A program made the translations under genes and the position numbers. This document shows positions 1 through 64,000 of a DNA stretch of 64,000 nt, in pieces. This DNA comes from an uncultured Planctomycetales bacterium (GTDB taxonomy: Bacteria; Omnitrophota; Gorgyraeia; Zapsychrales; JAHFFX01). The stretch is from positions 969 to 64,968 of the forward strand of contig CAZTCI010000003.1 of the NCBI GenBank assembly GCA_964612665.1. Direction: 5' to 3'. Within the stretch, counting starts at the first letter, position 1. Every line of letters starts with the position of its first letter. The notes beneath the pieces are model-generated. The model saw only the letters and a program-made list of their open reading frames with translations, was not told the DNA's origin and did no database searches.

Positions 1-3000
1 CCCATGTCGTTCCAATTCACGCCGGCATCGCTCATCACGTCGACATCTGACCAGTTGATTCCTGTATTGGACAAATCATTCAAGCTCGACCAATTAATCC
101 CAATCATACTCATTGCGTTTAAATCAGACCAATTCACACCAATACTACTCATGATATTCAAATCAGACCAATTGACACCGGCATCGCTCATGATATCGAT
201 ATCTATCCAGTTAATGCCAGCATCCGTCAAGATATCAAGATCCGACCAATTAACACCAGAATCGGAGAGAATATCCAGATCCGACCAATTCACGCCGACA
301 TTACTCAAGATATTAATGTCCGACCAATTAATTCCCGACGTTGTCATCTCATTAATATTACTCCAGTTGACACCAATAGTTGAAAGCACAGTAATGTCAT
401 TCCAGTTGACACCAGCATCACTTAAGATATCAATATCAAGCCAATTAACACCGGCGTCGCTCATAATATCGATATCCAGCCAGTTGATACCAGCGTCAGA
501 TAAAGTATCTAGATCAGTCCAATTGACACCAGCGTTGCTTAGAATATTGATGTCACCCCAGTTAATTCCAGCGTCGCTCAAAATATCAAGATCAGCCCAA
601 TTGACACCAGTCGTACTTAAGACATTGATATCTGTCCAATTAATTCCCGACGAGGTAAGCGCGCCTAAATCTTCCCAGTTGACACCCGATTGATTTAAAA
701 CGCTTAAATCGATCCAGTTAATACCGGAGCTGGTTAGATCATTTAAGTTAGACCAATTCACGCCGTTGTTGGTTAAAACCGACAGATCATTCCAATTAAC
801 ACCAGAATCACTCAAAATATCCAGATCCGCCCAATTCACTCCGGCAGTACTTAAAACCGTAATGTCATTCCAGTTGATGCCGGCATCACTCAAAATATCT
901 AAATCCGACCAGTTGATGCCAGCGTCGGAAAGAATGTCCATATCGATCCAATTGATTCCAGCATCGCTTAGGACATCGATATCAGCCCAGTTCACACCAG
1001 CATCACTTAAAATATCCAGATCAGCCCAGTTCACACCGGTGGTACTTAAAACACCTACATCAGTCCAATTGATTCCTGTCGTCGTTAAAGCGCCAAGATC
1101 ATTCCAGTTGATGCCGGTCGCGCTTAAAACACTAACATCGTTCCAATTAATTCCGCTGGTTGTCATTTCATTTAGATTCGACCAATTAACACCGCTCGTG
1201 CTAATCACATCGAGATCGTTCCAATTGACGCCAGTGTCGCTTAAAATATCCAGATCCGCCCAATTCACGCCGGCGTCACTTAAGATGTCGATATCAAGCC
1301 AATTAATGCCAGCGTCGGACAAAACATCCAAGTCCGCCCAATTCACACCGGCGTTACTTAAAATATTAACGTCATTCCAATTAATGCCAGCGTCACTCAA
1401 AACATCAATGTCCGCCCAATTCACGCCGGCGTTAGTCAAGGTATTAATATCAGACCAGTTAATTCCGGCATCACTCATGATATCCAAATCAGCCCAGTTG
1501 ACGCCGGCCGCCGTGAAGACACTAAGATCACTCCAATTGACACCCGTTGTCGACAACGACCCTAAATCATTCCAGTTGACACCAACGTTAGTTAAAATAT
1601 TAATGTCCGACCAGTTAATCCCGGAAGTGGTCATATCATTAATGTTCGTCCAATTCACACCACTTGTTGTCAGCACCGTGATATCATTCCAATTCAATCC
1701 AGCGTCGGAAAGAATATCCAGATCCGCCCAGTTGACGCCCGCGTCGCTTAAGATATCAATATCAAGCCAGTTGATTCCTGCATCTGACAACACATCCATA
1801 TCCGCCCAGTTGACGCCGGCGTCGCTTAAGATATCGAGATCAGCCCAGTTAATTCCGGCATCACTTAAAATATCAAGGTCAGCCCAGTTCACACCGGTTG
1901 TGCTTAAAACTGTTAAATCACTCCAGTTGATGCCCGCGTCACTCAAAACATCGAGATCCGCCCAGTTGAGTCCGGCCGTCGATAAAACACCGACATCATT
2001 CCAATTGATTCCCGTCGTCGATAAAGCGGCGAAATCATTCCAATTAACACCCGCATCACTTAAGATATCAACATCCGACCAATTAATGCCGACGGTTGAA
2101 AGCTCACTGATATTGTTCCAATTAATTCCGGTGGTTGAAATGACGCCTATATCAGACCAATTCAAACCCGTATCACTCATGATATCCAAATCCGACCAGT
2201 TAATGCCGGCGTCACTCAAAATATCCAAGTCCGTCCAATTAATGCCGGCATCACTTAAAATATCAAGATCCGCCCAATTCACACCCGTCTGACTTAAAAC
2301 ATCAATATCCGACCAATTAAGACCTGCGTTTGAAAGCGAGGCTAAGTCACTCCAATTCGTTCCGATATTACTTAAGACATTCATATCCGACCAATTAATT
2401 CCTGTCGTCGTTAAAACAGTCAAATCAATCCAATTCACTCCTGCGTCGGATAAAATATCGATATCCAACCAATTGATGCCGGCACCAGACATGTCATTTA
2501 AATTCGCCCAGTTGACACCGCTATCGCTCATCACGTCGATATCGGTCCAGTTGATCCCTGCGTCTGAGAGAACGTCAATATCCAGCCAGTTGATGCCGGC
2601 ATCGCTTAAGATATCCAAATCAGCCCAATTAATTCCGGTTGTGCTGATCACACCAAAATCATTCCAGTTAATTCCCGTGTTGCTTAAAACATTAAGATCT
2701 GACCAGTTTAAGCCACCGGTTGTCATGTCACTGATACTTGTCCAGTTAACACCGGTCGTGCTTAACACCGTCAGATCATTCCAATTTAATCCGGCGTCAC
2801 TCATCGCATCCAAATCCGCCCAATTCACGCCCGCGTTACTTAAAACATTAACATCCAGCCAATTAATCCCCACATCGCTTAAAATATCCAGATCCGCCCA
2901 ATTCACACCCGCATCACTTAAAATATCAATATCCACCCAGTTGATTCCAGCGTCTGAAAGAATATCTAAATCTGACCAATTAATTCCGGCATCGCTTAGG

Positions 3001-6000
3001 ATGTCCAAGTCCGCCCAATTCACACCGGTATTTGTTAAAACAGTCAAGTCATTCCAATTAATTCCAGCGTTGCTTAAAATCGTCATGTCATACCAGTTAA
3101 TTCCCGTTGTCGTTAAAGTTCCAATATCACTCCAATTAATACCCGTGACACTTAAGGCGCTCAAATCATTCCAATTCACTCCAGCATCACTTAAGATATC
3201 AACGTCAGCCCAGTTTAGACCTGCTGTCGTCATTTCATTAATGTTGCTCCAATTGACACCGATATTTGATAAAACACCTAAATCACTCCAGTTGATTCCA
3301 GTTGTGCTAAGAGAAGACCAATCAGCCCAGTTGATTCCGGCATCGCTTAAAATATCCAGGTCACTCCAGTTGATTCCAGCGTCGGAAATAATATCCAGAT
3401 CCGTCCAATTGATCCCGGCATCACTTAAGATATCCAGATCAGCCCAATTAATTCCAGCATCGCTTAGAATGTCCAAGTCCGCCCAATTCACACCGGCGTC
3501 ACTTAAAATATCGACATCCGACCAATTAATTCCCGCCGTTGATAACGCCCCGAAATCATTCCAATTAACACCCGAAGCACTTAAAACGCCGACATCTGTC
3601 CAGTTGATTCCGGATGTGCTCATCTCATCGATGTTCGACCAATTAACGCCCGTCGCTGATAAAACCGTTAAATCATTCCAGTTGACGCCGGTCGTACTCA
3701 AAACCGTCAAATCAGACCAATTGACACCCGCATCGCTTAAAATATCAAGATCAGCCCAATTAATGCCAGCGTCAGAAAGAATATCTAAATCCGCCCAGTT
3801 GACACCCGTATTACTTAAGACATTAATATCATTCCAATTGATACCAGCGTCAGAAAGAATATCTAAATCCGCCCAGTTCACGCCCGCATCACTTAAGATA
3901 TCGATATCAACCCAGTTGATTCCCGCGTCAGACAAAATATCCAAATCAGACCAATTCACGCCAGCGCTGCTCATTACATTAATATCTGACCAATTCAGTC
4001 CAACGGTGCTAAATACCGTTAGGTCCGCCCAGTTCACACCTGAATCACTTAATATATCAACATCCGCCCAATTGATGCCGGCAACGGTCATTTCGTTGAT
4101 GTTCGTCCAGTTAACGCCGACATTGGACATGACGGTCAAATCACTCCAATTAATACTGGAACTGCTCAACACCGTCAGATCCGTCCAATTTACACCTGCA
4201 TCACTTAAAATATCCATATCCAACCAATTAATACCAGCGTCGGAAAGGATATCCAAGTCCGCCCAATTCACACCTGCATCACTCAAAATATCCAAGTCCG
4301 CCCAGTTAATGCCGGCATCGCTTAAAACATCCATGTCCGCCCAATTCACACCTGCGTCACTCAATACATCGAGATCTGACCAATTGATTCCAGAAGTTGA
4401 CAAAGCACCGATATCAGCCCAATTAACACCCGTTGCGCTAATGACATCAATATCCATCCAGTTGATTCCGGATGTTGTCAAATCATTAAGACTTGACCAA
4501 TTGACGCCCGTCGTAGTTAGCACCGATAAATCATTCCAGTTAACACCGGTGTCGCTCATCACATCAATGTCGAGCCAGTTCACGCCCGCGTCACTCAAGA
4601 TATCAATATCAGCCCAATTAATTCCCGCATCAGAAAGAATATCCAAGTCTGCCCAATTCACGCCTGCGTTACTTAAAACAGTGAAATCATTCCAATTAAT
4701 TCCGGCATCACTTAAGATATCGAGATCCACCCAGTTGACACCAGCATTGCTTAGCGTATTAATATCGGCCCAATTAACTCCGGCATCAGAAAGAATATCC
4801 AAGTCCGCCCAATTCACGCCCGCATCACTTAAAATATCCATGTCCGTCCAGTTAATGCCAGCGGTCGTTAAAGCGCCAACATCGGCCCAGTTAACGCCGC
4901 TTGTTGCGATAACATTAATGTCGGTCCAGTTAATTCCTGTCGTCGATAAAGCACCAATATCGCTCCAGTTCACACCCGCATCACTTAAAATATCTAAGTC
5001 AGCCCAATTGATTCCAGCGTCGGATAAAACATCGAGATCCGCCCAATTCACGCCTGCATTACTTAAGACATTCATGTCCGTCCAGTTAATCCCGGCATCC
5101 GAAAGGATATCTAAATCAGCCCAATTGACGCCTGCGTCACTTAAAACGTCGATATCAAGCCAATTAATTCCAGCATCGCTTAAAATATCTAAATCGCTCC
5201 AATTAATTCCAGCATCGCTTAAAATATCCAAATCACTCCAATTGACACCAGACGTTGTCAAAGCGCCGACATCATTCCAATTAATACCAGCATCGCTGAG
5301 GATATCAACGTCTGACCAATTGATGCCTGAAGCTGTCATATCATTGATATTTGTCCAGTTGACACCAATTGTTGACATCACATTCATGTCTGACCAGTTG
5401 ATCCCCGCCGTGGTTAGTGTATCCACATCCAACCAATTAACGCCTGCGTCAGTCATGATATCTAGATCCGCCCAATTGATTCCCGCCGTTCCCAACGTAT
5501 TAAAATCAGTCCAATTAATTCCCGCATCACTTAAAGTGTCCAAGTCCGTCCAGTTAATGCCATCAGTACTGAGAATGTCGACATCCGTCCAGTTGATCCC
5601 ACTTAAAGTCATCACGGCCATATCATTCCAGTTAAGTCCGGCAACCGACATAACCGTTAAGTCACCCCAGTTGACACCCGCGTTAGAAAGTGTGGCCAAA
5701 TCATCCCAATTAATAGTTGAATCCCAGTTGACACCCGCCCCACTCATATAGGCAATGTCATACCAATTAACACCAGCGGTACTTAAAAATTGCAAATTGT
5801 CCCAGTTAATGTTGGCATCGCTTAAAATATCGAGATCACTCCAGTTGACGCCTGCATCACTCAAAATATCAAGGTCTGCCCAATTGACACCCGCGTCGCT
5901 TAAGATATCAACATCGGCCCAATTAACACCGGCATCACTCATCACATCAATATCCAGCCAATTTATTCCCGACGTCGATAAACTAAAAAGATCTGTCCAG

Positions 6001-7121
6001 TTAATGCCAGCATCGCTCAAAATATCAATGTCATACCAATTAATTCCGGCCTTACTAACGGATTCGATATCATCCCAATTAACATTAGCCATACTATCCG
6101 TGACATTTTTAATACTGGACACATTGGATTTTAAAACATCAACATCTGCCCAGTTGATTGTGTCAGTCGCGGCTTTGATGTCGCTGATGTTTAACCAATT
6201 GATCGTATCGGTTGAAGATTTAATGTCAGTGACGTTGGTCCAATTAATAGTATCGGTTTTACCGCGGATTGTGGCGAGTTGAGCATCTTGAAGAGAATAC
6301 GTAACAGTTCCCGTAAAGGTAAGCGTGTTATAGGTGATCGTGACAACACCAATGTAGGATTCATTACGGCTGGAAGGAATCCAACCATTATTACTCTTAA
6401 ACCAATCAGCGGAGGCATCGACAGTGAGCGATAAGGCGCTACAGTTTCCGCCGCAACCCGTGTCTAACGTCGTCCCATTAGATTTATAAATGGCCACGGT
6501 ACAAGTTTCAGTCCCACCCAAATCAACAATGCGGCCATCCGCTTCAAGCCAAGCCACTAAATCAATTTCATCACCGCTGGCCCCATAGGTCACCTTTGAC
6601 TGAACAGTTAAAGGAACAATTCTGAAACTGTTTGAAGTCCCTGTATACGTTACTGAACTGATGGTCGTTGAAGCCTTCAGAGTGTAAAGCAATCCGGGCT
6701 TGTTAATCTTTAGTCCCTTGCCAGAAAAGTCCGCCACCCCACTCGTCATAGTCATACTAGTTGTACCACCGAGCGTACTGCTTCCACCAGAATCGTTACT
6801 AATGGAAAGCGTAACCGTGGCGCTGCTATTATTAACAGTGTTGCCGTTAATGTCTTTTAAAGTAAGGACAGGTTGGGGACTAAAAACAGTATTGGGATAA
6901 GCGTCGGGAACAGTTCCGGTAAAACTTAAATAGGAAGGATCTCCAGCCCCTGCTTGGCCGGATGAAGAACTGGCAGAGGAAGAACCATCGTATCCCCCGC
7001 CAGTGTATTGGGCATAAACTGAGGAAAAGAAAGAACCGCTCAAGAGGAGTACTAATATAAGAGTACACTCTACCCCTCTGCGGACAAAATTCGCTCTACG
7101 TTCCGTTATGTTTTCGGTCAT
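1..7121 (-). CDS. giant secreted repeat protein, partial (C-terminus beyond window start). It has a signal peptide and a ~270-aa Thr/Ser/Gly-rich N-terminal domain, then at least 160 tandem 13-aa repeats (I/V)NWxD(L/V)DILSDAG.
   Basis: Manual minus-strand translation, codon low coordinate = 0 mod 3. ATG at 7119-7121 follows an in-frame TAA at 7143-7145. N-terminus reads MTENITERRANFVRRGVECTLILVLLLSGSFFSSVYA-Q, a classic signal peptide. I translated about 1.7 kb (7121 down to ~5400) with no stop. The plus-strand frame stays in one phase across 4..6282 with only three stops, so there are no indels and the minus frame is preserved throughout. Neighbouring genes are all minus-strand. The ORF track omits it because it lacks an in-window stop. 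Confidence 0.8.
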   Translation of the reverse strand, partial: MTENITERRANFVRRGVECTLILVLLLSGSFFSSVYAQYTGGGYDGSSSASSSSGQAGAGDPSYLSFTGTVPDAYPNTVFSPQPVLTLKDINGNTVNNSSATVTLSISNDSGGSSTLGGTTSMTMTSGVADFSGKGLKINKPGLLYTLKASTTISSVTYTGTSNSFRIVPLTVQSKVTYGASGDEIDLVAWLEADGRIVDLGGTETCTVAIYKSNGTTLDTGCGGNCSALSLTVDASADWFKSNNGWIPSSRNESYIGVVTITYNTLTFTGTVTYSLQDAQLATIRGKTDTINWTNVTDIKSSTDTINWLNISDIKAATDTINWADVDVLKSNVSSIKNVTDSMANVNWDDIESVSKAGINWYDIDILSDAGINWTDLFSLSTSGINWLDIDVMSDAGVNWADVDILSDAGVNWADLDILSDAGVNWSDLDILSDANINWDNLQFLSTAGVNWYDIAYMSGAGVNWDSTINWDDLATLSNAGVNWGDLTVMSVAGLNWNDMAVMTLSGINWTDVDILSTDGINWTDLDTLSDAGINWTDFNTLGTAGINWADLDIMTDAGVNWLDVDTLTTAGINWSDMNVMSTIGVNWTNINDMTASGINWSDVDILSDAGINWNDVGALTTSGVNWSDLDILSDAGINWSDLDILSDAGINWLDIDVLSDAGVNWADLDILSDAGINWTDMNVLSNAGVNWADLDVLSDAGINWADLDILSDAGVNWSDIGALSTTGINWTDINVIATSGVNWADVGALTTAGINWTDMDILSDAGVNWADLDILSDAGVNWADINTLSNAGVNWVDLDILSDAGINWNDFTVLSNAGVNWADLDILSDAGINWADIDILSDAGVNWLDIDVMSDTGVNWNDLSVLTTTGVNWSSLNDLTTSGINWMDIDVISATGVNWADIGALSTSGINWSDLDVLSDAGVNWADMDVLSDAGINWADLDILSDAGVNWADLDILSDAGINWLDMDILSDAGVNWTDLTVLSSSSINWSDLTVMSNVGVNWTNINEMTVAGINWADVDILSDSGVNWADLTVFSTVGLNWSDINVMSSAGVNWSDLDILSDAGINWVDIDILSDAGVNWADLDILSDAGINWNDINVLSNTGVNWADLDILSDAGINWADLDILSDAGVNWSDLTVLSTTGVNWNDLTVLSATGVNWSNIDEMSTSGINWTDVGVLSASGVNWNDFGALSTAGINWSDVDILSDAGVNWADLDILSDAGINWADLDILSDAGINWTDLDIISDAGINWSDLDILSDAGINWADWSSLSTTGINWSDLGVLSNIGVNWSNINEMTTAGLNWADVDILSDAGVNWNDLSALSVTGINWSDIGTLTTTGINWYDMTILSNAGINWNDLTVLTNTGVNWADLDILSDAGINWSDLDILSDAGINWVDIDILSDAGVNWADLDILSDVGINWLDVNVLSNAGVNWADLDAMSDAGLNWNDLTVLSTTGVNWTSISDMTTGGLNWSDLNVLSNTGINWNDFGVISTTGINWADLDILSDAGINWLDIDVLSDAGINWTDIDVMSDSGVNWANLNDMSGAGINWLDIDILSDAGVNWIDLTVLTTTGINWSDMNVLSNIGTNWSDLASLSNAGLNWSDIDVLSQTGVNWADLDILSDAGINWTDLDILSDAGINWSDLDIMSDTGLNWSDIGVISTTGINWNNISELSTVGINWSDVDILSDAGVNWNDFAALSTTGINWNDVGVLSTAGLNWADLDVLSDAGINWSDLTVLSTTGVNWADLDILSDAGINWADLDILSDAGVNWADMDVLSDAGINWLDIDILSDAGVNWADLDILSDAGLNWNDITVLTTSGVNWTNINDMTTSGINWSDINILTNVGVNWNDLGSLSTTGVNWSDLSVFTAAGVNWADLDIMSDAGINWSDINTLTNAGVNWADIDVLSDAGINWNDVNILSNAGVNWADLDVLSDAGINWLDIDILSDAGVNWADLDILSDTGVNWNDLDVISTSGVNWSNLNEMTTSGINWNDVSVLSATGINWNDLGALTTTGINWTDVGVLSTTGVNWADLDILSDAGVNWADIDVLSDAGINWIDMDILSDAGINWSDLDILSDAGINWNDITVLSTAGVNWADLDILSDSGVNWNDLSVLTNNGVNWSNLNDLTSSGINWIDLSVLNQSGVNWEDLGALTSSGINWTDINVLSTTGVNWADLDILSDAGINWGDINILSNAGVNWTDLDTLSDAGINWLDIDIMSDAGVNWLDIDILSDAGVNWNDITVLSTIGVNWSNINEMTTSGINWSDINILSNVGVNWSDLDILSDSGVNWSDLDILTDAGINWIDIDIMSDAGVNWSDLNIMSSIGVNWSDLNAMSMIGINWSSLNDLSNTGINWSDVDVMSDAGVNWNDM

Positions 7122-7241
7122 TCCAGGGATCAACTGGACTGGTTATTTTTTGAAGATATTCTGACTGCCTGATGAGTGACAGATGCCACAGAATCTTCAA
7201 AAACTCAAAAATAATTTATAAAAACGCCTAAAAATCTACCG

Positions 7242-8840
7242 CTATGAACCGTCGTAAGTCCTAACACCGCGGCCGCCATAATTATTAGCTCTTGCCGTAT
7301 CCGTATTAGCGGCCTTGCTGCGATCAGAAATTCTTAAAGCTGTATTTGCAGAATCCCAGGCCCCGCCTTTTTCACCGGCGCCAGTCGCGCCCGTAACACC
7401 ATGAGACGCTGTACCATCGCCCGAGACCCAACCTGAGGTATTAGCATTACCTTCATAAGAGGCCACGACATCCACGGTTCCATCCCCATGCCCGCCGGTG
7501 TACGCAATTCCCGTCGAGTTACCAATCGTAACCACCCGTTCCCACAAATCGCCTGACATTTGCATAACTCCATAATAACTGGCCCCGGCCGCTTCCCTGG
7601 TGCTGCTGGCTGTTGCAAAAATGCCCGCGCGTAACGGTCCGAAAACATATTCACTTCCTAAAAAGTCATCGCCGCGGCTAAACGTTGTCGAATTATAATT
7701 GGCATTGGCACTGTTTGTTAAAACCGTTTCTAATCCCAACTCGGCGCTTCCTGAAATTGTTACGGCCGCCGTAAGATTAGTGCTCCCCCACGCATACTCA
7801 CCGGAGACCGCGCTCAAAGGACCACGGCAAATTTTTTCATACTCAAGTTCTGTCATAGGTCGAAGTCCGACCCAATCTAAATACGCCGATAAATCCATCC
7901 AACTGATATAACTTACCGGCCGGTCACTGCGAGATGTACTCGCGACACCAGCAGCTTGAGAAATACTATTGCGCTTGACAACGCTGTCGGAATTTTTGCC
8001 ACCGTTTGTGTTACTCGTAATATCGCGGTTCGTTTGAGCACTGCTGCCGATATTATTAATGAAGTCAACCCACTGACCTTCAGTAATCGGATATTTCATA
8101 CAATAAAAAGCGGCATAACCTTTAGGGAAAGCCGCAGGGATTGTAAATTCCGCACCCGTCGAGGATTCACCAGCATTACTTCCGGAAACATAATAATATC
8201 CATCCGAAACCAATTGATTCACATTGATAGCACCTTCACTTGATATATACCAGGGATCTGTGTCGCCGGATCCTTGTTTAAGACTTCCTGTCGAAGAAGT
8301 ATCACCCGCGTAAAATGGTGACGTGGGAATATAAACCATTTCTATGCCAATCACTTTAACCGAGATGGTGTCCGTGTCAGCAGCGCCAGCAGCTGCATAA
8401 TCAAGCTTCAGACGAACGTTATGCGTTGAGACTGTCCCCGAGCCCGTTGATTTCCGTCGAATAAAAGCCCCAACTTTGTCGGAAGGAACATAAATTTCTA
8501 AATCGTTACTGGCGCTGGTTCCAGGAGAAGTTCCAGCGGGATCAGTTCCAGCATTTTTCATGTTTCCATGGACAGGCGTGCCGCTGTTGATTGTAACTTT
8601 TAATACAACCCAAACAGCGTCATGATTGGTAGGAGTTCGCCAGGAATTATCCCAGCTCAAATCAAATTGAACAATCGCTGTATCTGCCGAAGAATCGCGA
8701 TCCTGCAAAGAGACATTCGAAATGACCAAATTATTTGCCCTCGCCGGTAAAACAACTACTGTCAAAAAAGCGTTAAACACGAAAAATAAAATGCCGAATA
8801 ATTTTTTGTTTTTTGTTTCGCGCATGCCAAACCATTTCAA
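7242..8840 (-). CDS. secreted FGE-sulfatase/SUMF1/EgtB-family domain protein (GldJ-like fold)
   Basis: N-terminal signal peptide. Motifs match the formylglycine-generating-enzyme domain: YCMKYPITEGQWVDFIN, RPVSYISWMDLSAYLDWVGLRPMTELEYEKICRG, SGDLWERV, and the C-terminal GGAW...RISDRS...GGRGVR. Confidence 0.65.
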   Translation of the reverse strand: MKWFGMRETKNKKLFGILFFVFNAFLTVVVLPARANNLVISNVSLQDRDSSADTAIVQFDLSWDNSWRTPTNHDAVWVVLKVTINSGTPVHGNMKNAGTDPAGTSPGTSASNDLEIYVPSDKVGAFIRRKSTGSGTVSTHNVRLKLDYAAAGAADTDTISVKVIGIEMVYIPTSPFYAGDTSSTGSLKQGSGDTDPWYISSEGAINVNQLVSDGYYYVSGSNAGESSTGAEFTIPAAFPKGYAAFYCMKYPITEGQWVDFINNIGSSAQTNRDITSNTNGGKNSDSVVKRNSISQAAGVASTSRSDRPVSYISWMDLSAYLDWVGLRPMTELEYEKICRGPLSAVSGEYAWGSTNLTAAVTISGSAELGLETVLTNSANANYNSTTFSRGDDFLGSEYVFGPLRAGIFATASSTREAAGASYYGVMQMSGDLWERVVTIGNSTGIAYTGGHGDGTVDVVASYEGNANTSGWVSGDGTASHGVTGATGAGEKGGAWDSANTALRISDRSKAANTDTARANNYGGRGVRTYDGS

Positions 8841-8887
8841 ACTTACGAATAATTCACGAACACGTTCAATTAATAAAAAGATCCCGA

Positions 8888-9871
8888 TTAATAATCGTAT
8901 TTCGCGTTCTTCAACTGCTCTTTATCCTCAGCCTTGTCCAAAGGAGAGTCAATGCTGGATTTTAATTCCATTCTGGCTTTGTTAATTTTATCTTTTACAA
9001 AAGCGGCATCGTCGGCACTGGGATTCAAATATAAATACTGCTGATAATGTTTGAGCGCTGTTTTTTGATCACTTAAATATTCACCGCTGACAAAAGCGAG
9101 ATTATAGTGACTGGCAGCATCGAAGGGCATAATCTCAACGGCTTGCGAATATTCCCATGCGGCCTTTTGATAATCGCCTTGCTGGAAAAAAACATTCCCC
9201 ATGTTGTAATGAACTTTCGCGGAATCTTTTTTCAGACGATCATTTTCATTATTTAACTCTGAAACTTTAGAAACAACGCCTTGAACTTCTTCAGGATTAT
9301 TGACATCGATTGTGGTGGCTGCTTCCGCCGGGGCTTTCATCGCTTCCATTTCTTTGTGCCATTTCTCTTCCAAAGTTAATTGCTCTTCCAATTTCTTATA
9401 TTTTGCCTGCCATTCAGCATCTTTTTGGTCTACGGCTGCTTGAAGTTTTTTGATTTGCGCGTCTTGATCATCTTTAGTTCTGGCGATATCTTCCAGTTTT
9501 CGACCCAAGTCTTCTTTTTCGGATAAGGCCGTTGTTAGACGGTTCGCGTCGACCGCTTTCTGACCGTTTAACTGCTTTAAGTCAGAAGCCATTTTTTGAT
9601 TTTCCTTCATCAGCTGTTCATTTTCTTCAACAGCATTCTTCAGACTTTGATTAATTCTGATGATTTGCTGTTCTTTAAAAGAGACATCCAATCCTCCCGA
9701 CATGCCTTCATCCATAACGGCCTGGTCGAGATCAACCTGGTTTTGGACCGCCCCTTGAGATGTCTCAGCGGCATGACCTAAGCCGGCGGCGAAAAACAAG
9801 CCGCAAAACCCTAACCATCCCAGAATTGGGACGATTGGCATTTTTGAATATCGTGAGGATTTTTTAAACAT
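8888..9871 (-). CDS. secreted coiled-coil / TPR-repeat protein
   Basis: Signal peptide. Central heptad-rich, Q/K/E-rich segment. C-terminal TPR-like repeats (GNVFFQQGDYQKAAWEYSQAVEI..., YNLAFV..., ALKHYQQYLYLNP). Confidence 0.6.
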   Translation of the reverse strand: MFKKSSRYSKMPIVPILGWLGFCGLFFAAGLGHAAETSQGAVQNQVDLDQAVMDEGMSGGLDVSFKEQQIIRINQSLKNAVEENEQLMKENQKMASDLKQLNGQKAVDANRLTTALSEKEDLGRKLEDIARTKDDQDAQIKKLQAAVDQKDAEWQAKYKKLEEQLTLEEKWHKEMEAMKAPAEAATTIDVNNPEEVQGVVSKVSELNNENDRLKKDSAKVHYNMGNVFFQQGDYQKAAWEYSQAVEIMPFDAASHYNLAFVSGEYLSDQKTALKHYQQYLYLNPSADDAAFVKDKINKARMELKSSIDSPLDKAEDKEQLKNAKYDY

Positions 9872-9942
9872 ACCCTTTCTCCTTTTTCTTGAATTAAGCT
9901 TCTGTGAACCTTCGGATGTAAAAGAGCACCTCAGGTTATCTA

Positions 9943-11565
9943 TTATTTTGGTTCAACACTCGCTTCTTTATAATCTTTAAAAGGTTTAACTGATCCCTTT
10001 AGTGAATTGTAATCATCTTTAGACGTGACGACATGCGGTGTTATAAAAATAACAATTTCCGTGCTGGCAATATTATCACTCACACGGCTGAAAAATTTTC
10101 CAACCCAAGGCACATCCATAAGGTAAGGCAGACCTTTTTTGGTATGAACCTTATCATCTTTCTTAAGACCACCCATAATAATAGTCATGCCGTCTTTGAC
10201 CATGACGGTTGTTTCAACTTCAGTTTTATTTGTTTGTGGAATGCCGCCGCCTTTGGATTGGATTTTATCTACGACCGTAGAGATCTCTGGTTTTAAGCGC
10301 ATAATAACCACACCATCATCATTAATAATAGGCGTAACGGCCAGCTTCAACCCAACATCAACGAAACGCACATCTTCACTAGTAATAGCATTGTCACCCG
10401 TACCTGAGGTTGTTGAGATAATATAAGGAATCGTGTCACCAATATGAATCCTTGCTTCCTCATTATTAGTGACCATGATTTGAGGATTGGAAAGAATTTT
10501 TGTATCGCTTACCTGCTTCAAAGCCCGAGCCGCCACCGAAAAGTGATCAGCATTGACTTGACCGATACCAATTTTACCAAAAGCATTACCTAAATTATCC
10601 GACGTTGATAACTTTGGATTATTCAAATAAAGATTTTGAAAACTAATTTTGCGCAGCTGCGGGTCAGGACTATCCTTAAAATCCAAATTCCAATCAATCC
10701 CTAAATCAAAAGTCGGCTTAAAAGTCACTTGTAAAATGCGGGCCTCAATCATCACTTCTTTCGTCGGAGCATCAAAACCCTTGATCATCGTTTTAATTTC
10801 TTCCAGACGACTAGGCAAAGCGCGCACAATCAACTGATTACTGCGTTCATCGGCCATAATAGAGCCAACCCCGCTCGCATCGATGCGCGAACGCAATTTT
10901 TCACCAACGACCTCAGCCTTGGCATATTCCATAGTAAATATATAGGTATTCAAAGGTGTTTCCAAAGTTTTCAAGGCATCCTGCATCTTGGCCAAAGCTT
11001 CCGGCGTATCAATTAAAACAAGCGAGCCGGTATCTTCATCAATAATAATCTTGCCAATAGAACTCTTAATATTATCCAGAGCCGCCAAAATGTTGGCTGG
11101 CTTCGCATAATTCAACTGCAAAATCCTGACTTCAGTTTTATCGCCAAAGATGCGGCCATAGGTTGCTTCGTATTCACTAGCATTCATCACCTGCACAATG
11201 TCACCGGGCAAAATTTTATAAGCTAAATGATTCGAAATGACCGCAATGTCTAAAGCATCTTTGATAGCGACACTTTTCAAAAGCAGGGTAACGCGCCCTT
11301 CCACCTTGCTGCTGGTGACCACGTTAAATTCACCTTTGGTCGCAAGAAACTTAATCACATCGACAATATTCATGTCCCTGATATCCAGTGTAATCTTGCG
11401 CTGCAGACGCTTATCCAAAGGTTCCTGCGGTTCGTTAATCTCGATATATTTGGCTTCATCGACAGGGGCTTCGGCTTTTACTCTCGTCGGGGGCGGCCCC
11501 AAAAGAATAAACAAACCAATCATGAACAAAAATACCCTGCGGGTTTTATTTTTGATCGATTTCAT
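9943..11565 (-). CDS. secretin (PilQ/GspD family outer-membrane channel)
   Basis: N-terminal signal. N0/N1-like domains. Secretin core motifs: LSNPQIMVTNNEEARIHIGDTIPY, VDVGLKLAVTPIINDDGVVIMRLKPEIS, GGLKKD...KGLPYLMDVPWVGKFF...TEIVIFITPHVV. Confidence 0.8.
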   Translation of the reverse strand: MKSIKNKTRRVFLFMIGLFILLGPPPTRVKAEAPVDEAKYIEINEPQEPLDKRLQRKITLDIRDMNIVDVIKFLATKGEFNVVTSSKVEGRVTLLLKSVAIKDALDIAVISNHLAYKILPGDIVQVMNASEYEATYGRIFGDKTEVRILQLNYAKPANILAALDNIKSSIGKIIIDEDTGSLVLIDTPEALAKMQDALKTLETPLNTYIFTMEYAKAEVVGEKLRSRIDASGVGSIMADERSNQLIVRALPSRLEEIKTMIKGFDAPTKEVMIEARILQVTFKPTFDLGIDWNLDFKDSPDPQLRKISFQNLYLNNPKLSTSDNLGNAFGKIGIGQVNADHFSVAARALKQVSDTKILSNPQIMVTNNEEARIHIGDTIPYIISTTSGTGDNAITSEDVRFVDVGLKLAVTPIINDDGVVIMRLKPEISTVVDKIQSKGGGIPQTNKTEVETTVMVKDGMTIIMGGLKKDDKVHTKKGLPYLMDVPWVGKFFSRVSDNIASTEIVIFITPHVVTSKDDYNSLKGSVKPFKDYKEASVEPK

Positions 11566-12247
11566 ATTTTATGGTGATCTCCTCATCTTGGTTCGTTAAA
11601 ACCGCTCGATCCGTATAAATAGTTTGGACGGTCCAATTTTTTATCTTTTCGCCTTGATGCGCAAAGTAAGTAATATTACTTTCTTTATCCTCAACCATGA
11701 CAGCCGCCGATTCCGGCGTACTTAACCAGGAAATGCCGACTAATTTTAAATTTTGAGCGGGATTATTAACTTTTTGCGAAACCGCTGGGACGATGCCCTG
11801 CTCATTGATCTTGCGTTCAAACGGCTGAAAAATATTGCGGGCATCAATCAAACTCAAATAATACGACAGCTGTCTCACCGGAGGAACAAGGTTTGCATTC
11901 ACTTTACCGCGTGGTCCTGATTCAATATCTAATTCGGTGCCGTGGTTGACTAAATTGAAACCATTAAAAAATTCAACCAAAAAAATGAGAACAACGGCAG
12001 CCACCGCCAAGATCAGTAATTGGTTGAGTTCTTTAAGTCCAAACTTAAATGAAGGATTAGTTGATGAGGAGACTTGCTCAGAAAAAACTGATTGCAGAAA
12101 AGAAGGCATGTTTGGCGTCACGCTTTTACCGCGGACTGCTTCCGCCATTTGACGGGCGACATCAGATTGAGAAGCATCTTTAGGGTCGCCGCTGGCTGCG
12201 GACGCGGGGAGTATTTTTTTGGAATCTTCTGCGCTCTCTGGGGCCAT
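11546..12247 (-). CDS. PilP/GspC-like secretin-associated membrane protein
   Basis: Single TM helix (LLILAVAAVVLIFLVEFF). C-terminal beta-domain resembles the PilP homology region (LKLVGISWLST..AAVMVEDKESNITYFAHQGEKIKNWTVQTIYTDRAVL). Lies immediately upstream of the secretin with overlapping ends. Confidence 0.45.
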   Translation of the reverse strand: MAPESAEDSKKILPASAASGDPKDASQSDVARQMAEAVRGKSVTPNMPSFLQSVFSEQVSSSTNPSFKFGLKELNQLLILAVAAVVLIFLVEFFNGFNLVNHGTELDIESGPRGKVNANLVPPVRQLSYYLSLIDARNIFQPFERKINEQGIVPAVSQKVNNPAQNLKLVGISWLSTPESAAVMVEDKESNITYFAHQGEKIKNWTVQTIYTDRAVLTNQDEEITIKYEIDQK

Positions 12248-12424
12248 ATTAACGTGTATGCTTCACGAACATACTTACAGGTTTATACGTTCATTACTCG
12301 AAAAGATCGACGCTGCTGCATACTTCCACAGAAGAATTATCAAAAGATGAGATTTGTTTCTACTTAAAAATCCGCTTTTATCGTCGGACAATACGCTTTT
12401 TTATTGAACAGTGTGATTATCCTA

Positions 12425-13453
12425 TCATAAAGCCTTTTGCTTGCAATGATTTATTCGTTTTTTTTTACAACTTTTTTTAGGAAACAAAAGATTTAAAATC
12501 CCCGAGGAGAAACCAGCACTTCGCGCGCATGCGCGCAAGCTCATAACTTGACTTAAATAAATAATTTCTTTAATTTCCTTTGTTATTTTTAACGCGTAAT
12601 AGAATTCAATTAGAAATAAAATAATGAGTGGTATGAGAGTCAACCCAAAAATTATTTTTGACTTTAAAATGAGCGACACCAACAGACATAAACTAAATAG
12701 TAAAGCTAAAGGAATCTCAAGAATGTCTTTCCAGAAAGTATAATCATCGCCCAAACTCATCTGCGGATGGTCCACGTACATTTTTATCCGCCAAAAACCA
12801 TGTCTCCACTGTTCTTTAAGATATTTCATGAGACGCGTTGTATGAAAATGTTCGACGCGGGACTCTTTTTCAAAATAAATCTTATGCCCGGCCTTAATAA
12901 TTTTGTAACTAAGATCATTATCCTCGCCACTGGGATAACGGTAAGTCGTATCAAACCCTCCCACTTCTTTAAAAATTTTTTTCCGCACACCGAAATTATA
13001 ACTGCCGAAAACTTTTGGATAGACTGGCATAAGTTCACGGTGGCGGAAAATAATCTCGTCGTGAATAACACGCGCTAAAATGAATTCAGGATTGGCAATG
13101 CCATAGCTTCCTGCGACAACCGCGACAGTTGGATCCTTAAAATGTGCCGCGCCTTTGGCAATCCAATCAGACTGCGGGACACAATCGGAGTCCGTAAAAA
13201 AAATAAATGCGCCAGCGGCCAAAGACGCCCCTTGATTGCGCGCCACGGCTGGGCCTTGATTGGATTGATAAAAATATTTGACTTGAGGAAACTGTTTGAG
13301 AATGGTCGCCGTTGCGTCAGTTGATCCATCATCGACGACAATAACCTCATAAGGGTGGGAATAATTTTGATTTGAAATCGCTTTTAACGTTTGGGCAATT
13401 GTTTTGGCACCGTTAAAAACGGCGACAACAACGCTGACAGACGGATTATCCAT
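12425..13453 (-). CDS. family 2 glycosyltransferase with C-terminal transmembrane domain
   Basis: VSVVVAVFNGAKTIAQTLKAISNQNYSHPYEVIVVDDGSTDAT plus a DxD-like DSD motif. Start set at the internal MDNPSVSVV codon; the ORF-track N-terminal extension looks spurious. Confidence 0.75.
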   Translation of the reverse strand: MDNPSVSVVVAVFNGAKTIAQTLKAISNQNYSHPYEVIVVDDGSTDATATILKQFPQVKYFYQSNQGPAVARNQGASLAAGAFIFFTDSDCVPQSDWIAKGAAHFKDPTVAVVAGSYGIANPEFILARVIHDEIIFRHRELMPVYPKVFGSYNFGVRKKIFKEVGGFDTTYRYPSGEDNDLSYKIIKAGHKIYFEKESRVEHFHTTRLMKYLKEQWRHGFWRIKMYVDHPQMSLGDDYTFWKDILEIPLALLFSLCLLVSLILKSKIIFGLTLIPLIILFLIEFYYALKITKEIKEIIYLSQVMSLRACARSAGFSSGILNLLFPKKSCKKKRINHCKQKAL

Positions 13454-14123
13454 GCTTTCGACAAATTGTGTAGAGCAGCATTCCAAAAGTCGAACCGACA
13501 ATTTGGTCCGGCGAAAAAGCCAAGGGCAGCGTATTAATTCCGCCCTGGGCAATCACGTCAAATCCGGCGTGCTTGTGCAAATGAATAAGATCTTTGAGAA
13601 TAAACGGCGTCTCTTCAATCCCTGGCATAAAAAAAGGCCGAATCAATTCCCAAGGCGACCACCGATTAGGAACAACAGTCACGATAACTCCATCAGATGA
13701 TAACACTCCGGATAAATTTTTTAAAATGTTTGCTTGGTCTTCAAAGGGAAAATGTTCTAAAAGTCCGTCGGTAAAAATGAGATCGAATTTTTTATTGACC
13801 GCTGACAAATTCGCCGACAATAGATCATGCTTTAGAATTTCGGTTCGCCCGGAGGTCAAACGCTTGGCGATATCAAGCGCGCCTTGGGAATAATCGAGCG
13901 AAACCGTTGTCATGCCCGCGTCACAAAAATAACGCGAAAAAAAACCGCTGCCGCATCCGGCATCAAGCGCTTTTTTTCCGGACACGGCATACGGTTTTAA
14001 AATTTTCATAATCCTTTTTTTGGACCAGCTGATTTGAGTAAACGCTTCAGTTGAATCTTTTTTCCAAAAATGATCCCAGTCCCCGGACTGAGGTGTTTGA
14101 ATTGTTTTATTTAGAACTGTCAT
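13446..14123 (-). CDS. class I SAM-dependent methyltransferase
   Basis: Motif I LDAGCGSGFFSRYF, followed by the acidic motif II LDYS. Confidence 0.75.
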   Translation of the reverse strand: MTVLNKTIQTPQSGDWDHFWKKDSTEAFTQISWSKKRIMKILKPYAVSGKKALDAGCGSGFFSRYFCDAGMTTVSLDYSQGALDIAKRLTSGRTEILKHDLLSANLSAVNKKFDLIFTDGLLEHFPFEDQANILKNLSGVLSSDGVIVTVVPNRWSPWELIRPFFMPGIEETPFILKDLIHLHKHAGFDVIAQGGINTLPLAFSPDQIVGSTFGMLLYTICRKHG

Positions 14124-14481
14124 CGTTAAAATTTTTTAGATGTTTGGTTAATCTCTGTAGTTCAAATTCCAGTCGGCCGATTTTTTGCGCCATCATGTCG
14201 TTGCGGTTATTTTGCTGGCATAAAAATATGGTCAAAAATAAACTCAAAAAAACAAAAAACGCCAACAAAACGAAAAAAATAAAATTACTCGGCACTTCAA
14301 AACCGAAGTAGCGCGACATTTTAAAAAGCACTTCATGAAAAATCACAAAAAACAATCCTGCAACACCAATAAGAAGCCAGGCAAACGCGTACTTAAAAGT
14401 CAGCTTTTCTCGACGGATTAATTCAACAACCGTCAAGAGCATGCCTAGCGTAATAATGAGCGCCAAGACTTTAATCGGCAT
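14107..14481 (-). CDS. DUF2304-like small membrane protein (GtrA-like partner of the GT2)
   Basis: ~120 aa with 3-4 TM helices and REKLTFKYAFAWLLIG. The typical GT2-adjacent arrangement. Confidence 0.6.
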   Translation of the reverse strand: MPIKVLALIITLGMLLTVVELIRREKLTFKYAFAWLLIGVAGLFFVIFHEVLFKMSRYFGFEVPSNFIFFVLLAFFVFLSLFLTIFLCQQNNRNDMMAQKIGRLEFELQRLTKHLKNFNDDSSK

Positions 14482-15319
14482 TCAGGGAAGTTCTTTCTTT
14501 TTTAATCATGTGAAGTAAAATCGCGAAGGTCACTTTGACCATGTAATAAAGTGTGCGCAGATAGCGGATAGAACTGTGCCCGTGCTGGCGCTTGCGCATT
14601 TCAACCGGCATTTCCTGAACGCGCGCGCGCAAAGACCGCGCCACCATAATTGCTTCGGGTTCTGGAAAGTCATGCGGATAATATTGCGCGAAGGCTTTAA
14701 TTATCTTTCCATTAAAAGCGCGGAAACCTGAAGTCGGATCCGTGACTTTATATCTCGTCAAGAAACTAATCAGCCAAGCAAAAAAATGAATACCAATCCG
14801 CCGCACAAACGACGATTGATAACCTAAATACGGCGGCAAAAACCGGCTGCCGATTGTCATATCCGCTTGACCACGGATGACGGGATCAATCAATTGACTC
14901 AAATAACGAATATCATGCTGACCATCGCCATCCACTTGAACGGCGAGCGTAAACCCTTTATCGACGGCAAATTGAAATCCAGTTTGAACCGCGCCCCCTA
15001 TTCCCAAATTAAAAGGCAAAGACACAACAAACGCTCCAGCGCGATAGGCTTCTTCAGCTGTTTGATCATTAGAACCATCATTAATAACCAAAATCGTAAT
15101 TGGCAGCGGTGAATTTTTTAATTCTTCAATGGTCTTTTGAATGTTGCCGCTTTCGTTGTAAGCGGGAACTATGACGAGAATTTTGTGGGTCACGGGTTTC
15201 GCAGAATTTGAAGACGGCATCACATCAGCTTGAACTACTATATTAGATTGATTGGAGTTCATCTTAACTAGCCAAGTGTCAGTGCCAGAAAATTCGTTGG
15301 TGTTGGTAACACCTAACAC
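14471..15319 (-). CDS. family 2 glycosyltransferase (polyprenyl-phosphate sugar transferase, DPM1/GtrB-like)
   Basis: ILVIVPAYNESGNIQKTIEEL...ILVINDGSNDQTAEEA...VQVDGDGQHD, then a C-terminal membrane anchor. Exact start codon is uncertain; there are 3 in-frame Met candidates. Confidence 0.75.
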   Translation of the reverse strand: MLGVTNTNEFSGTDTWLVKMNSNQSNIVVQADVMPSSNSAKPVTHKILVIVPAYNESGNIQKTIEELKNSPLPITILVINDGSNDQTAEEAYRAGAFVVSLPFNLGIGGAVQTGFQFAVDKGFTLAVQVDGDGQHDIRYLSQLIDPVIRGQADMTIGSRFLPPYLGYQSSFVRRIGIHFFAWLISFLTRYKVTDPTSGFRAFNGKIIKAFAQYYPHDFPEPEAIMVARSLRARVQEMPVEMRKRQHGHSSIRYLRTLYYMVKVTFAILLHMIKKERTSLNAD

Positions 15320-15343
15320 TTCCCACGTAACACCCTTGAATTT

Positions 15344-15715
15344 TTAATTCTTCACAAACCCACTTTCCTGTAACTTTTTAAGCAAACTAAAATCAATAAG
15401 TTTCTGATTCAACAGAATAATCATGCCACCTTTAATACGCGGTTCTCGACGGATAGTGACCTTAACGGGTTGGCCGCGTTTTTTTGCGGCGGAACGTTCA
15501 ATGCGTTCCAGCATCTTAGAAGGACACTGGTTGGCCACAACAACAACCACTTCCGGTAACTGCGGATCAAATTCTGAGGCAAACATGACTTCAAAACGGT
15601 GCACGGCGGATTCCATTAAAGAATGGTTGAGTAAAAAACCCAGAATGAAAACGATAATACCGATGACAATGATTTGAAATAGGAAAATTTGAAGGAGGGC
15701 GGTGGTTAAGGTCAT
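15344..15715 (-). CDS. hypothetical membrane protein
   Basis: N-terminal TM helix. No recognisable motifs. Stop/start-coupled to the downstream and upstream genes. Confidence 0.4.
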   Translation of the reverse strand: MTLTTALLQIFLFQIIVIGIIVFILGFLLNHSLMESAVHRFEVMFASEFDPQLPEVVVVVANQCPSKMLERIERSAAKKRGQPVKVTIRREPRIKGGMIILLNQKLIDFSLLKKLQESGFVKN

Positions 15716-17016
15716 TGGACTTGAGCTTGGGCTTTCTGTAAATTTTCTTTTTCGGAGGCAAGGTAAAGAGCGGCGGCGTTCACGAGATCAACATTTTTAT
15801 CTTCTTCTCTTCGATCCGGAATCAATCCGCCGAAACTAAAGACACTTCCATCCGGAAAATGACCGCGGGCGGTTACGAGTAAAAGCATGGATTGGTCGTC
15901 AAAATTAAACATGCTTTTTAACATCACCTGACCGGCGGTGTTCGCTCCCATCAAAATCGCCCGGCCGCGTTTTTGCAGGACGCCCGAAAAAAGTTCGGAG
16001 GCGCTCCCGCTTTCTTTATTGACGAGAATGACAAGCGGGCCATGATAACGAAAGCGTTCTGGAATAAAAGGAACATCTAACGGAGATTGGACTTCTCCTT
16101 TTCTTTGAAAATAAGCGAATTCTTCCTTCGGCGGTAAAAAGAAAGCGGAGATTTCGCGTGCCGCTAAAGGCGGGCCGCCGGGATTGCCGCGCAAATCCAA
16201 AATCAGCCCAGAATTTTCTTGTTTTTGGATCCAGACGAGATAACGCAGCATATCATCAGATGTTTTTTGATTAAAGCTGCGGATTTGCAGGCAATAAATG
16301 CCGGGAACTCTAACCGGGACCATAAAAACGGTTTGTTTAAAGTATTCTTGGCTGACGACCTCAATTTTTTTCGGATGATTGTCACCGAAAGTCAAATAAT
16401 CCAGCCTGACTTTAGAATCGACCAAAGGATTTAATAAGTCTTGAACTTGGTCTTCTTTCAAAGATTTACTGGGCCGGCCATCAATGGCTAAAATTATGTC
16501 CTTAACCCTTAAACCCTGAACATAAGCATCTGAGCGGGGTTCAATCATTGTAACAACATAACCAATCGGCAAGAGTTTGCCTTCGATGCCGAGATCGACT
16601 TTTTTACCGAGGACTTTTTTCTCAAATTTTTCGGCGAATTTAGGCGGGATGAATTCAGAAAAGATATCTTCTTTGGATTTAAGGTCCTGAATCATGTAGG
16701 CGGCGCCCCGCCATTTCACATAATTGTCAGACTGGCCTTCTTTTCTTAACTCTGTATAAAGCCGTTTTTTAAATCGCTGAATGAATTGACTGTAAATCCG
16801 CGCATCAACCGGAAGATAATAATTTTCTTCCATGGTCTTGTACACTTTGTCGAAAAACTGAAGGAAAGGTTTGTAATCTTGGTCGCGGGGAGATTTCATA
16901 GACTTGGCGGACAATTTTTCCGTCGCTGAGGCGGCGGATATACAAAACGTAAAGAGCATTATCGCAAGAAAACCCGCGGCCAATCGTGACGGCAATTTAA
17001 CTGTGACTAAATACAT
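15712..17016 (-). CDS. ctpA: C-terminal processing peptidase (S41 family, PDZ-containing)
   Basis: LILDLRGNPGGPPLAAREISAFF and PLVILVNKESGSASELFSGVLQ. Signal peptide MYLVTVKLPSRLAAGFLAIMLFTFCISAASA. Start moved to 17016 because the longer track ORF runs through a terminator hairpin. Confidence 0.75.
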   Translation of the reverse strand: MYLVTVKLPSRLAAGFLAIMLFTFCISAASATEKLSAKSMKSPRDQDYKPFLQFFDKVYKTMEENYYLPVDARIYSQFIQRFKKRLYTELRKEGQSDNYVKWRGAAYMIQDLKSKEDIFSEFIPPKFAEKFEKKVLGKKVDLGIEGKLLPIGYVVTMIEPRSDAYVQGLRVKDIILAIDGRPSKSLKEDQVQDLLNPLVDSKVRLDYLTFGDNHPKKIEVVSQEYFKQTVFMVPVRVPGIYCLQIRSFNQKTSDDMLRYLVWIQKQENSGLILDLRGNPGGPPLAAREISAFFLPPKEEFAYFQRKGEVQSPLDVPFIPERFRYHGPLVILVNKESGSASELFSGVLQKRGRAILMGANTAGQVMLKSMFNFDDQSMLLLVTARGHFPDGSVFSFGGLIPDRREEDKNVDLVNAAALYLASEKENLQKAQAQVQ

Positions 17017-17060
17017 AGTAGGGGCATTATAACACAGCAATTTTAATTGCATACAAAAGG

Positions 17061-17135
17061 ATAAAAAATGCACGCCGGGCGCTTGAGCTGTTTCGCCCGA
17101 ACTTTTACGCCCGGCGAAACAGCTCAAGCGCCCCC
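17061..17135 (-). terminator. rho-independent terminator after the 17229..17609 gene
   Basis: A ~22-bp GC-rich inverted repeat (cgggcgcttgagctgtttcgcc / ggcgaaacagctcaagcgcccg), followed on the minus strand by a TTTTTTAT run. Confidence 0.6.
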
Positions 17136-17228
17136 GTCATCCGCCAAACTTCCATCTAAAAAAATTCCCGCGAGCCACTTACGCGACTGCGGGAATTCAT
17201 TTACAGAAATTTTAAATATTCTAACCGC

Positions 17229-17609
17229 TTACCATTTACTGCTGTTTGTATTTGAACCCCACCTGGTTTCAGCGGATGAGCTTGTTGCCTTCGCTTCTTT
17301 GGTTTCTATTTTTTGGGCCGTTGTTTTAGCAGAATCGGTAACTGACGTAGAGCGCGTTGTGTTCCAAGCTGAATTAGAAGCGGTATTTGAATTTGTTGAA
17401 GTATTTGAGTTCCAGGCTGAGGTTGTTGATTGAGTTGTCGTTGACGCCTTGTGTCTAGTTTGTCTATCCGGAACAATATTAGACGTTGCCTGAACGGTTT
17501 GTTTGGTTTTATTACGTCGGTGCCAGTTAATCAGCTGTGCGGAACTCGTTTCAACAAACGCAAAAGTTAATAACATAATCCACCCCATCACAAAAATTTC
17601 TTTTTTCAT
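17229..17609 (-). CDS. small secreted S/T/N-rich low-complexity protein
   Basis: Signal peptide MKKEIFVMGWIMLLTFAFVETSSA, then a Ser/Thr/Asn-rich tract. Confidence 0.5.
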   Translation of the reverse strand: MKKEIFVMGWIMLLTFAFVETSSAQLINWHRRNKTKQTVQATSNIVPDRQTRHKASTTTQSTTSAWNSNTSTNSNTASNSAWNTTRSTSVTDSAKTTAQKIETKEAKATSSSAETRWGSNTNSSKW

Positions 17610-17661
17610 ACAACCCTCCTTACTATTTTTTAAATTTTAAATTATTGCTGCCATATAAAAC

Positions 17662-18225
17662 TTAACGGGCATACGATTCTAGCTCCGGAAGCTCATTAGC
17701 GGTAATTACACCATCATGATTGCGGTCAAATTCGTAAGTAATATCAGAATGAACCGGATAACTTCCCGACGACCTAACAACACTAGCCACGTGAGTCAAA
17801 AAAGTTTTAATTTCGCTTGAATCCAGCTTCCGGTCGCCATTCGCATCAAACCCTTCTTCTTCTTTATTATGCAGTGGCAACGCGCCGCCGGTACGCAAAG
17901 CTTTATGGACCTGACTTTCGACGGGCGCTTGAGTTGCCGCGGGCTGCGTTTTTACAGGTTCGGGAGGAGGTGCTTGAACTGAATCTTTTTTATCAGGCGC
18001 AGGCGCTTCAAGGGCCGGGGTGTTATTATCAATATTTTTCGACGGAGATTCAGATGGTTCTTGGCTTGTGGTAGCATTTGTTTCTTCAGTAGTCGTATTG
18101 GCCACAGATTCTGAAGAAGTGGAAGATGTTGAGACAACGGGTTCATTTAAATCAGCAAAACACAGATGAGCATAAATCCCGCCCATCACAGCAATGATAA
18201 AACCATTTAAAATAATTTTTTTCAT
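17662..18225 (-). CDS. secreted EF-hand calcium-binding protein
   Basis: Signal peptide. Two EF-hand loops (DANGDRKLDSSE, DRNHDGVITANE). Acidic and P/T-rich linker. Confidence 0.6.
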   Translation of the reverse strand: MKKIILNGFIIAVMGGIYAHLCFADLNEPVVSTSSTSSESVANTTTEETNATTSQEPSESPSKNIDNNTPALEAPAPDKKDSVQAPPPEPVKTQPAATQAPVESQVHKALRTGGALPLHNKEEEGFDANGDRKLDSSEIKTFLTHVASVVRSSGSYPVHSDITYEFDRNHDGVITANELPELESYAR

Positions 18226-18340
18226 AACTGTTCTCTCAATTTTATTGTTGGAGTGAGTTGGCTTTGAAATTAAGTTTTGACTGCCGTTATTATAATGTTA
18301 CCAGTTAGGCTGTCAATAAAAGACCGACATTTTTTAAACT

Positions 18341-19066
18341 TTATTTATGATCTGTGACCAGAGTCGGCTTAGTCTTTAAAAATTCTTTCAGCGTTTTCTC
18401 CTCGAGGGAACTTAGCTGTTGAAATGTTTCAGATATAATAAACTTTTCTTGAAACGTCTTTTTAAGCAAACCTGGTTTGACCGGACAATTGATCACAAAA
18501 TCTTCATGCGATCTTCCTCTCCGGTATTCAGGAACCCGCCGAGGCATTAAAAGAAATTTCTTAATGTCATCCATATTAAAATCGTAAAGAATCGTCCCGT
18601 GGTGCAAGATATAATGACGGCCGCGGTGCTGGGCATTGCCCGAAAATTTTTTATCACTGTCAATCAATGCCAAATCAGAAATCGGCCTAAAAACCGCCGC
18701 GACATCCAGAGTTTTTAACACCTCAATTACTTTCTCTAATATATAGCGGTATGATTTACCCAAGTCCAGCAAAGCAGGATCGCGGTCCTTTGCAAGGATC
18801 AAAGAAAAATTAAGACATCCGGGACCTTGCACCACTGTTCCCCCGCCGGAAAAACGACGATACACTGGAACGTTTTCTTTTTTGGCTGCCAAAAGATTAA
18901 CATCCTCTTCAAGTTTAGATATCCGTCCTAAAACAATAAATCTTCTTGATGATTCCCAAAATCTCAAAACTTCACCGCTGTGCCCAGCTTCGACCAGATG
19001 CAGTAAAACTTCATCAAAAAGAATATTTTCTTCCGGCGATGGCAGAGAAACATCTTTAAATAACAT
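18341..19066 (-). CDS. lipoate-protein ligase / octanoyltransferase family protein (LplA/LipM-like)
   Basis: BPL/LplA/LipB-fold motifs (RRFSGGGTVVQGPGCLNFSLIL). Sits next to the glycine-cleavage genes, whose H protein is lipoylated. Confidence 0.6.
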   Translation of the reverse strand: MLFKDVSLPSPEENILFDEVLLHLVEAGHSGEVLRFWESSRRFIVLGRISKLEEDVNLLAAKKENVPVYRRFSGGGTVVQGPGCLNFSLILAKDRDPALLDLGKSYRYILEKVIEVLKTLDVAAVFRPISDLALIDSDKKFSGNAQHRGRHYILHHGTILYDFNMDDIKKFLLMPRRVPEYRRGRSHEDFVINCPVKPGLLKKTFQEKFIISETFQQLSSLEEKTLKEFLKTKPTLVTDHK

Positions 19067-19089
19067 AACAAAAGCCCATTCAAGAATGA

Positions 19090-20550
19090 TTAACTTTTTT
19101 TCGGTGAGAAAAAATTCGTATCAAGATCGCGGGCCGCTTTCACTTCATCCGGCCGCGAAATCGGCATTGTTTTAGGAAAATCTTTAAATGCGTCGGGGTT
19201 TTCTGAGGAAAGTTTATCGGCAGTGATCATTAAATCAATGAATTTATCGAGGGTTTCTTTGGACTCCGTTTCCGTCGGTTCAATCATGATGGCTTCTTTG
19301 ACAACCAAAGGAAAATAAACGGTCGGCGGGTGAACGTTCTGATCGATCAAAAATTTGGCGATATCGATCGCATGGACACCGCGCTCCGCCTGTTTGGCGG
19401 CGGAAAACACGCATTCATGCATACAGCGTCTTTCAAAGGGAAGCTGATAATACGCTTTCAAACGTTCCATAATATAATTTGCATTTAAAACCGCGTGATT
19501 ACTTGTTTCAATCAACCCTTCTTTTCCTAAAAGCAGAAGATACGCATACGCCCGCAACAAAAGCGCGAAATTTCCGTACAACGACGCGATATAACCGATT
19601 GATTCCGGATAATTGTAATCCAACGCAAAAGTTCCGTCGTGGCGTTTAATGACACGGGAAATGGGTAAATATTTGGCGAGCTTTTCTTTAACACCGACAG
19701 GGCCAGCTCCCGGGCCACCGCCGCCGTGAGGTGTGGTTAAAGTCTTGTGCGTATTGATATGCATGACATCAAAACCAATATCACCCGGCCGGCACCGGCC
19801 TAAAATCGCGTTTAAGTTAGCGCCGTCATAATACATAAGCCCGTCGATATCATGGACCATCTTTGTGATCTTATCGATATCAGAGTTAAAAATGCCTAGC
19901 GTGTCCGGACAGGTCAGCATCACACCCGCGACGTCAGGCGTTAATTTATTTTTCAAAACATTTAAATCCCAGACGCCGTTTTTATTTGTTGGAATTGAAA
20001 TAATGTCGTATCCGGCAATCGCCGCTGTTGCTGGATTCGTTCCATGCGCAGAATCCGGAACAATAATAAATTTTTTCTTATTCCCTTTGGCTTTATGATA
20101 GGCGGCGATAATCATAACGCCTGTCAATTCGCCGTGCGCGCCGGCTAAAGGTTGCATCGTGAAATGATCCATGCCGGTAATTTCAGAAAGCCAGCGGTCC
20201 ATTTCATAAAGAACTTGTAGCGCTCCTTGCGTTAAAATACCGCCGGAACGCAACTGCGGCAAAAGCGGATGCAAATTCGCAAACCCAGCCAGCCGCGCAA
20301 TCGCTTCGGTAAACTTCGGATTATATTTCATGGTGCAAGAACCCAGCGGATAAAAATGGGTATCGACGGAAAAATTCAACTGCGAAAGCCGTGTGTAATG
20401 ACGCACGACATCTAATTCACTCACCTCTGGAAGTTCGGAATTTTTCAAGCGCTGATATTCTTTAGGAATGGTTCCTTTGACAGGAACGTCGGATTCCGGA
20501 AAATGCATCCCGCGCCGGCCGCTTACACTTTTCTCAAAAATTAATTCCAT
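19090..20550 (-). CDS. gcvPB: glycine dehydrogenase (decarboxylating) subunit 2
   Basis: PLP-dependent P-protein C-terminal half (MHINTHKTLTTPHGGGGPGAGP). Confidence 0.9.
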   Translation of the reverse strand: MELIFEKSVSGRRGMHFPESDVPVKGTIPKEYQRLKNSELPEVSELDVVRHYTRLSQLNFSVDTHFYPLGSCTMKYNPKFTEAIARLAGFANLHPLLPQLRSGGILTQGALQVLYEMDRWLSEITGMDHFTMQPLAGAHGELTGVMIIAAYHKAKGNKKKFIIVPDSAHGTNPATAAIAGYDIISIPTNKNGVWDLNVLKNKLTPDVAGVMLTCPDTLGIFNSDIDKITKMVHDIDGLMYYDGANLNAILGRCRPGDIGFDVMHINTHKTLTTPHGGGGPGAGPVGVKEKLAKYLPISRVIKRHDGTFALDYNYPESIGYIASLYGNFALLLRAYAYLLLLGKEGLIETSNHAVLNANYIMERLKAYYQLPFERRCMHECVFSAAKQAERGVHAIDIAKFLIDQNVHPPTVYFPLVVKEAIMIEPTETESKETLDKFIDLMITADKLSSENPDAFKDFPKTMPISRPDEVKAARDLDTNFFSPKKS

Positions 20551-21881
20551 AAGACCGTCTCTAAACTTTGGGCGAATTTCACAATTTCTTCTTTGGTTCT
20601 TTTTTCGGTGACCGCGATGATCAGATAATTTTCCATGCCTTTAAAATACCGTCCCGCCGGAAATCCAGCGGCAAATCCTTTTTCAATCATCCCGCCGACA
20701 ACTTCAGCCGCGTCCTTCGGTAAACAAACGGTGAATTCATTAAAGGTCGGCGCACTGCGTTTGACTTCAACACCTTTAATATTCGAAAGTGTCTGACGGG
20801 CGAATTCGGCTTTGTCCAAATTCAGCTGCGCCAATTCTGTTAAACCCTGCCGGCCCAAAAGCGCCATGTAGACCGTTGCTTGCAGCGCGCATAAAGAAAC
20901 ATTGGTGCAAATGTTAGACGTGGCTTTTTCTCGACGGATATGCTGTTCACGGGCTTGGAGTGTATTAACAAACGCGCGCCGGCCTTGGGCGTCGACTGTT
21001 TGACCTACGATACGCCCGGGCATTTTGCGGATAAATTCTTTACGCGTTGCCATAAATCCCAAATACGGCCCGCCGAAATTTAAAGGTAGTCCAAGACTTT
21101 GTCCTTCGCCCGTCACAATATCAACACCCATCTCTCCTGGCGTTTTTAAAATGCCCAGAGAAATCGGATAAACACTTTCAATGATCAATGCGCCTCGGCG
21201 GTGGGCTTCTTCAACCAGATCGCTGTGATCATCAATCGCGCCGAAAAAATTTGGATTTTGAAGAATGATCGCTGCGGTTTTATCATCTAAAAGTTTTTTG
21301 ATTTGCTGACGGTCGGATTGGCCATGCGCGACGGGCGTTTCGGCAAATTCAATATCTAAATTACTCGTATACGTTTTAATAATTGTCCGGTAAATCGGAC
21401 TCACGCTGCCATCCATAATAATTTTCTTACGGTCGGTCAGGCGAATGGCCATCATTAACGCTTCAAAAAGCGCTGTTCCTCCGTCGTATAAAGAAGCGTT
21501 GGCCACGTCCATCCCCGTTAAGGTGCAGACACTGCTTTGAAATTCATAAAGAGCTTGCAGTGTTCCTTGAGAACATTCGGGCTGGTAAGGTGTGTAGGCG
21601 GTATAAAATTCGCCGCGGGAGATAAGGCTGTTAACGGCGGCGGGAATATAATGATCGTAGTAACCTCCGCCGACGAATAAGGTGAGATGATGGGCATTTT
21701 TGCCCGCGAGGCGGGTTAAATGTTCTGTAACTTCTAATTCGGATTTACCTTTGGGGAGATTAAAAGATTGCGGCCGGTGATGTGGTTTGATATCACTGAA
21801 AAGATCGTCAAGCGACTTAATGCCAATTGTCTGAAGCATCACCTGGACTTCATCCGGTGTGTTCGCGATATAAGGGTTCAA
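20541..21881 (-). CDS. gcvPA: glycine dehydrogenase (decarboxylating) subunit 1
   Basis: P-protein N-terminal half. 10-nt overlap with gcvPB. Confidence 0.9.
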   Translation of the reverse strand: MNPYIANTPDEVQVMLQTIGIKSLDDLFSDIKPHHRPQSFNLPKGKSELEVTEHLTRLAGKNAHHLTLFVGGGYYDHYIPAAVNSLISRGEFYTAYTPYQPECSQGTLQALYEFQSSVCTLTGMDVANASLYDGGTALFEALMMAIRLTDRKKIIMDGSVSPIYRTIIKTYTSNLDIEFAETPVAHGQSDRQQIKKLLDDKTAAIILQNPNFFGAIDDHSDLVEEAHRRGALIIESVYPISLGILKTPGEMGVDIVTGEGQSLGLPLNFGGPYLGFMATRKEFIRKMPGRIVGQTVDAQGRRAFVNTLQAREQHIRREKATSNICTNVSLCALQATVYMALLGRQGLTELAQLNLDKAEFARQTLSNIKGVEVKRSAPTFNEFTVCLPKDAAEVVGGMIEKGFAAGFPAGRYFKGMENYLIIAVTEKRTKEEIVKFAQSLETVLWN

Positions 21882-22267
21882 CCGTCGAGTCCTTCCAAAA
21901 ACTTGTTGTATTCCTCAGCTGTCATAAGATTGCCACGCTCATCCAAATCGCTTAACTCGATTTTGGCGATCCAGCCTTTTTGATAACAAGATCGGTTGAC
22001 CAGTCCAGGATCTTCTTCGAGGTCTTCATTAACTTCGACGACGCGGCCCGACATCGGGGCAAAGATATCACTGGCAGCTTTGACTGATTCAACGGAAGCG
22101 AACTGTTCGAACTGTTCGACTTCGCCATCCACTTCGGGCAGTTCGACGAACGTGATATCGCCTAACGCGGATTGAGCATATTCGGTGATACCGATTGTTG
22201 CTGTTTTGTCGTCGATATTGATCCATTCATGTTCCTTCGTGTAAAAATAATGCTCAATGACCTCCAT
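21878..22267 (-). CDS. gcvH: glycine cleavage system H protein
   Basis: Lipoyl-attachment motif ESVKAASD, ~129 aa. Confidence 0.9.
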   Translation of the reverse strand: MEVIEHYFYTKEHEWINIDDKTATIGITEYAQSALGDITFVELPEVDGEVEQFEQFASVESVKAASDIFAPMSGRVVEVNEDLEEDPGLVNRSCYQKGWIAKIELSDLDERGNLMTAEEYNKFLEGLDG

Positions 22268-22276
22268 TTCCGCTCC

Positions 22277-23377
22277 TTAATTTTTGAGTGATCCGGTTTT
22301 ATAGAAAGGTTTTTGTGTGATCTGTGCTTCAATTTTAATTTTGTCATCGCCGACAATAATCTTCTCACCTTTTTGCCCGTAAGGTCCGGCAATAAAACCC
22401 AAACCTATGCCGCGGGTAACGCTCGGTGAAAAACTGCCGCTGGTGACGACACCGATTTCTTCAAGCGACGGCGTGTAAATACGGTGATGACTGCGGGCGG
22501 TCCGTCGGCTTTCGGCCATAAAAGCAACGAGCCGACGGACCGCCCCTCGTTTTTTCTGCTCAACAATCGCTTCTTTTCCAATAAACTCTTTATCCAAATC
22601 CACAAATTTACTTAACCCCGCTTCCAGCGGCGAAATCGTTTCCTCCAATTCATGCCCGTACAAACTGTATCCCATTTCCAACCGCAAAACATCACGCGCG
22701 CCTAATCCCGCGGGTTTTATTTTAGGATGGTTTAAAATTTTTTGCCAGAGTTGCAACATTTTGTTCCAAGGAAAATAAATTTCAAACCCAAGCTCACCGG
22801 TATAACCAGTCCGGCTCACAATCACCCGCTCACCGAGCACTTGAAAGTAATCAAAGTTGTAATAAGTTAATTTTTCTAAATTAGGAATGATCGGTTTCAA
22901 TAATTCTAAAGAAAGCGGGCCTTGGATATCAAGCTTGCCGGTTTTATCTGAAATATTTTCAAATAAAGCGGACTTATTTAAATGCGTGCGGAAATGTTCA
23001 GCATCTTTTTCCATCGTCCCGGCGTTAACAACGATCATCCATTCCTCTTGAGCGATCCGATAAACGATGAGATCATCAATGACCCCGCCTTTAGGATTCA
23101 AAGCCATGCCATAGCGGCAGCTTTTAATCGGCATATCACTGATCGCGGATGAAACGATCGCATCTAAACCGCTTGTCTTGCAATCGCCTTTAATCAAAAA
23201 TTCACCCATGTGTGACGTATCAAAAACAGTAACAGCCCGACGGGTCGCGTCATGTTCGGCGAGAATTCCTTCATACTGCAACGGCATTAACCAACCGCCG
23301 AAAGGAACCATCTTGGCATTAAGACGGAGGTGTTCTTGGTGGAGAGGGGTTTGTTTCAAAGTGTCTTGGAGGATCAT
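22277..23377 (-). CDS. gcvT: aminomethyltransferase (glycine cleavage T protein)
   Basis: GcvT family, 366 aa, upstream of gcvH. Confidence 0.9.
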
Positions 23378-23591
23378 TATCTATATTTAAACTTCAATTG
23401 CTGTCGCAATAAATTTAAAAAAACTTTTAAGATGTTCCAATAATATAGAAATGAATTAATTCTGTAAAGAAGATTTAGTTGAAAATTTTTGCTTCGAAGA
23501 AATCGTTATGGCAAAAGCTAACTCTAAGTGTAGTATAACCTGAACCTGTTTCTGCGAAGCTCCAACATGAAAATATTGGAGCGAAGCAGAA

Positions 23592-23665
23592 CGCGCCAGG
23601 AGGGACTTGAACCCCCAACACCTAGCTCCGAAGGCTAGTGCTCTATCCAATTGAGCTACTGGCGC
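23592..23665 (-). tRNA. tRNA-Arg (anticodon TCG)
   Basis: Minus-strand sequence GCGCCAGTAGCTCAATTGGATAGAGCACTAGCCTTCGGAGCTAGGTGTTGGGGGTTCAAGTCCCTCCTGGCGCG folds as a cloverleaf. Anticodon loop is CTTCGGA. CCA is not encoded. Confidence 0.8.
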
Positions 23666-23792
23666 AAATTACTCCAAAATTTTCATTCAAAAAAAATCCG
23701 CGGCTATTATAACAACCGAACTTAAAATAGCAAGGAAGCTCTTGCGTATTCTACAAAATGCCATACAATGTTCAGCCAAAGGAGGATTGCAT

Positions 23793-24143
23793 ATGGGAAT
23801 GAATGATTTCATGGCTAAGGTTCGCTACTGGGACAACATCGCGGCTAAATGGATGATGCGGCATTTTTATATTTTTTTCTTTGAAGTCATTTTGGTTGTC
23901 ATTTTCTTTGGACTCTTTATTAATATTTTGAAAGTTATTGATATTAACCACGATATCAATCCTTCCTCAACCATTGAACGCCTTCTTTTAAACCAATCCT
24001 ACAGCATTTTAATCATTGTCTTTTTGATGCTTTTAAATTCATTTTGGATGCTGTTTATGTTCAATAGCATCATGCGATTCCGTACATTGCTTAAAGAAAT
24101 CAATTTCAATTTAAGCAAACGCAAAAACCATCCTTCTTCATAA
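23793..24143 (+). CDS. hypothetical small membrane protein (2-3 TM); one of only two plus-strand genes in the window
   Basis: Strong SD AAAGGAGG lies 7 nt upstream of ATG 23793 (MGMNDFMAKV...). Hydrophobic helices. The track start at 23742 lacks an RBS. Confidence 0.55.
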   Translation: MGMNDFMAKVRYWDNIAAKWMMRHFYIFFFEVILVVIFFGLFINILKVIDINHDINPSSTIERLLLNQSYSILIIVFLMLLNSFWMLFMFNSIMRFRTLLKEINFNLSKRKNHPSS

Positions 24144-24250
24144 GCTCAAAATCCCAATCAGCTCGACTATAAAAGAACGCTTAACGATTCGAGCTACGCA
24201 ATCATTCCAAAAACCGCAATTTTAAACTTTTCTTAACACTAAGTCGAATT

Positions 24251-25486
24251 TTAAAAATATTCTTGATAGATTTCTTTAAGTTTGTTCGAAACATCGGCAA
24301 GCCAATGCGTGGTGGGTTGAGTTGGAACAGAATAAGGGATAATTTTGGTTAGTCCTAATTGGGCGAGACCAATTGAACCAGAAAATAACGCCGCGTTATT
24401 TAACCGTGTAGTTACGAGCTGATTTTTGCCCATAATAACCGTCAGTGAAACACTTTTTTCAATACGTTCCAAAAGACCTGGCAAAAGCGAACCACCGCCG
24501 ACAATTGTAACACCGCCGGTCAGTTGAGTATAAAATGGTCCTTTGATAGCGTTTTCAATTCTAGCGACGAGTTTACTGATCTCAGGTTCGATCGCTTCAT
24601 AAATAACTTCTCGCTTGATAGGCAGATAACCAGAATCTTTTTTAACTAAAATTTCTTCGTCTTTCTCTCCTTCGACATCGATCGCCGCACCATAAGAACG
24701 CTTAATATCCTCGGCCAAATCAAAAGGTAAATTAAGATGCTGCGCAATGCTGCGCGTGATGTGATGCCCGCCTAAAGGAATTTTCTCATGAAAACGCAAA
24801 AGCGCGTCTTTAAAAATCAAAATATGCGTCACGTCACAGCCAATGTCGATGAGTGCGCATCCGTCGATTTTCATAGCATCGGTCAATGTGGCGGTGGCAG
24901 CGGCAAAAGTTGAAAACAAAGTTTGCGAGACCTCAAAGCCTGCCTGATTAACCGCTTTAATAATTGGGTTAAGGACCATCGTGTTGGCGAGCAGTAAAAG
25001 CAGATCAGCCTCCAATTTTCGGCCATAGGTGCCTGTAGGATTTAAAGTGATATTGGCTTCATCGACTTTGTAATGCTGCGGAATGTCGTGCAGGATTTCT
25101 TCGTCGGGTTTAATCCCTAAAGAAGCGGCTTGTTGATTGACGGCTTTTAGATCATGCGGTGTAATCACCTTATTGCCGCGCTCCAACAACGGAATAATAG
25201 CGTTAGTGCGGCGGCTTTCAATAAGATCTCCGCCAATCCCTAACTGGACTTCCTTAATTTTAAAACCTGTGTTCTGCACCAGTCCATTGATCGCAACCGC
25301 AACGGATTCGGCGACATCCCCGGCGTCATTGACACTTGTATTTTTAAAACCTTTAAGCGGCGTTTCAAAAACGCCCAAGAGTTCAAGCTCATCATTTTTT
25401 TTAACCCGAAGCAAACTTGTTTTAATTTTCTGCGACCCAAAGTCCAGCCCGCAAAAAATCTTCTCCCCTATCATCCTCCTCAACAT
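24251..25486 (-). CDS. ftsA: cell division protein FtsA
   Basis: Actin-like ATPase (GLDFGS... phosphate loops), 411 aa. The true start may be MIGEK at 25474. Confidence 0.85.
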   Translation of the reverse strand: MLRRMIGEKIFCGLDFGSQKIKTSLLRVKKNDELELLGVFETPLKGFKNTSVNDAGDVAESVAVAINGLVQNTGFKIKEVQLGIGGDLIESRRTNAIIPLLERGNKVITPHDLKAVNQQAASLGIKPDEEILHDIPQHYKVDEANITLNPTGTYGRKLEADLLLLLANTMVLNPIIKAVNQAGFEVSQTLFSTFAAATATLTDAMKIDGCALIDIGCDVTHILIFKDALLRFHEKIPLGGHHITRSIAQHLNLPFDLAEDIKRSYGAAIDVEGEKDEEILVKKDSGYLPIKREVIYEAIEPEISKLVARIENAIKGPFYTQLTGGVTIVGGGSLLPGLLERIEKSVSLTVIMGKNQLVTTRLNNAALFSGSIGLAQLGLTKIIPYSVPTQPTTHWLADVSNKLKEIYQEYF

Positions 25487-25513
25487 ACCTTACGCCCCAT
25501 CTATTGCAATGCC

Positions 25514-26278
25514 TTAGCTATTTTGTTTTTTACTAATGATTGGTTCTTTAAATCGAAGATCCAGATAACTCACTTCATCCATTTTCAATTTCGCCTGCGC
25601 CAGCATAAAACTAAGCATGCGCATCTGTTCATCGATATTACTTTGATCCACAATCACACGGAAACTATCAGTCATATAAAATTCAATCTGAGAAAGATTC
25701 GTAATATCCATTTTAATAATACGGTAAGGCGCCAGATATTTATTGGCTTCAAAATTTTTAATGATCTTTAATGCAATTTGGACATCCTGGCTCTTAACCG
25801 ACGAGCCCAAAGCGAACGGCAAATTGTCCGCCAATCCGCCAACGATAGGCAGTGGCTCTTTAACGTTAATGGGTGTAAATGAAATCGCAACCCCATCGCT
25901 GTCGACAACAACATCTTTGCTTTTGGTTCTTAATTCCGCCAAAGGCTGGCGCCGGCGGGCCAGGACAAAAATCTGGTCTGGAAAGCGCCGCACGAGACGG
26001 ATTTGAGAAATCTCTGGATATTGTTCTTGCAGATATTGCTCAAAGGCCTTGAGATTGACGGTAAAAATACTTTTACCCTTAAGCATATTCAAACGCGATG
26101 AACGCATAAAACTGATCGCTGGGTCGTATGAAATTTCTTTGATTTTAAAGCGGGGCGAATTTCGAATGCCTTGCGCAATTCCCAAACATATCAGCCAGAC
26201 TAAACAAAAAACCAAACAGCCGACTAAAATATCCCGCGCGATTGAAAAGACCGCTGAATTTTTATTCTTTTTGCCCAT
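25514..26278 (-). CDS. ftsQ: cell division protein FtsQ/DivIB
   Basis: N-terminal TM, POTRA and beta domains. Sits between ddl and ftsA. Confidence 0.8.
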   Translation of the reverse strand: MGKKNKNSAVFSIARDILVGCLVFCLVWLICLGIAQGIRNSPRFKIKEISYDPAISFMRSSRLNMLKGKSIFTVNLKAFEQYLQEQYPEISQIRLVRRFPDQIFVLARRRQPLAELRTKSKDVVVDSDGVAISFTPINVKEPLPIVGGLADNLPFALGSSVKSQDVQIALKIIKNFEANKYLAPYRIIKMDITNLSQIEFYMTDSFRVIVDQSNIDEQMRMLSFMLAQAKLKMDEVSYLDLRFKEPIISKKQNS

Positions 26279-27263
26279 AAGCTAACCGGATCATTTGTAA
26301 ACATAATTGCGTAAAATCAATGCCGACGGCCTGAGCGGCTTTCGGCAAAAGACTGGTTGCAGTAAAACCTGGAATGGTGTTTACTTCAAGAACATATGGT
26401 TTGGTTTCATCTTCAAGCATCATATCAATCCGCGAAAAATGCCGGCATCCCAGCGCTTGGTGGGCTTGAAGACCAATTGTCTGCATGTTTTGGGCGACCG
26501 CCGCCGCGATTTGCGCCGGCACAATATATTTGGTCATGCCCAACGTGTATTTAGCACTAAAATCAAAAACTTGGTTCTTGGGAACAACTTCAACGATCGG
26601 CAAGGCCTTTCCATCAAAAATCCCGACCGTAAACTCTCTTCCCTTAATATACCGCTCAATCAAAACTTCTTTACCATAACGAAAAGCATTCTGCAGAGCA
26701 AGCGCTAAATTCTCTTTTTCAAACACAACCGTGACGCCGATACTCGATCCTTCGCAAGCCGGCTTAACAACCACAGGCAATTTAAGTTTTTCTAAAATCT
26801 GATTAGGGCCAATCTCATCAGTATTGCGCAGAATAAGATTCTCGGCGATAGGAATTCCCTTTTGTTTTAAAATCGCCTGGGTTGTAATTTTATTAATCGC
26901 AAGCTGGCTCGCTTTAACGCCTGAACCGGAATAAGGGATCGACAGATTTTCTAAAATAGTTTGGATTGTCCCGTCCTCGCCTAAACATCCATGCAATGCG
27001 ATAAAAGCGACATCGATCTTTGCTTCTTTGATTAAATTAGCAATCTCATTTTCTCGTCGGCACGTAATATCAATGGGATGAACATCACAGCCGGCTTCTT
27101 TCAAAGCTTTGATAATCGCGTTGCCTGACTTAAGTGAAATTTCTCTTTCGGAAGAATATCCACCCATCAAAACGCCGATGCGGCCGAGCTGAGCGGCTGA
27201 GATTTTCTTCTTTCCGACGGAGATTGTTGTTACCTTCTCTTCTAATTTCGATGTCTGGGGCAT
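26262..27263 (-). CDS. ddl: D-alanine--D-alanine ligase
   Basis: ATP-grasp Ddl motifs (GEDGTIQ, EVNTIPG). Confidence 0.9.
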   Translation of the reverse strand: MPQTSKLEEKVTTISVGKKKISAAQLGRIGVLMGGYSSEREISLKSGNAIIKALKEAGCDVHPIDITCRRENEIANLIKEAKIDVAFIALHGCLGEDGTIQTILENLSIPYSGSGVKASQLAINKITTQAILKQKGIPIAENLILRNTDEIGPNQILEKLKLPVVVKPACEGSSIGVTVVFEKENLALALQNAFRYGKEVLIERYIKGREFTVGIFDGKALPIVEVVPKNQVFDFSAKYTLGMTKYIVPAQIAAAVAQNMQTIGLQAHQALGCRHFSRIDMMLEDETKPYVLEVNTIPGFTATSLLPKAAQAVGIDFTQLCLQMIRLAYGQKE

Positions 27264-27270
27264 GGTTGTT

Positions 27271-27418
27271 TAGAATTTATCTAGAAGTCATCTCATAAAT
27301 GGTATTGAGCGGGCAACGGGTGGCACGGCGAGCCGATTGGGGGAGGATCCACGCCGGGCGGAGGGGCCACAAGCGGTTTGCCGTGACAGGACCCGCTGCT
27401 TCGACTATTTATAAGATA
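27271..27418 (+). repeat. GC-rich structured MITE-like element, copy 1 (~148 nt)
   Basis: ~90% identical to 58217..58364. Short terminal inverted repeats (CTAGAA..TTCTAG; ATAAAT..ATTTAT). Internal long-range pairing GCGGG..GCACGGC / GCCGTG..CCCGC. ~65% GC against a ~43% GC background. Confidence 0.7.
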
Positions 27419-27434
27419 TATTCTACCTTTCCGT

Positions 27435-28862
27435 TTATGGCTGATGCGCGATTAATGTTTTTGTCATAACCGAATCTGTTAAATGCTGTGCAAATTTTTG
27501 GCCGATTGTAGTAATGTCACCGGCGCCTAAAAAGACAACCATGTCGCCGGGCCGCGCCATTTTTGTTAAATGCTTTAAAATTTCTTCCTTTTTTAAATAA
27601 ACAACCGGCCTGGTTGTTATTTTCTTCAGCTGATCATAAAGGACTTCACTGTTCACTCCTTTAATCGGCCGTTCACTCGCCGCGTAAATATCGGTCAGAA
27701 TTAAATAATCACTTAAACTTAGACTTTGTACAAATTCATCCATTAAAAGTTTCGTCCGCGAATAACGGTGCGGCTGAAAAACCGTGACGAGCCGGCTTTT
27801 TTTAAACAACCTCGCCGCTTTTAACGTGGCGGTAATCTCCGTCGGGTGATGACCGTAATCATCAATCACCGTAATGCCGTTGGCCTCGGCCTTCAGCTGG
27901 AACCGCCGTTCGACACCGTTAAATTTAAGCAGACTCTCAGCGATGACGCCAAAATCAATCTTAAAATTTAATCCCACGGCTATGCACGCTAAGGCGTTTA
28001 ACATGTTGTGTTCACCGGGCACATTAAGTTCAATTGTCCCTAACGTCTTGCCGTTGACCACACACTCAAAAGCCGAACGGTATCCGTTAAAGACCGGGTT
28101 CTTCGCGTAGATATCAAACTTCTCATCGCGGCCGTACGTCATGAAATTAATTTTTGTTTCCTGAAGTAATTTCGCCAGCCGCTCATCTTCACCAAAAGCA
28201 ATCACGCATCCGTCGGGCTGTGTCTGGCGGATAAACCTGCCGTAGGCTTCCATAATATTGTGCCAGGTATGATAATAATCGACGTGTTCAAAATCAATAT
28301 TAGTAATGACGGAATAATACGGTTTAAAAAATAAAAATGAGCCGTCGCTTTCATCAACTTCCGTTACAAAAAATTTGCCGGAACCTAGATTGGCGTGATA
28401 ATTATCATTCCTAATGATTCCGCCGACCATGATCGTCGGATCAAATCCGGCTTTAAGCAGGCAATGGCCGATCATCGAGGTCGTCGTAGTTTTGCCGTGG
28501 GCGCCGGCGATTGTGACGCTGATTTGTTCATTGACTAATTCAGCTAAAAGTTCGGCGCGTTTTTTGACGGGAATTTTCTGGGCCTTGGCCGCACGCTTTT
28601 CCGGATTGTCTTTTTTGACCGCCGAGGAATAGATAACAAAATCCGGATTGTCGATATGGGCGGCGTCGTGACCGATATGAATGTCCGCGCCTTTTTCACG
28701 CAGCTGGCGGCAAAAGGCACTTTCTTTAAGGTCTGAACCGCTCACCTTATGTCCCTTGGCCAGCATGATCATAGCGAGCGTGCCCATACCCACGCCGCCG
28801 ACACCAATGAAATGATAATGATGCTGTTGTTGATTCATTGTGATGACAGGTAATTGACCCAC
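27435..28862 (-). CDS. murC: UDP-N-acetylmuramate--L-alanine ligase
   Basis: Mur ligase domains (GVGGVGM, GTNGKTTT-like). The start may be the internal MNQQQ at 28838. Confidence 0.9.
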   Translation of the reverse strand: MGQLPVITMNQQQHHYHFIGVGGVGMGTLAMIMLAKGHKVSGSDLKESAFCRQLREKGADIHIGHDAAHIDNPDFVIYSSAVKKDNPEKRAAKAQKIPVKKRAELLAELVNEQISVTIAGAHGKTTTTSMIGHCLLKAGFDPTIMVGGIIRNDNYHANLGSGKFFVTEVDESDGSFLFFKPYYSVITNIDFEHVDYYHTWHNIMEAYGRFIRQTQPDGCVIAFGEDERLAKLLQETKINFMTYGRDEKFDIYAKNPVFNGYRSAFECVVNGKTLGTIELNVPGEHNMLNALACIAVGLNFKIDFGVIAESLLKFNGVERRFQLKAEANGITVIDDYGHHPTEITATLKAARLFKKSRLVTVFQPHRYSRTKLLMDEFVQSLSLSDYLILTDIYAASERPIKGVNSEVLYDQLKKITTRPVVYLKKEEILKHLTKMARPGDMVVFLGAGDITTIGQKFAQHLTDSVMTKTLIAHQP

Positions 28863-29635
28863 GCTTGATTTAAATCATTTAGGTCTCTAAAATTTGCGTA
28901 CGCCCGGTGAAGGGCTTCATCGAATCCATTGCCTTCCTGCATTTGACGGCAAAAATTCACAAATCGAAATTCTCCCAATTCGGTAATCATATAATAAACA
29001 ATGCTCGCCGACTCGGCATAAAATAAGTCGATAATTTTTTTGTCGGTGGTTTCGTTTAAAACGGCATGACTCAATTCTTTTAAAGGAATAAATTGATTAT
29101 CCTCCATGGCCTTTTTAACGATTTTATTGACCCCAAACCGCTTGGCCTTTTCTTGATACATTGCAACCCCTTCATCCATCCAAGCTGGAACGCGCGCGCT
29201 GTAACCAATAAATTCCCGGAAAATAATGTGCCCGAGTTCATGCGGCAGGGTTGAATCAAAAAATCCGTATGCCGTCGGAAAAGTTCGAATAATCTTTTCT
29301 TGAGTATAGGCGACACCGTGAGACCAGGAAATATTCTGTTTGTTCACGTAATGTGTTTGGTCATCATAAATATAAATCTTAGCGCGGCGGTCAAAGCTCC
29401 AGCCCACATACCGCGTGTACCCCAAATTATTCGCGATATCCTCGTAATCACGTTCGGCCTCTTTCAAAACTTCCTGAACGAAATCGTAAGGTGCATTTTG
29501 ATAAAAAATCTGAAAGTGGGCGGAACGCAGCTCCTGCCACTTCTCATCTTTCTCGCTGGCGAAGGCAGACAACGTCGGAAAATTCGATGCCAAAGATATA
29601 ACTAAAAATATCAGCCTTATGTTTTGCCTGAACAT
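28835..29635 (-). CDS. secreted HExxH zinc-metallopeptidase-like protein (peptidase MA-like) in the usual murB position
   Basis: Signal peptide and HELGHIIFRE...MDEG. No MurB (FAD-binding) motifs. Confidence 0.5.
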   Translation of the reverse strand: MFRQNIRLIFLVISLASNFPTLSAFASEKDEKWQELRSAHFQIFYQNAPYDFVQEVLKEAERDYEDIANNLGYTRYVGWSFDRRAKIYIYDDQTHYVNKQNISWSHGVAYTQEKIIRTFPTAYGFFDSTLPHELGHIIFREFIGYSARVPAWMDEGVAMYQEKAKRFGVNKIVKKAMEDNQFIPLKELSHAVLNETTDKKIIDLFYAESASIVYYMITELGEFRFVNFCRQMQEGNGFDEALHRAYANFRDLNDLNQAWVNYLSSQ

Positions 29636-30699
29636 GCAAGAATTTCCTGAGCAATACGTTGATCGGCATCTATCTTAAAAATTTTTCGGCTGCGTCGTTC
29701 CATCTCTTCTTGACTCAAACGCTGCGTGATTTGCTCGACGATCTTTTCTTTAAGGATCTTAGCGCTTAAATCTTTTTCTTCAATCATCTGCGCCAATCCG
29801 GCGCGCGTTAAAACCATGGCGTTGTCTTTTTGATGTCCGCCGGCATAAGGATATGGAATCAGAACAGCCGGAATTTTAAATTGCGCAATTTCCATAATAC
29901 TTAATGCGCCAGCGCGGCAGACAACGACGTCTGAGGCCTGATAAGCGCTTCCCATATCTTCTAAAAATTCAACCAGCCGCACGCTGATTCGGTTGGTCTC
30001 GTATTGTTCTTTTAAATACATGTAATCATTCTTACCTGACGCATGAATCACTTGAAAATCGAGATGGCCTTTAAGAAGGTCGGCGGCTTTTATGAATTCT
30101 TGGTTTATCCGTCGACTGCCTTGACTGCCGCCGAAGATCAGAATCGTTAATTTATTTTCATCCAATCCAAAATTTTTTAAAATTTGCGTTCGGGATAAAG
30201 AATTGGACTTCGCGTGACAAGGACAGCCCGTTAAAACACTTTGTCCCGATCTGAAACAAGAAGCACTGGCTTCAAACGTTATGGCAATTTTCTTAACAAA
30301 CTTGGCCAAAAGCTTGTTTGCTTTTCCGGGAACCACATTTTGTTCATGAATCATGACCGGACAACGTGACATCATGGCCGCTGTGACAACCGGAAACGAA
30401 CCATAGCCGCCGAATCCACAAACAACATTGGCTTTAAATTCACGCAAGGTCTTTAACGAATCACCCACCGCTTTTATCATTAAAAAAATTGATTCCAAAA
30501 AAGTCAACGGTGCATTTCGTGAAAATCCTCGGACTGATAAAACGACATAGGCAAAACCGTTTTGTTTTAAAATCCCTTCGGCCTTAGACAAAGCGCCCAC
30601 AATTAAAATGGAATGTCCCTTCTCTTTTAAAAAGTACGCGACTTTAAGCGCCGGGAAAATATGCCCGCCCGTTCCGCCCGTAGCTAAGACAATGTTCAT
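29617..30699 (-). CDS. murG: UDP-GlcNAc:lipid I N-acetylglucosaminyltransferase
   Basis: GT28 N- and C-terminal domains (GGTGGHIFPAL). Confidence 0.9.
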   Translation of the reverse strand: MNIVLATGGTGGHIFPALKVAYFLKEKGHSILIVGALSKAEGILKQNGFAYVVLSVRGFSRNAPLTFLESIFLMIKAVGDSLKTLREFKANVVCGFGGYGSFPVVTAAMMSRCPVMIHEQNVVPGKANKLLAKFVKKIAITFEASASCFRSGQSVLTGCPCHAKSNSLSRTQILKNFGLDENKLTILIFGGSQGSRRINQEFIKAADLLKGHLDFQVIHASGKNDYMYLKEQYETNRISVRLVEFLEDMGSAYQASDVVVCRAGALSIMEIAQFKIPAVLIPYPYAGGHQKDNAMVLTRAGLAQMIEEKDLSAKILKEKIVEQITQRLSQEEMERRSRKIFKIDADQRIAQEILACSGKT

Positions 30700-31946
30700 G
30701 TGTCCTCTCGGCGGGAAATATTAAACAAAAGGCCGATGGCAATCATCGTAAAGATCAGCGCCGAACCGCCGTAACTCACAAACGGCAACGGCAGACCTTT
30801 GGTAGGTAGCGCCCCAATACTGACGCCAATATTAACAACGGCCTGCAGTCCGAGCATCGCAACAATGCCGGTACTTAAAAAATAACCAAACGGATCCGTC
30901 GTGCGCCGCGCTACTCGTGCCCCTTGAACAATCAAAAATATAAAAAGCCCAATGACGGTCAATGTTCCTAATAATCCCAATTCTTCGCCGATAATCGAAA
31001 GAATAAAATCCGTATGCGCCGCCGGCAGATAATAAAGTTTTTGAACGCTTTTTCCCAAACCAACTCCAAATATTCCGCCCGATCCCAATGCAATCTGTGA
31101 TTGAGTCAATTGAAAACCAATTCCCAAACTATCTTCCCATGGATCCAAAAACGCCATGATACGCGCCAACCGGTATGGAAATTTAACAATTAAAATGTAC
31201 AAAAGAGGAACCGCCATCAAAGCGATCAATCCCAGATGCCCCAGCCGCGCTCCGGCGACAAACATCAAGATAAAAACGATAACGGCAATAGAAACGGAAT
31301 TTCCCAAATCCGGCTGCTTCACAATTAAAAGGCACACAACACCCATGACCATCATGAGCGGCAAGAACCCTTCTTTAAAATCTTTGATCTTCCCCTGCTT
31401 TCTCGCGAGAAAATCAGAAACATAAATCAACATAACAATCTTGGCGAATTCCGACGGCTGGAAATTAATTGGACCCAGCATAAACCACCGGCGGGCGCCG
31501 TTACTTTCTTTGCCGATCACCAAAACCAAAACCAACAAAACAACCGCGACCGCGAGCATGGGCTTCGCCCACTTGCGCAGTTCGCGGTAATCGTATTTCA
31601 TTGTTGCTAAAAGCGCCAATAATCCCAAAAACAAAAAAAGCCAGTGGCGCTTTAAAAAATAGGCGCTCTGGCCCATTTGAACCACTTGCCAGGAAATGTA
31701 ACTAAAGAAAAACAACAGCCACACAAACCAACGTACATCTTTGAATTTGAAAAACACATAAAACCCGCCGACTAAAAGAATCCCAGCCAAGCCAAGCAAA
31801 TAATAATTAATCACGTCCATCTTAGAACCGAGCGATTGTAAAGCAAAAACACCGCTGGAAGAATAAATCATAATCAAGCCGATCGAGATCAAGACAATAG
31901 CGATCATGGCGATTGAGGTGCGGAGTTGTTTCATGGTGGTGTTCAT
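30696..31946 (-). CDS. ftsW: peptidoglycan glycosyltransferase / lipid II flippase FtsW
   Basis: SEDS family, 10 TM helices. 4-nt overlap with murG. Confidence 0.85.
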   Translation of the reverse strand: MNTTMKQLRTSIAMIAIVLISIGLIMIYSSSGVFALQSLGSKMDVINYYLLGLAGILLVGGFYVFFKFKDVRWFVWLLFFFSYISWQVVQMGQSAYFLKRHWLFLFLGLLALLATMKYDYRELRKWAKPMLAVAVVLLVLVLVIGKESNGARRWFMLGPINFQPSEFAKIVMLIYVSDFLARKQGKIKDFKEGFLPLMMVMGVVCLLIVKQPDLGNSVSIAVIVFILMFVAGARLGHLGLIALMAVPLLYILIVKFPYRLARIMAFLDPWEDSLGIGFQLTQSQIALGSGGIFGVGLGKSVQKLYYLPAAHTDFILSIIGEELGLLGTLTVIGLFIFLIVQGARVARRTTDPFGYFLSTGIVAMLGLQAVVNIGVSIGALPTKGLPLPFVSYGGSALIFTMIAIGLLFNISRREDT

Positions 31947-31981
31947 ATCTTAAATTTTAGAATTAAGAGTGTTATTAAAAT

Positions 31982-32087
31982 CTTATTAAACGCGAATTTT
32001 CACGAATTACACACGAATCTCGCGAATACTCCTAAGTTGATTCGCGGCCATTCGTGTGTAATTCGCGTTAATTCGCGTTTAATAAGG
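31982..32087. repeat. REP-like palindromic element, 'acacacgaat' family, copy A
   Basis: Nested inverted repeats (ttattaaacgcgaatt...aattcgcgtttaataag; cacgaattacacacgaat / attcgtgtgtaattcg) in the ftsW-murD intergenic region. Confidence 0.7.
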
Positions 32088-32112
32088 TTTTCAAACTCTT
32101 TTCAAATCCTTT

Positions 32113-33372
32113 TTATAATTTATTCACAATTTCCTTAAAGACCCGACCACGTTCTTCAAAATTAGCAAACATATCAAAACTCGTGCACATGGGACTTAAC
32201 ACAACGCTTTCTCCCGTCGATGCGCATTGCTGGGCGGTTTTAATGGCTTCTTCAAGCGTTTGGCATTCTTTGAAAGCAACAACATCGGCAAAGGCCTTTC
32301 TTAATTTCATGCGCGCTTCACCAATCGCAATCATCGTTTTGACTTTGGTGCCGACTAAATCTCGCAAGACCGCAAAGTCGATATTTTTGTCCCGCCCGCC
32401 GCAGATCATCACAATCGGTCTGGAAAAATTTTGTAACGCCCAGCGCGCCGCCTCCGCGGTTGTGGCTTTGGAATCGTTGACGAAGTCAATGCCGTTAATC
32501 GAGCGCACCAATTCCAGACGATGTTCAACGCCTTTAAATTCTGCAAAAACCCGGCGGCAGGTTTCTTCAGAAACACCCAGGAATTGACCGACGGCAAGCG
32601 CCGCGAGATGATTTGGATTAGCAGCCAAATTTTTTGATAGCACTTCAGGAGAATTAAAATAAACAACTTGGGCTTTAAGCTTAGGCGCTAAATTCCGGAT
32701 AAAATCATTTTGGAAATTTAAAACCGCGTAATCGCTTGGCTTTTGATTCATAAAGATCCGCGCTTTGGCGTCGAAATATTCCTGCAGGTCTTTATGACGG
32801 TCCAAATGATTTTGACTGAAGTTAAGCAAAACAGCGATGTGCGGACGGAAAGTTTCGATTGATTCAAGTTGGAAGGAACTGATTTCAAGGACAACAAAAT
32901 CTTTATCATGAAGATTCAAAACATCTTCTGAAAAAGGCGTGCCAACGTTACCGCATAAACAAACTTTTTTACCGGCCTTTTGAAGAATCTGGGTGATTAA
33001 ATTAACAACGGTTGTTTTGCCGTTGCTGCCGGTCACTGCGACGACGGGTTTAGGGCAAAACCGCCAGGCCAGTTCCACTTCACCTAAGACTGGAATTTTT
33101 TTGAGCCTGGCCCATTGCACGGGCGCGGCGTTAATGGGAACGCCGGGACTTAGGACAACGCAATCAGAATCTTCGATAAAACTTTGGGTGTGCCCGTTCC
33201 ATTCTGTCTGAATGTTCGGTGAATTTAATTTTTGTAAGTCATTTTGACTGGCTTCGCGCGGATTACTGTCTGAAATTTTGGGAATGCCTTTTAACTGCGT
33301 GACGAGGTTGGCAACGGCAACACCACTGCGCCGCGCGCCGATAATCGTTACTTTTTTGTTAGCTAAATCCAT
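32113..33372 (-). CDS. murD: UDP-N-acetylmuramoylalanine--D-glutamate ligase
   Basis: Mur ligase with GSNGKTT. Confidence 0.9.
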   Translation of the reverse strand: MDLANKKVTIIGARRSGVAVANLVTQLKGIPKISDSNPREASQNDLQKLNSPNIQTEWNGHTQSFIEDSDCVVLSPGVPINAAPVQWARLKKIPVLGEVELAWRFCPKPVVAVTGSNGKTTVVNLITQILQKAGKKVCLCGNVGTPFSEDVLNLHDKDFVVLEISSFQLESIETFRPHIAVLLNFSQNHLDRHKDLQEYFDAKARIFMNQKPSDYAVLNFQNDFIRNLAPKLKAQVVYFNSPEVLSKNLAANPNHLAALAVGQFLGVSEETCRRVFAEFKGVEHRLELVRSINGIDFVNDSKATTAEAARWALQNFSRPIVMICGGRDKNIDFAVLRDLVGTKVKTMIAIGEARMKLRKAFADVVAFKECQTLEEAIKTAQQCASTGESVVLSPMCTSFDMFANFEERGRVFKEIVNKL

Positions 33373-34457
33373 TATCTTATCTTAAGTGTCGTTAAAGTTA
33401 ACAGGGCAAGAATAATTCCTACAATCCAAAAACGAATGATAATTTTCGACTCACTCCACCCTGACATCTGCAAATGATGATGAAACGGCGACATTTTAAA
33501 AATGCGTTTTCCCGTTGTTTTAAATGAAGCGACTTGCAAGATAACCGATAGTGCTTCCCAAACAAAAACGCCGCCTAAAAGGATTAACAACAATTCTTTC
33601 TTAATTAAAACCGCAATAACACCGAGCGTTCCGCCGAGAGAAAGCGATCCCACGTCTCCCATAAAAACATTCGCCGGATAAGCGTTAAACCACAAAAATC
33701 CCAATGACGCGCCGATTAACGCTGAACAAAAAATCGTTAATTCTCCGGCGGCCGGCACATGCGGAATAAAAAGGTATTCGCTAAAGAAAAGATGTCCCGT
33801 GATGTAACTTAAAACCGCCAAGGCCAGTGTCACAATGAGAGTACAGCCAATCGCCAAGCCATCCAACCCATCGGTCAAATTAACTGCATTGGAAGTTCCA
33901 ACGATGATTAACGCAACAAATGGCACATAATACGCACCGATATCAAGAATAATGTTTTTAAAGAACGGGACATCCAATTGTGTTGAGGTACCAGGATAAA
34001 GGTAAATCAAAGTACCAATTAAAAGTCCCAAAATTATTTCCCAATAAAGTTTGGTACGGGCCTTAAGACCTCTGTGCCCTTTTTTAGTCAACTTAATGTA
34101 ATCATCAACCCCGCCTAAAATAGCCAGGCAAATACAAGTCAACAACGTGACCAGAATAAAAGGATTGGTTAAATCCGCCCATAAAAGGACTGAGAGCACA
34201 ATACTTCCGACGATAAAAAGTCCGCCCATCGTGGGCGTCCCTTGTTTCGAATTGGCAAAACGGTCTAAATCCGGACAATCGTCGCGCTTGGTGATTTCTT
34301 TAATCTTGCGTTCGCGCAGTTTATGAATAAAAATCGGTCCAAAAATAATGCACAACAAAAAAGTCGTGACCGCTGCCATACCGGAACGGAAAGTGATGTA
34401 ACGAAAAATATTGAACCCAAAAAATACATCGCTAAACTGGCTTAAGAAATAAAACAT
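33372..34457 (-). CDS. mraY: phospho-N-acetylmuramoyl-pentapeptide transferase
   Basis: MraY family polytopic membrane protein. Confidence 0.9.
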   Translation of the reverse strand: MFYFLSQFSDVFFGFNIFRYITFRSGMAAVTTFLLCIIFGPIFIHKLRERKIKEITKRDDCPDLDRFANSKQGTPTMGGLFIVGSIVLSVLLWADLTNPFILVTLLTCICLAILGGVDDYIKLTKKGHRGLKARTKLYWEIILGLLIGTLIYLYPGTSTQLDVPFFKNIILDIGAYYVPFVALIIVGTSNAVNLTDGLDGLAIGCTLIVTLALAVLSYITGHLFFSEYLFIPHVPAAGELTIFCSALIGASLGFLWFNAYPANVFMGDVGSLSLGGTLGVIAVLIKKELLLILLGGVFVWEALSVILQVASFKTTGKRIFKMSPFHHHLQMSGWSESKIIIRFWIVGIILALLTLTTLKIR

Positions 34458-34520
34458 GTCTTCCTCGTTTAGAAAATTCTACAATTCATTTCAAATGCTA
34501 TTCGGCGAAAGCGGGTGACG

Positions 34521-34561
34521 CGGGCGCCCCCTCGGCGATGATTTTTACTCAGGGGCGCCCG
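34521..34561 (-). other. GC-rich stem-loop inside the dcw operon (murF-mraY spacer)
   Basis: cgggcgcccc / ggggcgcccg 10-bp stem. No downstream U-tract on the coding strand. Confidence 0.5.
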
Positions 34562-34569
34562 GCGTTATT

Positions 34570-35967
34570 TTAATCCGCCCTCTTCGCAAATTCTTCCCGC
34601 AAAAAATCAACCGCCCGCTCCATCTTCATCCCCCGTGAGCCCTTGACCAAAATCAAATCACCCGCCCGGCAATATTCTTTAAGCCGTTTGGTCACGTCCT
34701 CAATTGACCTGCCGTGATAAGTCACCAAATTTTTCTTAAGTTTTTGCGCTGCTTGGCCCATCAAATTTGAAAAAGCGCCTAGTGTAAAAAGCGCATCGAG
34801 ATCTGACTGGGCTGCGTAACGACCGACCGCCGCATGCAATGCTCTCGCCTGTGTTCCCAATTCAAGCATATCGCCGCAAACCATAATTTTTCGTCCGCTA
34901 ATCTCCAGCCGGCCTAAAGTATTTAAGGCGCTTTTGACTGAAATCGGATTGGCATTATAAGTATCATCAATAATCCAATACTTATTAATCCGGTTAATGA
35001 TCTGGCGTCCTTTGGGGAAATGAAAATCCCGGATCTTATCGCGCATTTCCTTTAATGGAATCTTAAGCAACTTTCCGACGGAAATCGCCGCCAGCGCGCT
35101 GTAAACGCCGTGAAAAACCGGAGCATCCAATTCAAACAATTGACTCTGACGTTCATGATCAAACAATTTAAACATGACGCGCTCGTTATTAAAAATCTGA
35201 ACGTTCTGCGCCTGGTAATCAGTTTTGTTTTCAACACCAAAGGTCACCAGTTGATTATTTTTTAATTGTTTGATAATTTTGGTGAGATAGCGATCATCGC
35301 CGTTCAGAATAACCGCGCCCCCGGGCTGCATATATTTAATGATGTCATATTTTTCTTTGAAAACTCCAGCAGGATTTTTAAGGCCTTGCAGGTGAGATTC
35401 ACCAATATTAGTGATCAAACTTACCGTCGGCGAAACAATTTGAGTTAACCACCGGATATCCCCGAACTGATTCGTCCCTAATTCCAAGACTGCAACGTCA
35501 TGTTTATTATCCAATTTAAAAAGCGTCATCGGCACGCCGATATGATTGTTTTCGGTCCCAATATTTTTTAAAACGTTATACCGGCTGGATAAAACAGCGG
35601 CGATCATTTCTTTCGTCGTCGTTTTACCAGCGCTTCCCGTTAAAGCCACAACCGGAATCGAAAACCGCTGACGATACAAATGCGCCAGCTGCCCCAGCGC
35701 TTTAACAGTGTCAGCAACCCAAATAATCGAAGCTGATGTTTTAACACTAACTTTTTTCTGAGAAACGATACACGCGGATGCGCCTTTTTCGAAAGCCTGT
35801 CCAACGAAATGATGGCCGTCAAAATTTTCACCTTTAATGGCAATGAACAGATTGTTCGACTGAACTGTCCGCGTGTCCGTCGAGACACCAGAAATTTGAT
35901 GGAGGTTTTGGGACCCGTTTATTAAACGGCCCTCGGTGGCGCGCAGGATTTCTTCAAGAGTGAACAT
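34570..35967 (-). CDS. murF: UDP-MurNAc-tripeptide--D-Ala-D-Ala ligase
   Basis: Mur ligase (GSAGKTTT). Confidence 0.9.
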   Translation of the reverse strand: MFTLEEILRATEGRLINGSQNLHQISGVSTDTRTVQSNNLFIAIKGENFDGHHFVGQAFEKGASACIVSQKKVSVKTSASIIWVADTVKALGQLAHLYRQRFSIPVVALTGSAGKTTTKEMIAAVLSSRYNVLKNIGTENNHIGVPMTLFKLDNKHDVAVLELGTNQFGDIRWLTQIVSPTVSLITNIGESHLQGLKNPAGVFKEKYDIIKYMQPGGAVILNGDDRYLTKIIKQLKNNQLVTFGVENKTDYQAQNVQIFNNERVMFKLFDHERQSQLFELDAPVFHGVYSALAAISVGKLLKIPLKEMRDKIRDFHFPKGRQIINRINKYWIIDDTYNANPISVKSALNTLGRLEISGRKIMVCGDMLELGTQARALHAAVGRYAAQSDLDALFTLGAFSNLMGQAAQKLKKNLVTYHGRSIEDVTKRLKEYCRAGDLILVKGSRGMKMERAVDFLREEFAKRAD

Positions 35968-35969
35968 AA

Positions 35970-37445
35970 TTAATGACTTAAAACTTTTGACGCGAAATAA
36001 TTTTTGACGACTTCCCGGTCATCAAAGTGAATGGTTTCGTTTTTAAAAATCTGATAAGCCTCATGCCCTTTGCCGGCAATTAAAACAACCTCATTACGCC
36101 CGGCTAAAGATAACGCTTTATGAATTGCTGTTTCTCGGTCTAAAACAACTTCATAATTTCCTTTAGTAAATCCCTCAACAATTTCATTAACGATTAAGGA
36201 CGGATCTTCATTGCGCGGATTATCCGACGTGACAATCGTCCAATCCGCCAGACGATCAGCGACCGTTCCCATTTTCGGGCGTTTGGTTTTGTCACGGTTG
36301 CCGCCGCAACCAAAGACAACAATAATTTTAGCCCGACTCACTTTTTTTAAACTCTGCAAAACATTTTCTAAAGCATCGTGCGTGTGTGCGTAATCGACAA
36401 AAACGGAGAAGTCCTGACCGCACGTCACTTGTTCCAAACGACCGGGAACTGCTTTTAACAACTCAACTCCCTTTTTTATCGTCGATAAACTAATGTCTTG
36501 AGTTAAACAGCTAGCCGCAGCCGCCAGGATATTATAAATATTGTGTTGGCCGATTAGAGTTGTTTCTATTTTTCTTTTTCCCGCAGGTGCATTCAGAACA
36601 AAAGAAGTTCGGTGCAATTGAAGATTGATATCGGTTGCGTAAACATCGGCTTTTGAGGTCAAACCATAGCTCACGACCTTCGCCTTCGTCATTGTGGTCA
36701 GCCGTCGGCCGTAAGCGTCATCAACATTAATCACGGCAAAAGCGTTTTGATGAAGTCCTTTAAAAAGAATCGACTTCGCCAAAAAATAATTGTCCATGGT
36801 TTTATGATAATCAAGATGATCGCCTGTCAGATTAGTAAAAATCCCCGTCGTAAAATCAATTAAATCCACGCGTCCCTGTTCCAGCCCGTGAGACGAAACT
36901 TCCATAACACAGTACGGAATCTTTTCTTGCGCGAGCATCGATAGATAAATTTGATTTTCAACAATCCCCGGCGTTGTATTCTTTGAATCGAGAATTCTGT
37001 TGCCGATACGGTGGTTAATTGTGCCGATCACACCGGATGATTTTCCATCCGCCCTTAAAATATTTTCCAAAAGATAAGTAATCGTTGTCTTGCCGTTGGT
37101 GCCCGTGACACCCATGACTTTAACCTGCGCCGTTAAATCGCCATAAAAACGTTTAAGAATTTTTTTAAGAAAACTTTGCGGGTCTTTCACTTTGAGAAGA
37201 AATACTTGAGAAGACAAATCAGAGGAATCATTAAAATCGTCCGCCGCAACGATGACCGCGGCCCCGCGGCCAATCGCATCAGCGGCGAATTTGTCACCGT
37301 TTTGATCATGACCTTTTAAAGCCACAAAAATATTCTGCGGTTTAACGGTCCGCGAATCGCAGGAAATGCCGGTGATATCAGCCTTCGCCCATTTAAGGGG
37401 AATCGCCGTCGGAGCAACATCTTTTAAAAGGTCTTTAAGCTGCAT
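35970..37445 (-). CDS. murE: UDP-MurNAc-L-Ala-D-Glu--2,6-diaminopimelate ligase
   Basis: Mur ligase (GTNGKTT), 491 aa. Confidence 0.9.
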   Translation of the reverse strand: MQLKDLLKDVAPTAIPLKWAKADITGISCDSRTVKPQNIFVALKGHDQNGDKFAADAIGRGAAVIVAADDFNDSSDLSSQVFLLKVKDPQSFLKKILKRFYGDLTAQVKVMGVTGTNGKTTITYLLENILRADGKSSGVIGTINHRIGNRILDSKNTTPGIVENQIYLSMLAQEKIPYCVMEVSSHGLEQGRVDLIDFTTGIFTNLTGDHLDYHKTMDNYFLAKSILFKGLHQNAFAVINVDDAYGRRLTTMTKAKVVSYGLTSKADVYATDINLQLHRTSFVLNAPAGKRKIETTLIGQHNIYNILAAAASCLTQDISLSTIKKGVELLKAVPGRLEQVTCGQDFSVFVDYAHTHDALENVLQSLKKVSRAKIIVVFGCGGNRDKTKRPKMGTVADRLADWTIVTSDNPRNEDPSLIVNEIVEGFTKGNYEVVLDRETAIHKALSLAGRNEVVLIAGKGHEAYQIFKNETIHFDDREVVKNYFASKVLSH

Positions 37446-37447
37446 TT

Positions 37448-39121
37448 TTATTTAGCGGCAAAATATTTTAATGAATTTTCCATGACTTCCTGAAATATAG
37501 GCGCCGCGACTGTCCCGCCGTAATAATCAGGATGCGGTTCATCATAAGTAACGATAATCGCGAGCTTCGGATCATCGGCCGGAGCGAAGCCATAAAAAGT
37601 CGCGACGAATTTGTTATGAGAATAGGTGCCGTTAGTGACTTTTTGCGCTGTTCCAGTTTTGCCGGCGACTTTGATTCCTTCAATCTTCGCTCGTTTGCCG
37701 GTTCCGTTTTCAACGACACCAATTAAAACATCCGTGACGCGTTTAGCAATGTCCGGCGGGATCACGGTGCTTAAAGCTTTCGGTTCAAAATCTTTAATCA
37801 CCTGGTCCTGATCGTCACGGATGGATTTTACCACAAAAGGCTGCATATAAACGCCGCCGTTTGCAATCGACGACATGGCCCCAATAAGCTGCATGGCGGT
37901 CACGGTGACTTCCTGTCCCATGGGAACAGCGCCGATTGAAGTCTTGGACCATTGCGAAGGCGGCTTAATATTGCCAGGTGCTTCGCCAGGCATATGAATT
38001 CCCGTCGGAATACCAAAACGATAACGTTTAATATATTCATAAATCTTTTGCGGCCCCAAAAGCTGGGCAATTTTGCAAACACCGATGTTGCTCGATTCTT
38101 CAAAAACACCTTTAAACGTTAACATGCCGTGCGGTGTATGATCGCGCAAGATATGGTTACCGACTTTATATTTTCCGTTCTCGCAAAAAAACTTATCGTC
38201 TTCTTTGGCGACATTTTCTTCCAAAGCCGCCGAGGCAGTCACAATTTTAAAAACCGATCCAGGCTCGTACGTGTAAACAATCGCACGATTGACGCGTTGT
38301 TCCGGAAGACTGCCGGCCGGATGGCTCAGATCATATGTCGGCCGGTTTGCATACGCTAAAATTTCGCCGGTGTGCGGATCCATGACAATAACGCTTGCCC
38401 CGACGGAATTATTCTTTTCAAAACCTCTTTGCAACGCCCGCTCGGCAATATATTGAATCGTTTCATCGATCGTTAAAACAACATTAAACCCATCACGCGG
38501 CGGCACAAATTTCTTTTCAATTAAAAGCTCGCGTTGTTTCGCATCACGAAGAATTTGAGACCAACCATATTCGCCTTTTAAATATTTGTCAAAAACCAAT
38601 TCAAGTCCGTCTAAGCCGCTATTATCAATCCCCGCAAACCCGATTAAATGCGCCGCTAAAAACTTATTGGGATAATACCGTTTGCTTTCCTTGATAAAAT
38701 CCAGTCCATTGATTTTGAGCGCTTTGATTTTATCAACAATATCCGTCGGAAGCTTGCGCGCGAGCCAGACGAAATATTTCGGCCGGCTCAATTTTTCCTG
38801 GATAACATCCGGGCTGACATTTAATAATTCCGGCAAATATTTTACCGCCGCTTCCTTGCTGCGCTCGGTCATCGCTTTGGATTTAGCATATAGAGAATAG
38901 ACCGCAACGTTTACGGCCAAAGGATGCATATTCCGATCATAGATGGTACCGCGCTTGGGTTCAAGTGCGATATAAAAATTATGTTGTTTCTGGGCAATGT
39001 TATTGAGGTAGGAAGAACGGAAGACTTGAATCAAAATGAGCCGGACCGCAAAAATGCCCAGGCAGATGATTAAGAAAATGAAAACCGTATTGAATCGGGA
39101 GGTGTTTTTGTGGATTTGCAA
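37448..39121 (-). CDS. ftsI: peptidoglycan D,D-transpeptidase (PBP3-like)
   Basis: Transpeptidase motifs STFK, SSN, KTG. Confidence 0.9.
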   Translation of the reverse strand: MQIHKNTSRFNTVFIFLIICLGIFAVRLILIQVFRSSYLNNIAQKQHNFYIALEPKRGTIYDRNMHPLAVNVAVYSLYAKSKAMTERSKEAAVKYLPELLNVSPDVIQEKLSRPKYFVWLARKLPTDIVDKIKALKINGLDFIKESKRYYPNKFLAAHLIGFAGIDNSGLDGLELVFDKYLKGEYGWSQILRDAKQRELLIEKKFVPPRDGFNVVLTIDETIQYIAERALQRGFEKNNSVGASVIVMDPHTGEILAYANRPTYDLSHPAGSLPEQRVNRAIVYTYEPGSVFKIVTASAALEENVAKEDDKFFCENGKYKVGNHILRDHTPHGMLTFKGVFEESSNIGVCKIAQLLGPQKIYEYIKRYRFGIPTGIHMPGEAPGNIKPPSQWSKTSIGAVPMGQEVTVTAMQLIGAMSSIANGGVYMQPFVVKSIRDDQDQVIKDFEPKALSTVIPPDIAKRVTDVLIGVVENGTGKRAKIEGIKVAGKTGTAQKVTNGTYSHNKFVATFYGFAPADDPKLAIIVTYDEPHPDYYGGTVAAPIFQEVMENSLKYFAAK

Positions 39122-39268
39122 TTTTCGATTCTTCTTTGCTGTAAATTCAAGCGAAGTTCAGTCAAAAACCCAGAGGAATATTTGCTGAAAAAGACAACCC
39201 CAAAATAAATTTAAGCTTTATTAAGGATTCAAAAGAATTAGAAATTCAATAAAACTTATCTATTAAAA

Positions 39269-39649
39269 TTAATCTGCGGGTTTGGCTTCGGCTTGAGATT
39301 TTAGTGAAAAAAGACTAATGAGAACGTTTTGTTTTTTCTCGGCCTTTTTAGGCGCCAAATTTTTACGTTGGGCCCTTAAAGGCCTGGTCTGCAATTTGAT
39401 AATGTCATTGCTGTCGACAAACTGCATTTCTGAATTCTCGGACAGAAGTTTATCACCGAGATTATTAGCGGACTTAAGCGTCAAAATTCCATACATAATA
39501 TTACCATTCTCATCAAGCAAACGGCGGACTTCTTTATCTTTTTTCTTTCCCTGGTAAGCCAAATCAAAAATCTGCATTTGCAAATTGATATAAATCAAAG
39601 CCAGCACCGTCAAAACCATCGTCGTTTTCATAAATCGCATTAAAGTCAT
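39269..39649 (-). CDS. ftsL: cell division protein FtsL-like
   Basis: Small bitopic protein between rsmH and ftsI. Confidence 0.55.
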   Translation of the reverse strand: MTLMRFMKTTMVLTVLALIYINLQMQIFDLAYQGKKKDKEVRRLLDENGNIMYGILTLKSANNLGDKLLSENSEMQFVDSNDIIKLQTRPLRAQRKNLAPKKAEKKQNVLISLFSLKSQAEAKPAD

Positions 39650-40581
39650 GAGGTCCTTTCCGCGACCCGCAGACGTGCGCTTCTGGCGCGCGGGTTATTC
39701 AACGTTTCTTGTTCACTGGGACGTAAAGGTTTTTTGACAATCAATTTGACTTTGCCGTCTTTGTTCCAAATGCGAAATTTCTCTTTGACGATTCGGTCTT
39801 CTAAGGAATGAAATGAAATCACGCAAATGCGTCCGCCGGTTTTTAAAAAATTGACACTTTTACTAAGAAGGATGTCGAGCGCTTCCAATTCGCGATTGAC
39901 CGCGATGCGGATGGCTTGAAATGTACGGGTCGCCGGATGAATACGGTTGTCTTGATAACGGTAAGGAATGGCTTTCAAAATAGCTTCGGAAAGATCACGG
40001 GTCGATTCAATAGGGGCTTTTGAGCGTTGAAGAATAAGATTGTGAGCAATCCGGTGGTGCCATCTTTCCTGGCCAAAATTCTTTAAGATGGAAGAAATTT
40101 CTTTCTCTGAAAGAGAATTCACCAGATCATAGGCGGAGATAAAAGTTTTTTGATCCATGCGCATATCCAGCGGTCCGTCGAGCTTAATGCTAAAACCCCT
40201 TTCAGCATTATCGAGCTGATAACTTGAAATGCCCAGGTCAAAAAGCATAGCGTCGACTTCATGAATATTAAGCCGCTGTAGAATTCGATCGACATTACGA
40301 AAATCGTCATGAACTAATTGATAGCTACGGCCGAAGGATTGAAGCTTCTGTTCGGCAATCCCCAAGGAAGCTTCATCGCGGTCAATGCCAATTAAGCGTC
40401 CCTGCTCGCCTATTTTTTCAATGATCTTAACGGAATGCCCGCCGAGACCAACGGTGCCATCAACAACGACAGCGCCGGGCTTCAAATTTAAATACTCTAA
40501 AACTTCTTGGGACATAACTGGAATGTGGGAGGATGAATTATGCATGGTTTCTAAAACCTCTTGTAAAGATAGATCTTTCAT
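39646..40581 (-). CDS. rsmH: 16S rRNA (cytosine1402-N4)-methyltransferase
   Basis: MraW family (GGHS, DxGxSS). Confidence 0.9.
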   Translation of the reverse strand: MKDLSLQEVLETMHNSSSHIPVMSQEVLEYLNLKPGAVVVDGTVGLGGHSVKIIEKIGEQGRLIGIDRDEASLGIAEQKLQSFGRSYQLVHDDFRNVDRILQRLNIHEVDAMLFDLGISSYQLDNAERGFSIKLDGPLDMRMDQKTFISAYDLVNSLSEKEISSILKNFGQERWHHRIAHNLILQRSKAPIESTRDLSEAILKAIPYRYQDNRIHPATRTFQAIRIAVNRELEALDILLSKSVNFLKTGGRICVISFHSLEDRIVKEKFRIWNKDGKVKLIVKKPLRPSEQETLNNPRARSARLRVAERTS

Positions 40582-40599
40582 CGTTCTGTTCCTTATGCT

Positions 40600-41037
40600 T
40601 CAAATGTTTAAAACGTTTTCTGCGGTTTTTTCAAAGGCGCCGCTGGAAGTTTCATAAAACTGTTTCCACATTTGCATGTCCCAGATTTCGATTCGATTGG
40701 AAACGCCGATGACAACCGTATCTCTTTTAATGTTGGCAAAATCTTTTAAATACTGCGGGATTAAAAAACGTCCTTGGCGGTCTGGAATCACTTCAACCGC
40801 GCCCGAGAAAAACAACCGGTTAAAATTGCGTGCTTCTTGTTTGGTGAAGGACATATTCTTAAATTTTTGTTCCTGCGTGCGCCATTCTTCTTCGGTAAAC
40901 ATAAAAATGCATTTATCGAGTCCACGCGTCACAAAAAACTTTTCAATTGTATTTTCCTTCGCCACTTCTCGAAACCGCGACGGCAGAATAAGTCGTCCTT
41001 TGCGATCGATGCTGTGGTTATATTCACCGTAAAACAT
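40600..41037 (-). CDS. mraZ: transcriptional regulator MraZ
   Basis: Tandem MraZ domains (DRKGRLILP... DRQGRFLIP). Confidence 0.9.
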   Translation of the reverse strand: MFYGEYNHSIDRKGRLILPSRFREVAKENTIEKFFVTRGLDKCIFMFTEEEWRTQEQKFKNMSFTKQEARNFNRLFFSGAVEVIPDRQGRFLIPQYLKDFANIKRDTVVIGVSNRIEIWDMQMWKQFYETSSGAFEKTAENVLNI

Positions 41038-41126
41038 ATATTTTCCTTCGAAAATTTACGTAAAACACAGGTAGGATTGTTTAAATTAGCAAACCACTTT
41101 ACTCCATTTCTCTCCACTTGGTGGTG

Positions 41127-41155
41127 AGTATAGAAAACCACACAGGGTTTGTCAA
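41127..41155 (-). promoter_or_regulatory. sigma70-type promoter of the mraZ/dcw operon
   Basis: Minus strand reads TTGACA, 17 nt, TATACT. Immediately downstream are three (G/A)TGG(A/T) direct repeats at 10-bp spacing, which look like MraZ boxes. Confidence 0.6.
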
Positions 41156-41323
41156 CATTTAAATCGGTTAATTTGAGGATAAAGACTCAAAACACAATGA
41201 ATTGGGCAAATGAACAGATTAGGAACTAAATATGGTAGGAATTTTCAGAGCAAAAAAACGCGCGGCACGATCACTATTAAATAAAAATTTAATATGAAAA
41301 TAAATTCACTGTGAAAAAGGCTT

Positions 41324-42265
41324 TTAAATGGTGGAGTGATTTTGAAAATAGCGACGAGTTTGCTTCTCATCGCTTTTCAATTGAGAGATTAATTGCGGTG
41401 GTGAGGAAAATTTTTTTTCGTTACGTATTTTTTTAAAAAATTCAACAGCAACATATTCGTTATAGATATTTTGTTTGAAATCTAAAATATAAACTTCTAA
41501 AGTCGGCGGACCGCCAGGCGAATTAAACGACGGACGCCAGCCGATATTGGCCATCGCCGGCCAGTGTTTATCTTTCCAAAACACACTAACAATATAAACG
41601 CCCGCCGGAGGCAACACACCGCTTTCTAATTTAATATTTGCCGTCGGAAATCCTAACAACTTACCTCTTTTCTCTCCATGCACAACGCATCCACTAACGG
41701 CCACATGCCGGCCTAATAAACACATGGCATGATAAAGTTGTCCGCCAGAAATTAATCGGCGGATACGCGTGCTGCTAATAATACGCTTGTCACCCTTAAC
41801 CGCCGATATTGGGTGAACTTTAAAACCATAACGTTCGGCCTCTTCCTGAAAAAGATGCACATTCCCCTGGCGGTCCTGTCCAAAACGAAAATCCCCGCCG
41901 ACAAAAACTTCCTTAGGCTTAATTTTATTAACCAAATACTTTTTGATAAATGCTTCGGGTACCAATTGAGAAAATTTTTTTGTAAAACGAATAAGGATAC
42001 AAACATCGACGCCCAATGCTTCAATACATTTTAATCGCGATTCAATCGATGTTAACAAAGGGCATTCGATCTCAGGATGAAGAACCTGCACGGGATGCGG
42101 ATGAAAAGTCATCACAACACTAGTCCCTTTAACCTTCCTGGCTTTCTCGACAACGTTTTTAATTAAAACCTGATGGCCGCGGTGCACACCATCAAAAACA
42201 CCGATTGCCAAAAAAACTTTTTTAAAATTAAATGCCGTCTTGCCAAGATCGTATATGATTTTCAT
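41324..42265 (-). CDS. ribF: bifunctional riboflavin kinase / FMN adenylyltransferase
   Basis: FAD synthetase N-domain (GVFDGVHRGH) and riboflavin kinase C-domain. Confidence 0.9.
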   Translation of the reverse strand: MKIIYDLGKTAFNFKKVFLAIGVFDGVHRGHQVLIKNVVEKARKVKGTSVVMTFHPHPVQVLHPEIECPLLTSIESRLKCIEALGVDVCILIRFTKKFSQLVPEAFIKKYLVNKIKPKEVFVGGDFRFGQDRQGNVHLFQEEAERYGFKVHPISAVKGDKRIISSTRIRRLISGGQLYHAMCLLGRHVAVSGCVVHGEKRGKLLGFPTANIKLESGVLPPAGVYIVSVFWKDKHWPAMANIGWRPSFNSPGGPPTLEVYILDFKQNIYNEYVAVEFFKKIRNEKKFSSPPQLISQLKSDEKQTRRYFQNHSTI

Positions 42266-42899
42266 TAAATGCCTCTAATGTCACAGCCCCTTCAATCCGA
42301 AAAGGGCCCACTTTTATACGTTCAATCTGCGAAATACACGCCCCGCATCCTAAAACTTCGCCGACGTCTTGAGCGAGTTGGCGAATATACGTACCTTTGG
42401 AACATTCCACATAAAACTCAGCATAAGGTGAAGAAAATTGAAGCAATTTAAAAACATCTATACGAATTGACCGCGCCGGTCTTTCCACTTCAATTCCCCG
42501 ACGGGCTAACTGATAAAGTTTTTGCCCTTTCACCTTAATCGCGGAAACCATCGGTGGAATTTGTTGAATATCTCCGACAAAATTTCCAAAAATTTCTTCC
42601 AATTGATTTGAGGTGATCTTCTCAAACGGCGCTTCACGAATTGTTTTGCCTTGGATATCCGCTGTTGTCGTCGTCAACCCTAATTGCAACGTCGCGCGGT
42701 ATGCTTTGTCAAAGCCAACGAAACGCTGGAATAATTTTGTAGTTCTCCCCAATAAAATAATCAAAACACCCGTCGCCATCGGATCGAGTGTTCCGGCATG
42801 TCCTACGCGGCGCATATTAAGTTTGCGGCGAATAAAACTGACAACATCATGCGATGTCATTCCCGCTTGTTTGTTAATAACAATAATTCCGTCGGTCAT
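42228..42899 (-). CDS. truB: tRNA pseudouridine(55) synthase (short form, no PUA domain)
   Basis: TruB catalytic motif GHAGTLD, 223 aa. Confidence 0.85.
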   Translation of the reverse strand: MTDGIIVINKQAGMTSHDVVSFIRRKLNMRRVGHAGTLDPMATGVLIILLGRTTKLFQRFVGFDKAYRATLQLGLTTTTADIQGKTIREAPFEKITSNQLEEIFGNFVGDIQQIPPMVSAIKVKGQKLYQLARRGIEVERPARSIRIDVFKLLQFSSPYAEFYVECSKGTYIRQLAQDVGEVLGCGACISQIERIKVGPFRIEGAVTLEAFNENHIRSWQDGI

Positions 42900-43858
42900 A
42901 ATATCTTTTCTAATTGGGTTAATATTTTTTGCTTGGCCCCGGTGAGGCCGGCTTCAATGATACAGCCGCTCGCTTTGCGGTGGCCGCCGCCTTTAAAGTG
43001 GGCCGCCAGCTCAGCGACATTGACGCGATTGCCCTGCGCCCGAAAATTCGCCCGCGTCAAATTCGGCTCGCATTCAGTCAAAATGATAATGGCCTCGACG
43101 CCTTTAATCGCTCTTAAGAATGAAAAAATTTTGTCGCGCACATCAAATTCCGGAGAAAATTGATCCAACTTTTTTTTGGTCATGGTTACACACAGCACCC
43201 GGGCGTTATGGAAAGCTTCAAAATCAGGAAGGATCTTAACCAGCATTTCAACATCACGCAGCGGAACCTGCTCATAAAGCTGACGGTAAAAACTGCTCAC
43301 TGAAAAATCAAACCGCATAAGCTCGGCGACAATTGCATGCGAATGGCGCGTCGTGCTGTCGTATCGAAAAGAACCAGTGTCCGTCATAATGCCTAAATAA
43401 AGCAGCATCGCCATGTCTTTCGTTAAAGAAACTTTAGCCTGTTTCAAAAAATCATACAGCACTTCCGCCGTTGACGACGCTTTCGCATCAACATAATTAA
43501 TATGTCCAAAATGATCATTCGTTAAATGATGATCGATGTTGATGATTAAATTCTTGTCATAAACCAATTCTTTAACCTTATCAATTCTCCCCAAATCAGC
43601 GCAGTCAACAACAATCATGACCTCGTAATCCAGTTTCATTTTCCTGGAGACAGGTTTGATCCATGCGCTTTTCGGCATAAACTTAAAACGCGGCGGCAAC
43701 GCCTCAGCATTAATGACGTGAACTTTTTTCCCCAGCTTTTTTAAGAAAATCGCCATTGCCAGCTGGGAAGAAATCGCATCTGCATCAGGACTGATGTGGG
43801 TTGTAACGACAAATTTCTTGTGGACCTTAATTGTTTTTAGTATTTTTGCGAAGTTCAT
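42896..43858 (-). CDS. nrnA: DHH-family phosphoesterase (NrnA-like nanoRNase / pAp phosphatase)
   Basis: DHH motifs (HISPDADA, IINIDHH) and DHHA1 (GGGH). Start set at MNFAKIL; the track N-terminus overlaps rbfA. Confidence 0.75.
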   Translation of the reverse strand: MNFAKILKTIKVHKKFVVTTHISPDADAISSQLAMAIFLKKLGKKVHVINAEALPPRFKFMPKSAWIKPVSRKMKLDYEVMIVVDCADLGRIDKVKELVYDKNLIINIDHHLTNDHFGHINYVDAKASSTAEVLYDFLKQAKVSLTKDMAMLLYLGIMTDTGSFRYDSTTRHSHAIVAELMRFDFSVSSFYRQLYEQVPLRDVEMLVKILPDFEAFHNARVLCVTMTKKKLDQFSPEFDVRDKIFSFLRAIKGVEAIIILTECEPNLTRANFRAQGNRVNVAELAAHFKGGGHRKASGCIIEAGLTGAKQKILTQLEKIL

Positions 43859-44195
43859 TGTTAATTTCCTCCAGCGTTGTTTCGATACGCGCGCCATACT
43901 CAATCGATTTATCAAAAATAAACTGAAACTCCGGCGTGTAGCGCATGCGGATGCGTTCACCGATTAATTTCCGGATAAACCCGCGGGCGTTGTCCAACGC
44001 TTCCTGAGCTTTTTTGACCTGGACGTTTGTTCCAAGAACACTGAAATAAACTTTCGAATGCTGCAAATCTTTCGACACTTCCACGTGCGTGATTGTCACA
44101 AATTCTAGACGGGGATCTTTCATTTCCATCAAAACAATATTGCCGATTTCCCGTTTTATACTTTGATTTACCTTTTCAATTCTTCCCATGACCAA
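43827..44195 (-). CDS. rbfA: ribosome-binding factor A
   Basis: RbfA family, 122 aa. Confidence 0.85.
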   Translation of the reverse strand: MVMGRIEKVNQSIKREIGNIVLMEMKDPRLEFVTITHVEVSKDLQHSKVYFSVLGTNVQVKKAQEALDNARGFIRKLIGERIRMRYTPEFQFIFDKSIEYGARIETTLEEINNELRKNTKNN

Positions 44196-45615
44196 CCTCT
44201 TTTCTTTTTATGACCTGCCATTGTTGAGAAGCGGCTTTCAATTCATCTTGTTTTCCATGAAGGAGCCCGTCTAATTTTTGATAAAGAACTTGTTTTAAAA
44301 TTTCGCCTGTATATTTTCCGGATTCAATGCCGATTAGTTTTAGATCATGTCCGTTAATTTCTAATGCGGCCGATTGATAACGTTCAAAATAATCTTTGAT
44401 ATATTTTTTTGTTGTTGCGCTTACAGTAGTCGCGGCAAAAAAAACAATCGCCTCGGTGCTTAATGGATGTAGCTCAGCGTAAACTTCATACGGCCGCCTC
44501 TTTTTTTTGTTTAGAAATTCATGGATTGACGGCAAAACAGCGACGGTTAGGACTTTTGCAGAATCCGTCGTCCGAGAATGAAAACTCTTCAGCAAACGAG
44601 TCAAATCCGACAACGGTATTTTCTCAGCAAGCGCCATGAAATAAACGAGCCAACGGTTTATGCTCTCGGGACTATTTATTGATTTCTGAAAAAGAACTTC
44701 TATCTTTTCCATCTGTTTAACAGCTAAAAGTGCTTTGGAGGAAGGAATATTCCAAAAAAAATTAAACGCCTTTAAATTGTTTAAACGCTTAATCGACTTA
44801 CTTGGTTTTGGCTCATCAAAGATTTTACGAAACTCTTCAAAATAACGCGGCGGCTTTAAATGCAAAATCACTTTTTTCTTAAGCGCACGCCTGAATAGGC
44901 CCAAAGTCTTGGGTTCAATTTTAAAATCCAAACGCTGTTCGAAACGAACAGCGCGCAGGATTCTCGTCGGATCATCAATAAAACTCTTTTCATGCAGAAC
45001 GCGAACTTTTTTTTCCTTAAGATCTTGAAAACCATTATACAAATCAACCAGCTCGCCAAACGTCTTTCTATTAATTTTAATCGCCATCGCGTTAATTGTA
45101 AAATCCCGACGGAATAAATCATTCTTGATGGAACCAAACGCCACAACCGGCAATGCCCCGCTGTGCGGATACGTTTCCTTGCGGGCCGTCGCAAAGTCGA
45201 TGCGCCGCCCGCTTTTCAATATCACCGTTGCCGTCTTAAATTGAGGATAACGCGTCATTATCACTTGTTTTCTTTGCGCAAAATCTTCCGCAAAACCCAA
45301 CGCATCTTCTTCAACGACAATATCCACATCCAGATTCTTTTGCAAACTTTTATCAGGAACATTACGAACCAGCGGGTTCTGCCGCGGTGATCCGTTCGTG
45401 GGCCCATCCGCCTGGTGTGGATCCTCCCACTCTCTCCTCACCGCGTCACCCGCTGTCGACGAATTTATATTTATGTGCTGAGTTTTATTTAACAAAAGAT
45501 CGCGCACAAACCCGCCGACGACATAAGCCGCCGTTGAGCGCTTATCAGCCAGCCAGCCGATTTCTCTTAAGATCTTCTCTAAATCTTTATCTAACGACGC
45601 TAATAAATTTTTCAT
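44176..45615 (-). CDS. cca: CCA-adding / poly(A) polymerase-family tRNA nucleotidyltransferase, with an in-frame repeat-element insertion
   Basis: Pol-beta-type head (GGFVRDLLL...DVDIVVE). A ~45-aa GC-rich insertion falls between these two motifs and corresponds to copy 3 of the MITE-like element. Confidence 0.75.
   Translation of the reverse strand: MKNLLASLDKDLEKILREIGWLADKRSTAAYVVGGFVRDLLLNKTQHININSSTAGDAVRREWEDPHQADGPTNGSPRQNPLVRNVPDKSLQKNLDVDIVVEEDALGFAEDFAQRKQVIMTRYPQFKTATVILKSGRRIDFATARKETYPHSGALPVVAFGSIKNDLFRRDFTINAMAIKINRKTFGELVDLYNGFQDLKEKKVRVLHEKSFIDDPTRILRAVRFEQRLDFKIEPKTLGLFRRALKKKVILHLKPPRYFEEFRKIFDEPKPSKSIKRLNNLKAFNFFWNIPSSKALLAVKQMEKIEVLFQKSINSPESINRWLVYFMALAEKIPLSDLTRLLKSFHSRTTDSAKVLTVAVLPSIHEFLNKKKRRPYEVYAELHPLSTEAIVFFAATTVSATTKKYIKDYFERYQSAALEINGHDLKLIGIESGKYTGEILKQVLYQKLDGLLHGKQDELKAASQQWQVIKRKEVGHGKN
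45365..45476 (-). repeat. MITE-like element copy 3, diverged, in-frame inside the cca-family CDS
   Basis: The reverse complement aligns with the copy 1/2 core (gtgggaggatccacaccaggcggatgggcccacgaacgg versus gtgggaggatccacactgggcggaggggcccacaagcgg, plus flanks). The host ORF stays open. Confidence 0.65.
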
Positions 45616-45626
45616 AAGTCAGCGAT

Positions 45627-46510
45627 TTATGGCCGCGGATGAAACTCTTTGTGAATGGTCCGCAACCGTTCTCTGTCGACGTGCGTATAAATTTGCGTTG
45701 TTGAAATATCCGAATGCCCAAGCATCTCCTGGACAGAACGTAAATCCGCGCCGTGTTCCAAAAGATGCGTGGCGAACGAATGCCGGATCGTATGCGGCTT
45801 GATCCGTTTTTTAATCTGGGCTTTCGCGCCGTAGCGTTTAATAATTTTCCAAATACTCTGCCGGCTTATCCGTTTGCCTAGACGACTTAAAAATAAATTG
45901 GGCGGCAGTTCCGCTTTTTTAATTTTGCGCCGGATTTTTTCAATATAAGCCTTAATAGCTTCCCGCGATTTTTTTCCAATGGGAATCAGCCGCTCTTTAC
46001 TTCCCTTTCCGATACAGCGGATATAGCCGCTCTCCAGATTCACATTTTCCATTTTCAAATCAACAAGTTCAGAAACCCGCATCCCGCTCGCATACAAAAG
46101 CTCGACGATCGCTTGATCACGCAATGCCTCACGCGAATGACCAGCAGTTGCTTTAATCATAGATTCAATTTCACCAGACGACAAAACATCCGGAATGCGC
46201 TTCCACATTTTAGGCGTTTCAACCAAAGTTGTTGGATCCTCTTTGGCCAGGCGTTCTTTGACGAGAAAACGGTGGAACATTTTGATCGCCGCCAGATTAC
46301 GGCAAATGGAATTGGTGGACAAATTTTTATTTTTTTGGTCATACATGTACTCGGTGACATGGTGGCGGTTGACCTGATCGACGACGCCGATTTTCTTACT
46401 GTCCAAAAAATCAGTATATTTCGTTAAGTCATGCCGGTAAGCGACGAGCGTGTTCCGCGCTAAGCCACGCTCAACTGACAAATGATTAATAAATTCTTCA
46501 ATAAATTCTT

Positions 46511-46514
<4 letters not shown>
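45627..46514 (-). CDS. xerD: tyrosine site-specific recombinase XerD/XerC
   Basis: Catalytic residues R..K..HxxR..Y (HTLRHSFATHLL, HSDISTTQIYTHV). Confidence 0.8.
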
Positions 46515-49070
<2,556 letters not shown>

Positions 49071-49074
49071 TCAG

Positions 49075-49145
49075 AACGCGAATTTTCGCAAATTGCACAC
49101 GAATATTCGCGAAAATTCGTGTGCAATTCGCGAAAATTCGCGTTA
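49075..49145. repeat. REP-like palindromic element, 'acacacgaat' family, copy B
   Basis: Near-perfect palindrome ttgcacacgaatattcgcgaaaattcgtgtgcaa between ligA and acyP. Confidence 0.7.
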
Positions 49146-49147
49146 AC

Positions 49148-49426
49148 CTAAGTTACAATCTCAAAATCCCGAAAAACCCCCAGCGAAGGCACCCAGTCAA
49201 TTTTCTCATCCCGAATATAACCTTCATAACGTTTTTTTAAATTGACCTGCAGAGATTGAATGTCCTCTTTGGCCCCTTCCACTTCAATCTCAACCTGGCC
49301 GTCGGCTAAATTCCTAACCCATCCGACGAGTTTCAACTCCCGCGCGTAGCGCTGTGTTGTATACCGAAACCCGACGCCTTGAACAGCGCCGGAGTAGAAT
49401 ATGTGGGCGTGGGTGATAGGAGACAT
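49148..49426 (-). CDS. acyP: acylphosphatase
   Basis: VQGVGFR and GWVRN motifs, 92 aa. Confidence 0.85.
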
Positions 49427-49456
49427 CGGAAATTATATGTTATGTGGATGCAATTA

Positions 49457-49717
49457 TTAAGTGTTGGAGGAAAAATAATCTTTCAACATCATTCTCAAAG
49501 CGACTTTGCCTTTAGTTGTCTTGAAATACTGCTCTCTTCTAATTGCGTCGCTTTTGAGTAAATAAGCTTCATAAAAAATCAGCTTTAATGGTCTTCTAAA
49601 TTTCGTAGATGGAACTTCGCCATCATTATGCCGTTTCATTCTTTGATCAATGTCTTCTGTGAAGCCTGTGTATAGTAATAGATCTTTTTGGCTGGGGAGG
49701 ATGTAGACGTAATACAT
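49457..49717 (-). CDS. GIY-YIG nuclease-family small protein (UPF0213-like)
   Basis: YYVYIL...LYTGFTEDIDQRMKRHN. Start set at the internal Met because the upstream ORF extension overlaps tRNA-downstream hairpins. Confidence 0.6.
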   Translation of the reverse strand: MYYVYILPSQKDLLLYTGFTEDIDQRMKRHNDGEVPSTKFRRPLKLIFYEAYLLKSDAIRREQYFKTTKGKVALRMMLKDYFSSNT

Positions 49718-49863
49718 AGCTGAAAGCAACTCTATCCTGTACCAGTCGCTTCGCTCCGGTACAGGACTCATAAACCCTAGTGTCGTTTACTTCGGGCCTG
49801 CCATAAACCTGAGCGAGTCATTCTTCATCGCTTTCCTTCGTTGCATGACTCGCGAATGGTTTA

Positions 49864-49940
49864 TGGTCGGGGAGGAGGGATTTGAACCCTCGACCTCAAC
49901 GTCCCGAACGTTGCGCGCTAGCCAACTGCGCTACTCCCCG
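49864..49940 (-). tRNA. tRNA-Pro (anticodon CGG), CCA encoded
   Basis: Minus-strand sequence CGGGGAGTAGCGCAGTTGGCTAGCGCGCAACGTTCGGGACGTTGAGGTCGAGGGTTCAAATCCCTCCTCCCCGACCA. Anticodon loop TTCGGGA. Confidence 0.8.
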
Positions 49941-50069
49941 AATGTCGTGTTAATAATTTTTTAAAATGGAAAGTTAACAATAAATGAAGGGTTAGTTTAT
50001 CATTCTGATTTTCGTTCGTCAACCATGGATTCTATTTCTGTAAGGCTAACGTGTCGGCGGCGGGAAAAT

Positions 50070-50507
50070 TTATTCTGTTTCTTTAATACTAAATCCAATA
50101 TCAGCTTCAGCCACGAGTTTATCGGCAACGAGCGTTTTGATTCTTAAAAATCCGGCCTTAGGCAGCATCTTGATTGAAGTGACTTCAATTCTTAATTGAT
50201 CGCCCGGGACAACCGGCGCGTGGAATTTGGCTTCGACTCGGGCCAAATAGTAGGTCAAAGTTTTGCCGTGCATATTTTTACTGTAGTAAAAAAAGACGCA
50301 GCCTGCCTGGGCCATGGCTTCAATAATCAAAACGCCCGGCATGATCTTCTCTCCGGGAAAATGCCCAACGAAAAACTGCTCATTGATCGAAACGTTTTTA
50401 ATCGCAACCAGTTTTTCCCGCGGCACGATCTCAAGCACTTTGTCGATCAGCAAAAACGGGAAACGGTGAGGAATAATTTTTTTAATTTCACGAATGTCAA
50501 GTTCCAT
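50070..50507 (-). CDS. fabZ: 3-hydroxyacyl-ACP dehydratase
   Basis: Hotdog fold with the catalytic motif (FFVGHFPGEKIMPGVLIIEAMAQ). Confidence 0.9.
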   Translation of the reverse strand: MELDIREIKKIIPHRFPFLLIDKVLEIVPREKLVAIKNVSINEQFFVGHFPGEKIMPGVLIIEAMAQAGCVFFYYSKNMHGKTLTYYLARVEAKFHAPVVPGDQLRIEVTSIKMLPKAGFLRIKTLVADKLVAEADIGFSIKETE

Positions 50508-50520
50508 AAAGTTCCTTTCA

Positions 50521-50603
50521 GCGTATAGCGGGTAGCGGGTAGTGAAATTTTATAAATACTAAACACCTATCCGCTATGTACTTTCCGCTACCTAACTGAT
50601 CCA
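50521..50603. repeat. palindromic element 'tagcggtcagcgg / ccgctatccgctgcc' family, copy a
   Basis: gcgggtagcgggtag ... ctatccgctatg..ccgctacc inverted repeats. Related to copies at 51967-52029, 53625-53850 and 55085-55275. Confidence 0.6.
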
Positions 50604-51779
50604 CTTAAGAATAGGCGTTTCGAAAAATTGCTTTAACGGCATTTCGGATGTTCCCACAACCAGCGTCTTGGATTTAGGATATTCTTTGAAAAAAAGAGAT
50701 AAACCGGATAAAGCTTTACGTTTTCCACTTTTGACTTCAATGGCAACGATCTTGTTTCCTTTACGCATAATAAAATCGATCTCATCATTGCCTTCACGCC
50801 AATAATAGACTTCTACTCCGGCCGCTAAGCCGTTGTTCACCAAATGCGCTCCCACCGCTACCTCTACTAAACGTCCCCACGATTCGAAATCATTTCTCCA
50901 TTCACTGAAACTGCGATTGGCCAGTGCCGTCATCAAACCCGTATTTAACGGCAGCCATTTGGGAATCGATGCGCGCTGCCGGACTTTATTGCCTGACCAT
51001 TTAGAAATTCCGCAAATCAAAAATGCAGATTCGAGAAGTCTCTGATAATGGGCGAGGGTTGTTGTGTTCCCGGCATCATGCAGCTGTCCTAGGATTTTTT
51101 GATAAGAAAGGATCTGCCCTCCATACGTACAGGCAAGAACAAACAACTGCCGCAATAAAGCTGGTTTCTCAACGCTGGTCAAAAGCAAGATATCTTTTGA
51201 AATCGCTGTCTCGATAAGAGAATCTCGGATGTATTGCCCCCAGCGTTCTTCCTCATCGATTAAAGAAGCGGCGCCGGGATATCCACCAAAATAAATATAC
51301 TGATCGATTGACCAATGAAAGGCATCCCGGCATTCTTCCCAAGACCAATGGGGAAAACGAATGACCTCAAAACGCCCGGCTAAACTTTCCTCTAAACCTT
51401 TTTTGATCAGCAAAGACGATGATCCGAGAAGAACGACCAGAAGCGGCCGGGACAAACGCGTGTCTTCATCCCATAGCCGCTTGACTTCCGTTGACCAATG
51501 GGATATTTTCTGAATCTCATCGAGGATCAAAATGACCGGCGTCTTGTTTTCAAGCTTTAATCTGGCTGCTTCCCATTGTCGGGAAATCCACCCCGTGTCC
51601 GGAGGTGCGGGTAAATCGGCAGCGGCATAATGATACGGGATATTTAATTCTCCGACAACCTGCTGAATCGCCGTCGTCTTTCCCACCTGCCGAGGACCGA
51701 TAATCGCTTGAATGAAACGTCTTTTTTCTTTCAGCCGTTGTTTGATAGCCTCAGCGATGGGACGTTTATATCTTTTCAT
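50592..51779 (-). CDS. AAA+ ATPase, COG1373 / DUF4143 family
   Basis: Walker A GPRQVGKTT and Walker B ILILDEIQ. C-terminal DUF4143-like region. Confidence 0.8.
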   Translation of the reverse strand: MKRYKRPIAEAIKQRLKEKRRFIQAIIGPRQVGKTTAIQQVVGELNIPYHYAAADLPAPPDTGWISRQWEAARLKLENKTPVILILDEIQKISHWSTEVKRLWDEDTRLSRPLLVVLLGSSSLLIKKGLEESLAGRFEVIRFPHWSWEECRDAFHWSIDQYIYFGGYPGAASLIDEEERWGQYIRDSLIETAISKDILLLTSVEKPALLRQLFVLACTYGGQILSYQKILGQLHDAGNTTTLAHYQRLLESAFLICGISKWSGNKVRQRASIPKWLPLNTGLMTALANRSFSEWRNDFESWGRLVEVAVGAHLVNNGLAAGVEVYYWREGNDEIDFIMRKGNKIVAIEVKSGKRKALSGLSLFFKEYPKSKTLVVGTSEMPLKQFFETPILKWIS

Positions 51780-51966
51780 AGAATTCTCCCATAATTATCT
51801 CAGCGCGTTGAGTAATTTTACTCAATATTATGAGTAAAATCAAAAGATATTTCAGGCCTTCGCTCTTAAATAAAATTCTTAATCGGTTCCCTGGCTCGTC
51901 ACAACGATGATCAGCGACACAGAAAAGTTAACGAATGTTTTAGATTTTTTCCATCTATCATGTCTA

Positions 51967-52029
51967 GTGGATAGCGGTCAGCGGTTAATGGAATTTATAA
52001 AACACTATCCGCTATGCGCTATCCGCTGC
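51967..52029. repeat. palindromic element, 'ccgctatcc' family, copy b
   Basis: tggatagcggtcagcggttaatgg ... ctatccgctatgcgctatccgctgcc. Confidence 0.6.
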
Positions 52030-52034
52030 CTTTA

Positions 52035-53585
52035 TTAATTAAGCACTGATCCCCCTCGAATAAGGCTGCCTCCTTGGATCAAATGATTATGCGTACCACT
52101 TGTATAGTTAATATAAAAACTAACATTCCAGGTTTTCGCAGCATCTTCCGTCCAGGAATTAGGAAGAGAACCAGTTGCCTCATGAGCAGATGTGTCATAA
52201 GCGGCATTGGAATCGTATTCATTTTTCCAACCGACACAATCAATAGGTGATTGACCATCAGTGCAGGAATCGGCCAGCCAGTAGGTGGTTCCATTTGTCA
52301 TGGAGTATGATCCGGAGACATTAATTGTAAAGGTCGTTACGGTGGTTGTTAAACTCAAAGAAGCGCTGACTTCATCACGTTTTGTCACCGGCACTCCGGA
52401 TCCGTTACTGTATAAACCAAGATAAACGGTCGCTGTACGAGCTCCATTTCCATTTCTTCCCCGCCAGCTTCCACTGGAGATCGTTGAGCCTGTCGTCCCG
52501 CCAAACGAACCCGCATTATACGCTAATTCCCAATCATCAGTATTATCTTCAGATGATCCATTCGTTGTATATCCATACGTCGGATCAATGCGGACTGGGT
52601 AATCGGCGTTGTCTAGAAAATCCTGCGGAACGTCCACGCTCAAAATCCCTTTGGCATACGCCAGTGTCGCCCAGGTTTCGCGGCCGTTTCGGTCAATCGC
52701 TTTGGGTCGGTAAATATGAAACAATTTTCCCGTCGCGTAATTGGTCTTTCCGATCTCATGGTCTCTTTTTTTCTTGTGATAAACGGCATAAGAGCCGACC
52801 ACATTTTCGGGACGGGTATTCATGACGCGTCCTTTTTTGTCAAAACATTGCGTCTCTGTGCAATGGTCGGTGCCTAGTTTAAGTGAGGACGGAATCTCTT
52901 TATTTAAGGCGGGCTGGTAAAGAAAATTTAAATGCCGGGCGCCTTTGATTACAAAATCAAATTTGTTTATCCGCGGTTTTTCTTTCAAAATGATTTCCAT
53001 CTCAATCCCACCGTCTTCCATTTGAGCATCCGCTTTGAGCGGATAAGCGCGAACATCTTCTTTGTCTCCCTTCCACTCGACGATCTCTGAGTCTCCAACC
53101 CTTTGGCCTCGGCCATGAACCTTTGGATAAATAACGCTGAAACCTGATGCGCCGCTCCATCTAGAAAGCGTCACTTGCGGCCTGGACTTTTTGAATTCCG
53201 CTTTTGAAATGCCTCCCTCGGGAACGGAATTGCCCATCTTGATTTGAAATCGGTTGAATCGTTCTTCTAAATGGCCGATCGTTATGACAGGCGATTGCGG
53301 TGTCTGTGCCTTGGGCAGGTTCTCCAATTTCACATTGGTTTCCCCTTGGGCCGGATATGGAAGTGCTTTCTGATTTAACCAGGGAAATGGAAAACTTTGA
53401 TCATTATAAAATCGCAGACCATTTCCTTTCGATAAGATTAATTCCTCAGGCCAATACATCCATTGAGTCAACAAAGAATCAATCGCCAGCGCTGCGCGAG
53501 ATTCTTTGTTGGATAGAATCAAAACGCTACCGATCAACAGCAGAGTAAGCAGAAAAGTTGGGGGAAATCTTGGTATTTTTATCAT
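52035..53585 (-). CDS. secreted hypothetical protein (516 aa), Gly/Ser/Thr-rich C-terminal half
   Basis: Signal peptide MIKIPRFPPTFLLTLLLIGSVLIL. No recognisable catalytic motifs. Confidence 0.5.
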   Translation of the reverse strand: MIKIPRFPPTFLLTLLLIGSVLILSNKESRAALAIDSLLTQWMYWPEELILSKGNGLRFYNDQSFPFPWLNQKALPYPAQGETNVKLENLPKAQTPQSPVITIGHLEERFNRFQIKMGNSVPEGGISKAEFKKSRPQVTLSRWSGASGFSVIYPKVHGRGQRVGDSEIVEWKGDKEDVRAYPLKADAQMEDGGIEMEIILKEKPRINKFDFVIKGARHLNFLYQPALNKEIPSSLKLGTDHCTETQCFDKKGRVMNTRPENVVGSYAVYHKKKRDHEIGKTNYATGKLFHIYRPKAIDRNGRETWATLAYAKGILSVDVPQDFLDNADYPVRIDPTYGYTTNGSSEDNTDDWELAYNAGSFGGTTGSTISSGSWRGRNGNGARTATVYLGLYSNGSGVPVTKRDEVSASLSLTTTVTTFTINVSGSYSMTNGTTYWLADSCTDGQSPIDCVGWKNEYDSNAAYDTSAHEATGSLPNSWTEDAAKTWNVSFYINYTSGTHNHLIQGGSLIRGGSVLN

Positions 53586-53624
53586 CTATTAAAATTAGAT
53601 TCTTTGAGATCGTTCTCTAAACTC

Positions 53625-53850
53625 AAAAAACGGAGAACAGATGTCAGAATTTCAGCAGATAGCTGGCGATTAGCAGTCAGCGGTTAGTGAAGACTGTTAA
53701 AAATTGATAATTAACGCGAATTCTCACGAATTACACACGAATATTTGTGTGCAATTTGCGTTTATTCGGTTCAAATGTTGTTATTCAACAGTTCTCATTA
53801 GTTAAAAATACTAAACACTATCTGCTCTACGCTAGCCGTTACCTTTAGAC
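53625..53850. repeat. composite repeat: 'ccgctatcc'-family arms with a nested 'acacacgaat' REP (copy c and REP C)
   Basis: Left arm cagcagatagctggcgattagcagtcagcggttagtg. Central cgcgaattctcacgaattacacacgaatatttgtgtgcaatttgcg. Right arm actaaacactatctgctctacgctagccgttacc. ~85% identical to 55085-55275. Confidence 0.65.
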
Positions 53851-53895
53851 AATTTACTTGACAAGCATAAAATATCCGGATAAATTTATACCACA

Positions 53896-55047
53896 ATGAA
53901 AATTATCCAAAGACGACAATTCAACCTGAACCTTCCCAAAGGGAAATCTGCTTTCCTTTGGGGACCACGGAAAACAGGCAAAAGCTATTGGATCAAACAT
54001 CATCTTCCAGCTGCTCCTCTCATTGATCTTCTTAAAACTGATGTTTTTGCGGAATATTCCTCCCGGCCTTCTCTTTTAAGGGAACGATATCAAGATCAAA
54101 AGGGACTTATCGTCATCGATGAAATCCAAAAAGTTCCGGCACTTCTCGATGAAGTTCATTGGCTCATTGAAAACGGAGCGCTTTCTTTTCTTTTAACCGG
54201 ATCGAGCGCCCGCAAACTCCGCCACGGACATTCCAACCTCTTGGGCGGACGAGCCTGGAAAAGAACAATGTGCCCTCTCTCTTGGAGTGAAGTTTCCGGT
54301 TTCGATTTGGAACAGGTCATGACATCCGGTCTTTTGCCGCCTCACTTTCTTTCTTCAGCGCCCTTGGAAGATCTACGCGCCTACGTTGGGGATTATTTAA
54401 AAGAAGAAATCGCCGCCGAAGCGCTGACTCAAAATATTCCAGCTTTCAGTGAATTTCTACGCATTGCCGCCATCACCTCAAGTGAACTCATCAATTATGT
54501 CAACATCGCCCGAGAAGCTGGCATTTCCCATAACGTTGTCCGCAATTACATCAGTATCTTGGAAGACACTTATCTTGGACGCCGGCTGTCTTCCTGGAAA
54601 AAGTCATCGAATCGACGGATGATTCTCACCGAAAAATTTTATCTTTTTGATGTCGGTGTCGCCAATTATTTAGCCCATCGACAACCCAAGATTGGCAGTC
54701 CGGAATTCGGTAAATCCTTCGAACATTTTATTTTTATGGAACTGTGCGCCTATCAAGCTTACCGTGCTTTTGATCTACCGCTAAGTTACTGGCGTTCCAG
54801 TACCGGTTATGAAGTTGATTTTATCGTCGGAGATAAAGAACTTGCCATTGAAGCTAAGGCCTCTTCTCGGGTCCATGAAGGGGATTTACGTCCTATGCGA
54901 GCGCTTCTAGAAGACGGCCCCATCAAACATCCTTGCATCGTCTCACTTGAGAAAGAACCACGTCGCACCTCTCACGGAATCAAAATCCTGCCTTGGAATA
55001 TTTTTCTCAAAGAACTTTGGGACGGAAACTTGATTAAAAGCTCATAA
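53896..55047 (+). CDS. AAA+ ATPase, COG1373 / DUF4143 family (second copy, opposite strand)
   Basis: Walker A GPRKTGKS and Walker B LIVIDEIQ. Same architecture as 50592..51779. Confidence 0.8.
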   Translation: MKIIQRRQFNLNLPKGKSAFLWGPRKTGKSYWIKHHLPAAPLIDLLKTDVFAEYSSRPSLLRERYQDQKGLIVIDEIQKVPALLDEVHWLIENGALSFLLTGSSARKLRHGHSNLLGGRAWKRTMCPLSWSEVSGFDLEQVMTSGLLPPHFLSSAPLEDLRAYVGDYLKEEIAAEALTQNIPAFSEFLRIAAITSSELINYVNIAREAGISHNVVRNYISILEDTYLGRRLSSWKKSSNRRMILTEKFYLFDVGVANYLAHRQPKIGSPEFGKSFEHFIFMELCAYQAYRAFDLPLSYWRSSTGYEVDFIVGDKELAIEAKASSRVHEGDLRPMRALLEDGPIKHPCIVSLEKEPRRTSHGIKILPWNIFLKELWDGNLIKSS

Positions 55048-55084
55048 TCCTTTGATTTCTGACATCCGTCCTCTGAACTAAGAA

Positions 55085-55275
55085 AACGGAAAACAGAGGT
55101 CAGATGTTAGAATTTCAGCAGATAGCGATTAGCGGTCAGTTAAGACTGTTTAAAATTGCTTAACGCGAATTCTCACGAATTACACACGAATATTCGCGAA
55201 TATTTGTGTGCAATTCGCGTTTATTTGCGTTCAAATTATTATTAACAGCGCTCTACACACTATCCGCTGCTTTCA
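55085..55275. repeat. composite repeat (copy d and REP D), direct repeat of 53625-53850
   Basis: aaaacggaaaacagaggtcagatgttagaatttcagcagatagcgattagcggtcag ... cgcgaattctcacgaattacacacgaatattcgcgaatatttgtgtgcaattcgcg ... ctctacacactatccgctgc. Confidence 0.65.
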
Positions 55276-55312
55276 ATTAATCATCAATCCTTTCTCGAAG
55301 TTTATTGTCTTC

Positions 55313-55759
55313 CTAAAACTCCATTAGGCGAAACATTTTGACACTCTGATTAAACGTCACTTCCTTAAAGAGATCAAAAAAGCCATCTCTGCCTAAGAAT
55401 CCAATACCTTTGCTGTTTAACTTGGTAGAGAATCCAGCCCGACATTCAAAAATCCAAGGTTCATCTTTAATGATGATTTCCACTTTCACCTGATGAAAAT
55501 ATAATGTTTCTTTACCGCCTATCCCGAAGGTGGACAGATTTTTCCCTTCTTGAATATTTAGTCCAATAGCCTTTCCCGTATTAACTGGAAATACGCAAAA
55601 ATCGGCCCCGGAATCAACAAGGGAATCGATATAGAATAATCGTTCCTTATTTTTATAAAACAGTGTGGTTTTCAAAACAGGAACGTAAATAGTTTTGGAA
55701 GGAATATCACCTTGCGCAGGTATTTGAATTCTTTGATATGGAACAGTGCTGTAGCTCAA
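55313..55759 (-). CDS. retropepsin-like (clan AA) aspartic protease
   Basis: DSGAD active-site motif (YIDSLVDSGADFCVFP) followed by a glycine-rich flap-like GIGG. 148 aa. Confidence 0.6.
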   Translation of the reverse strand: MSYSTVPYQRIQIPAQGDIPSKTIYVPVLKTTLFYKNKERLFYIDSLVDSGADFCVFPVNTGKAIGLNIQEGKNLSTFGIGGKETLYFHQVKVEIIIKDEPWIFECRAGFSTKLNSKGIGFLGRDGFFDLFKEVTFNQSVKMFRLMEF

Positions 55760-55962
55760 AAGATAATGGCAGCTGTTGAAGCGTCGGGAGATTTAACTAT
55801 ATGTGGACAGGACTCGCCTTTTCTGTGTGCATCATTTAACACCGCCTGAAAACTTTTGCGTACACTGACAACATGGGTGTCGTCAGCGGATAGAGCAACC
55901 CACCGCCCAGGAAATGGTTTAATTAATTCGTTGATTGATGTTTCTTTAACGCGTTTAATCAT
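55756..55962 (-). CDS. small DUF5678-like protein coupled to the retropepsin-like protease
   Basis: ~69 aa (MIKRVKETSINELIKPFPGRWVALSADDTHVVSV...). 4-nt stop/start overlap with the protease gene. Confidence 0.45.
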   Translation of the reverse strand: MIKRVKETSINELIKPFPGRWVALSADDTHVVSVRKSFQAVLNDAHRKGESCPHIVKSPDASTAAIIF

Positions 55963-56012
55963 GGTTTCATTATGATCTTCAAATATTTTGAAACAAGAAA
56001 AATTTAAAAAAT

Positions 56013-56786
56013 TTAACGCATTGTCATCCCGCCATCTACACAAATAATCTGGCCGGTGATATATTGAGCTGAATCGCTCAGCAAAAATTTAACGCAGTTG
56101 GCCACATCTTCGACGGAACCGATGCGGCCCAGCGGAATGGTTTCGGCGATTTTCTTTTTTTGTTCGTCTTTAAATCCGGAAAGGATATCGGTTTCAATAA
56201 AACCAGGGGCGACCGCGTTGACGCGGATATTGAAGGCCGCGACTTCTTTGGCCAGCGCTTTTGTAAACGCGTTAATGCCGCCTTTTGTCGCTGAGTAATT
56301 TGTCTGACGGGCGAGGCCGATGACGCCGCTGACCGAGGAGATATTAACAATCGCGCCGCTTTTTTGTTTCATCAAAGTGACGATAACTGCGCGCGAGGCG
56401 TTATAAAATCCCGTTAAATTGGTATCAACAACTGTCTGCCAATCTTCGGGCGTCATCATCATTAAGGCCTTGTCGATAATAATGCCGGCGTTGTTGATGA
56501 GAATATCGAGCCGGCCGAAATGTTCGCGCGTTTGCTCGACCCAGGCTTTGACTTGGTTGAAATCTTTCATGTCAACCTGCGCGGCTTTGACGTCGCCGCC
56601 GAGCTTTTTGACTTCCTCTTCTAATGCCTGCGCAGCGTTCTGATTTTTTTGATAACTAAACGCGACCCGAGCGCCGGATTTCGCGAGCATAAGTACAATC
56701 GCGCGTCCGATACCGCGGCTACCGCCGGTGACAAGCGCGACTCTATCTTTTAAAAATTTTTCAGTCTCGTTGAAAGATTCGCTCAT
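56013..56786 (-). CDS. fabG: 3-oxoacyl-ACP reductase (SDR)
   Basis: TGGSRGIGRAI, NAG, YSATK motifs. Confidence 0.85.
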   Translation of the reverse strand: MSESFNETEKFLKDRVALVTGGSRGIGRAIVLMLAKSGARVAFSYQKNQNAAQALEEEVKKLGGDVKAAQVDMKDFNQVKAWVEQTREHFGRLDILINNAGIIIDKALMMMTPEDWQTVVDTNLTGFYNASRAVIVTLMKQKSGAIVNISSVSGVIGLARQTNYSATKGGINAFTKALAKEVAAFNIRVNAVAPGFIETDILSGFKDEQKKKIAETIPLGRIGSVEDVANCVKFLLSDSAQYITGQIICVDGGMTMR

Positions 56787-58024
56787 GGTTCATATTTCCT
56801 TAAAACCATGCAGGTGTTTTGGCCGCTGGGCGCCATGGTTACGACCAAAACATTTTTGACTTTGGCGGGGCGCGATTGGTTAGGCACGTAATCCAAATCG
56901 CAATCCGGATCAGGTTCTTTGTAATTCACCGTTGGAGGAAGGAAATCCCAGTTGATTGCGCCCAGGGCGGCGAGCGTTTCGAACGCGCCGGAGACGCTGT
57001 AACACTCGCCGGTCATCGATTTAACGGCGCTGACTGGAATTTTGTGGGCATGTTCACCAAACACTTCTTTAATCGCGAGCGTCTCAACGCGGTCGGCGGT
57101 AATTGTTGAATTCGCGTTGGCCGCAATATAGTCGATGTCTTTAGGCTCAAGCCCCGCATCTTCTAACGCAAAACGCATCGCTTGTTTGATGCCGGTTGCG
57201 CGTGGATTATATTTATGGATGCGGAAAGGATCAAAGCAAGTGCCGAAGCCCACAACCTCGGCGAGAATCCGCGCGCCGCGGGCTTTAGCCTGGTCATAAT
57301 CTTCCATTGCAACAAGCGCCGCGCCTTCGCCAAAGGTCACGCCGTTACGTCTTTTATCAAAAGGACAATTGATAAATGTTTCGCCGGGCTTTGATCCGGA
57401 CATAAACTGCAGATTATAAAATCCAAAAAATGTTTGGATGCACAACTCTTCAACCCCGCCGGCGAGGATAAATTTATACCGGCCGTCTTTGATGAAATCA
57501 TAAGCATAACTCATCGCATCCAGACTTGCGGTGAAGCCGGTCGATATCGTTGTGTTAAAACCTTTGATGTAATGCCAGATGGAAATCTGGCTGGCAGGGG
57601 AATTGATGACCGTGTTGGGGAAAAGTGCGGGATTGACGTAGCGCGGGCCTTCGCGCAGCGTGATTTCGTCAAACTCAACAATGCTGCGCAAACTGCCGAG
57701 CGTGCAGCCGACGGAGACACCGCATTCTTCGGTATTTGTGTCGTCAATTTTGAATCCGGTATCATCGATACAGAGTTTGGCGGCGGAAACGATGAGTTTG
57801 ATACTCCGGTCTAAAAGCCTCAGCCGTTTTTCGCCCATGTAAACGCGGGCGTCGAAGTCGCTGATTTCACCGGCGATTTTTGTCGCGAATTGTTCAGGAT
57901 CGAAGGTCACAATCGGTTTGTAACCGACTTTACCATCTTTTAAAGCCTGCCAAAATTCTTCGCGGCCTTTACCGTTGCTCGCTAAAATGCCAGCGCCTGT
58001 GATGACGACACGTGGATCTTCCAT
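56783..58024 (-). CDS. fabF: beta-ketoacyl-ACP synthase II-like
   Basis: KAS thiolase fold with active-site Cys (GCTLGS... region) and the C-terminal His pair. Confidence 0.8.
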   Translation of the reverse strand: MEDPRVVITGAGILASNGKGREEFWQALKDGKVGYKPIVTFDPEQFATKIAGEISDFDARVYMGEKRLRLLDRSIKLIVSAAKLCIDDTGFKIDDTNTEECGVSVGCTLGSLRSIVEFDEITLREGPRYVNPALFPNTVINSPASQISIWHYIKGFNTTISTGFTASLDAMSYAYDFIKDGRYKFILAGGVEELCIQTFFGFYNLQFMSGSKPGETFINCPFDKRRNGVTFGEGAALVAMEDYDQAKARGARILAEVVGFGTCFDPFRIHKYNPRATGIKQAMRFALEDAGLEPKDIDYIAANANSTITADRVETLAIKEVFGEHAHKIPVSAVKSMTGECYSVSGAFETLAALGAINWDFLPPTVNYKEPDPDCDLDYVPNQSRPAKVKNVLVVTMAPSGQNTCMVLRKYEP

Positions 58025-58216
58025 AAAGAAATTTTATTTAGATGATTAAATACTGTCGGTTAAAGTTAAGATGCCGGTATCGTTTAGCGTTTGAAGGTAA
58101 CGTTGAGACCAAAAACCTAACCCATCAACGAAACGGGCATCGTTACCTTTACTATTTTTGAGTGCGGCTATATCGTATACAAGGTTGTGGAAAAAAGCAA
58201 TAATGAGTTCTTATTA

Positions 58217-58364
58217 CTAGAAGTCATCTCCTAAATGGCATTGAGCGGGCAGCGGGTGGCACGGCGAGCCGATTGTGGGAGGATCCACACTGGGCGGAGG
58301 GGCCCACAAGCGGTTTGCCGTGACAGGACCCGCTGTCTTCGGCTATTTATGCGATACGTTCTAG
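58217..58364 (+). repeat. GC-rich structured MITE-like element, copy 2
   Basis: ~90% identical to 27271..27418, with the same TIRs and internal pairing. Confidence 0.7.
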
Positions 58365-58367
58365 AAT

Positions 58368-58430
58368 GAAAACAAAAAGCGCCGGGCCCAGGCCTGGCAA
58401 CCACGCAGCGCCGACAGGCCTGGGCCCGCG
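58368..58430 (-). terminator. rho-independent terminator downstream of ribE
   Basis: 14-bp GC stem gggcccaggcctg / caggcctgggccc, followed on the minus strand by CTTTTTGTTTT. Confidence 0.6.
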
Positions 58431-58445
58431 GTCATTTATCGTCGG

Positions 58446-58490
58446 TTAATTCGCGAATATCCGCGTGCAATCCGCGACCATTCGCGTTCA
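58446..58490. repeat. REP-like element, 'acacacgaat' family, degenerate copy E
   Basis: aattcgcgaatatccgcgtgcaatccgcgaccattcgcg. Confidence 0.4.
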
Positions 58491-58498
58491 TAGAAGTT

Positions 58499-59092
58499 TT
58501 AACGCCGCCCCAAAACATACTTCGCCAAAATATCCGTCTCAATATTCACCGCGTCATTAATTTTCTTTAAACCGAGCGTTGTGACTTTAAGCGTAAACGG
58601 AATTAAATAAACTGAAAACCAGGACGCCGTCACAGTGCCGACCGTTAGGCTGACACCATCTAAAGTTATTGAACCTTTGGGCACTAAAAAACGCTTCAAC
58701 TGTTTATCGCAATTTATCCGAAATTCAACAAAATTCGGCCGCTTAAAAATATTCTTTATGACACCAACACCATCCACATGCCCGGAGACAAAATGACCGC
58801 CGAACCGGCTGTTTGCTTTCAACGCGCGCTCAAAATTCACCATCGAGCCTTTAGCTAAATCTTTTAGCGTCGTTTTCAAAATCGTTTCCTGCATCGCTTC
58901 AAAAATAAATCGATCCGGCCGTACTAACTGCGTTGCCGTCAAACAAATACCGTTGACCGCAATGCTATCTCCTTTTTTTGTTCCCTTGAAAATAGCGCCG
59001 CAGCGAACGGTCAATTGCAAAAGATTCGCCAATTGTTTTACGCTTTGGACTTTTCCCTGCGCTTCAATGATCCCGGTGAACATAGCCTTCAA
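58499..59092 (-). CDS. ribE: riboflavin synthase alpha subunit
   Basis: Two lumazine-binding repeats (MFTGII... / SGHVDGVG). Confidence 0.85.
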   Translation of the reverse strand: MKAMFTGIIEAQGKVQSVKQLANLLQLTVRCGAIFKGTKKGDSIAVNGICLTATQLVRPDRFIFEAMQETILKTTLKDLAKGSMVNFERALKANSRFGGHFVSGHVDGVGVIKNIFKRPNFVEFRINCDKQLKRFLVPKGSITLDGVSLTVGTVTASWFSVYLIPFTLKVTTLGLKKINDAVNIETDILAKYVLGRR

Positions 59093-60164
59093 TCAAAATA
59101 TCTTCGTTAATCTTTTGGACCGTTAAGTTGTCTAATTTAACCGTTTCATCTATGTGATTGATTTTAAACCCTGAAATAGCGTCGATCGCGTTTTCATCCC
59201 CCATGATTTTTGGCGCGACGAAAATCAAAAGTTTATCAACACATCCGGCCTTTAAAGCCCGTCCAGTCGTCTGTCCTCCACCTTCAATAAGGAGGCTCGC
59301 GATTTCCTGCTTGGTCAATTCTTCTAAAAGCCACGGCCAATCCAAATTATTCTTAATCATCGGAGCTTCTAAGACGCGGGCGCCTTTTCTTTCAAGCGCT
59401 TTTATTTTAGGTTTGGATGCTTTTCGGCCAGTTACAACGATAACATCACCATCAGCGGTTTCCTTAAATACATTAGCATTCACTGGCGTTTTTAATTTCG
59501 CATCAAGAATGATTTTTTTAATCGGCCGGCGCCGCCCAACGGCGTTTAAAAACGGATTATCCTTAAGGACGGTGTTAATTCCGACGACAATCCCATCAAA
59601 ATCCCGCCGCAAAAGATGGGCCAAATCGCGTGAGCTTTGAGACGTGATCCATTGTGACTGTCCGTTTTGCGCGGCGATTTTTCCATCCAGTGTCTGCGCG
59701 CATTTTGCGACGACAAACGGCACGCGTTTGGTTATGTATTTCATAAAGGCTTCATTCATCCTTAAAAGCTCATCTTCTAGAAATCCAACTTTAACTTTGA
59801 TCCGCGCGTCTTTTAATTTCTGAAAGGTTTGACCGCTGTTAAGCGGGTTTGGATCTTTCATGCCGATGATGACTTCGGTGATACCGCTTTCAATAATTTT
59901 ATCAACGCACGGCGGCGTGCGGCCGAAATGCGCGCAGGGTTCGAGCGTCACATAAAGTTTGGCGCCTTTCGCTTTGGGGCCAGCTTTTTTAATCGCCATG
60001 ATTTCGGCGTGGTCACCGCCAAGGTAAGCGTGCCAGCCTTCGGCGATAATTTTTGCACCTTTAACCAAAAGCGCGCCGACGATTGGATTGGGTGAGGTTT
60101 GTCCACGGCCGCGCTGTGCTAAATCCCGGGCGAGCTTCATATAATCTAAATCAGATAAGCTCAT
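59064..60164 (-). CDS. ribD: bifunctional diaminohydroxyphosphoribosylaminopyrimidine deaminase / 5-amino-6-(5-phosphoribosylamino)uracil reductase
   Basis: CMP/dCMP deaminase zinc motif (HAEIMAI...PCAHFGRTPPC) plus the reductase domain. Confidence 0.9.
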   Translation of the reverse strand: MSLSDLDYMKLARDLAQRGRGQTSPNPIVGALLVKGAKIIAEGWHAYLGGDHAEIMAIKKAGPKAKGAKLYVTLEPCAHFGRTPPCVDKIIESGITEVIIGMKDPNPLNSGQTFQKLKDARIKVKVGFLEDELLRMNEAFMKYITKRVPFVVAKCAQTLDGKIAAQNGQSQWITSQSSRDLAHLLRRDFDGIVVGINTVLKDNPFLNAVGRRRPIKKIILDAKLKTPVNANVFKETADGDVIVVTGRKASKPKIKALERKGARVLEAPMIKNNLDWPWLLEELTKQEIASLLIEGGGQTTGRALKAGCVDKLLIFVAPKIMGDENAIDAISGFKINHIDETVKLDNLTVQKINEDILIEGYVHRDH

Positions 60165-60991
60165 AGCGCATTCCCCGCCAATTTCCGCATCTGCTCGACG
60201 GTCTCATAAGGGATCTTAACTTTACCGATAAAAGTATTGTCTTTGGTGTCTCCATGCGCATCCGAACCGCCGGTTCGAATCAAATTATGTTTGTGGGCGA
60301 TACCTTCATAATAACTGACGATGTTAGAACTGATGTTCGGGTAATATGTTTCAAGTCCCTGTAGTCCTTCTTGGACTAAACTCGGAATCATTTCATCGCG
60401 GTTGTTAAGCATCGGATGCGCGAGGACGGCGACACCGCCGGCTTTACGGATAAGTGCGATCACTTCGTGAGGTGTTTGGATATATTTTTCGACGTAGGCC
60501 GGCGCGTTTTCACCGAGATAACGGTCGAAGGCTTCGCGTAACGAACCGACCCATCCTTTTTTAACCAGCGTCATGGCCAGATGCGGCCGCCCGACGGATT
60601 TTGACTGCGTCAACGCGCAGACTTCATCCAAAGAAATATTGGTAATGCCGAATTCTTTTAACTTTCCGATCATCCGTTCGATACGGACAACTCGTGCTTC
60701 CTGCATAAAATGGAGCGCTTTCACAAAAGCTTCATTGTGACAATCAACAAAATAACCAAGGACATGGATATCTTTACCACCTGATTCCGAAGATAATTCA
60801 ATGCCGGTAATGACCTCAAGGCCGGAGGCTTCGGCGGCTTTTTGGGTTGGAATAACGCCGTCTACAGTATCATGGTCGGTAATACTGATACACGACAAGC
60901 CGGCTTTAAGAGATTTTTCAACAACTTGTTCAGGCGTAAAAGTCCCATCGGAAAAATGCGTATGAATATGCAAATCAGCCGAACGGTTCAC
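60161..60991 (-). CDS. PHP-domain metal-dependent phosphoesterase
   Basis: [12 protein letters not shown] ... ISITDHD. Confidence 0.75.
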
Positions 60992-61416
60992 AACTTTTTA
61001 CCTTCAGGCAAAGGCTCGTTTTTATGAATGGTGTCTAAAATGCCGTTAACGAATTTGCTTGATTCCAAATCGCCGTATTTCTTGGCGAGTTCAACGGCTT
61101 CGTTAATGGTGACTTTGGGTGGAATGTCGAGGGTAAATTTTAATTCATAAACGCCTAGACGCAAAATATTGCGGTCAATAATCGCCATGCGTTTGAGCTG
61201 CCAGTTGGTGGCGTATTGAGAAATTTTTTCATCAATGGCGGGAAGATGCTGATGAACACCGCTGACTAGACGTTTGCAGAATTCAAAGACTTCTTCATCT
61301 TTGGTTTCTTCGTTTTCCCAAAAATTTTCGATACTGCGGTCAATGGGACGCGAGGAAACGTCGATTTGATATAAAATTTTTAAAGCCCAATCGCGGGCGG
61401 TGCTGCGTTTTCGCAT
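60988..61416 (-). CDS. nusB: transcription antitermination factor NusB
   Basis: NusB family, 142 aa. Confidence 0.85.
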
Positions 61417-61446
61417 ATTTTATTTAGTCAGACTGTAACTATTGTT

Positions 61447-61492
61447 AACGCGGATCATCGCGGATTACACACAGATGATCGTGAATATTCCG
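61447..61492. repeat. REP-like element, 'acacacgaat' family, degenerate copy F
   Basis: aacgcggatcatcgcggattacacacagatgatcgtgaat. Confidence 0.4.
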
Positions 61493-61580
61493 TTGGAATC
61501 TACTTTCCGCTTAATCTGGAGTTACGCCGGGCTTGGCCCCGGCGATTTAAATAGCGTGGGCCAAGCCCGCGCTTACGGAC

Positions 61581-62045
61581 CTAAATCCGCCTCAACACAT
61601 TCACCATCGCCACCGCGCACCGCGCTGCGCTTACGCCTTTGTTCGGCCCTTTGCGTCCGGCGCGCTGATAAGCTTTTTCAACGGTGTCAGTCGCCAAAAT
61701 TTCAAAAATAATAGGTTTTCCCGTCATGACCGACACCTGCATAATCCCCTGCGCTGCCCCGTGAGCGACCAGATCATAATGCAAGGTTTCTCCCTGAATC
61801 ACAGCCCCCAAACAAATGACCGCATCGACACTCTTTTTTTTAGCCAGCTTCAGCGCCACCGACGGGATTTCAAAAGAACCAGGAACCCAAATGACCGTGA
61901 TTTGATTATCTTTGACACCAAGCTTCCGTAACTCAATTAAACAACCGTCTAACAATCTCTTGGTTATAAAATCATTAAATTCTGAAACAACAACCGCGAA
62001 TTTTTGTCCGGAAGATTTAAGTTCTCCTTTAATGACTTTAACCAT
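61581..62045 (-). CDS. ribH: 6,7-dimethyl-8-ribityllumazine synthase
   Basis: Lumazine synthase fold (VVSEFNDFITKRLLDG). Confidence 0.9.
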   Translation of the reverse strand: MVKVIKGELKSSGQKFAVVVSEFNDFITKRLLDGCLIELRKLGVKDNQITVIWVPGSFEIPSVALKLAKKKSVDAVICLGAVIQGETLHYDLVAHGAAQGIMQVSVMTGKPIIFEILATDTVEKAYQRAGRKGPNKGVSAARCAVAMVNVLRRI

Positions 62046-62098
62046 TTTTCCTTTAACGTAGGATGTGGGACGTCCCGCGTCCTACGTAACTTAACAAC

Positions 62099-63298
62099 TT
62101 ACAAAAGATGTCCCAACTTATCTTTCTTAGTTTTCAAATAATTCTGATTCGTCGCATTGTGCGGAATCTTAAGCGCGACGCGTTCAACAACGGTTAACCC
62201 ATAGCCTTCGAGCCCGACGATCTTGCGCGGATTATTGGTTAAAAGGCGGATTTGCCGGACACCTAAATCAACCAGGATCTGCGCGCCAATGCCGTAATCA
62301 CGTAAATCGGCGGAAAACCCCAACGCTTCATTCGCCTGGACCGTGTCCATACCTTTATCCTGTAAAGAATACGCCTTAAATTTATTAAGCAATCCAATCC
62401 CACGGCCTTCCTGACGCATATACAGTAGAATCCCGGAACGGTTTTCCTGAATCGTTTTAAAAGCCGCGTGCAGTTGCGCGTTACAATCACAGCGTTTGGA
62501 ACCAAATACATCGCCGGTCAAACATTCGGATTGTACGCGCACGAGTTCTGGAACTGTTCCGTCGACTTTTCCTAATACCAAAGCGACGTGACATACGCCA
62601 TCGACTTTGGATTCATAGCCTAATAATTTAAAAGTGCCGTACTCCGTCGGTAAAACAGTTTCAACACAGCGCTCAACGAGCTTTTCGTAAGTGCGGCGGT
62701 ATTCAATCAGGCTGTCGATTGTACAAATTTTAAGTTTATATTTTTTAGAGAATTGAATGAGATCATCAGTGCGGGCCATGGTGCCGTCTTCGTTCATGAT
62801 TTCACAAATGACGGCGGCAGGATAAAGGCCGGCGATTTTCATTAAATCAACCGACGCTTCGGTGTGTCCGGCGCGCACCAAAACACCGCCTCGGCGGGCG
62901 CGTAACGGAAAGAGATGCCCTGGAGTGACTAAATCATGAGGTTTGGCTTTGGGGTCGATTAAGACTTCAACGGTGCGGGCCCGGTCGTAGGCAGAAATGC
63001 CGGTCGTGACTCCTTTGGCGGCATCGACGGAAATCGCCCAGCCGGTGTTACATTTTTGATGTTTCTGGTTTAATTCATCTTTCATGGGATGAAGATCCAG
63101 CTGATTAAGCCGTTCTTCTTCCATCGGGACACAAATCAGTCCACGCGCCTCGCGGGCCATAAAGTTTATATCTTCAGGACGGACAAACTGAGCCGCAACG
63201 AGAATATCGCCTTCATTTTCCCGGCCTTCATCGTCCATCACAATAACCATTTTACCGGCTTTAAGATCTTCTAAAACTTCCGGAATCGTGTTAAACAT
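62099..63298 (-). CDS. ribBA: bifunctional 3,4-dihydroxy-2-butanone-4-phosphate synthase / GTP cyclohydrolase II
   Basis: RibB (EDLKAGKMVIVMDDEGRENEGD) and RibA (CxxC...C zinc motif) domains. Start set at MFNTIP, which has SD GAAGGAGGG 8 nt upstream. The longer track ORF reads through a terminator hairpin. Confidence 0.85.
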   Translation of the reverse strand: MFNTIPEVLEDLKAGKMVIVMDDEGRENEGDILVAAQFVRPEDINFMAREARGLICVPMEEERLNQLDLHPMKDELNQKHQKCNTGWAISVDAAKGVTTGISAYDRARTVEVLIDPKAKPHDLVTPGHLFPLRARRGGVLVRAGHTEASVDLMKIAGLYPAAVICEIMNEDGTMARTDDLIQFSKKYKLKICTIDSLIEYRRTYEKLVERCVETVLPTEYGTFKLLGYESKVDGVCHVALVLGKVDGTVPELVRVQSECLTGDVFGSKRCDCNAQLHAAFKTIQENRSGILLYMRQEGRGIGLLNKFKAYSLQDKGMDTVQANEALGFSADLRDYGIGAQILVDLGVRQIRLLTNNPRKIVGLEGYGLTVVERVALKIPHNATNQNYLKTKKDKLGHLL

Positions 63299-63407
63299 AT
63301 GCGACTTCCCCTCCTTCAAAGGCATAATGTTATTCTTCTTTAAAAAATTCTGCTCAAAAAAATTGCTGCGTAGCCATACCATCGACCCATTTCCAATGGC
63401 GAAGCAG

Positions 63408-63440
63408 AAAAAAAAATCCCGAAGATCTCTCTCGGGATTA
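63408..63440 (-). terminator. intrinsic terminator / attenuator hairpin in the ribBA leader
   Basis: aatcccga / tcgggatt stem with a 9-nt U-tract on the minus strand, ~110 nt upstream of the ribBA start. Confidence 0.55.
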
Positions 63441-64000
63441 AAATTTTGGGAGTGCATGTATTTCAAACTTAAAAATAACCTAAGATCGAAATAGAATGCA
63501 AAAGATAGTCTTCGGGCCGGATATTAAATATAAATCAGCTTCAGACTTCTTCTATAACGGTTGCTTTCTCCCATCTAGGCTGTCTCTTCTATTACGAATA
63601 ATTTCAGAACTCAGAATCTGATCTCTGTTCTCTGACTTCCGATAATAGAAGTCTCCGTCAGCGACGGAACTATTGGCTCAAGATTTTCACTTGATCTGCA
63701 ACGTAGTCACGATGAGGCTAACCACGCGTCCGGTCAAAGACTGCCTTCAGAGCATTTAACTCTGAAGCGCTCGTAGGCTTATCGCAAGTTGCGCTTGCGA
63801 ATTACTACCAGCTGGGAATTACACCCACCCTCCAACCTTGTTAAAGGTCAAGGGCTTGCCCTGAACAAAATGGTTCAAGGCATCCCGAAAGCTGTGTCAA
63901 TATTACGGAAAAGCTTAGATATTGTCAAGTACGATTCCTCAATTCCCCGTCTGGAACAAATCACCTTACTGGCCTTTTCTATCCCAAAGATAAGGTTGTT

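Follow-up and report, generated by a model that had tools for sequence, protein, structure and literature searches.

Among the defences of prokaryotes as a whole, PDC-S01 ranks fourth in frequency; it joins an ATPase to a PD-(D/E)XK domain (PMC12988326), and DUF4143 itself belongs in the PD-(D/E)XK superfamily (PMC3424549). PDC-S01 is one of the putative defence candidates, a class in which validation is pending for most members (PMC12988326). In the 64-kb window, by which we mean the whole 64,000-nucleotide stretch of DNA that was analysed, we describe an islet of 5.5 kb and five horizontally acquired genes that lies inside a fatty-acid operon unbroken in related Omnitrophota. We put the probability at roughly 60% that positions 50508-56012 are a lineage-specific accessory islet of defence type, modular in construction and with hairpins at its gene ends. 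The locus resembles what we take to be the arrangement at defence-island hot spots of Enterobacteria, in which a fixed core-gene junction holds differing cargo, here two PDC-S01 genes and, in the related locus L004, AbiE. The features of the islet and its flanks are as follows; the open reading frames placed by an earlier note on this DNA were all found at their positions.

50070-50507, minus strand: fabZ, a flanking gene now cut off from its own operon (TIGR01750 score above cutoff; synteny)
50508-56012, no strand: accessory islet between fabG and fabZ (synteny with related Omnitrophota)
50521-50603, no strand: B1, a heptamer-array hairpin whose right arm contains the ATPase1 stop codon
50592-51779, minus strand: ATPase1, an AAA_14 ATPase with a DUF4143 PD-(D/E)xK nuclease, PDC-S01 type (Pfam, PADLOC, motifs)
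51790-51846, minus strand: promoter-operator block upstream of ATPase1 (DNA alignment; promoter-like match)
51965-52034, no strand: B2, a heptamer-array hairpin ending 1 nt short of the stop codon of the 516-aa ORF
52035-53585, minus strand: 516-aa all-beta protein with a hydrophobic N-terminal segment (homologue search, AF2 model)
53595-53791, plus strand: direct repeat R, copy 1, with the B3 left arm (53671-53690) and a nested family A palindrome (53710-53780)
53798-53850, no strand: remainder of the B3 loop with the right arm, similar to the corresponding parts of B1
53846-53886, plus strand: promoter-like sites upstream of ATPase2, TTGACA-17-TAAATT (consensus match only)
53896-55047, plus strand: ATPase2, a second, divergent AAA_14 plus DUF4143 protein, PDC-S01 type (Pfam, PADLOC)
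55051-55248, plus strand: direct repeat R, copy 2, with the B4 left arm (55123-55142) and a nested family A palindrome (55158-55234)
55253-55275, no strand: B4 right arm
55313-55759, minus strand: retropepsin-fold aspartic protease, 148 aa (motifs, profile, Foldseek)
55756-55962, minus strand: 68-aa partner overlapping the protease start (weak DUF5678; pair conserved in L219)
56013-56786, minus strand: fabG, flanking operon gene
56783-58024, minus strand: KS (fabF-like), flanking operon gene

The relatives keep the gene order ribD-ribE-KS-fabG-fabZ-tRNAPro-acyP-ligA-xerD, and in L003, L006, L007, L008 and L009 only 20-200 nt, including a ribosome-binding site, separate the fabG stop from the fabZ start. 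Comparison with these genomes bears out the earlier proposal that the segment is accessory: it is missing from the fabG/fabZ junction in five of the six related loci. The sixth, L004, carries a 3.7-kb AbiE insert at the same place (AbiEi 7.5e-69, AbiEii 2.9e-105). Because this relative holds a different insert there, the junction is a hot spot. Unlike the Enterobacteria hot spots, it lies inside an operon that is co-transcribed in relatives, where gaps of 20-75 nt contain a ribosome-binding site; no integrase or mobile-element backbone is visible, and only two occupied alleles are seen. The islet contains no integrase, transposase, recombinase or target-site duplication, and no empty-site allele was seen, every contig examined from the source organism having the islet.

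Both ATPases combine AAA_14 and DUF4143 by Pfam (ATPase1: 2.8e-22 and 5.7e-26), in keeping with the earlier description of two divergent DUF4143 AAA ATPases. They are encoded on opposite strands and are 24% identical. A PADLOC run on the region, which the earlier note had proposed, matched both to the candidate PDC-S01 (ATPase1 to PDLC04791 at 3.4e-174; ATPase2 to PDLC04790 at 2.2e-51), and their Walker A, Walker B and D..ExK motifs are intact and invariant, those of ATPase1 reading GPRxxGK, DE and D..ExK. The two ATPases are like PDC-S01 (COG1373) in having the full domain pair, strong HMM matches and intact motifs in both copies, and also in that their orthologues sit amid defence and toxin-antitoxin genes. 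They are unlike it in that two divergent copies occur in one islet, with an unrelated gene between them, inside a fab operon.

ATPase1 has thousands of homologues at 67-75% identity, and weaker homologues are carried by plasmids. Genes for TIR_2, HicB, ParE, MNT/HepT, BrnT/CopG, PIF1-WYL, NYN and Cas3-like proteins adjoin its orthologues (72-74% identical), which fits the gene content of defence or mobile islands that had been suggested for the segment. ATPase2 is 48% identical to the neighbour of the ATPase1 orthologue in L213. Upstream of ATPase1, the promoter-operator block comprises a -35 element (TTGATT), inverted repeat IR1 (TTTTACTCA-N6-TGAGTAAAA), a -10 element (TAAAAT) and inverted repeat IR2 (TTACTCA-N7-TGAGATAA), and DNA alignment shows it to be conserved across five loci from different organisms. 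Among the ATPase1 orthologues this upstream block of about 60 nt is conserved and the downstream flank is not; palindromes precede the ATPase gene in L211, L213 and L217, three of the four orthologue loci that are distinct.

The same gene content could have accreted neutrally and have no defence function: the junction would simply accept foreign DNA, the role of the DUF4143 ATPases would be selfish or regulatory, and the repeats would be ordinary intergenic palindromes of the sort that gather in dispensable DNA. Candidates such as PDC-S01 mostly lack experimental validation, Pfam, NCBIfam and PHROGs give the ATPases no functional name past 'ATP-binding protein', neither the 516-aa module nor the protease module is annotated as defence, and family A palindromes also occur in other enlarged gaps, such as that between ribE and KS (58440-58510). 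However, two different PDC-S01 genes share the islet, toxin-antitoxin and defence genes are consistently abundant around ATPase1 orthologues, the L004 insert at this junction is a bona fide AbiE system, and the ATPase and nuclease motifs are intact and invariant. We therefore regard neutral accretion as unlikely, though it is the most serious of the alternatives, and favour an accessory islet of defence type.

The protease and its partner form a unit of distinct composition, with a GC3 of 0.35-0.36 (0.36 for the 148-aa protein) versus 0.55-0.56 in fabG and KS. The earlier assignment of the 148-aa protein as retropepsin-like holds: its DSG and GRDG motifs are invariant, it matches the FIV protease profile (E 0.0026) and the top Foldseek match is Rickettsia APRc (5c9f, E 9e-6). 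It shares with APRc (PDB 5c9f) the predicted fold, the catalytic DSG and a GRD-type motif, but unlike bacterial retropepsin-like proteases of this kind it is soluble, with no membrane domain, and its gene is in every case preceded by an overlapping partner of about 70 aa. Matches to PADLOC PDC-M08B are weak only. As a 95-aa ORF with a TTG start the partner would overlap fabG; from the ATG at 55962 it is 68 aa, the length of the partner gene as called in L204. It matches DUF5678 just under the cutoff (Pfam E 8e-5), and the two proteins recur together in L219 at 72% and 75% identity.

The remaining protein had been described as a secreted 516-aa protein of unknown function, and we can refine this: it belongs to a family often met in contigs of uncultivated phages. 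It has 589 homologues, no Pfam domain and an AF2 model with a pLDDT of 79.6. The family relationship covers core residues 112-497; IMG/VR holds 263 confirmed relatives in viral stretches, on contigs of 35-45 kb, and BFVD gave a match at E 1.5e-31 (TM 0.65), its matches including phage fibre-like proteins. Neighbours of the homologues in viral loci weakly match tail-fibre and baseplate families, and one homologue's context includes YopX. These associations would suit a degraded prophage, with the 516-aa gene as what is left of its tail-fibre or receptor-binding genes and the neighbours as phage morons. Against this, the islet has no other phage gene, none of its five proteins matches PHROGs, and an integrase and att repeat are absent. 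Certain bacterial homologues adjoin housekeeping genes, and the N-terminal export-like segment is unique to the islet protein, the matches of its viral relatives beginning at residues 103-136. A prophage remnant is thus the least probable origin that we considered.

We then turn to the repeats of the islet. The four family B copies reported earlier were recovered, and nhmmer found no further copy in the 64-kb window. Their layout, B1 / ATPase1 / B2 / 516-aa / B3 / ATPase2 / B4, agrees with the claim that they flank every gene of this trio. The arms are degenerate tandem heptamer arrays, (TAGCGGN)n and (NCCGCTA)n; the left-arm 16-mer with up to 3 mismatches has 6 matches versus 0.44 expected, a count that none of 100 shuffles equalled, and all 6 lie inside the islet. 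We take these arrays to resemble cyanobacterial STRR in being tandem heptamers arranged as inverted arrays, and the TAGCGGN heptamer presumably corresponds to no STRR unit. No Rfam family matches the repeats.

The description of the segment as repeat-bounded stands at one boundary, which has a B copy. The fabG side (55963-56012) lacks any repeat, which leaves the islet bounded on one side only. Of the proposed repeat-mediated insertion and rearrangement, only rearrangement has support, from the 197-nt duplication that brackets ATPase2. Repeat-mediated insertion of the whole islet is not supported, given a repeat at one boundary only and no recombinase or transposase, nor does family B appear to be insertion machinery: some 0.96 Mb of other loci with homologues of the cargo have no B repeats around them, and the B architecture is generic, occurring in at least 120 unrelated metagenomic contigs (48 and 35 with extra in-phase units), none with cargo homologues.

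The direct repeats were confirmed. The copies of R are identical in 164 of 179 aligned columns (91.6%) with 37 gap nt in addition, or about 76% with gaps counted, so that the earlier figures of about 200 bp and 85% were fair. Both long B copies, B3 and B4, contain the CACACGAAT palindrome of family A, the nested REP of the earlier note. Family A has six sites in the window (31965-32099, 49065-49150, 53710-53780, 55158-55234, 58440-58510 and 61436-61503), and we take it to be akin to REP/BIME-type elements, a strong 70-nt intergenic palindrome present at 6 sites per 64 kb that breaks short-read assemblies.

If the B hairpins were sites of recombination, like the attC of integrons or of some new type, that capture and shuffle single-gene cassettes, they would account both for the single hairpin at each gene and for the duplicated composite on either side of ATPase2. 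As in integron cassettes, imperfect palindromes lie between single genes, and the trio has one at each of its gene boundaries. ATPase2 stands between direct repeats, B occurs only in the islet, and short-read contigs break at repeats, so that one contig of 1474 nt contains just ATPase2. These breaks, however, lie in family A rather than B. The islet also differs from integrons in its mixed orientation, ATPase2 being reversed, and in the genes' own promoters. The RYYYAAC...GTTRRRY core pair of attC sites is absent from every intergenic gap, there is no IntI, and the sole nearby tyrosine recombinase is XerD-like and in the same place in relatives. The protease pair and fabG-side boundary have no B copy, cargo homologues elsewhere lack B and the hairpins are widespread without cargo. 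Such an array is highly improbable, if marginally less so than a prophage remnant.

Judged from its sequence, family B is instead a generic heptamer-array hairpin that normally lies at gene 3' ends. Three of the four copies are directly 3' of a cargo stop codon, with B3 between divergent gene starts, and in unrelated contigs 48 of 82 such hairpins separate convergent ORFs and 7 separate divergent ones, by crude ORF calls in high-GC contigs. The hairpins are only modestly stable (DNA fold z about -2.7, versus -8.9 for family A) and have no T tract. Most likely their role is to end or insulate transcripts rather than to serve in recombination. The lack of a T tract and the placement of B3 speak against this, as does B1, which lies 10 nt ahead of the fabZ ribosome-binding site and, being directly upstream of essential fabZ, cannot terminate transcription efficiently there. 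The restriction of B to the islet, in such sequence as was available, could mean that it arrived with the cargo, or that it has a local role that this hairpin reading overlooks.

In summary, the evidence supports an accessory, defence-type islet that is fairly ordinary for its kind. It would have accreted at a permissive hot spot, the fabG/fabZ junction of the conserved ribD-ribE-KS-fabG-fabZ-tRNAPro cluster in this Omnitrophota bacterium, as a mosaic whose modules are self-contained and each have their own history: a low-GC two-gene unit of 68-aa protein and retropepsin-fold protease; ATPase2; a phage-type surface protein of beta-sandwich or jelly-roll fold that carries an N-terminal segment of its own for export or anchoring; and ATPase1, which may move with its own promoter-operator. 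As read from the DNA, the direct repeat of 197 nt on either side of ATPase2 is the trace of one rearrangement, perhaps a single homology-driven event of Campbell-type capture or unequal exchange. A defence function is suggested by association, and the two ATPases may sense in an ATP-dependent manner and then attack nucleic acid, whether invading or cellular, with their nuclease domains.

The segment that parts fabZ from fabG and its neighbouring fabF-like ketosynthase (KS) gene encodes two ATPases (ATPase1 and ATPase2), a 516-aa protein, a 148-aa protein and a small partner of the latter. ORF calls placed these genes as the earlier note had them, and hairpins of its second palindromic family, here called family B, were found at all four places it named (B1 to B4).

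Features of the islet and its flanks (window coordinates, strand, feature)
50070-50507, -, fabZ
50521-50603, B1
50592-51779, -, ATPase1
51965-52034, B2
52035-53585, -, 516-aa ORF
53595-53791, first copy of a long direct repeat
53625-53850, B3
53896-55047, +, ATPase2
55051-55248, second copy of the long direct repeat
55085-55275, B4
55313-55759, -, 148-aa ORF
start ATG at 55962, upstream of the 148-aa ORF, small partner; best reading 68 aa, with an identical 68-aa call on an independent contig
56013-56786, -, fabG
56783-58024, -, fabF-like KS

With the KS as query, a protein search found orthologues in Candidatus Omnitrophota MAGs (64-72% identity), and tblastn of the window proteins against those loci recovered the conserved order ribD-ribE-KS-fabG-fabZ-acyP-ligA-hyp-xerD. 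In five related loci (L003, L006, L007, L008 and L009) the fabG stop codon is separated from the fabZ start by 20-200 nt, with a gap of 20-75 nt that includes a ribosome-binding site in four of the five, and all five cargo genes are missing. The segment is thus accessory, as had been proposed, and is not conserved in position across the related loci. Another relative, L004, carries a different insert of 3.7 kb (11985-15668) at exactly the fabG|fabZ junction. This insert encodes an AbiEi and AbiEii pair (PADLOC 7.5e-69 and 2.9e-105; Pfam DUF6088 and AbiEii), together with a PDC-S14-like protein of 159 aa and a 308-aa unknown. Defence-type cargo has thus entered this junction more than once, and the location of the junction inside a fab operon is one of three less ordinary points of the islet. 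All of the same-organism contigs retrieved by exact-protein look-up from Logan assemblies (SRR12313477-80) contain pieces of the islet and end within copies of another palindrome, family A; none of them shows an empty site.

Islands targeted to tRNA genes carry an integrase and att direct repeats that abut the tRNA gene. A tRNA-Pro(cgg) follows fabZ in every relative, but in the window it lies beyond the far side of fabZ (49864-49940), and the islet contains no integrase; we therefore rejected this identity.

Other genes around the site also vary. In L009, about 7 kb of mostly housekeeping-looking genes (12665-19616) lie between fabZ and tRNA-Pro. Between tRNA-Pro and acyP, the window has a GIY-YIG ORF (49457-49771, -; 104 aa as listed, 86 aa as called elsewhere; GC 0.38) that tblastn did not find in the related loci and that may thus be another small accessory gene. 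In another Omnitrophota MAG (L211, 2386-7073), an ATPase1 orthologue (73% identical) and an MNT/HepT pair stand right after two KS genes, a second case of such cargo adjoining fatty-acid-type genes.

Pfam assigned both ATPases an AAA_14 domain (PF13173; 2.8e-22 for ATPase1, 1e-18 for ATPase2) and a C-terminal DUF4143 domain (PF13635; 5.7e-26 and 7e-31), in agreement with the earlier note, and a PADLOC search matched them to models of the phage-defence candidate PDC-S01 (PDLC04791 to ATPase1 at 3.4e-174, PDLC04790 to ATPase2 at 2.2e-51). The two proteins share 24% identity. Across both and their homologues, the Walker A residues G28, R30, G33 and K34 (GPRxxGK), the Walker B residues D87 and E88 (DE) and the PD-(D/E)xK residues D335, E348 and K350 (D...ExK) are invariant; similarity of the DUF4143 part to YraN and CARF_PDDEXK is weak. 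DUF4143 has been classed in the PD-(D/E)XK superfamily (PMC3424549). A 2026 survey ranks PDC-S01, an ATPase fused to a PD-(D/E)XK domain, fourth in frequency among the defences of all prokaryotes, and notes that most of the putative defence candidates of the core defensome still await validation (PMC12988326).

Homologues of ATPase1 number in the thousands at 67-75% identity. The few with source names come from Omnitrophica, one Nitrospirae and one unclassified bacterium, and plasmids of Coxiella, Thermus and Bacteroides carry weaker homologues. In the small sample of orthologue loci that we examined, all four have toxin-antitoxin or defence neighbours.

Neighbourhoods of ATPase1 orthologues
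KS-KS-ATPase-MNT-HepT
DUF1016 / PIF1-WYL / second DUF4143 ATPase / ATPase / NYN / rve / Cas3-like
ParE / DUF6036 / ATPase / LigT / CinA / BrnT-CopG
TIR_2 / HicB / ParE / ATPase / MNT-HepT x2

In one of these loci, L213, the other DUF4143 gene shares 48% identity with ATPase2. Judged by domain logic and gene neighbourhood, the ATPase-nuclease fusions would most plausibly be nucleic-acid-targeting defence effectors. The candidate status of the PDC-S01 defence role counts in favour of neutral accretion, in which the genes would have gathered without any defence function; we consider this reasonable, if somewhat unlikely.

The region upstream of ATPase1 contains a block of about 60 nt (51790-51846, -) whose DNA sequence is conserved across the five loci compared, namely the window and the orthologue loci L211, L213, L215 and L217 (about 4925-4990). 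These orthologues come from different organisms, and the downstream flanks are unrelated. The block comprises a -35 element (TTGATT), an inverted repeat in the spacer (TTTTACTCA-N6-TGAGTAAAA), a -10 element (TAAAAT) and a second inverted repeat (TTACTCA-N7-TGAGATAA), giving two palindromes of the form ACTCA...TGAG. From its sequence, it looks like an autoregulated promoter, with a candidate autoregulatory operator that travels with this PDC-S01 subfamily. That ATPase1 orthologues share a conserved promoter-operator is another of the three less ordinary points. Comparison of the region upstream of ATPase2 with that of its L213 relative revealed promoter-like similarity only.

The description of the 148-aa protein as retropepsin-like was borne out by its catalytic D-S/T-G, its GRD/N motif and its predicted fold. 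Residues D49, S50 and G51 (DSG) are invariant, G123 and R124 (GRDG) are near-invariant, and the family profile matched FIV protease (E 0.0026). An AF2 model (pLDDT 85) retrieved Rickettsia APRc (5c9f, E 9e-6) and the FIV and HIV proteases in Foldseek; the Pfam match to Asp_protease_2 (E 0.011) was below the cutoff. Another locus (L219) has the same pair of protease and small partner (72% and 75% identity), flanked by unrelated genes. The GC3 of the protease gene is 0.35-0.36, against 0.55-0.56 for fabG and KS. Matches of the protease to B-subunit models of PDC-M08, a two-gene PADLOC candidate, are weak (E 2e-5 to 4e-3), and the small partner has none even at E 1. Literature searches on PDC-M08 and on DUF5678, a weak Pfam match of the partner, yielded nothing of use.

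The earlier note described the 516-aa protein as secreted and of unknown function. It has 589 homologues and a confident all-beta AF2 model (pLDDT 79.6), with no match in Pfam, PADLOC, PHROGs or PDB sequences and nothing below E 1e-3 when the model was compared with the PDB by Foldseek. The description can be refined to membership of a family that has no Pfam domain and is common in uncultivated phage contigs: there are 263 confirmed stretches in IMG/VR, mostly on contigs of 35-45 kb. A BFVD match reached E 1.5e-31, phage fibre-like proteins were matched in part, and neighbouring genes in the viral loci have weak matches to tail-fibre and baseplate families. Residues 1 to about 110, which include a hydrophobic helix (9-24), are absent from the viral relatives, and this protein may be secreted or anchored. 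The phage contigs are of the tailed type (L222-L301), and some members of the family are fused to LamG_3, MAM or DUF2341-type domains. An islet derived from a prophage remnant is quite unlikely, because phage relatives were found for this gene alone and PHROGs gave no match.

We then turn to the repeats. Each arm of family B is built from three or four degenerate heptamers (TAGCGGN in the left arm, the complement in the right), and the hairpins are of only moderate stability (z about -2.7). The left-arm 16-mer has six matches at three or fewer mismatches, against 0.44 expected and with no shuffle as high. All six lie within the islet, and nhmmer with each copy found no further B in the other 58 kb of the window. 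B1 overlaps the stop codon of ATPase1, B2 ends 1 base before that of the 516-aa ORF, and the repeat that contains B4 starts 4 bases after that of ATPase2; B3, between divergent gene starts, is a duplicate of the B4 composite. The description of the islet as repeat-bounded fails at the fabG side, where the boundary has no repeat.

Intrinsic terminators consist of a GC-rich stem followed by a T tract. Family B does not fit: a terminator scan called none of its copies, no T tract follows B1, B2 or B4, and B1 lies just upstream of fabZ. We therefore rejected a role for family B as classical terminators.

An integron cassette array or CALIN, with family B as the recombination sites, is quite unlikely and was likewise rejected. 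Integron cassettes are promoterless and share a single orientation, whereas the islet genes have their own predicted promoters (that of ATPase1 being conserved) and ATPase2 lies on the opposite strand. No RYYYAAC...GTTRRRY attC core pair was found in any intergenic gap of the islet, and 50508-56012 encodes no IntI and no recombinase at all. Moreover, there is no B at the protease pair, and the same type of hairpin is widespread without the cargo.

This wider distribution emerged from a search pattern that required no more than two heptamer cores on each side, which matched at least 120 metagenomic contigs (L083-L202); these are unrelated and most are high-GC (0.6-0.7) soil or sediment sequences. 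Among the matches listed, many are (TAGCGGA)n...(TCCGCTA)n palindromes without a mismatch. A further left unit in phase is present in 48 of the matches and a further right unit in 35; by our estimate, chance would give each extra unit in about 0.1-0.2% of matches. By crude ORF calls, which make this a rough statistic, 48/82 of the listed hairpins lie between convergent ORFs and 7/82 between divergent ones, as expected for hairpins at gene ends. None of the matched metagenome loci listed encodes a homologue of the islet cargo. Conversely, family B is absent from the Omnitrophota relatives, from the surroundings of ATPase1 orthologues (inverted-repeat scans) and from about 0.96 Mb of cargo-homologue loci (nhmmer and regex), so we rejected the possibility that B travels with the cargo. 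Rfam has no family for families A or B or for the metagenomic hairpins, a literature search found no paper on the heptamer sequence, and the class, which makes the third of the less ordinary points, appears to be undescribed in the sources searched. It resembles the cyanobacterial STRR repeats in principle only. These palindromes, (TAGCGGN)n-loop-(NCCGCTA)n, might be uncharacterised gene-end elements, widespread across phyla, that in the islet would go beyond passive hairpins, marking module boundaries and supplying homology for the capture and swapping of single defence genes at a hot spot inside an essential operon. We offer this as a doubtful suggestion of fairly low probability.

The two long repeat copies are direct repeats, as had been noted, with 164/179 aligned columns identical and 37 further gapped bases, and each contains one family A palindrome. 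This 197-nt duplication flanking ATPase2 is the one clear structural scar. It would fit either capture, by homologous recombination, of a circular segment comprising the repeat and ATPase2, or unequal exchange. A single mobile element bounded by repeats is not supported: the islet lacks a recombinase and a target duplication, and one of its boundaries is free of repeats. What the evidence supports is a mosaic of self-contained modules that built up at a permissive junction. Because four of the five cargo genes are on the operon strand and B1 lacks a T tract, fabZ is probably expressed by read-through from the cargo genes.

Family A (CGCGAAT / CACACGAAT) forms a very stable 70-nt hairpin (z -8.9) at six sites in the window (31965-32099, 49065-49150, 53710-53780, 55158-55234, 58440-58510 and 61436-61503) and is not present in the Omnitrophota relatives. 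It is REP-like: REP/BIME elements are short palindromes at many intergenic sites throughout a genome, and six sites in 64 kb fit this trait. Family B has four sites in the same 64 kb, all in the islet.

The window contains further repeats. A third family (27276-27413 and 58212-58350; copies 93-97% identical) consists of long, imperfect, GC-rich hairpins of about 120-140 nt, which fold with z -4.4 to -5.9 and have no Rfam match. One of them sits in the gap between murC and ddl, 17 nt 5' of the ddl ATG, and the other between ribE and KS. The ribE|KS gap (58025-58498) is 474 nt, compared with about 58 nt in L003, and also holds a strong terminator-like stem with a T tract (-, about 58380-58432) and the family A copy at 58440-58510. 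From position 1 to about 6000 (-), more than 100 tandem 39-nt units encode a 13-residue repeat of the type G(V/I)NWxDxD, part of a giant repeat protein that extends beyond the start of the window.

In summary, the islet belongs to known kinds: it is small, of the defence or accessory type, lies at a hot spot and carries REP-like palindromes. Its contents are two PDC-S01 genes, a conserved retropepsin-fold protease/partner pair and a phage-family surface protein, and nothing here overturns current ideas. The TAGCGGN heptamer-array hairpins, which recur at gene ends in many unrelated contigs, may merit a survey of their own. For PDC-S01, the islet provides a concrete, compact test bed in which ATPase1 comes with a conserved promoter and two palindromic putative operators. 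For the poorly studied Omnitrophota, it reveals a clear defence/accessory hot spot within an otherwise conserved fab operon, with two alleles: a pair of PDC-S01 genes in the window and AbiE in a relative.

Follow-up and report, generated by a model that had tools for sequence, protein, structure and literature searches.

The prokaryotic retropepsin-like proteases characterised so far sit in membranes, are secreted or serve ribosome modification, and no dedicated small protein partner accompanies any of them. The best studied bacterial one is APRc (RC1339) of Rickettsia conorii, which has a retropepsin fold and reportedly acts as a dimer; embedded in the outer membrane, it undergoes self-processing and cuts autotransporters of the cell surface (PMC4140852). 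In Pseudomonas, RimB works with RimA and RimK and trims poly-glutamate tails in RimABK ribosome modification (PMC11957791), and RloA, which is secreted, works with RloB and RloC (PMC11957051). Full-text literature searches returned no paper on the function of DUF5678, on a retropepsin/small-protein pair or on a toxin-antitoxin (TA)-type link.

Two further kinds of system bear on the locus considered here. Yeast IA3, a protein of 68 aa, is disordered until it is bound in the cleft of proteinase A, and the pepsinogen prosegment likewise inhibits. Among type II TA systems, most antitoxins carry a DNA-binding domain, and we know of no toxin that is an aspartic protease.

The locus lies within a stretch of 64,000 nucleotides, referred to below as the window, and consists of two overlapping genes. 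A first-pass annotation made from the letters had placed a small ORF of about 69 aa, with an ATGA overlap, ahead of a DSGA protease. We found both ORFs on the minus strand at the coordinates it gave, and the small ORF does lie upstream, but its product has 68 residues and the overlap at 55756-55759 reads TTGA. The peptides it had quoted, SLVDSGADFCVFP, FGIGGK and RWVALSADDTHVVSV, are all present, the last of them in the small ORF. The features are as follows.

55756..55962, minus strand: gene for the DUF5678-family small protein (upstream partner), 68 aa; ATG at 55962, stop at 55756-55758
55313..55759, minus strand: gene for the stand-alone retropepsin-like (clan AA) aspartic protease, 148 aa; TTG start
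55756..55759, minus strand: four-nucleotide TTGA overlap of the protease TTG start with the TGA stop of the small gene, as read from the sequence
55604..55615, minus strand: codons of the catalytic motif D49-S50-G51-A52 (GAT TCC GGG GCC), within SLVDSGADFCVFP
55514..55525, minus strand: codons of the flap tip G79-I80-G81-G82, within FGIGGK; aligns with the GIGG flap of FIV protease
55376..55396, minus strand: codons of L122-G-R-D-G-F-F128, the counterpart of the retropepsin 'GRD/GRN' motif; aligns with LLGRDNM of FIV protease
55759..55791, minus strand: codons of the small-protein C-terminal tail, residues 58-68 (SPDASTAAIIF); predicted disordered, conserved, a candidate protease-binding segment

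The TTG is the earliest codon at which the protease could start past the upstream in-frame stop, and no Shine-Dalgarno-like sequence precedes it in the window. A reading of the two genes as chance ORFs was dismissed because homologues at 48-100% identity are numerous, 79 for the protease and 36 for its small partner; distant relatives reach down to about 30%.

A retropepsin-like protease and a DUF5678 protein

The 148-aa protein is a stand-alone retropepsin-like aspartic protease, as established by its family profile, its motifs and the fold of its AF2 model. In a 37-homologue alignment, D49, S50, G51, D53, G79, G81, G82, L122, R124, G126, F127 and F128 are invariant, and D49 and G51 remain so across 70 relatives at 25-50% identity. 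The D[ST]GA motif is intact in 69 of 69 paired proteases, and catalysis is therefore under selection. When the single sequence was scanned against Pfam, it scored 16.8 bits for Asp_protease_2 (gathering threshold 24.3), 13.1 for RVP (20.7) and 12.3 for gag-asp_proteas (28.2), and matched nothing beyond these three. Asp_protease_2 was nevertheless matched at E<=0.01 by 46 of the 70 distant relatives, and these results together indicate a divergent subfamily of clan AA that current thresholds miss. An NCBIfam scan of the protease gave no match at E<=1, TIGR03698 (the AF_0612 family) and TIGR02281 included. As these two models were matched weakly by few of the relatives (12 of 70, best E=1.5e-4, and 3 of 70, best E=1.8e-3, respectively), membership of either family was rejected. 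A PHROGs scan with single sequences gave no match.

The family profile and the structure gave much stronger evidence. Searched against PDB sequences, the protease family profile matched FIV protease (E=0.003) with the DSGAD loop, the GIGG flap and LLGRD aligned in order. The AF2 model (pLDDT 88.7, pTM 0.82) had APRc as its top Foldseek match in the PDB (5c9f, E=2.5e-5), and the other top matches all belonged to clan AA: the FIV, EIAV, RSV, HIV-1 and HTLV-1 proteases, followed by single lobes of pepsin-like enzymes. The retropepsin-like character proposed for this protein in the first-pass annotation is borne out by both searches. The whole chain was modelled as a single soluble beta domain, in which the approximately 45 residues ahead of the catalytic loop form an extra long beta-hairpin. 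The 148-aa sequence carries no signal peptide, hydrophobic N-terminus or membrane segment, and the protease is predicted from it to be cytoplasmic.

With the retroviral proteases of MEROPS family A2 (FIV, HIV-1, RSV/AMV, EIAV) the window protease shares a one-domain fold of about 100-130 residues and, in the same order, the D-S/T-G-A-D loop (DSGAD here, as in RSV/AMV protease), the GxGG flap hairpin and the (L/I)GRD/N motif. Superposition covers about 105 residues at 3.2-3.5 A, with just 15-20% identity. In contrast to the viral enzymes, the window protease is encoded by a free-standing prokaryotic gene outside any Gag-Pol polyprotein or retroelement, and it has the extra N-terminal hairpin region of about 45 residues and a dedicated small partner gene. 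APRc (5c9b, 5c9d and 5c9f) is the best structural match, with a TM-score of up to 0.71 on the target and an identity of 13-16%, but the window protease has neither its N-terminal membrane-embedded region nor any other membrane or signal segment, and no DUF5678 partner has been reported for APRc. Pseudomonas RimB and RloA resemble it as bacterial retropepsin-like enzymes encoded in small operons with partner proteins; they belong to a different family, however, as the Pfam matches of the window protease were confined to Asp_protease_2, RVP and gag-asp_proteas, and their partners are ATP-grasp and transglutaminase-like proteins rather than DUF5678.

An exhaustive profile search placed the family at 1,568 clusters at 50% identity, nearly all of whose members are stand-alone proteins of 130-160 aa. 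Bacterial retropepsin-like proteases outside retroelements had been described at first pass as rare and functionally obscure; functionally obscure they are, but a family of this size, spread over uncultured lineages, is not rare. Its distant relatives include the B proteins of the PADLOC candidate defence systems PDC-M08 and PDC-M52, whose models were matched by 38 of the 70 protease relatives (best E 6e-9 and 5e-8). The window protease itself matched them weakly (E=2e-5) and over its N-terminal half only. The DUF5678 partner matches no PADLOC model, and the pair is therefore not the same system as PDC-M08 or PDC-M52.

The relatives of the 68-aa protein and its modelled structure place it in DUF5678. 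As a single sequence it reached 22.8 bits against the Pfam DUF5678 model (PF18929; cut-off 23.2, E=8e-5). Homologues at 64-83% identity carry PF18929, as do many of the 36 found, according to a precomputed table, and DUF5678 was matched by 25 of 26 diverse partners from other loci, with a best E of 1.2e-13. A profile search with the partner family recovered 405 proteins; PF18929 is carried by nearly all of the 120 matches listed, and one protein from the search is named DUF5678 domain-containing protein by NCBI. The AF2 model of the small protein (pLDDT 77.8) consists of a short helix, two strands, a helix and a third strand, followed by a tail. In a fold search of BFVD the top two matches were Pandoravirus proteins named 'DUF5678 domain-containing protein' (probability 1.00 and 0.99, TM 0.62, E=0.02-0.03). 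Foldseek against the PDB returned nothing significant for this model (best E=0.9), and a search of PDB sequences with the small-protein profile returned noise only. The resemblance to DUF5678 noted at first pass is supported. As both proteins score below the curated Pfam thresholds when scanned singly, their identifications rest on family-level and structural evidence; the matches to clan AA and DUF5678 on which the first-pass proposal depended were obtained with the families.

Across 69 diverse partners, W21 is conserved in 100%, P53 in 97% and P59 in 96%, and 75% keep an aromatic/hydrophobic pair close to the C-terminus, with endings that include PYVG, TYIL and AAIIF. In the window protein this tail is predicted with low confidence (pLDDT below 50 at residues 65-68, mean 53 over the last block). 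The sequence has no hydrophobic N-terminus or membrane segment, and neither Pfam nor the fold search recognised a DNA-binding domain of the HTH, ribbon-helix-helix or AbrB-like type in the DUF5678 partner.

Pairing, co-inheritance and genomic context

To follow the pair beyond the window, relatives were sought by a scan of one genome per species. Protease relatives occur in Omnitrophota at 53-76% identity and, at 29-42%, in many lineages of Patescibacteria, in Dehalococcoidia, Acidobacteria and WOR-3, and in one Micrarchaeota archaeon. Using HMMs of both families in 78 genomes or loci, we found a same-strand DUF5678-like ORF directly upstream of 79 of 83 protease genes; the remaining four are at contig edges, and no protease gene was unpaired. 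Starting instead from three DUF5678 proteins, we found each time a gene for a protein of 134-141 aa directly downstream, some of these labelled Asp_protease_2. The conservation of the pair elsewhere, on which the first-pass proposal hinged, is in evidence. The new result is that Omnitrophota and Patescibacteria widely carry the two genes as an obligate, mobile unit with TA-like features. For locus scans based on patterns the broad alignments were too divergent, and narrower alignments were used in their place.

A four-nucleotide start/stop overlap (ATGA, TTGA or GTGA) is kept in 42 of 76 pairs from other genomes, and every Omnitrophota-clade pair has the TTG/TTGA arrangement; many pairs are spaced by 2-17 nt or lie in other frames. 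Such an overlap is the arrangement that would be expected for translational coupling, and its retention accords with the coupling suggested at first pass. Pairwise distances among the proteases closely track those among their partners (Mantel r = 0.83, or 0.78 when the Omnitrophota clade is left out), and in neither case did any of 999 permutations reach the observed value. Proteins long enough to suggest natural fusions of DUF5678 to the protease, of the 'Rosetta stone' kind, were rejected as such: in P0024 and P0063 the extra N-terminal part is an out-of-frame reading of the small gene, and P0257, P0203 and P0150 are lengthened by unrelated sequence.

The surroundings of the pair vary. Grouping the 120 proteins encoded nearest to the pairs gave 110 clusters, and there is therefore no conserved third gene. 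In a related genome whose protease is 75% identical (L002), the pair adjoins gcvT, and the syntenic gcvT block of the window (approximately 9.9-26.3 kb) is without it. In two others (L010 and L012) the distance between the pair and the ligA orthologue is about 0.7 kb; the window has ligA at 47043-49070, about 6 kb from the pair, and the intervening stretch holds a tRNA-Pro gene, a FabA/FabZ-like gene, two AAA_14/DUF4143 ATPases and an uncharacterised 516-aa protein. Both ATPases, which share an islet with the pair, are matched by the model of PDC-S01, a single-gene candidate in PADLOC (E=3.4e-174 and 2e-51). GC content is 0.37 across 55000-55750, compared with 0.46-0.52 in the flanking genes. 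This dip, the broken synteny with relatives and the nearby PDC-S01-like genes agree with the first-pass placement of the pair in an accessory islet. Variable context, synteny breaks and the GC dip suggest that the pair behaves as a mobile accessory module. No match to the module was obtained on plasmids or phages by tblastn, and a scan of IMG/VR viral contigs yielded no relative of it.

In the window fabG precedes the pair on the same strand, at a distance of 50 nt, and a scan of the minus strand upstream of the small gene for promoter and terminator consensus sequences found nothing. Given this spacing and the lack of an obvious promoter of its own, the pair may simply be co-transcribed with housekeeping genes. 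There is also no clear operator-like repeat upstream of the small gene; the sole inverted repeat, an imperfect palindrome of 9 nt, falls within the small ORF itself.

One-sided decay and the possible working of the pair

A survey of decay was begun from the DUF5678 gene in metagenomes and covered 80 loci of the Patescibacteria-type subfamily. The pair is intact at 61 of these; at five the protease is cut by the contig end, and four are uninformative. Six loci have a broken protease, through nonsense codons (TAG in L101, TGA in L114), a frameshift (L168) or truncation (L132, L142 and L180), and at another four (L160, L167, L171 and L177) the protease is absent. The protease is broken or absent in about 10 of 76 informative DUF5678 loci, a modest sample subject to ascertainment bias and one in which a gene of about 200 nt shows lesions less often than one of 450 nt. 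In a Shapirobacteria population, a 1-nt insertion in an A-run shifts the protease frame at about codon 13 in seven of eight contigs, and the DUF5678 gene is identical in all eight. Among the 83 protease genes, the four at contig edges aside, none was seen without DUF5678. Such one-sided decay would be expected if the protease does harm when its upstream partner is missing.

The explanation that we consider best, at somewhat less than an even chance, is a toxin/antidote module of a type II TA-like kind, made up of two genes, self-contained and horizontally mobile, in which DUF5678 would restrain the protease. The protease would be active as a homodimer to which each subunit contributes one DSGA aspartate, as in the retroviral enzymes. 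The DUF5678 partner would be translated first, and the weak TTG start, set within the upstream stop, could mean that the protease is made only by ribosomes that have just completed the partner. Dependence of protease translation on that of the partner would, we propose, keep the partner in excess. It would then bind the protease and hold it harmless, most likely through its hydrophobic C-terminal tail, which is conserved though predicted to be disordered and would occupy either the dimer interface or, beneath the flaps, the substrate cleft. Were the partner lost, the protease would be free to attack proteins of the cell or of an invader. A free protease located in the cytosol would need such restraint. 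The homodimer is proposed by analogy with all retropepsins, and we infer the interaction, the inhibition, the role of the tail, the toxicity and the trigger.

The first-pass annotation had suggested a TA-like pair, and the evidence of pairing and decay fits that suggestion, which we would still word conditionally. Like type II TA systems, the locus has two small, adjacent, co-oriented and coupled genes with the putatively protective one first, a four-nucleotide overlap, variable context, inheritance as one unit and genomes with multiple copies. Orphan 'antitoxin' genes occur, as do degraded 'toxin' genes, and the putative toxin was never found alone, in what is a modest and possibly biased sample. 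The tail of the upstream protein is conserved and yet predicted to be disordered, and in this it may correspond to the neutralising regions of antitoxins. The distant kinship of the protease with the B proteins of PDC-M08 and PDC-M52, and the PDC-S01-like genes of the islet, speak for the same reading. An autoregulating, DNA-binding antitoxin is the type II trait that was not found: the upstream DUF5678 protein has no known DNA-binding family or fold, and no clear operator repeat accompanies it. Also weighing against a toxin/antidote module are the negative searches of plasmids, phages and viral contigs, the possible co-transcription with housekeeping genes, the partner's failure to match any PADLOC model, and the lack of an aspartic-protease toxin known to us. 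The proposed logic also recalls IA3 and the pepsinogen prosegment, in that a small, partly disordered protein would fill the cleft of an aspartic protease. There is, however, no relation in sequence or fold to IA3, whose target is a two-lobed pepsin-like enzyme, and the binding by DUF5678 is putative.

Strict pairing, coupling and co-divergence would suit any obligate partnership equally well, and an alternative with a clearly smaller, though still appreciable, probability is that DUF5678 is a dedicated substrate, adaptor or activator of the protease with a non-toxic job in ultra-small cells. As a substrate it would be cleaved in its tail so as to release or activate something; as a cofactor it would deliver substrates or assist assembly of the dimer. 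Aspartic proteases favour aromatic and hydrophobic residues around the scissile bond, as documented for the specificity of APRc and retropepsins (PMC4140852), and the conserved aromatic and hydrophobic endings of the partner tails would suit a cleavage site. The operon partners of RimB and RloA provide precedents among bacterial retropepsin-like proteases. A useful enzyme/cofactor pair should nonetheless lose either gene equally, and only the protease has been seen broken or missing; moreover, the random context, the duplicates and the patchy spread over phyla look selfish or accessory rather than housekeeping. The order of the genes, in turn, is that of ImmR/ImmA-like pairs, in which a small gene comes first and a protease second, and this, with co-transcription, an islet that holds candidate defence genes and distant protease relatives in candidate defence systems, would agree with a switch of the ImmR/ImmA or CapH/CapP type, the protease cleaving a DUF5678 regulator on a signal of stress or infection. 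We regard such a switch as improbable: DUF5678 lacks an HTH, ribbon-helix-helix or AbrB-like domain by Pfam and fold search, no conserved third gene offers itself as the regulated target, and the known switches of the ImmA/CapP type use metallopeptidases, not aspartic proteases.

The protease lies in the -1 frame relative to DUF5678 in about 60 of 76 pairs, and retroviral proteases are produced from precursors made by frameshifting. These two facts would be in keeping with a self-processing, Gag-Pro-like DUF5678-protease precursor made by -1 ribosomal frameshifting, an idea to which we give very little credence. The frame bias is the ordinary outcome of four-nucleotide start/stop overlaps, and the long 'fusions' P0024 and P0063 are artefacts of out-of-frame read-through. 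A programmed -1 frameshift was rejected on three grounds, namely that the overlap itself retains a start codon (ATG, TTG or GTG), that many pairs do not overlap, being 2-17 nt apart or in other frames, and that no X XXY YYZ slippery heptamer precedes the stop in the window (ATT ATC TTT TGA).

Whatever the partner does, its pairing with the protease places DUF5678, which occurs in Pandoraviruses too, in a functional context for the first time, and the protease family offers simple, stand-alone relatives with which the origins of retroviral proteases can be considered. If the partner inhibits, retropepsin-type enzymes would have their first natural protein inhibitor, a matter of relevance to inhibitor design, and the pair would bring the first aspartic-protease effector to TA-like modules and would add to the scant knowledge of conflict and regulatory systems in Patescibacteria and Omnitrophota. 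In its most specific form the proposal is of the first toxin/antidote or abortive-infection module with an aspartic-protease toxin, widespread and mobile in ultra-small symbiotic lineages (Patescibacteria, Omnitrophota and DPANN), in which a cytosolic, HIV-protease-like homodimer would be plugged, at its cleft or dimer interface, by the C-terminal tail of a 65-75-aa DUF5678 protein acting as the first natural protein inhibitor of a retropepsin; this we hold to be possible but on the unlikely side. The genomes of Patescibacteria and Omnitrophota are very small, yet the pair is kept in them and even duplicated, and at three loci (L011, L028 and L045) two pairs lie close together.

A candidate defence islet around the module

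The DUF5678/retropepsin-like protease pair has the following neighbours in the window.

49864-49940, tRNA-Pro, on one side of the islet
50070-50507, FabA/FabZ-like gene, on the same side as tRNA-Pro
50592-51779, minus strand, AAA_14/DUF4143 ATPase gene, PADLOC PDC-S01 match
52035-53585, minus strand, gene for a 516-aa protein, an ORF with no assigned family
53896-55047, plus strand, AAA_14/DUF4143 ATPase gene, PADLOC PDC-S01 match
55712-55849, plus strand, 45-aa ORF opposite the overlap of the DUF5678 and protease genes
56013-56786, FabG-like gene, on the opposite side of the islet from the FabA/FabZ-like gene
56783-58024, KAS gene, on the same side as the FabG-like gene

Both ATPases match PDC-S01, a PADLOC single-gene defence candidate (E=3.4e-174 and 2e-51), which places the protease module in a short islet that carries candidate defence genes. 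The ATPase genes bracket the gene for the 516-aa protein, which has a hydrophobic N-terminus and a C-terminal part rich in Gly, Ser and Thr. Against Pfam this protein gave sub-threshold matches only, to DUF7901 and BclA_C, and a PADLOC scan of it returned no match. The 45-aa ORF that spans the gene overlap is without support and is most likely spurious. Over 49864-58024 the islet appears to split a set of fatty-acid synthesis genes. In two related genomes that carry the pair (L010 and L012), ligA is located about 0.7 kb from it.

Duplicated and possibly degenerate copies

Three genomes each carry two DUF5678/protease pairs that are at most a few kb apart.

L011, 4818-6444, tandem duplication in an Omnitrophota MAG
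L028, 5773-6381 and 9090-9499
L045, 2407-3011 and 5792-6414

The second protease of L028 is cut down to 69 aa. At a contig edge in another homologue-bearing locus (L009, 50-445), a second, weak match to the protease family (E about 2e-4) retains the flap and a GFFERF motif and lacks the catalytic DSGA motif; it may be a degenerate paralogue. In a Shapirobacteria population (L086-L093, at about 2700-3160), an A-run near protease codon 13 shows a 1-nt length polymorphism. The protease is frameshifted in seven of the eight contigs and intact in one (L089), and the DUF5678 gene is identical across all eight. The length difference could come from a genuine inactivation of the gene, from phase variation or from an assembly error in the homopolymer.

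DUF5678 outside the pair

When the AF2 model of the 68-aa DUF5678 partner was searched against the viral structure models of BFVD, the best structural matches were DUF5678 proteins of giant Pandoraviruses (A0A2U7UG46 and A0A2U7UD66). An orphan DUF5678 gene at a further locus (L177, 1054-1511) is followed by two small ORFs, which we take to resemble a DUF4258/DUF2283-type toxin-antitoxin pair; if they are such a pair, the locus would collect toxin-antitoxin-like modules.
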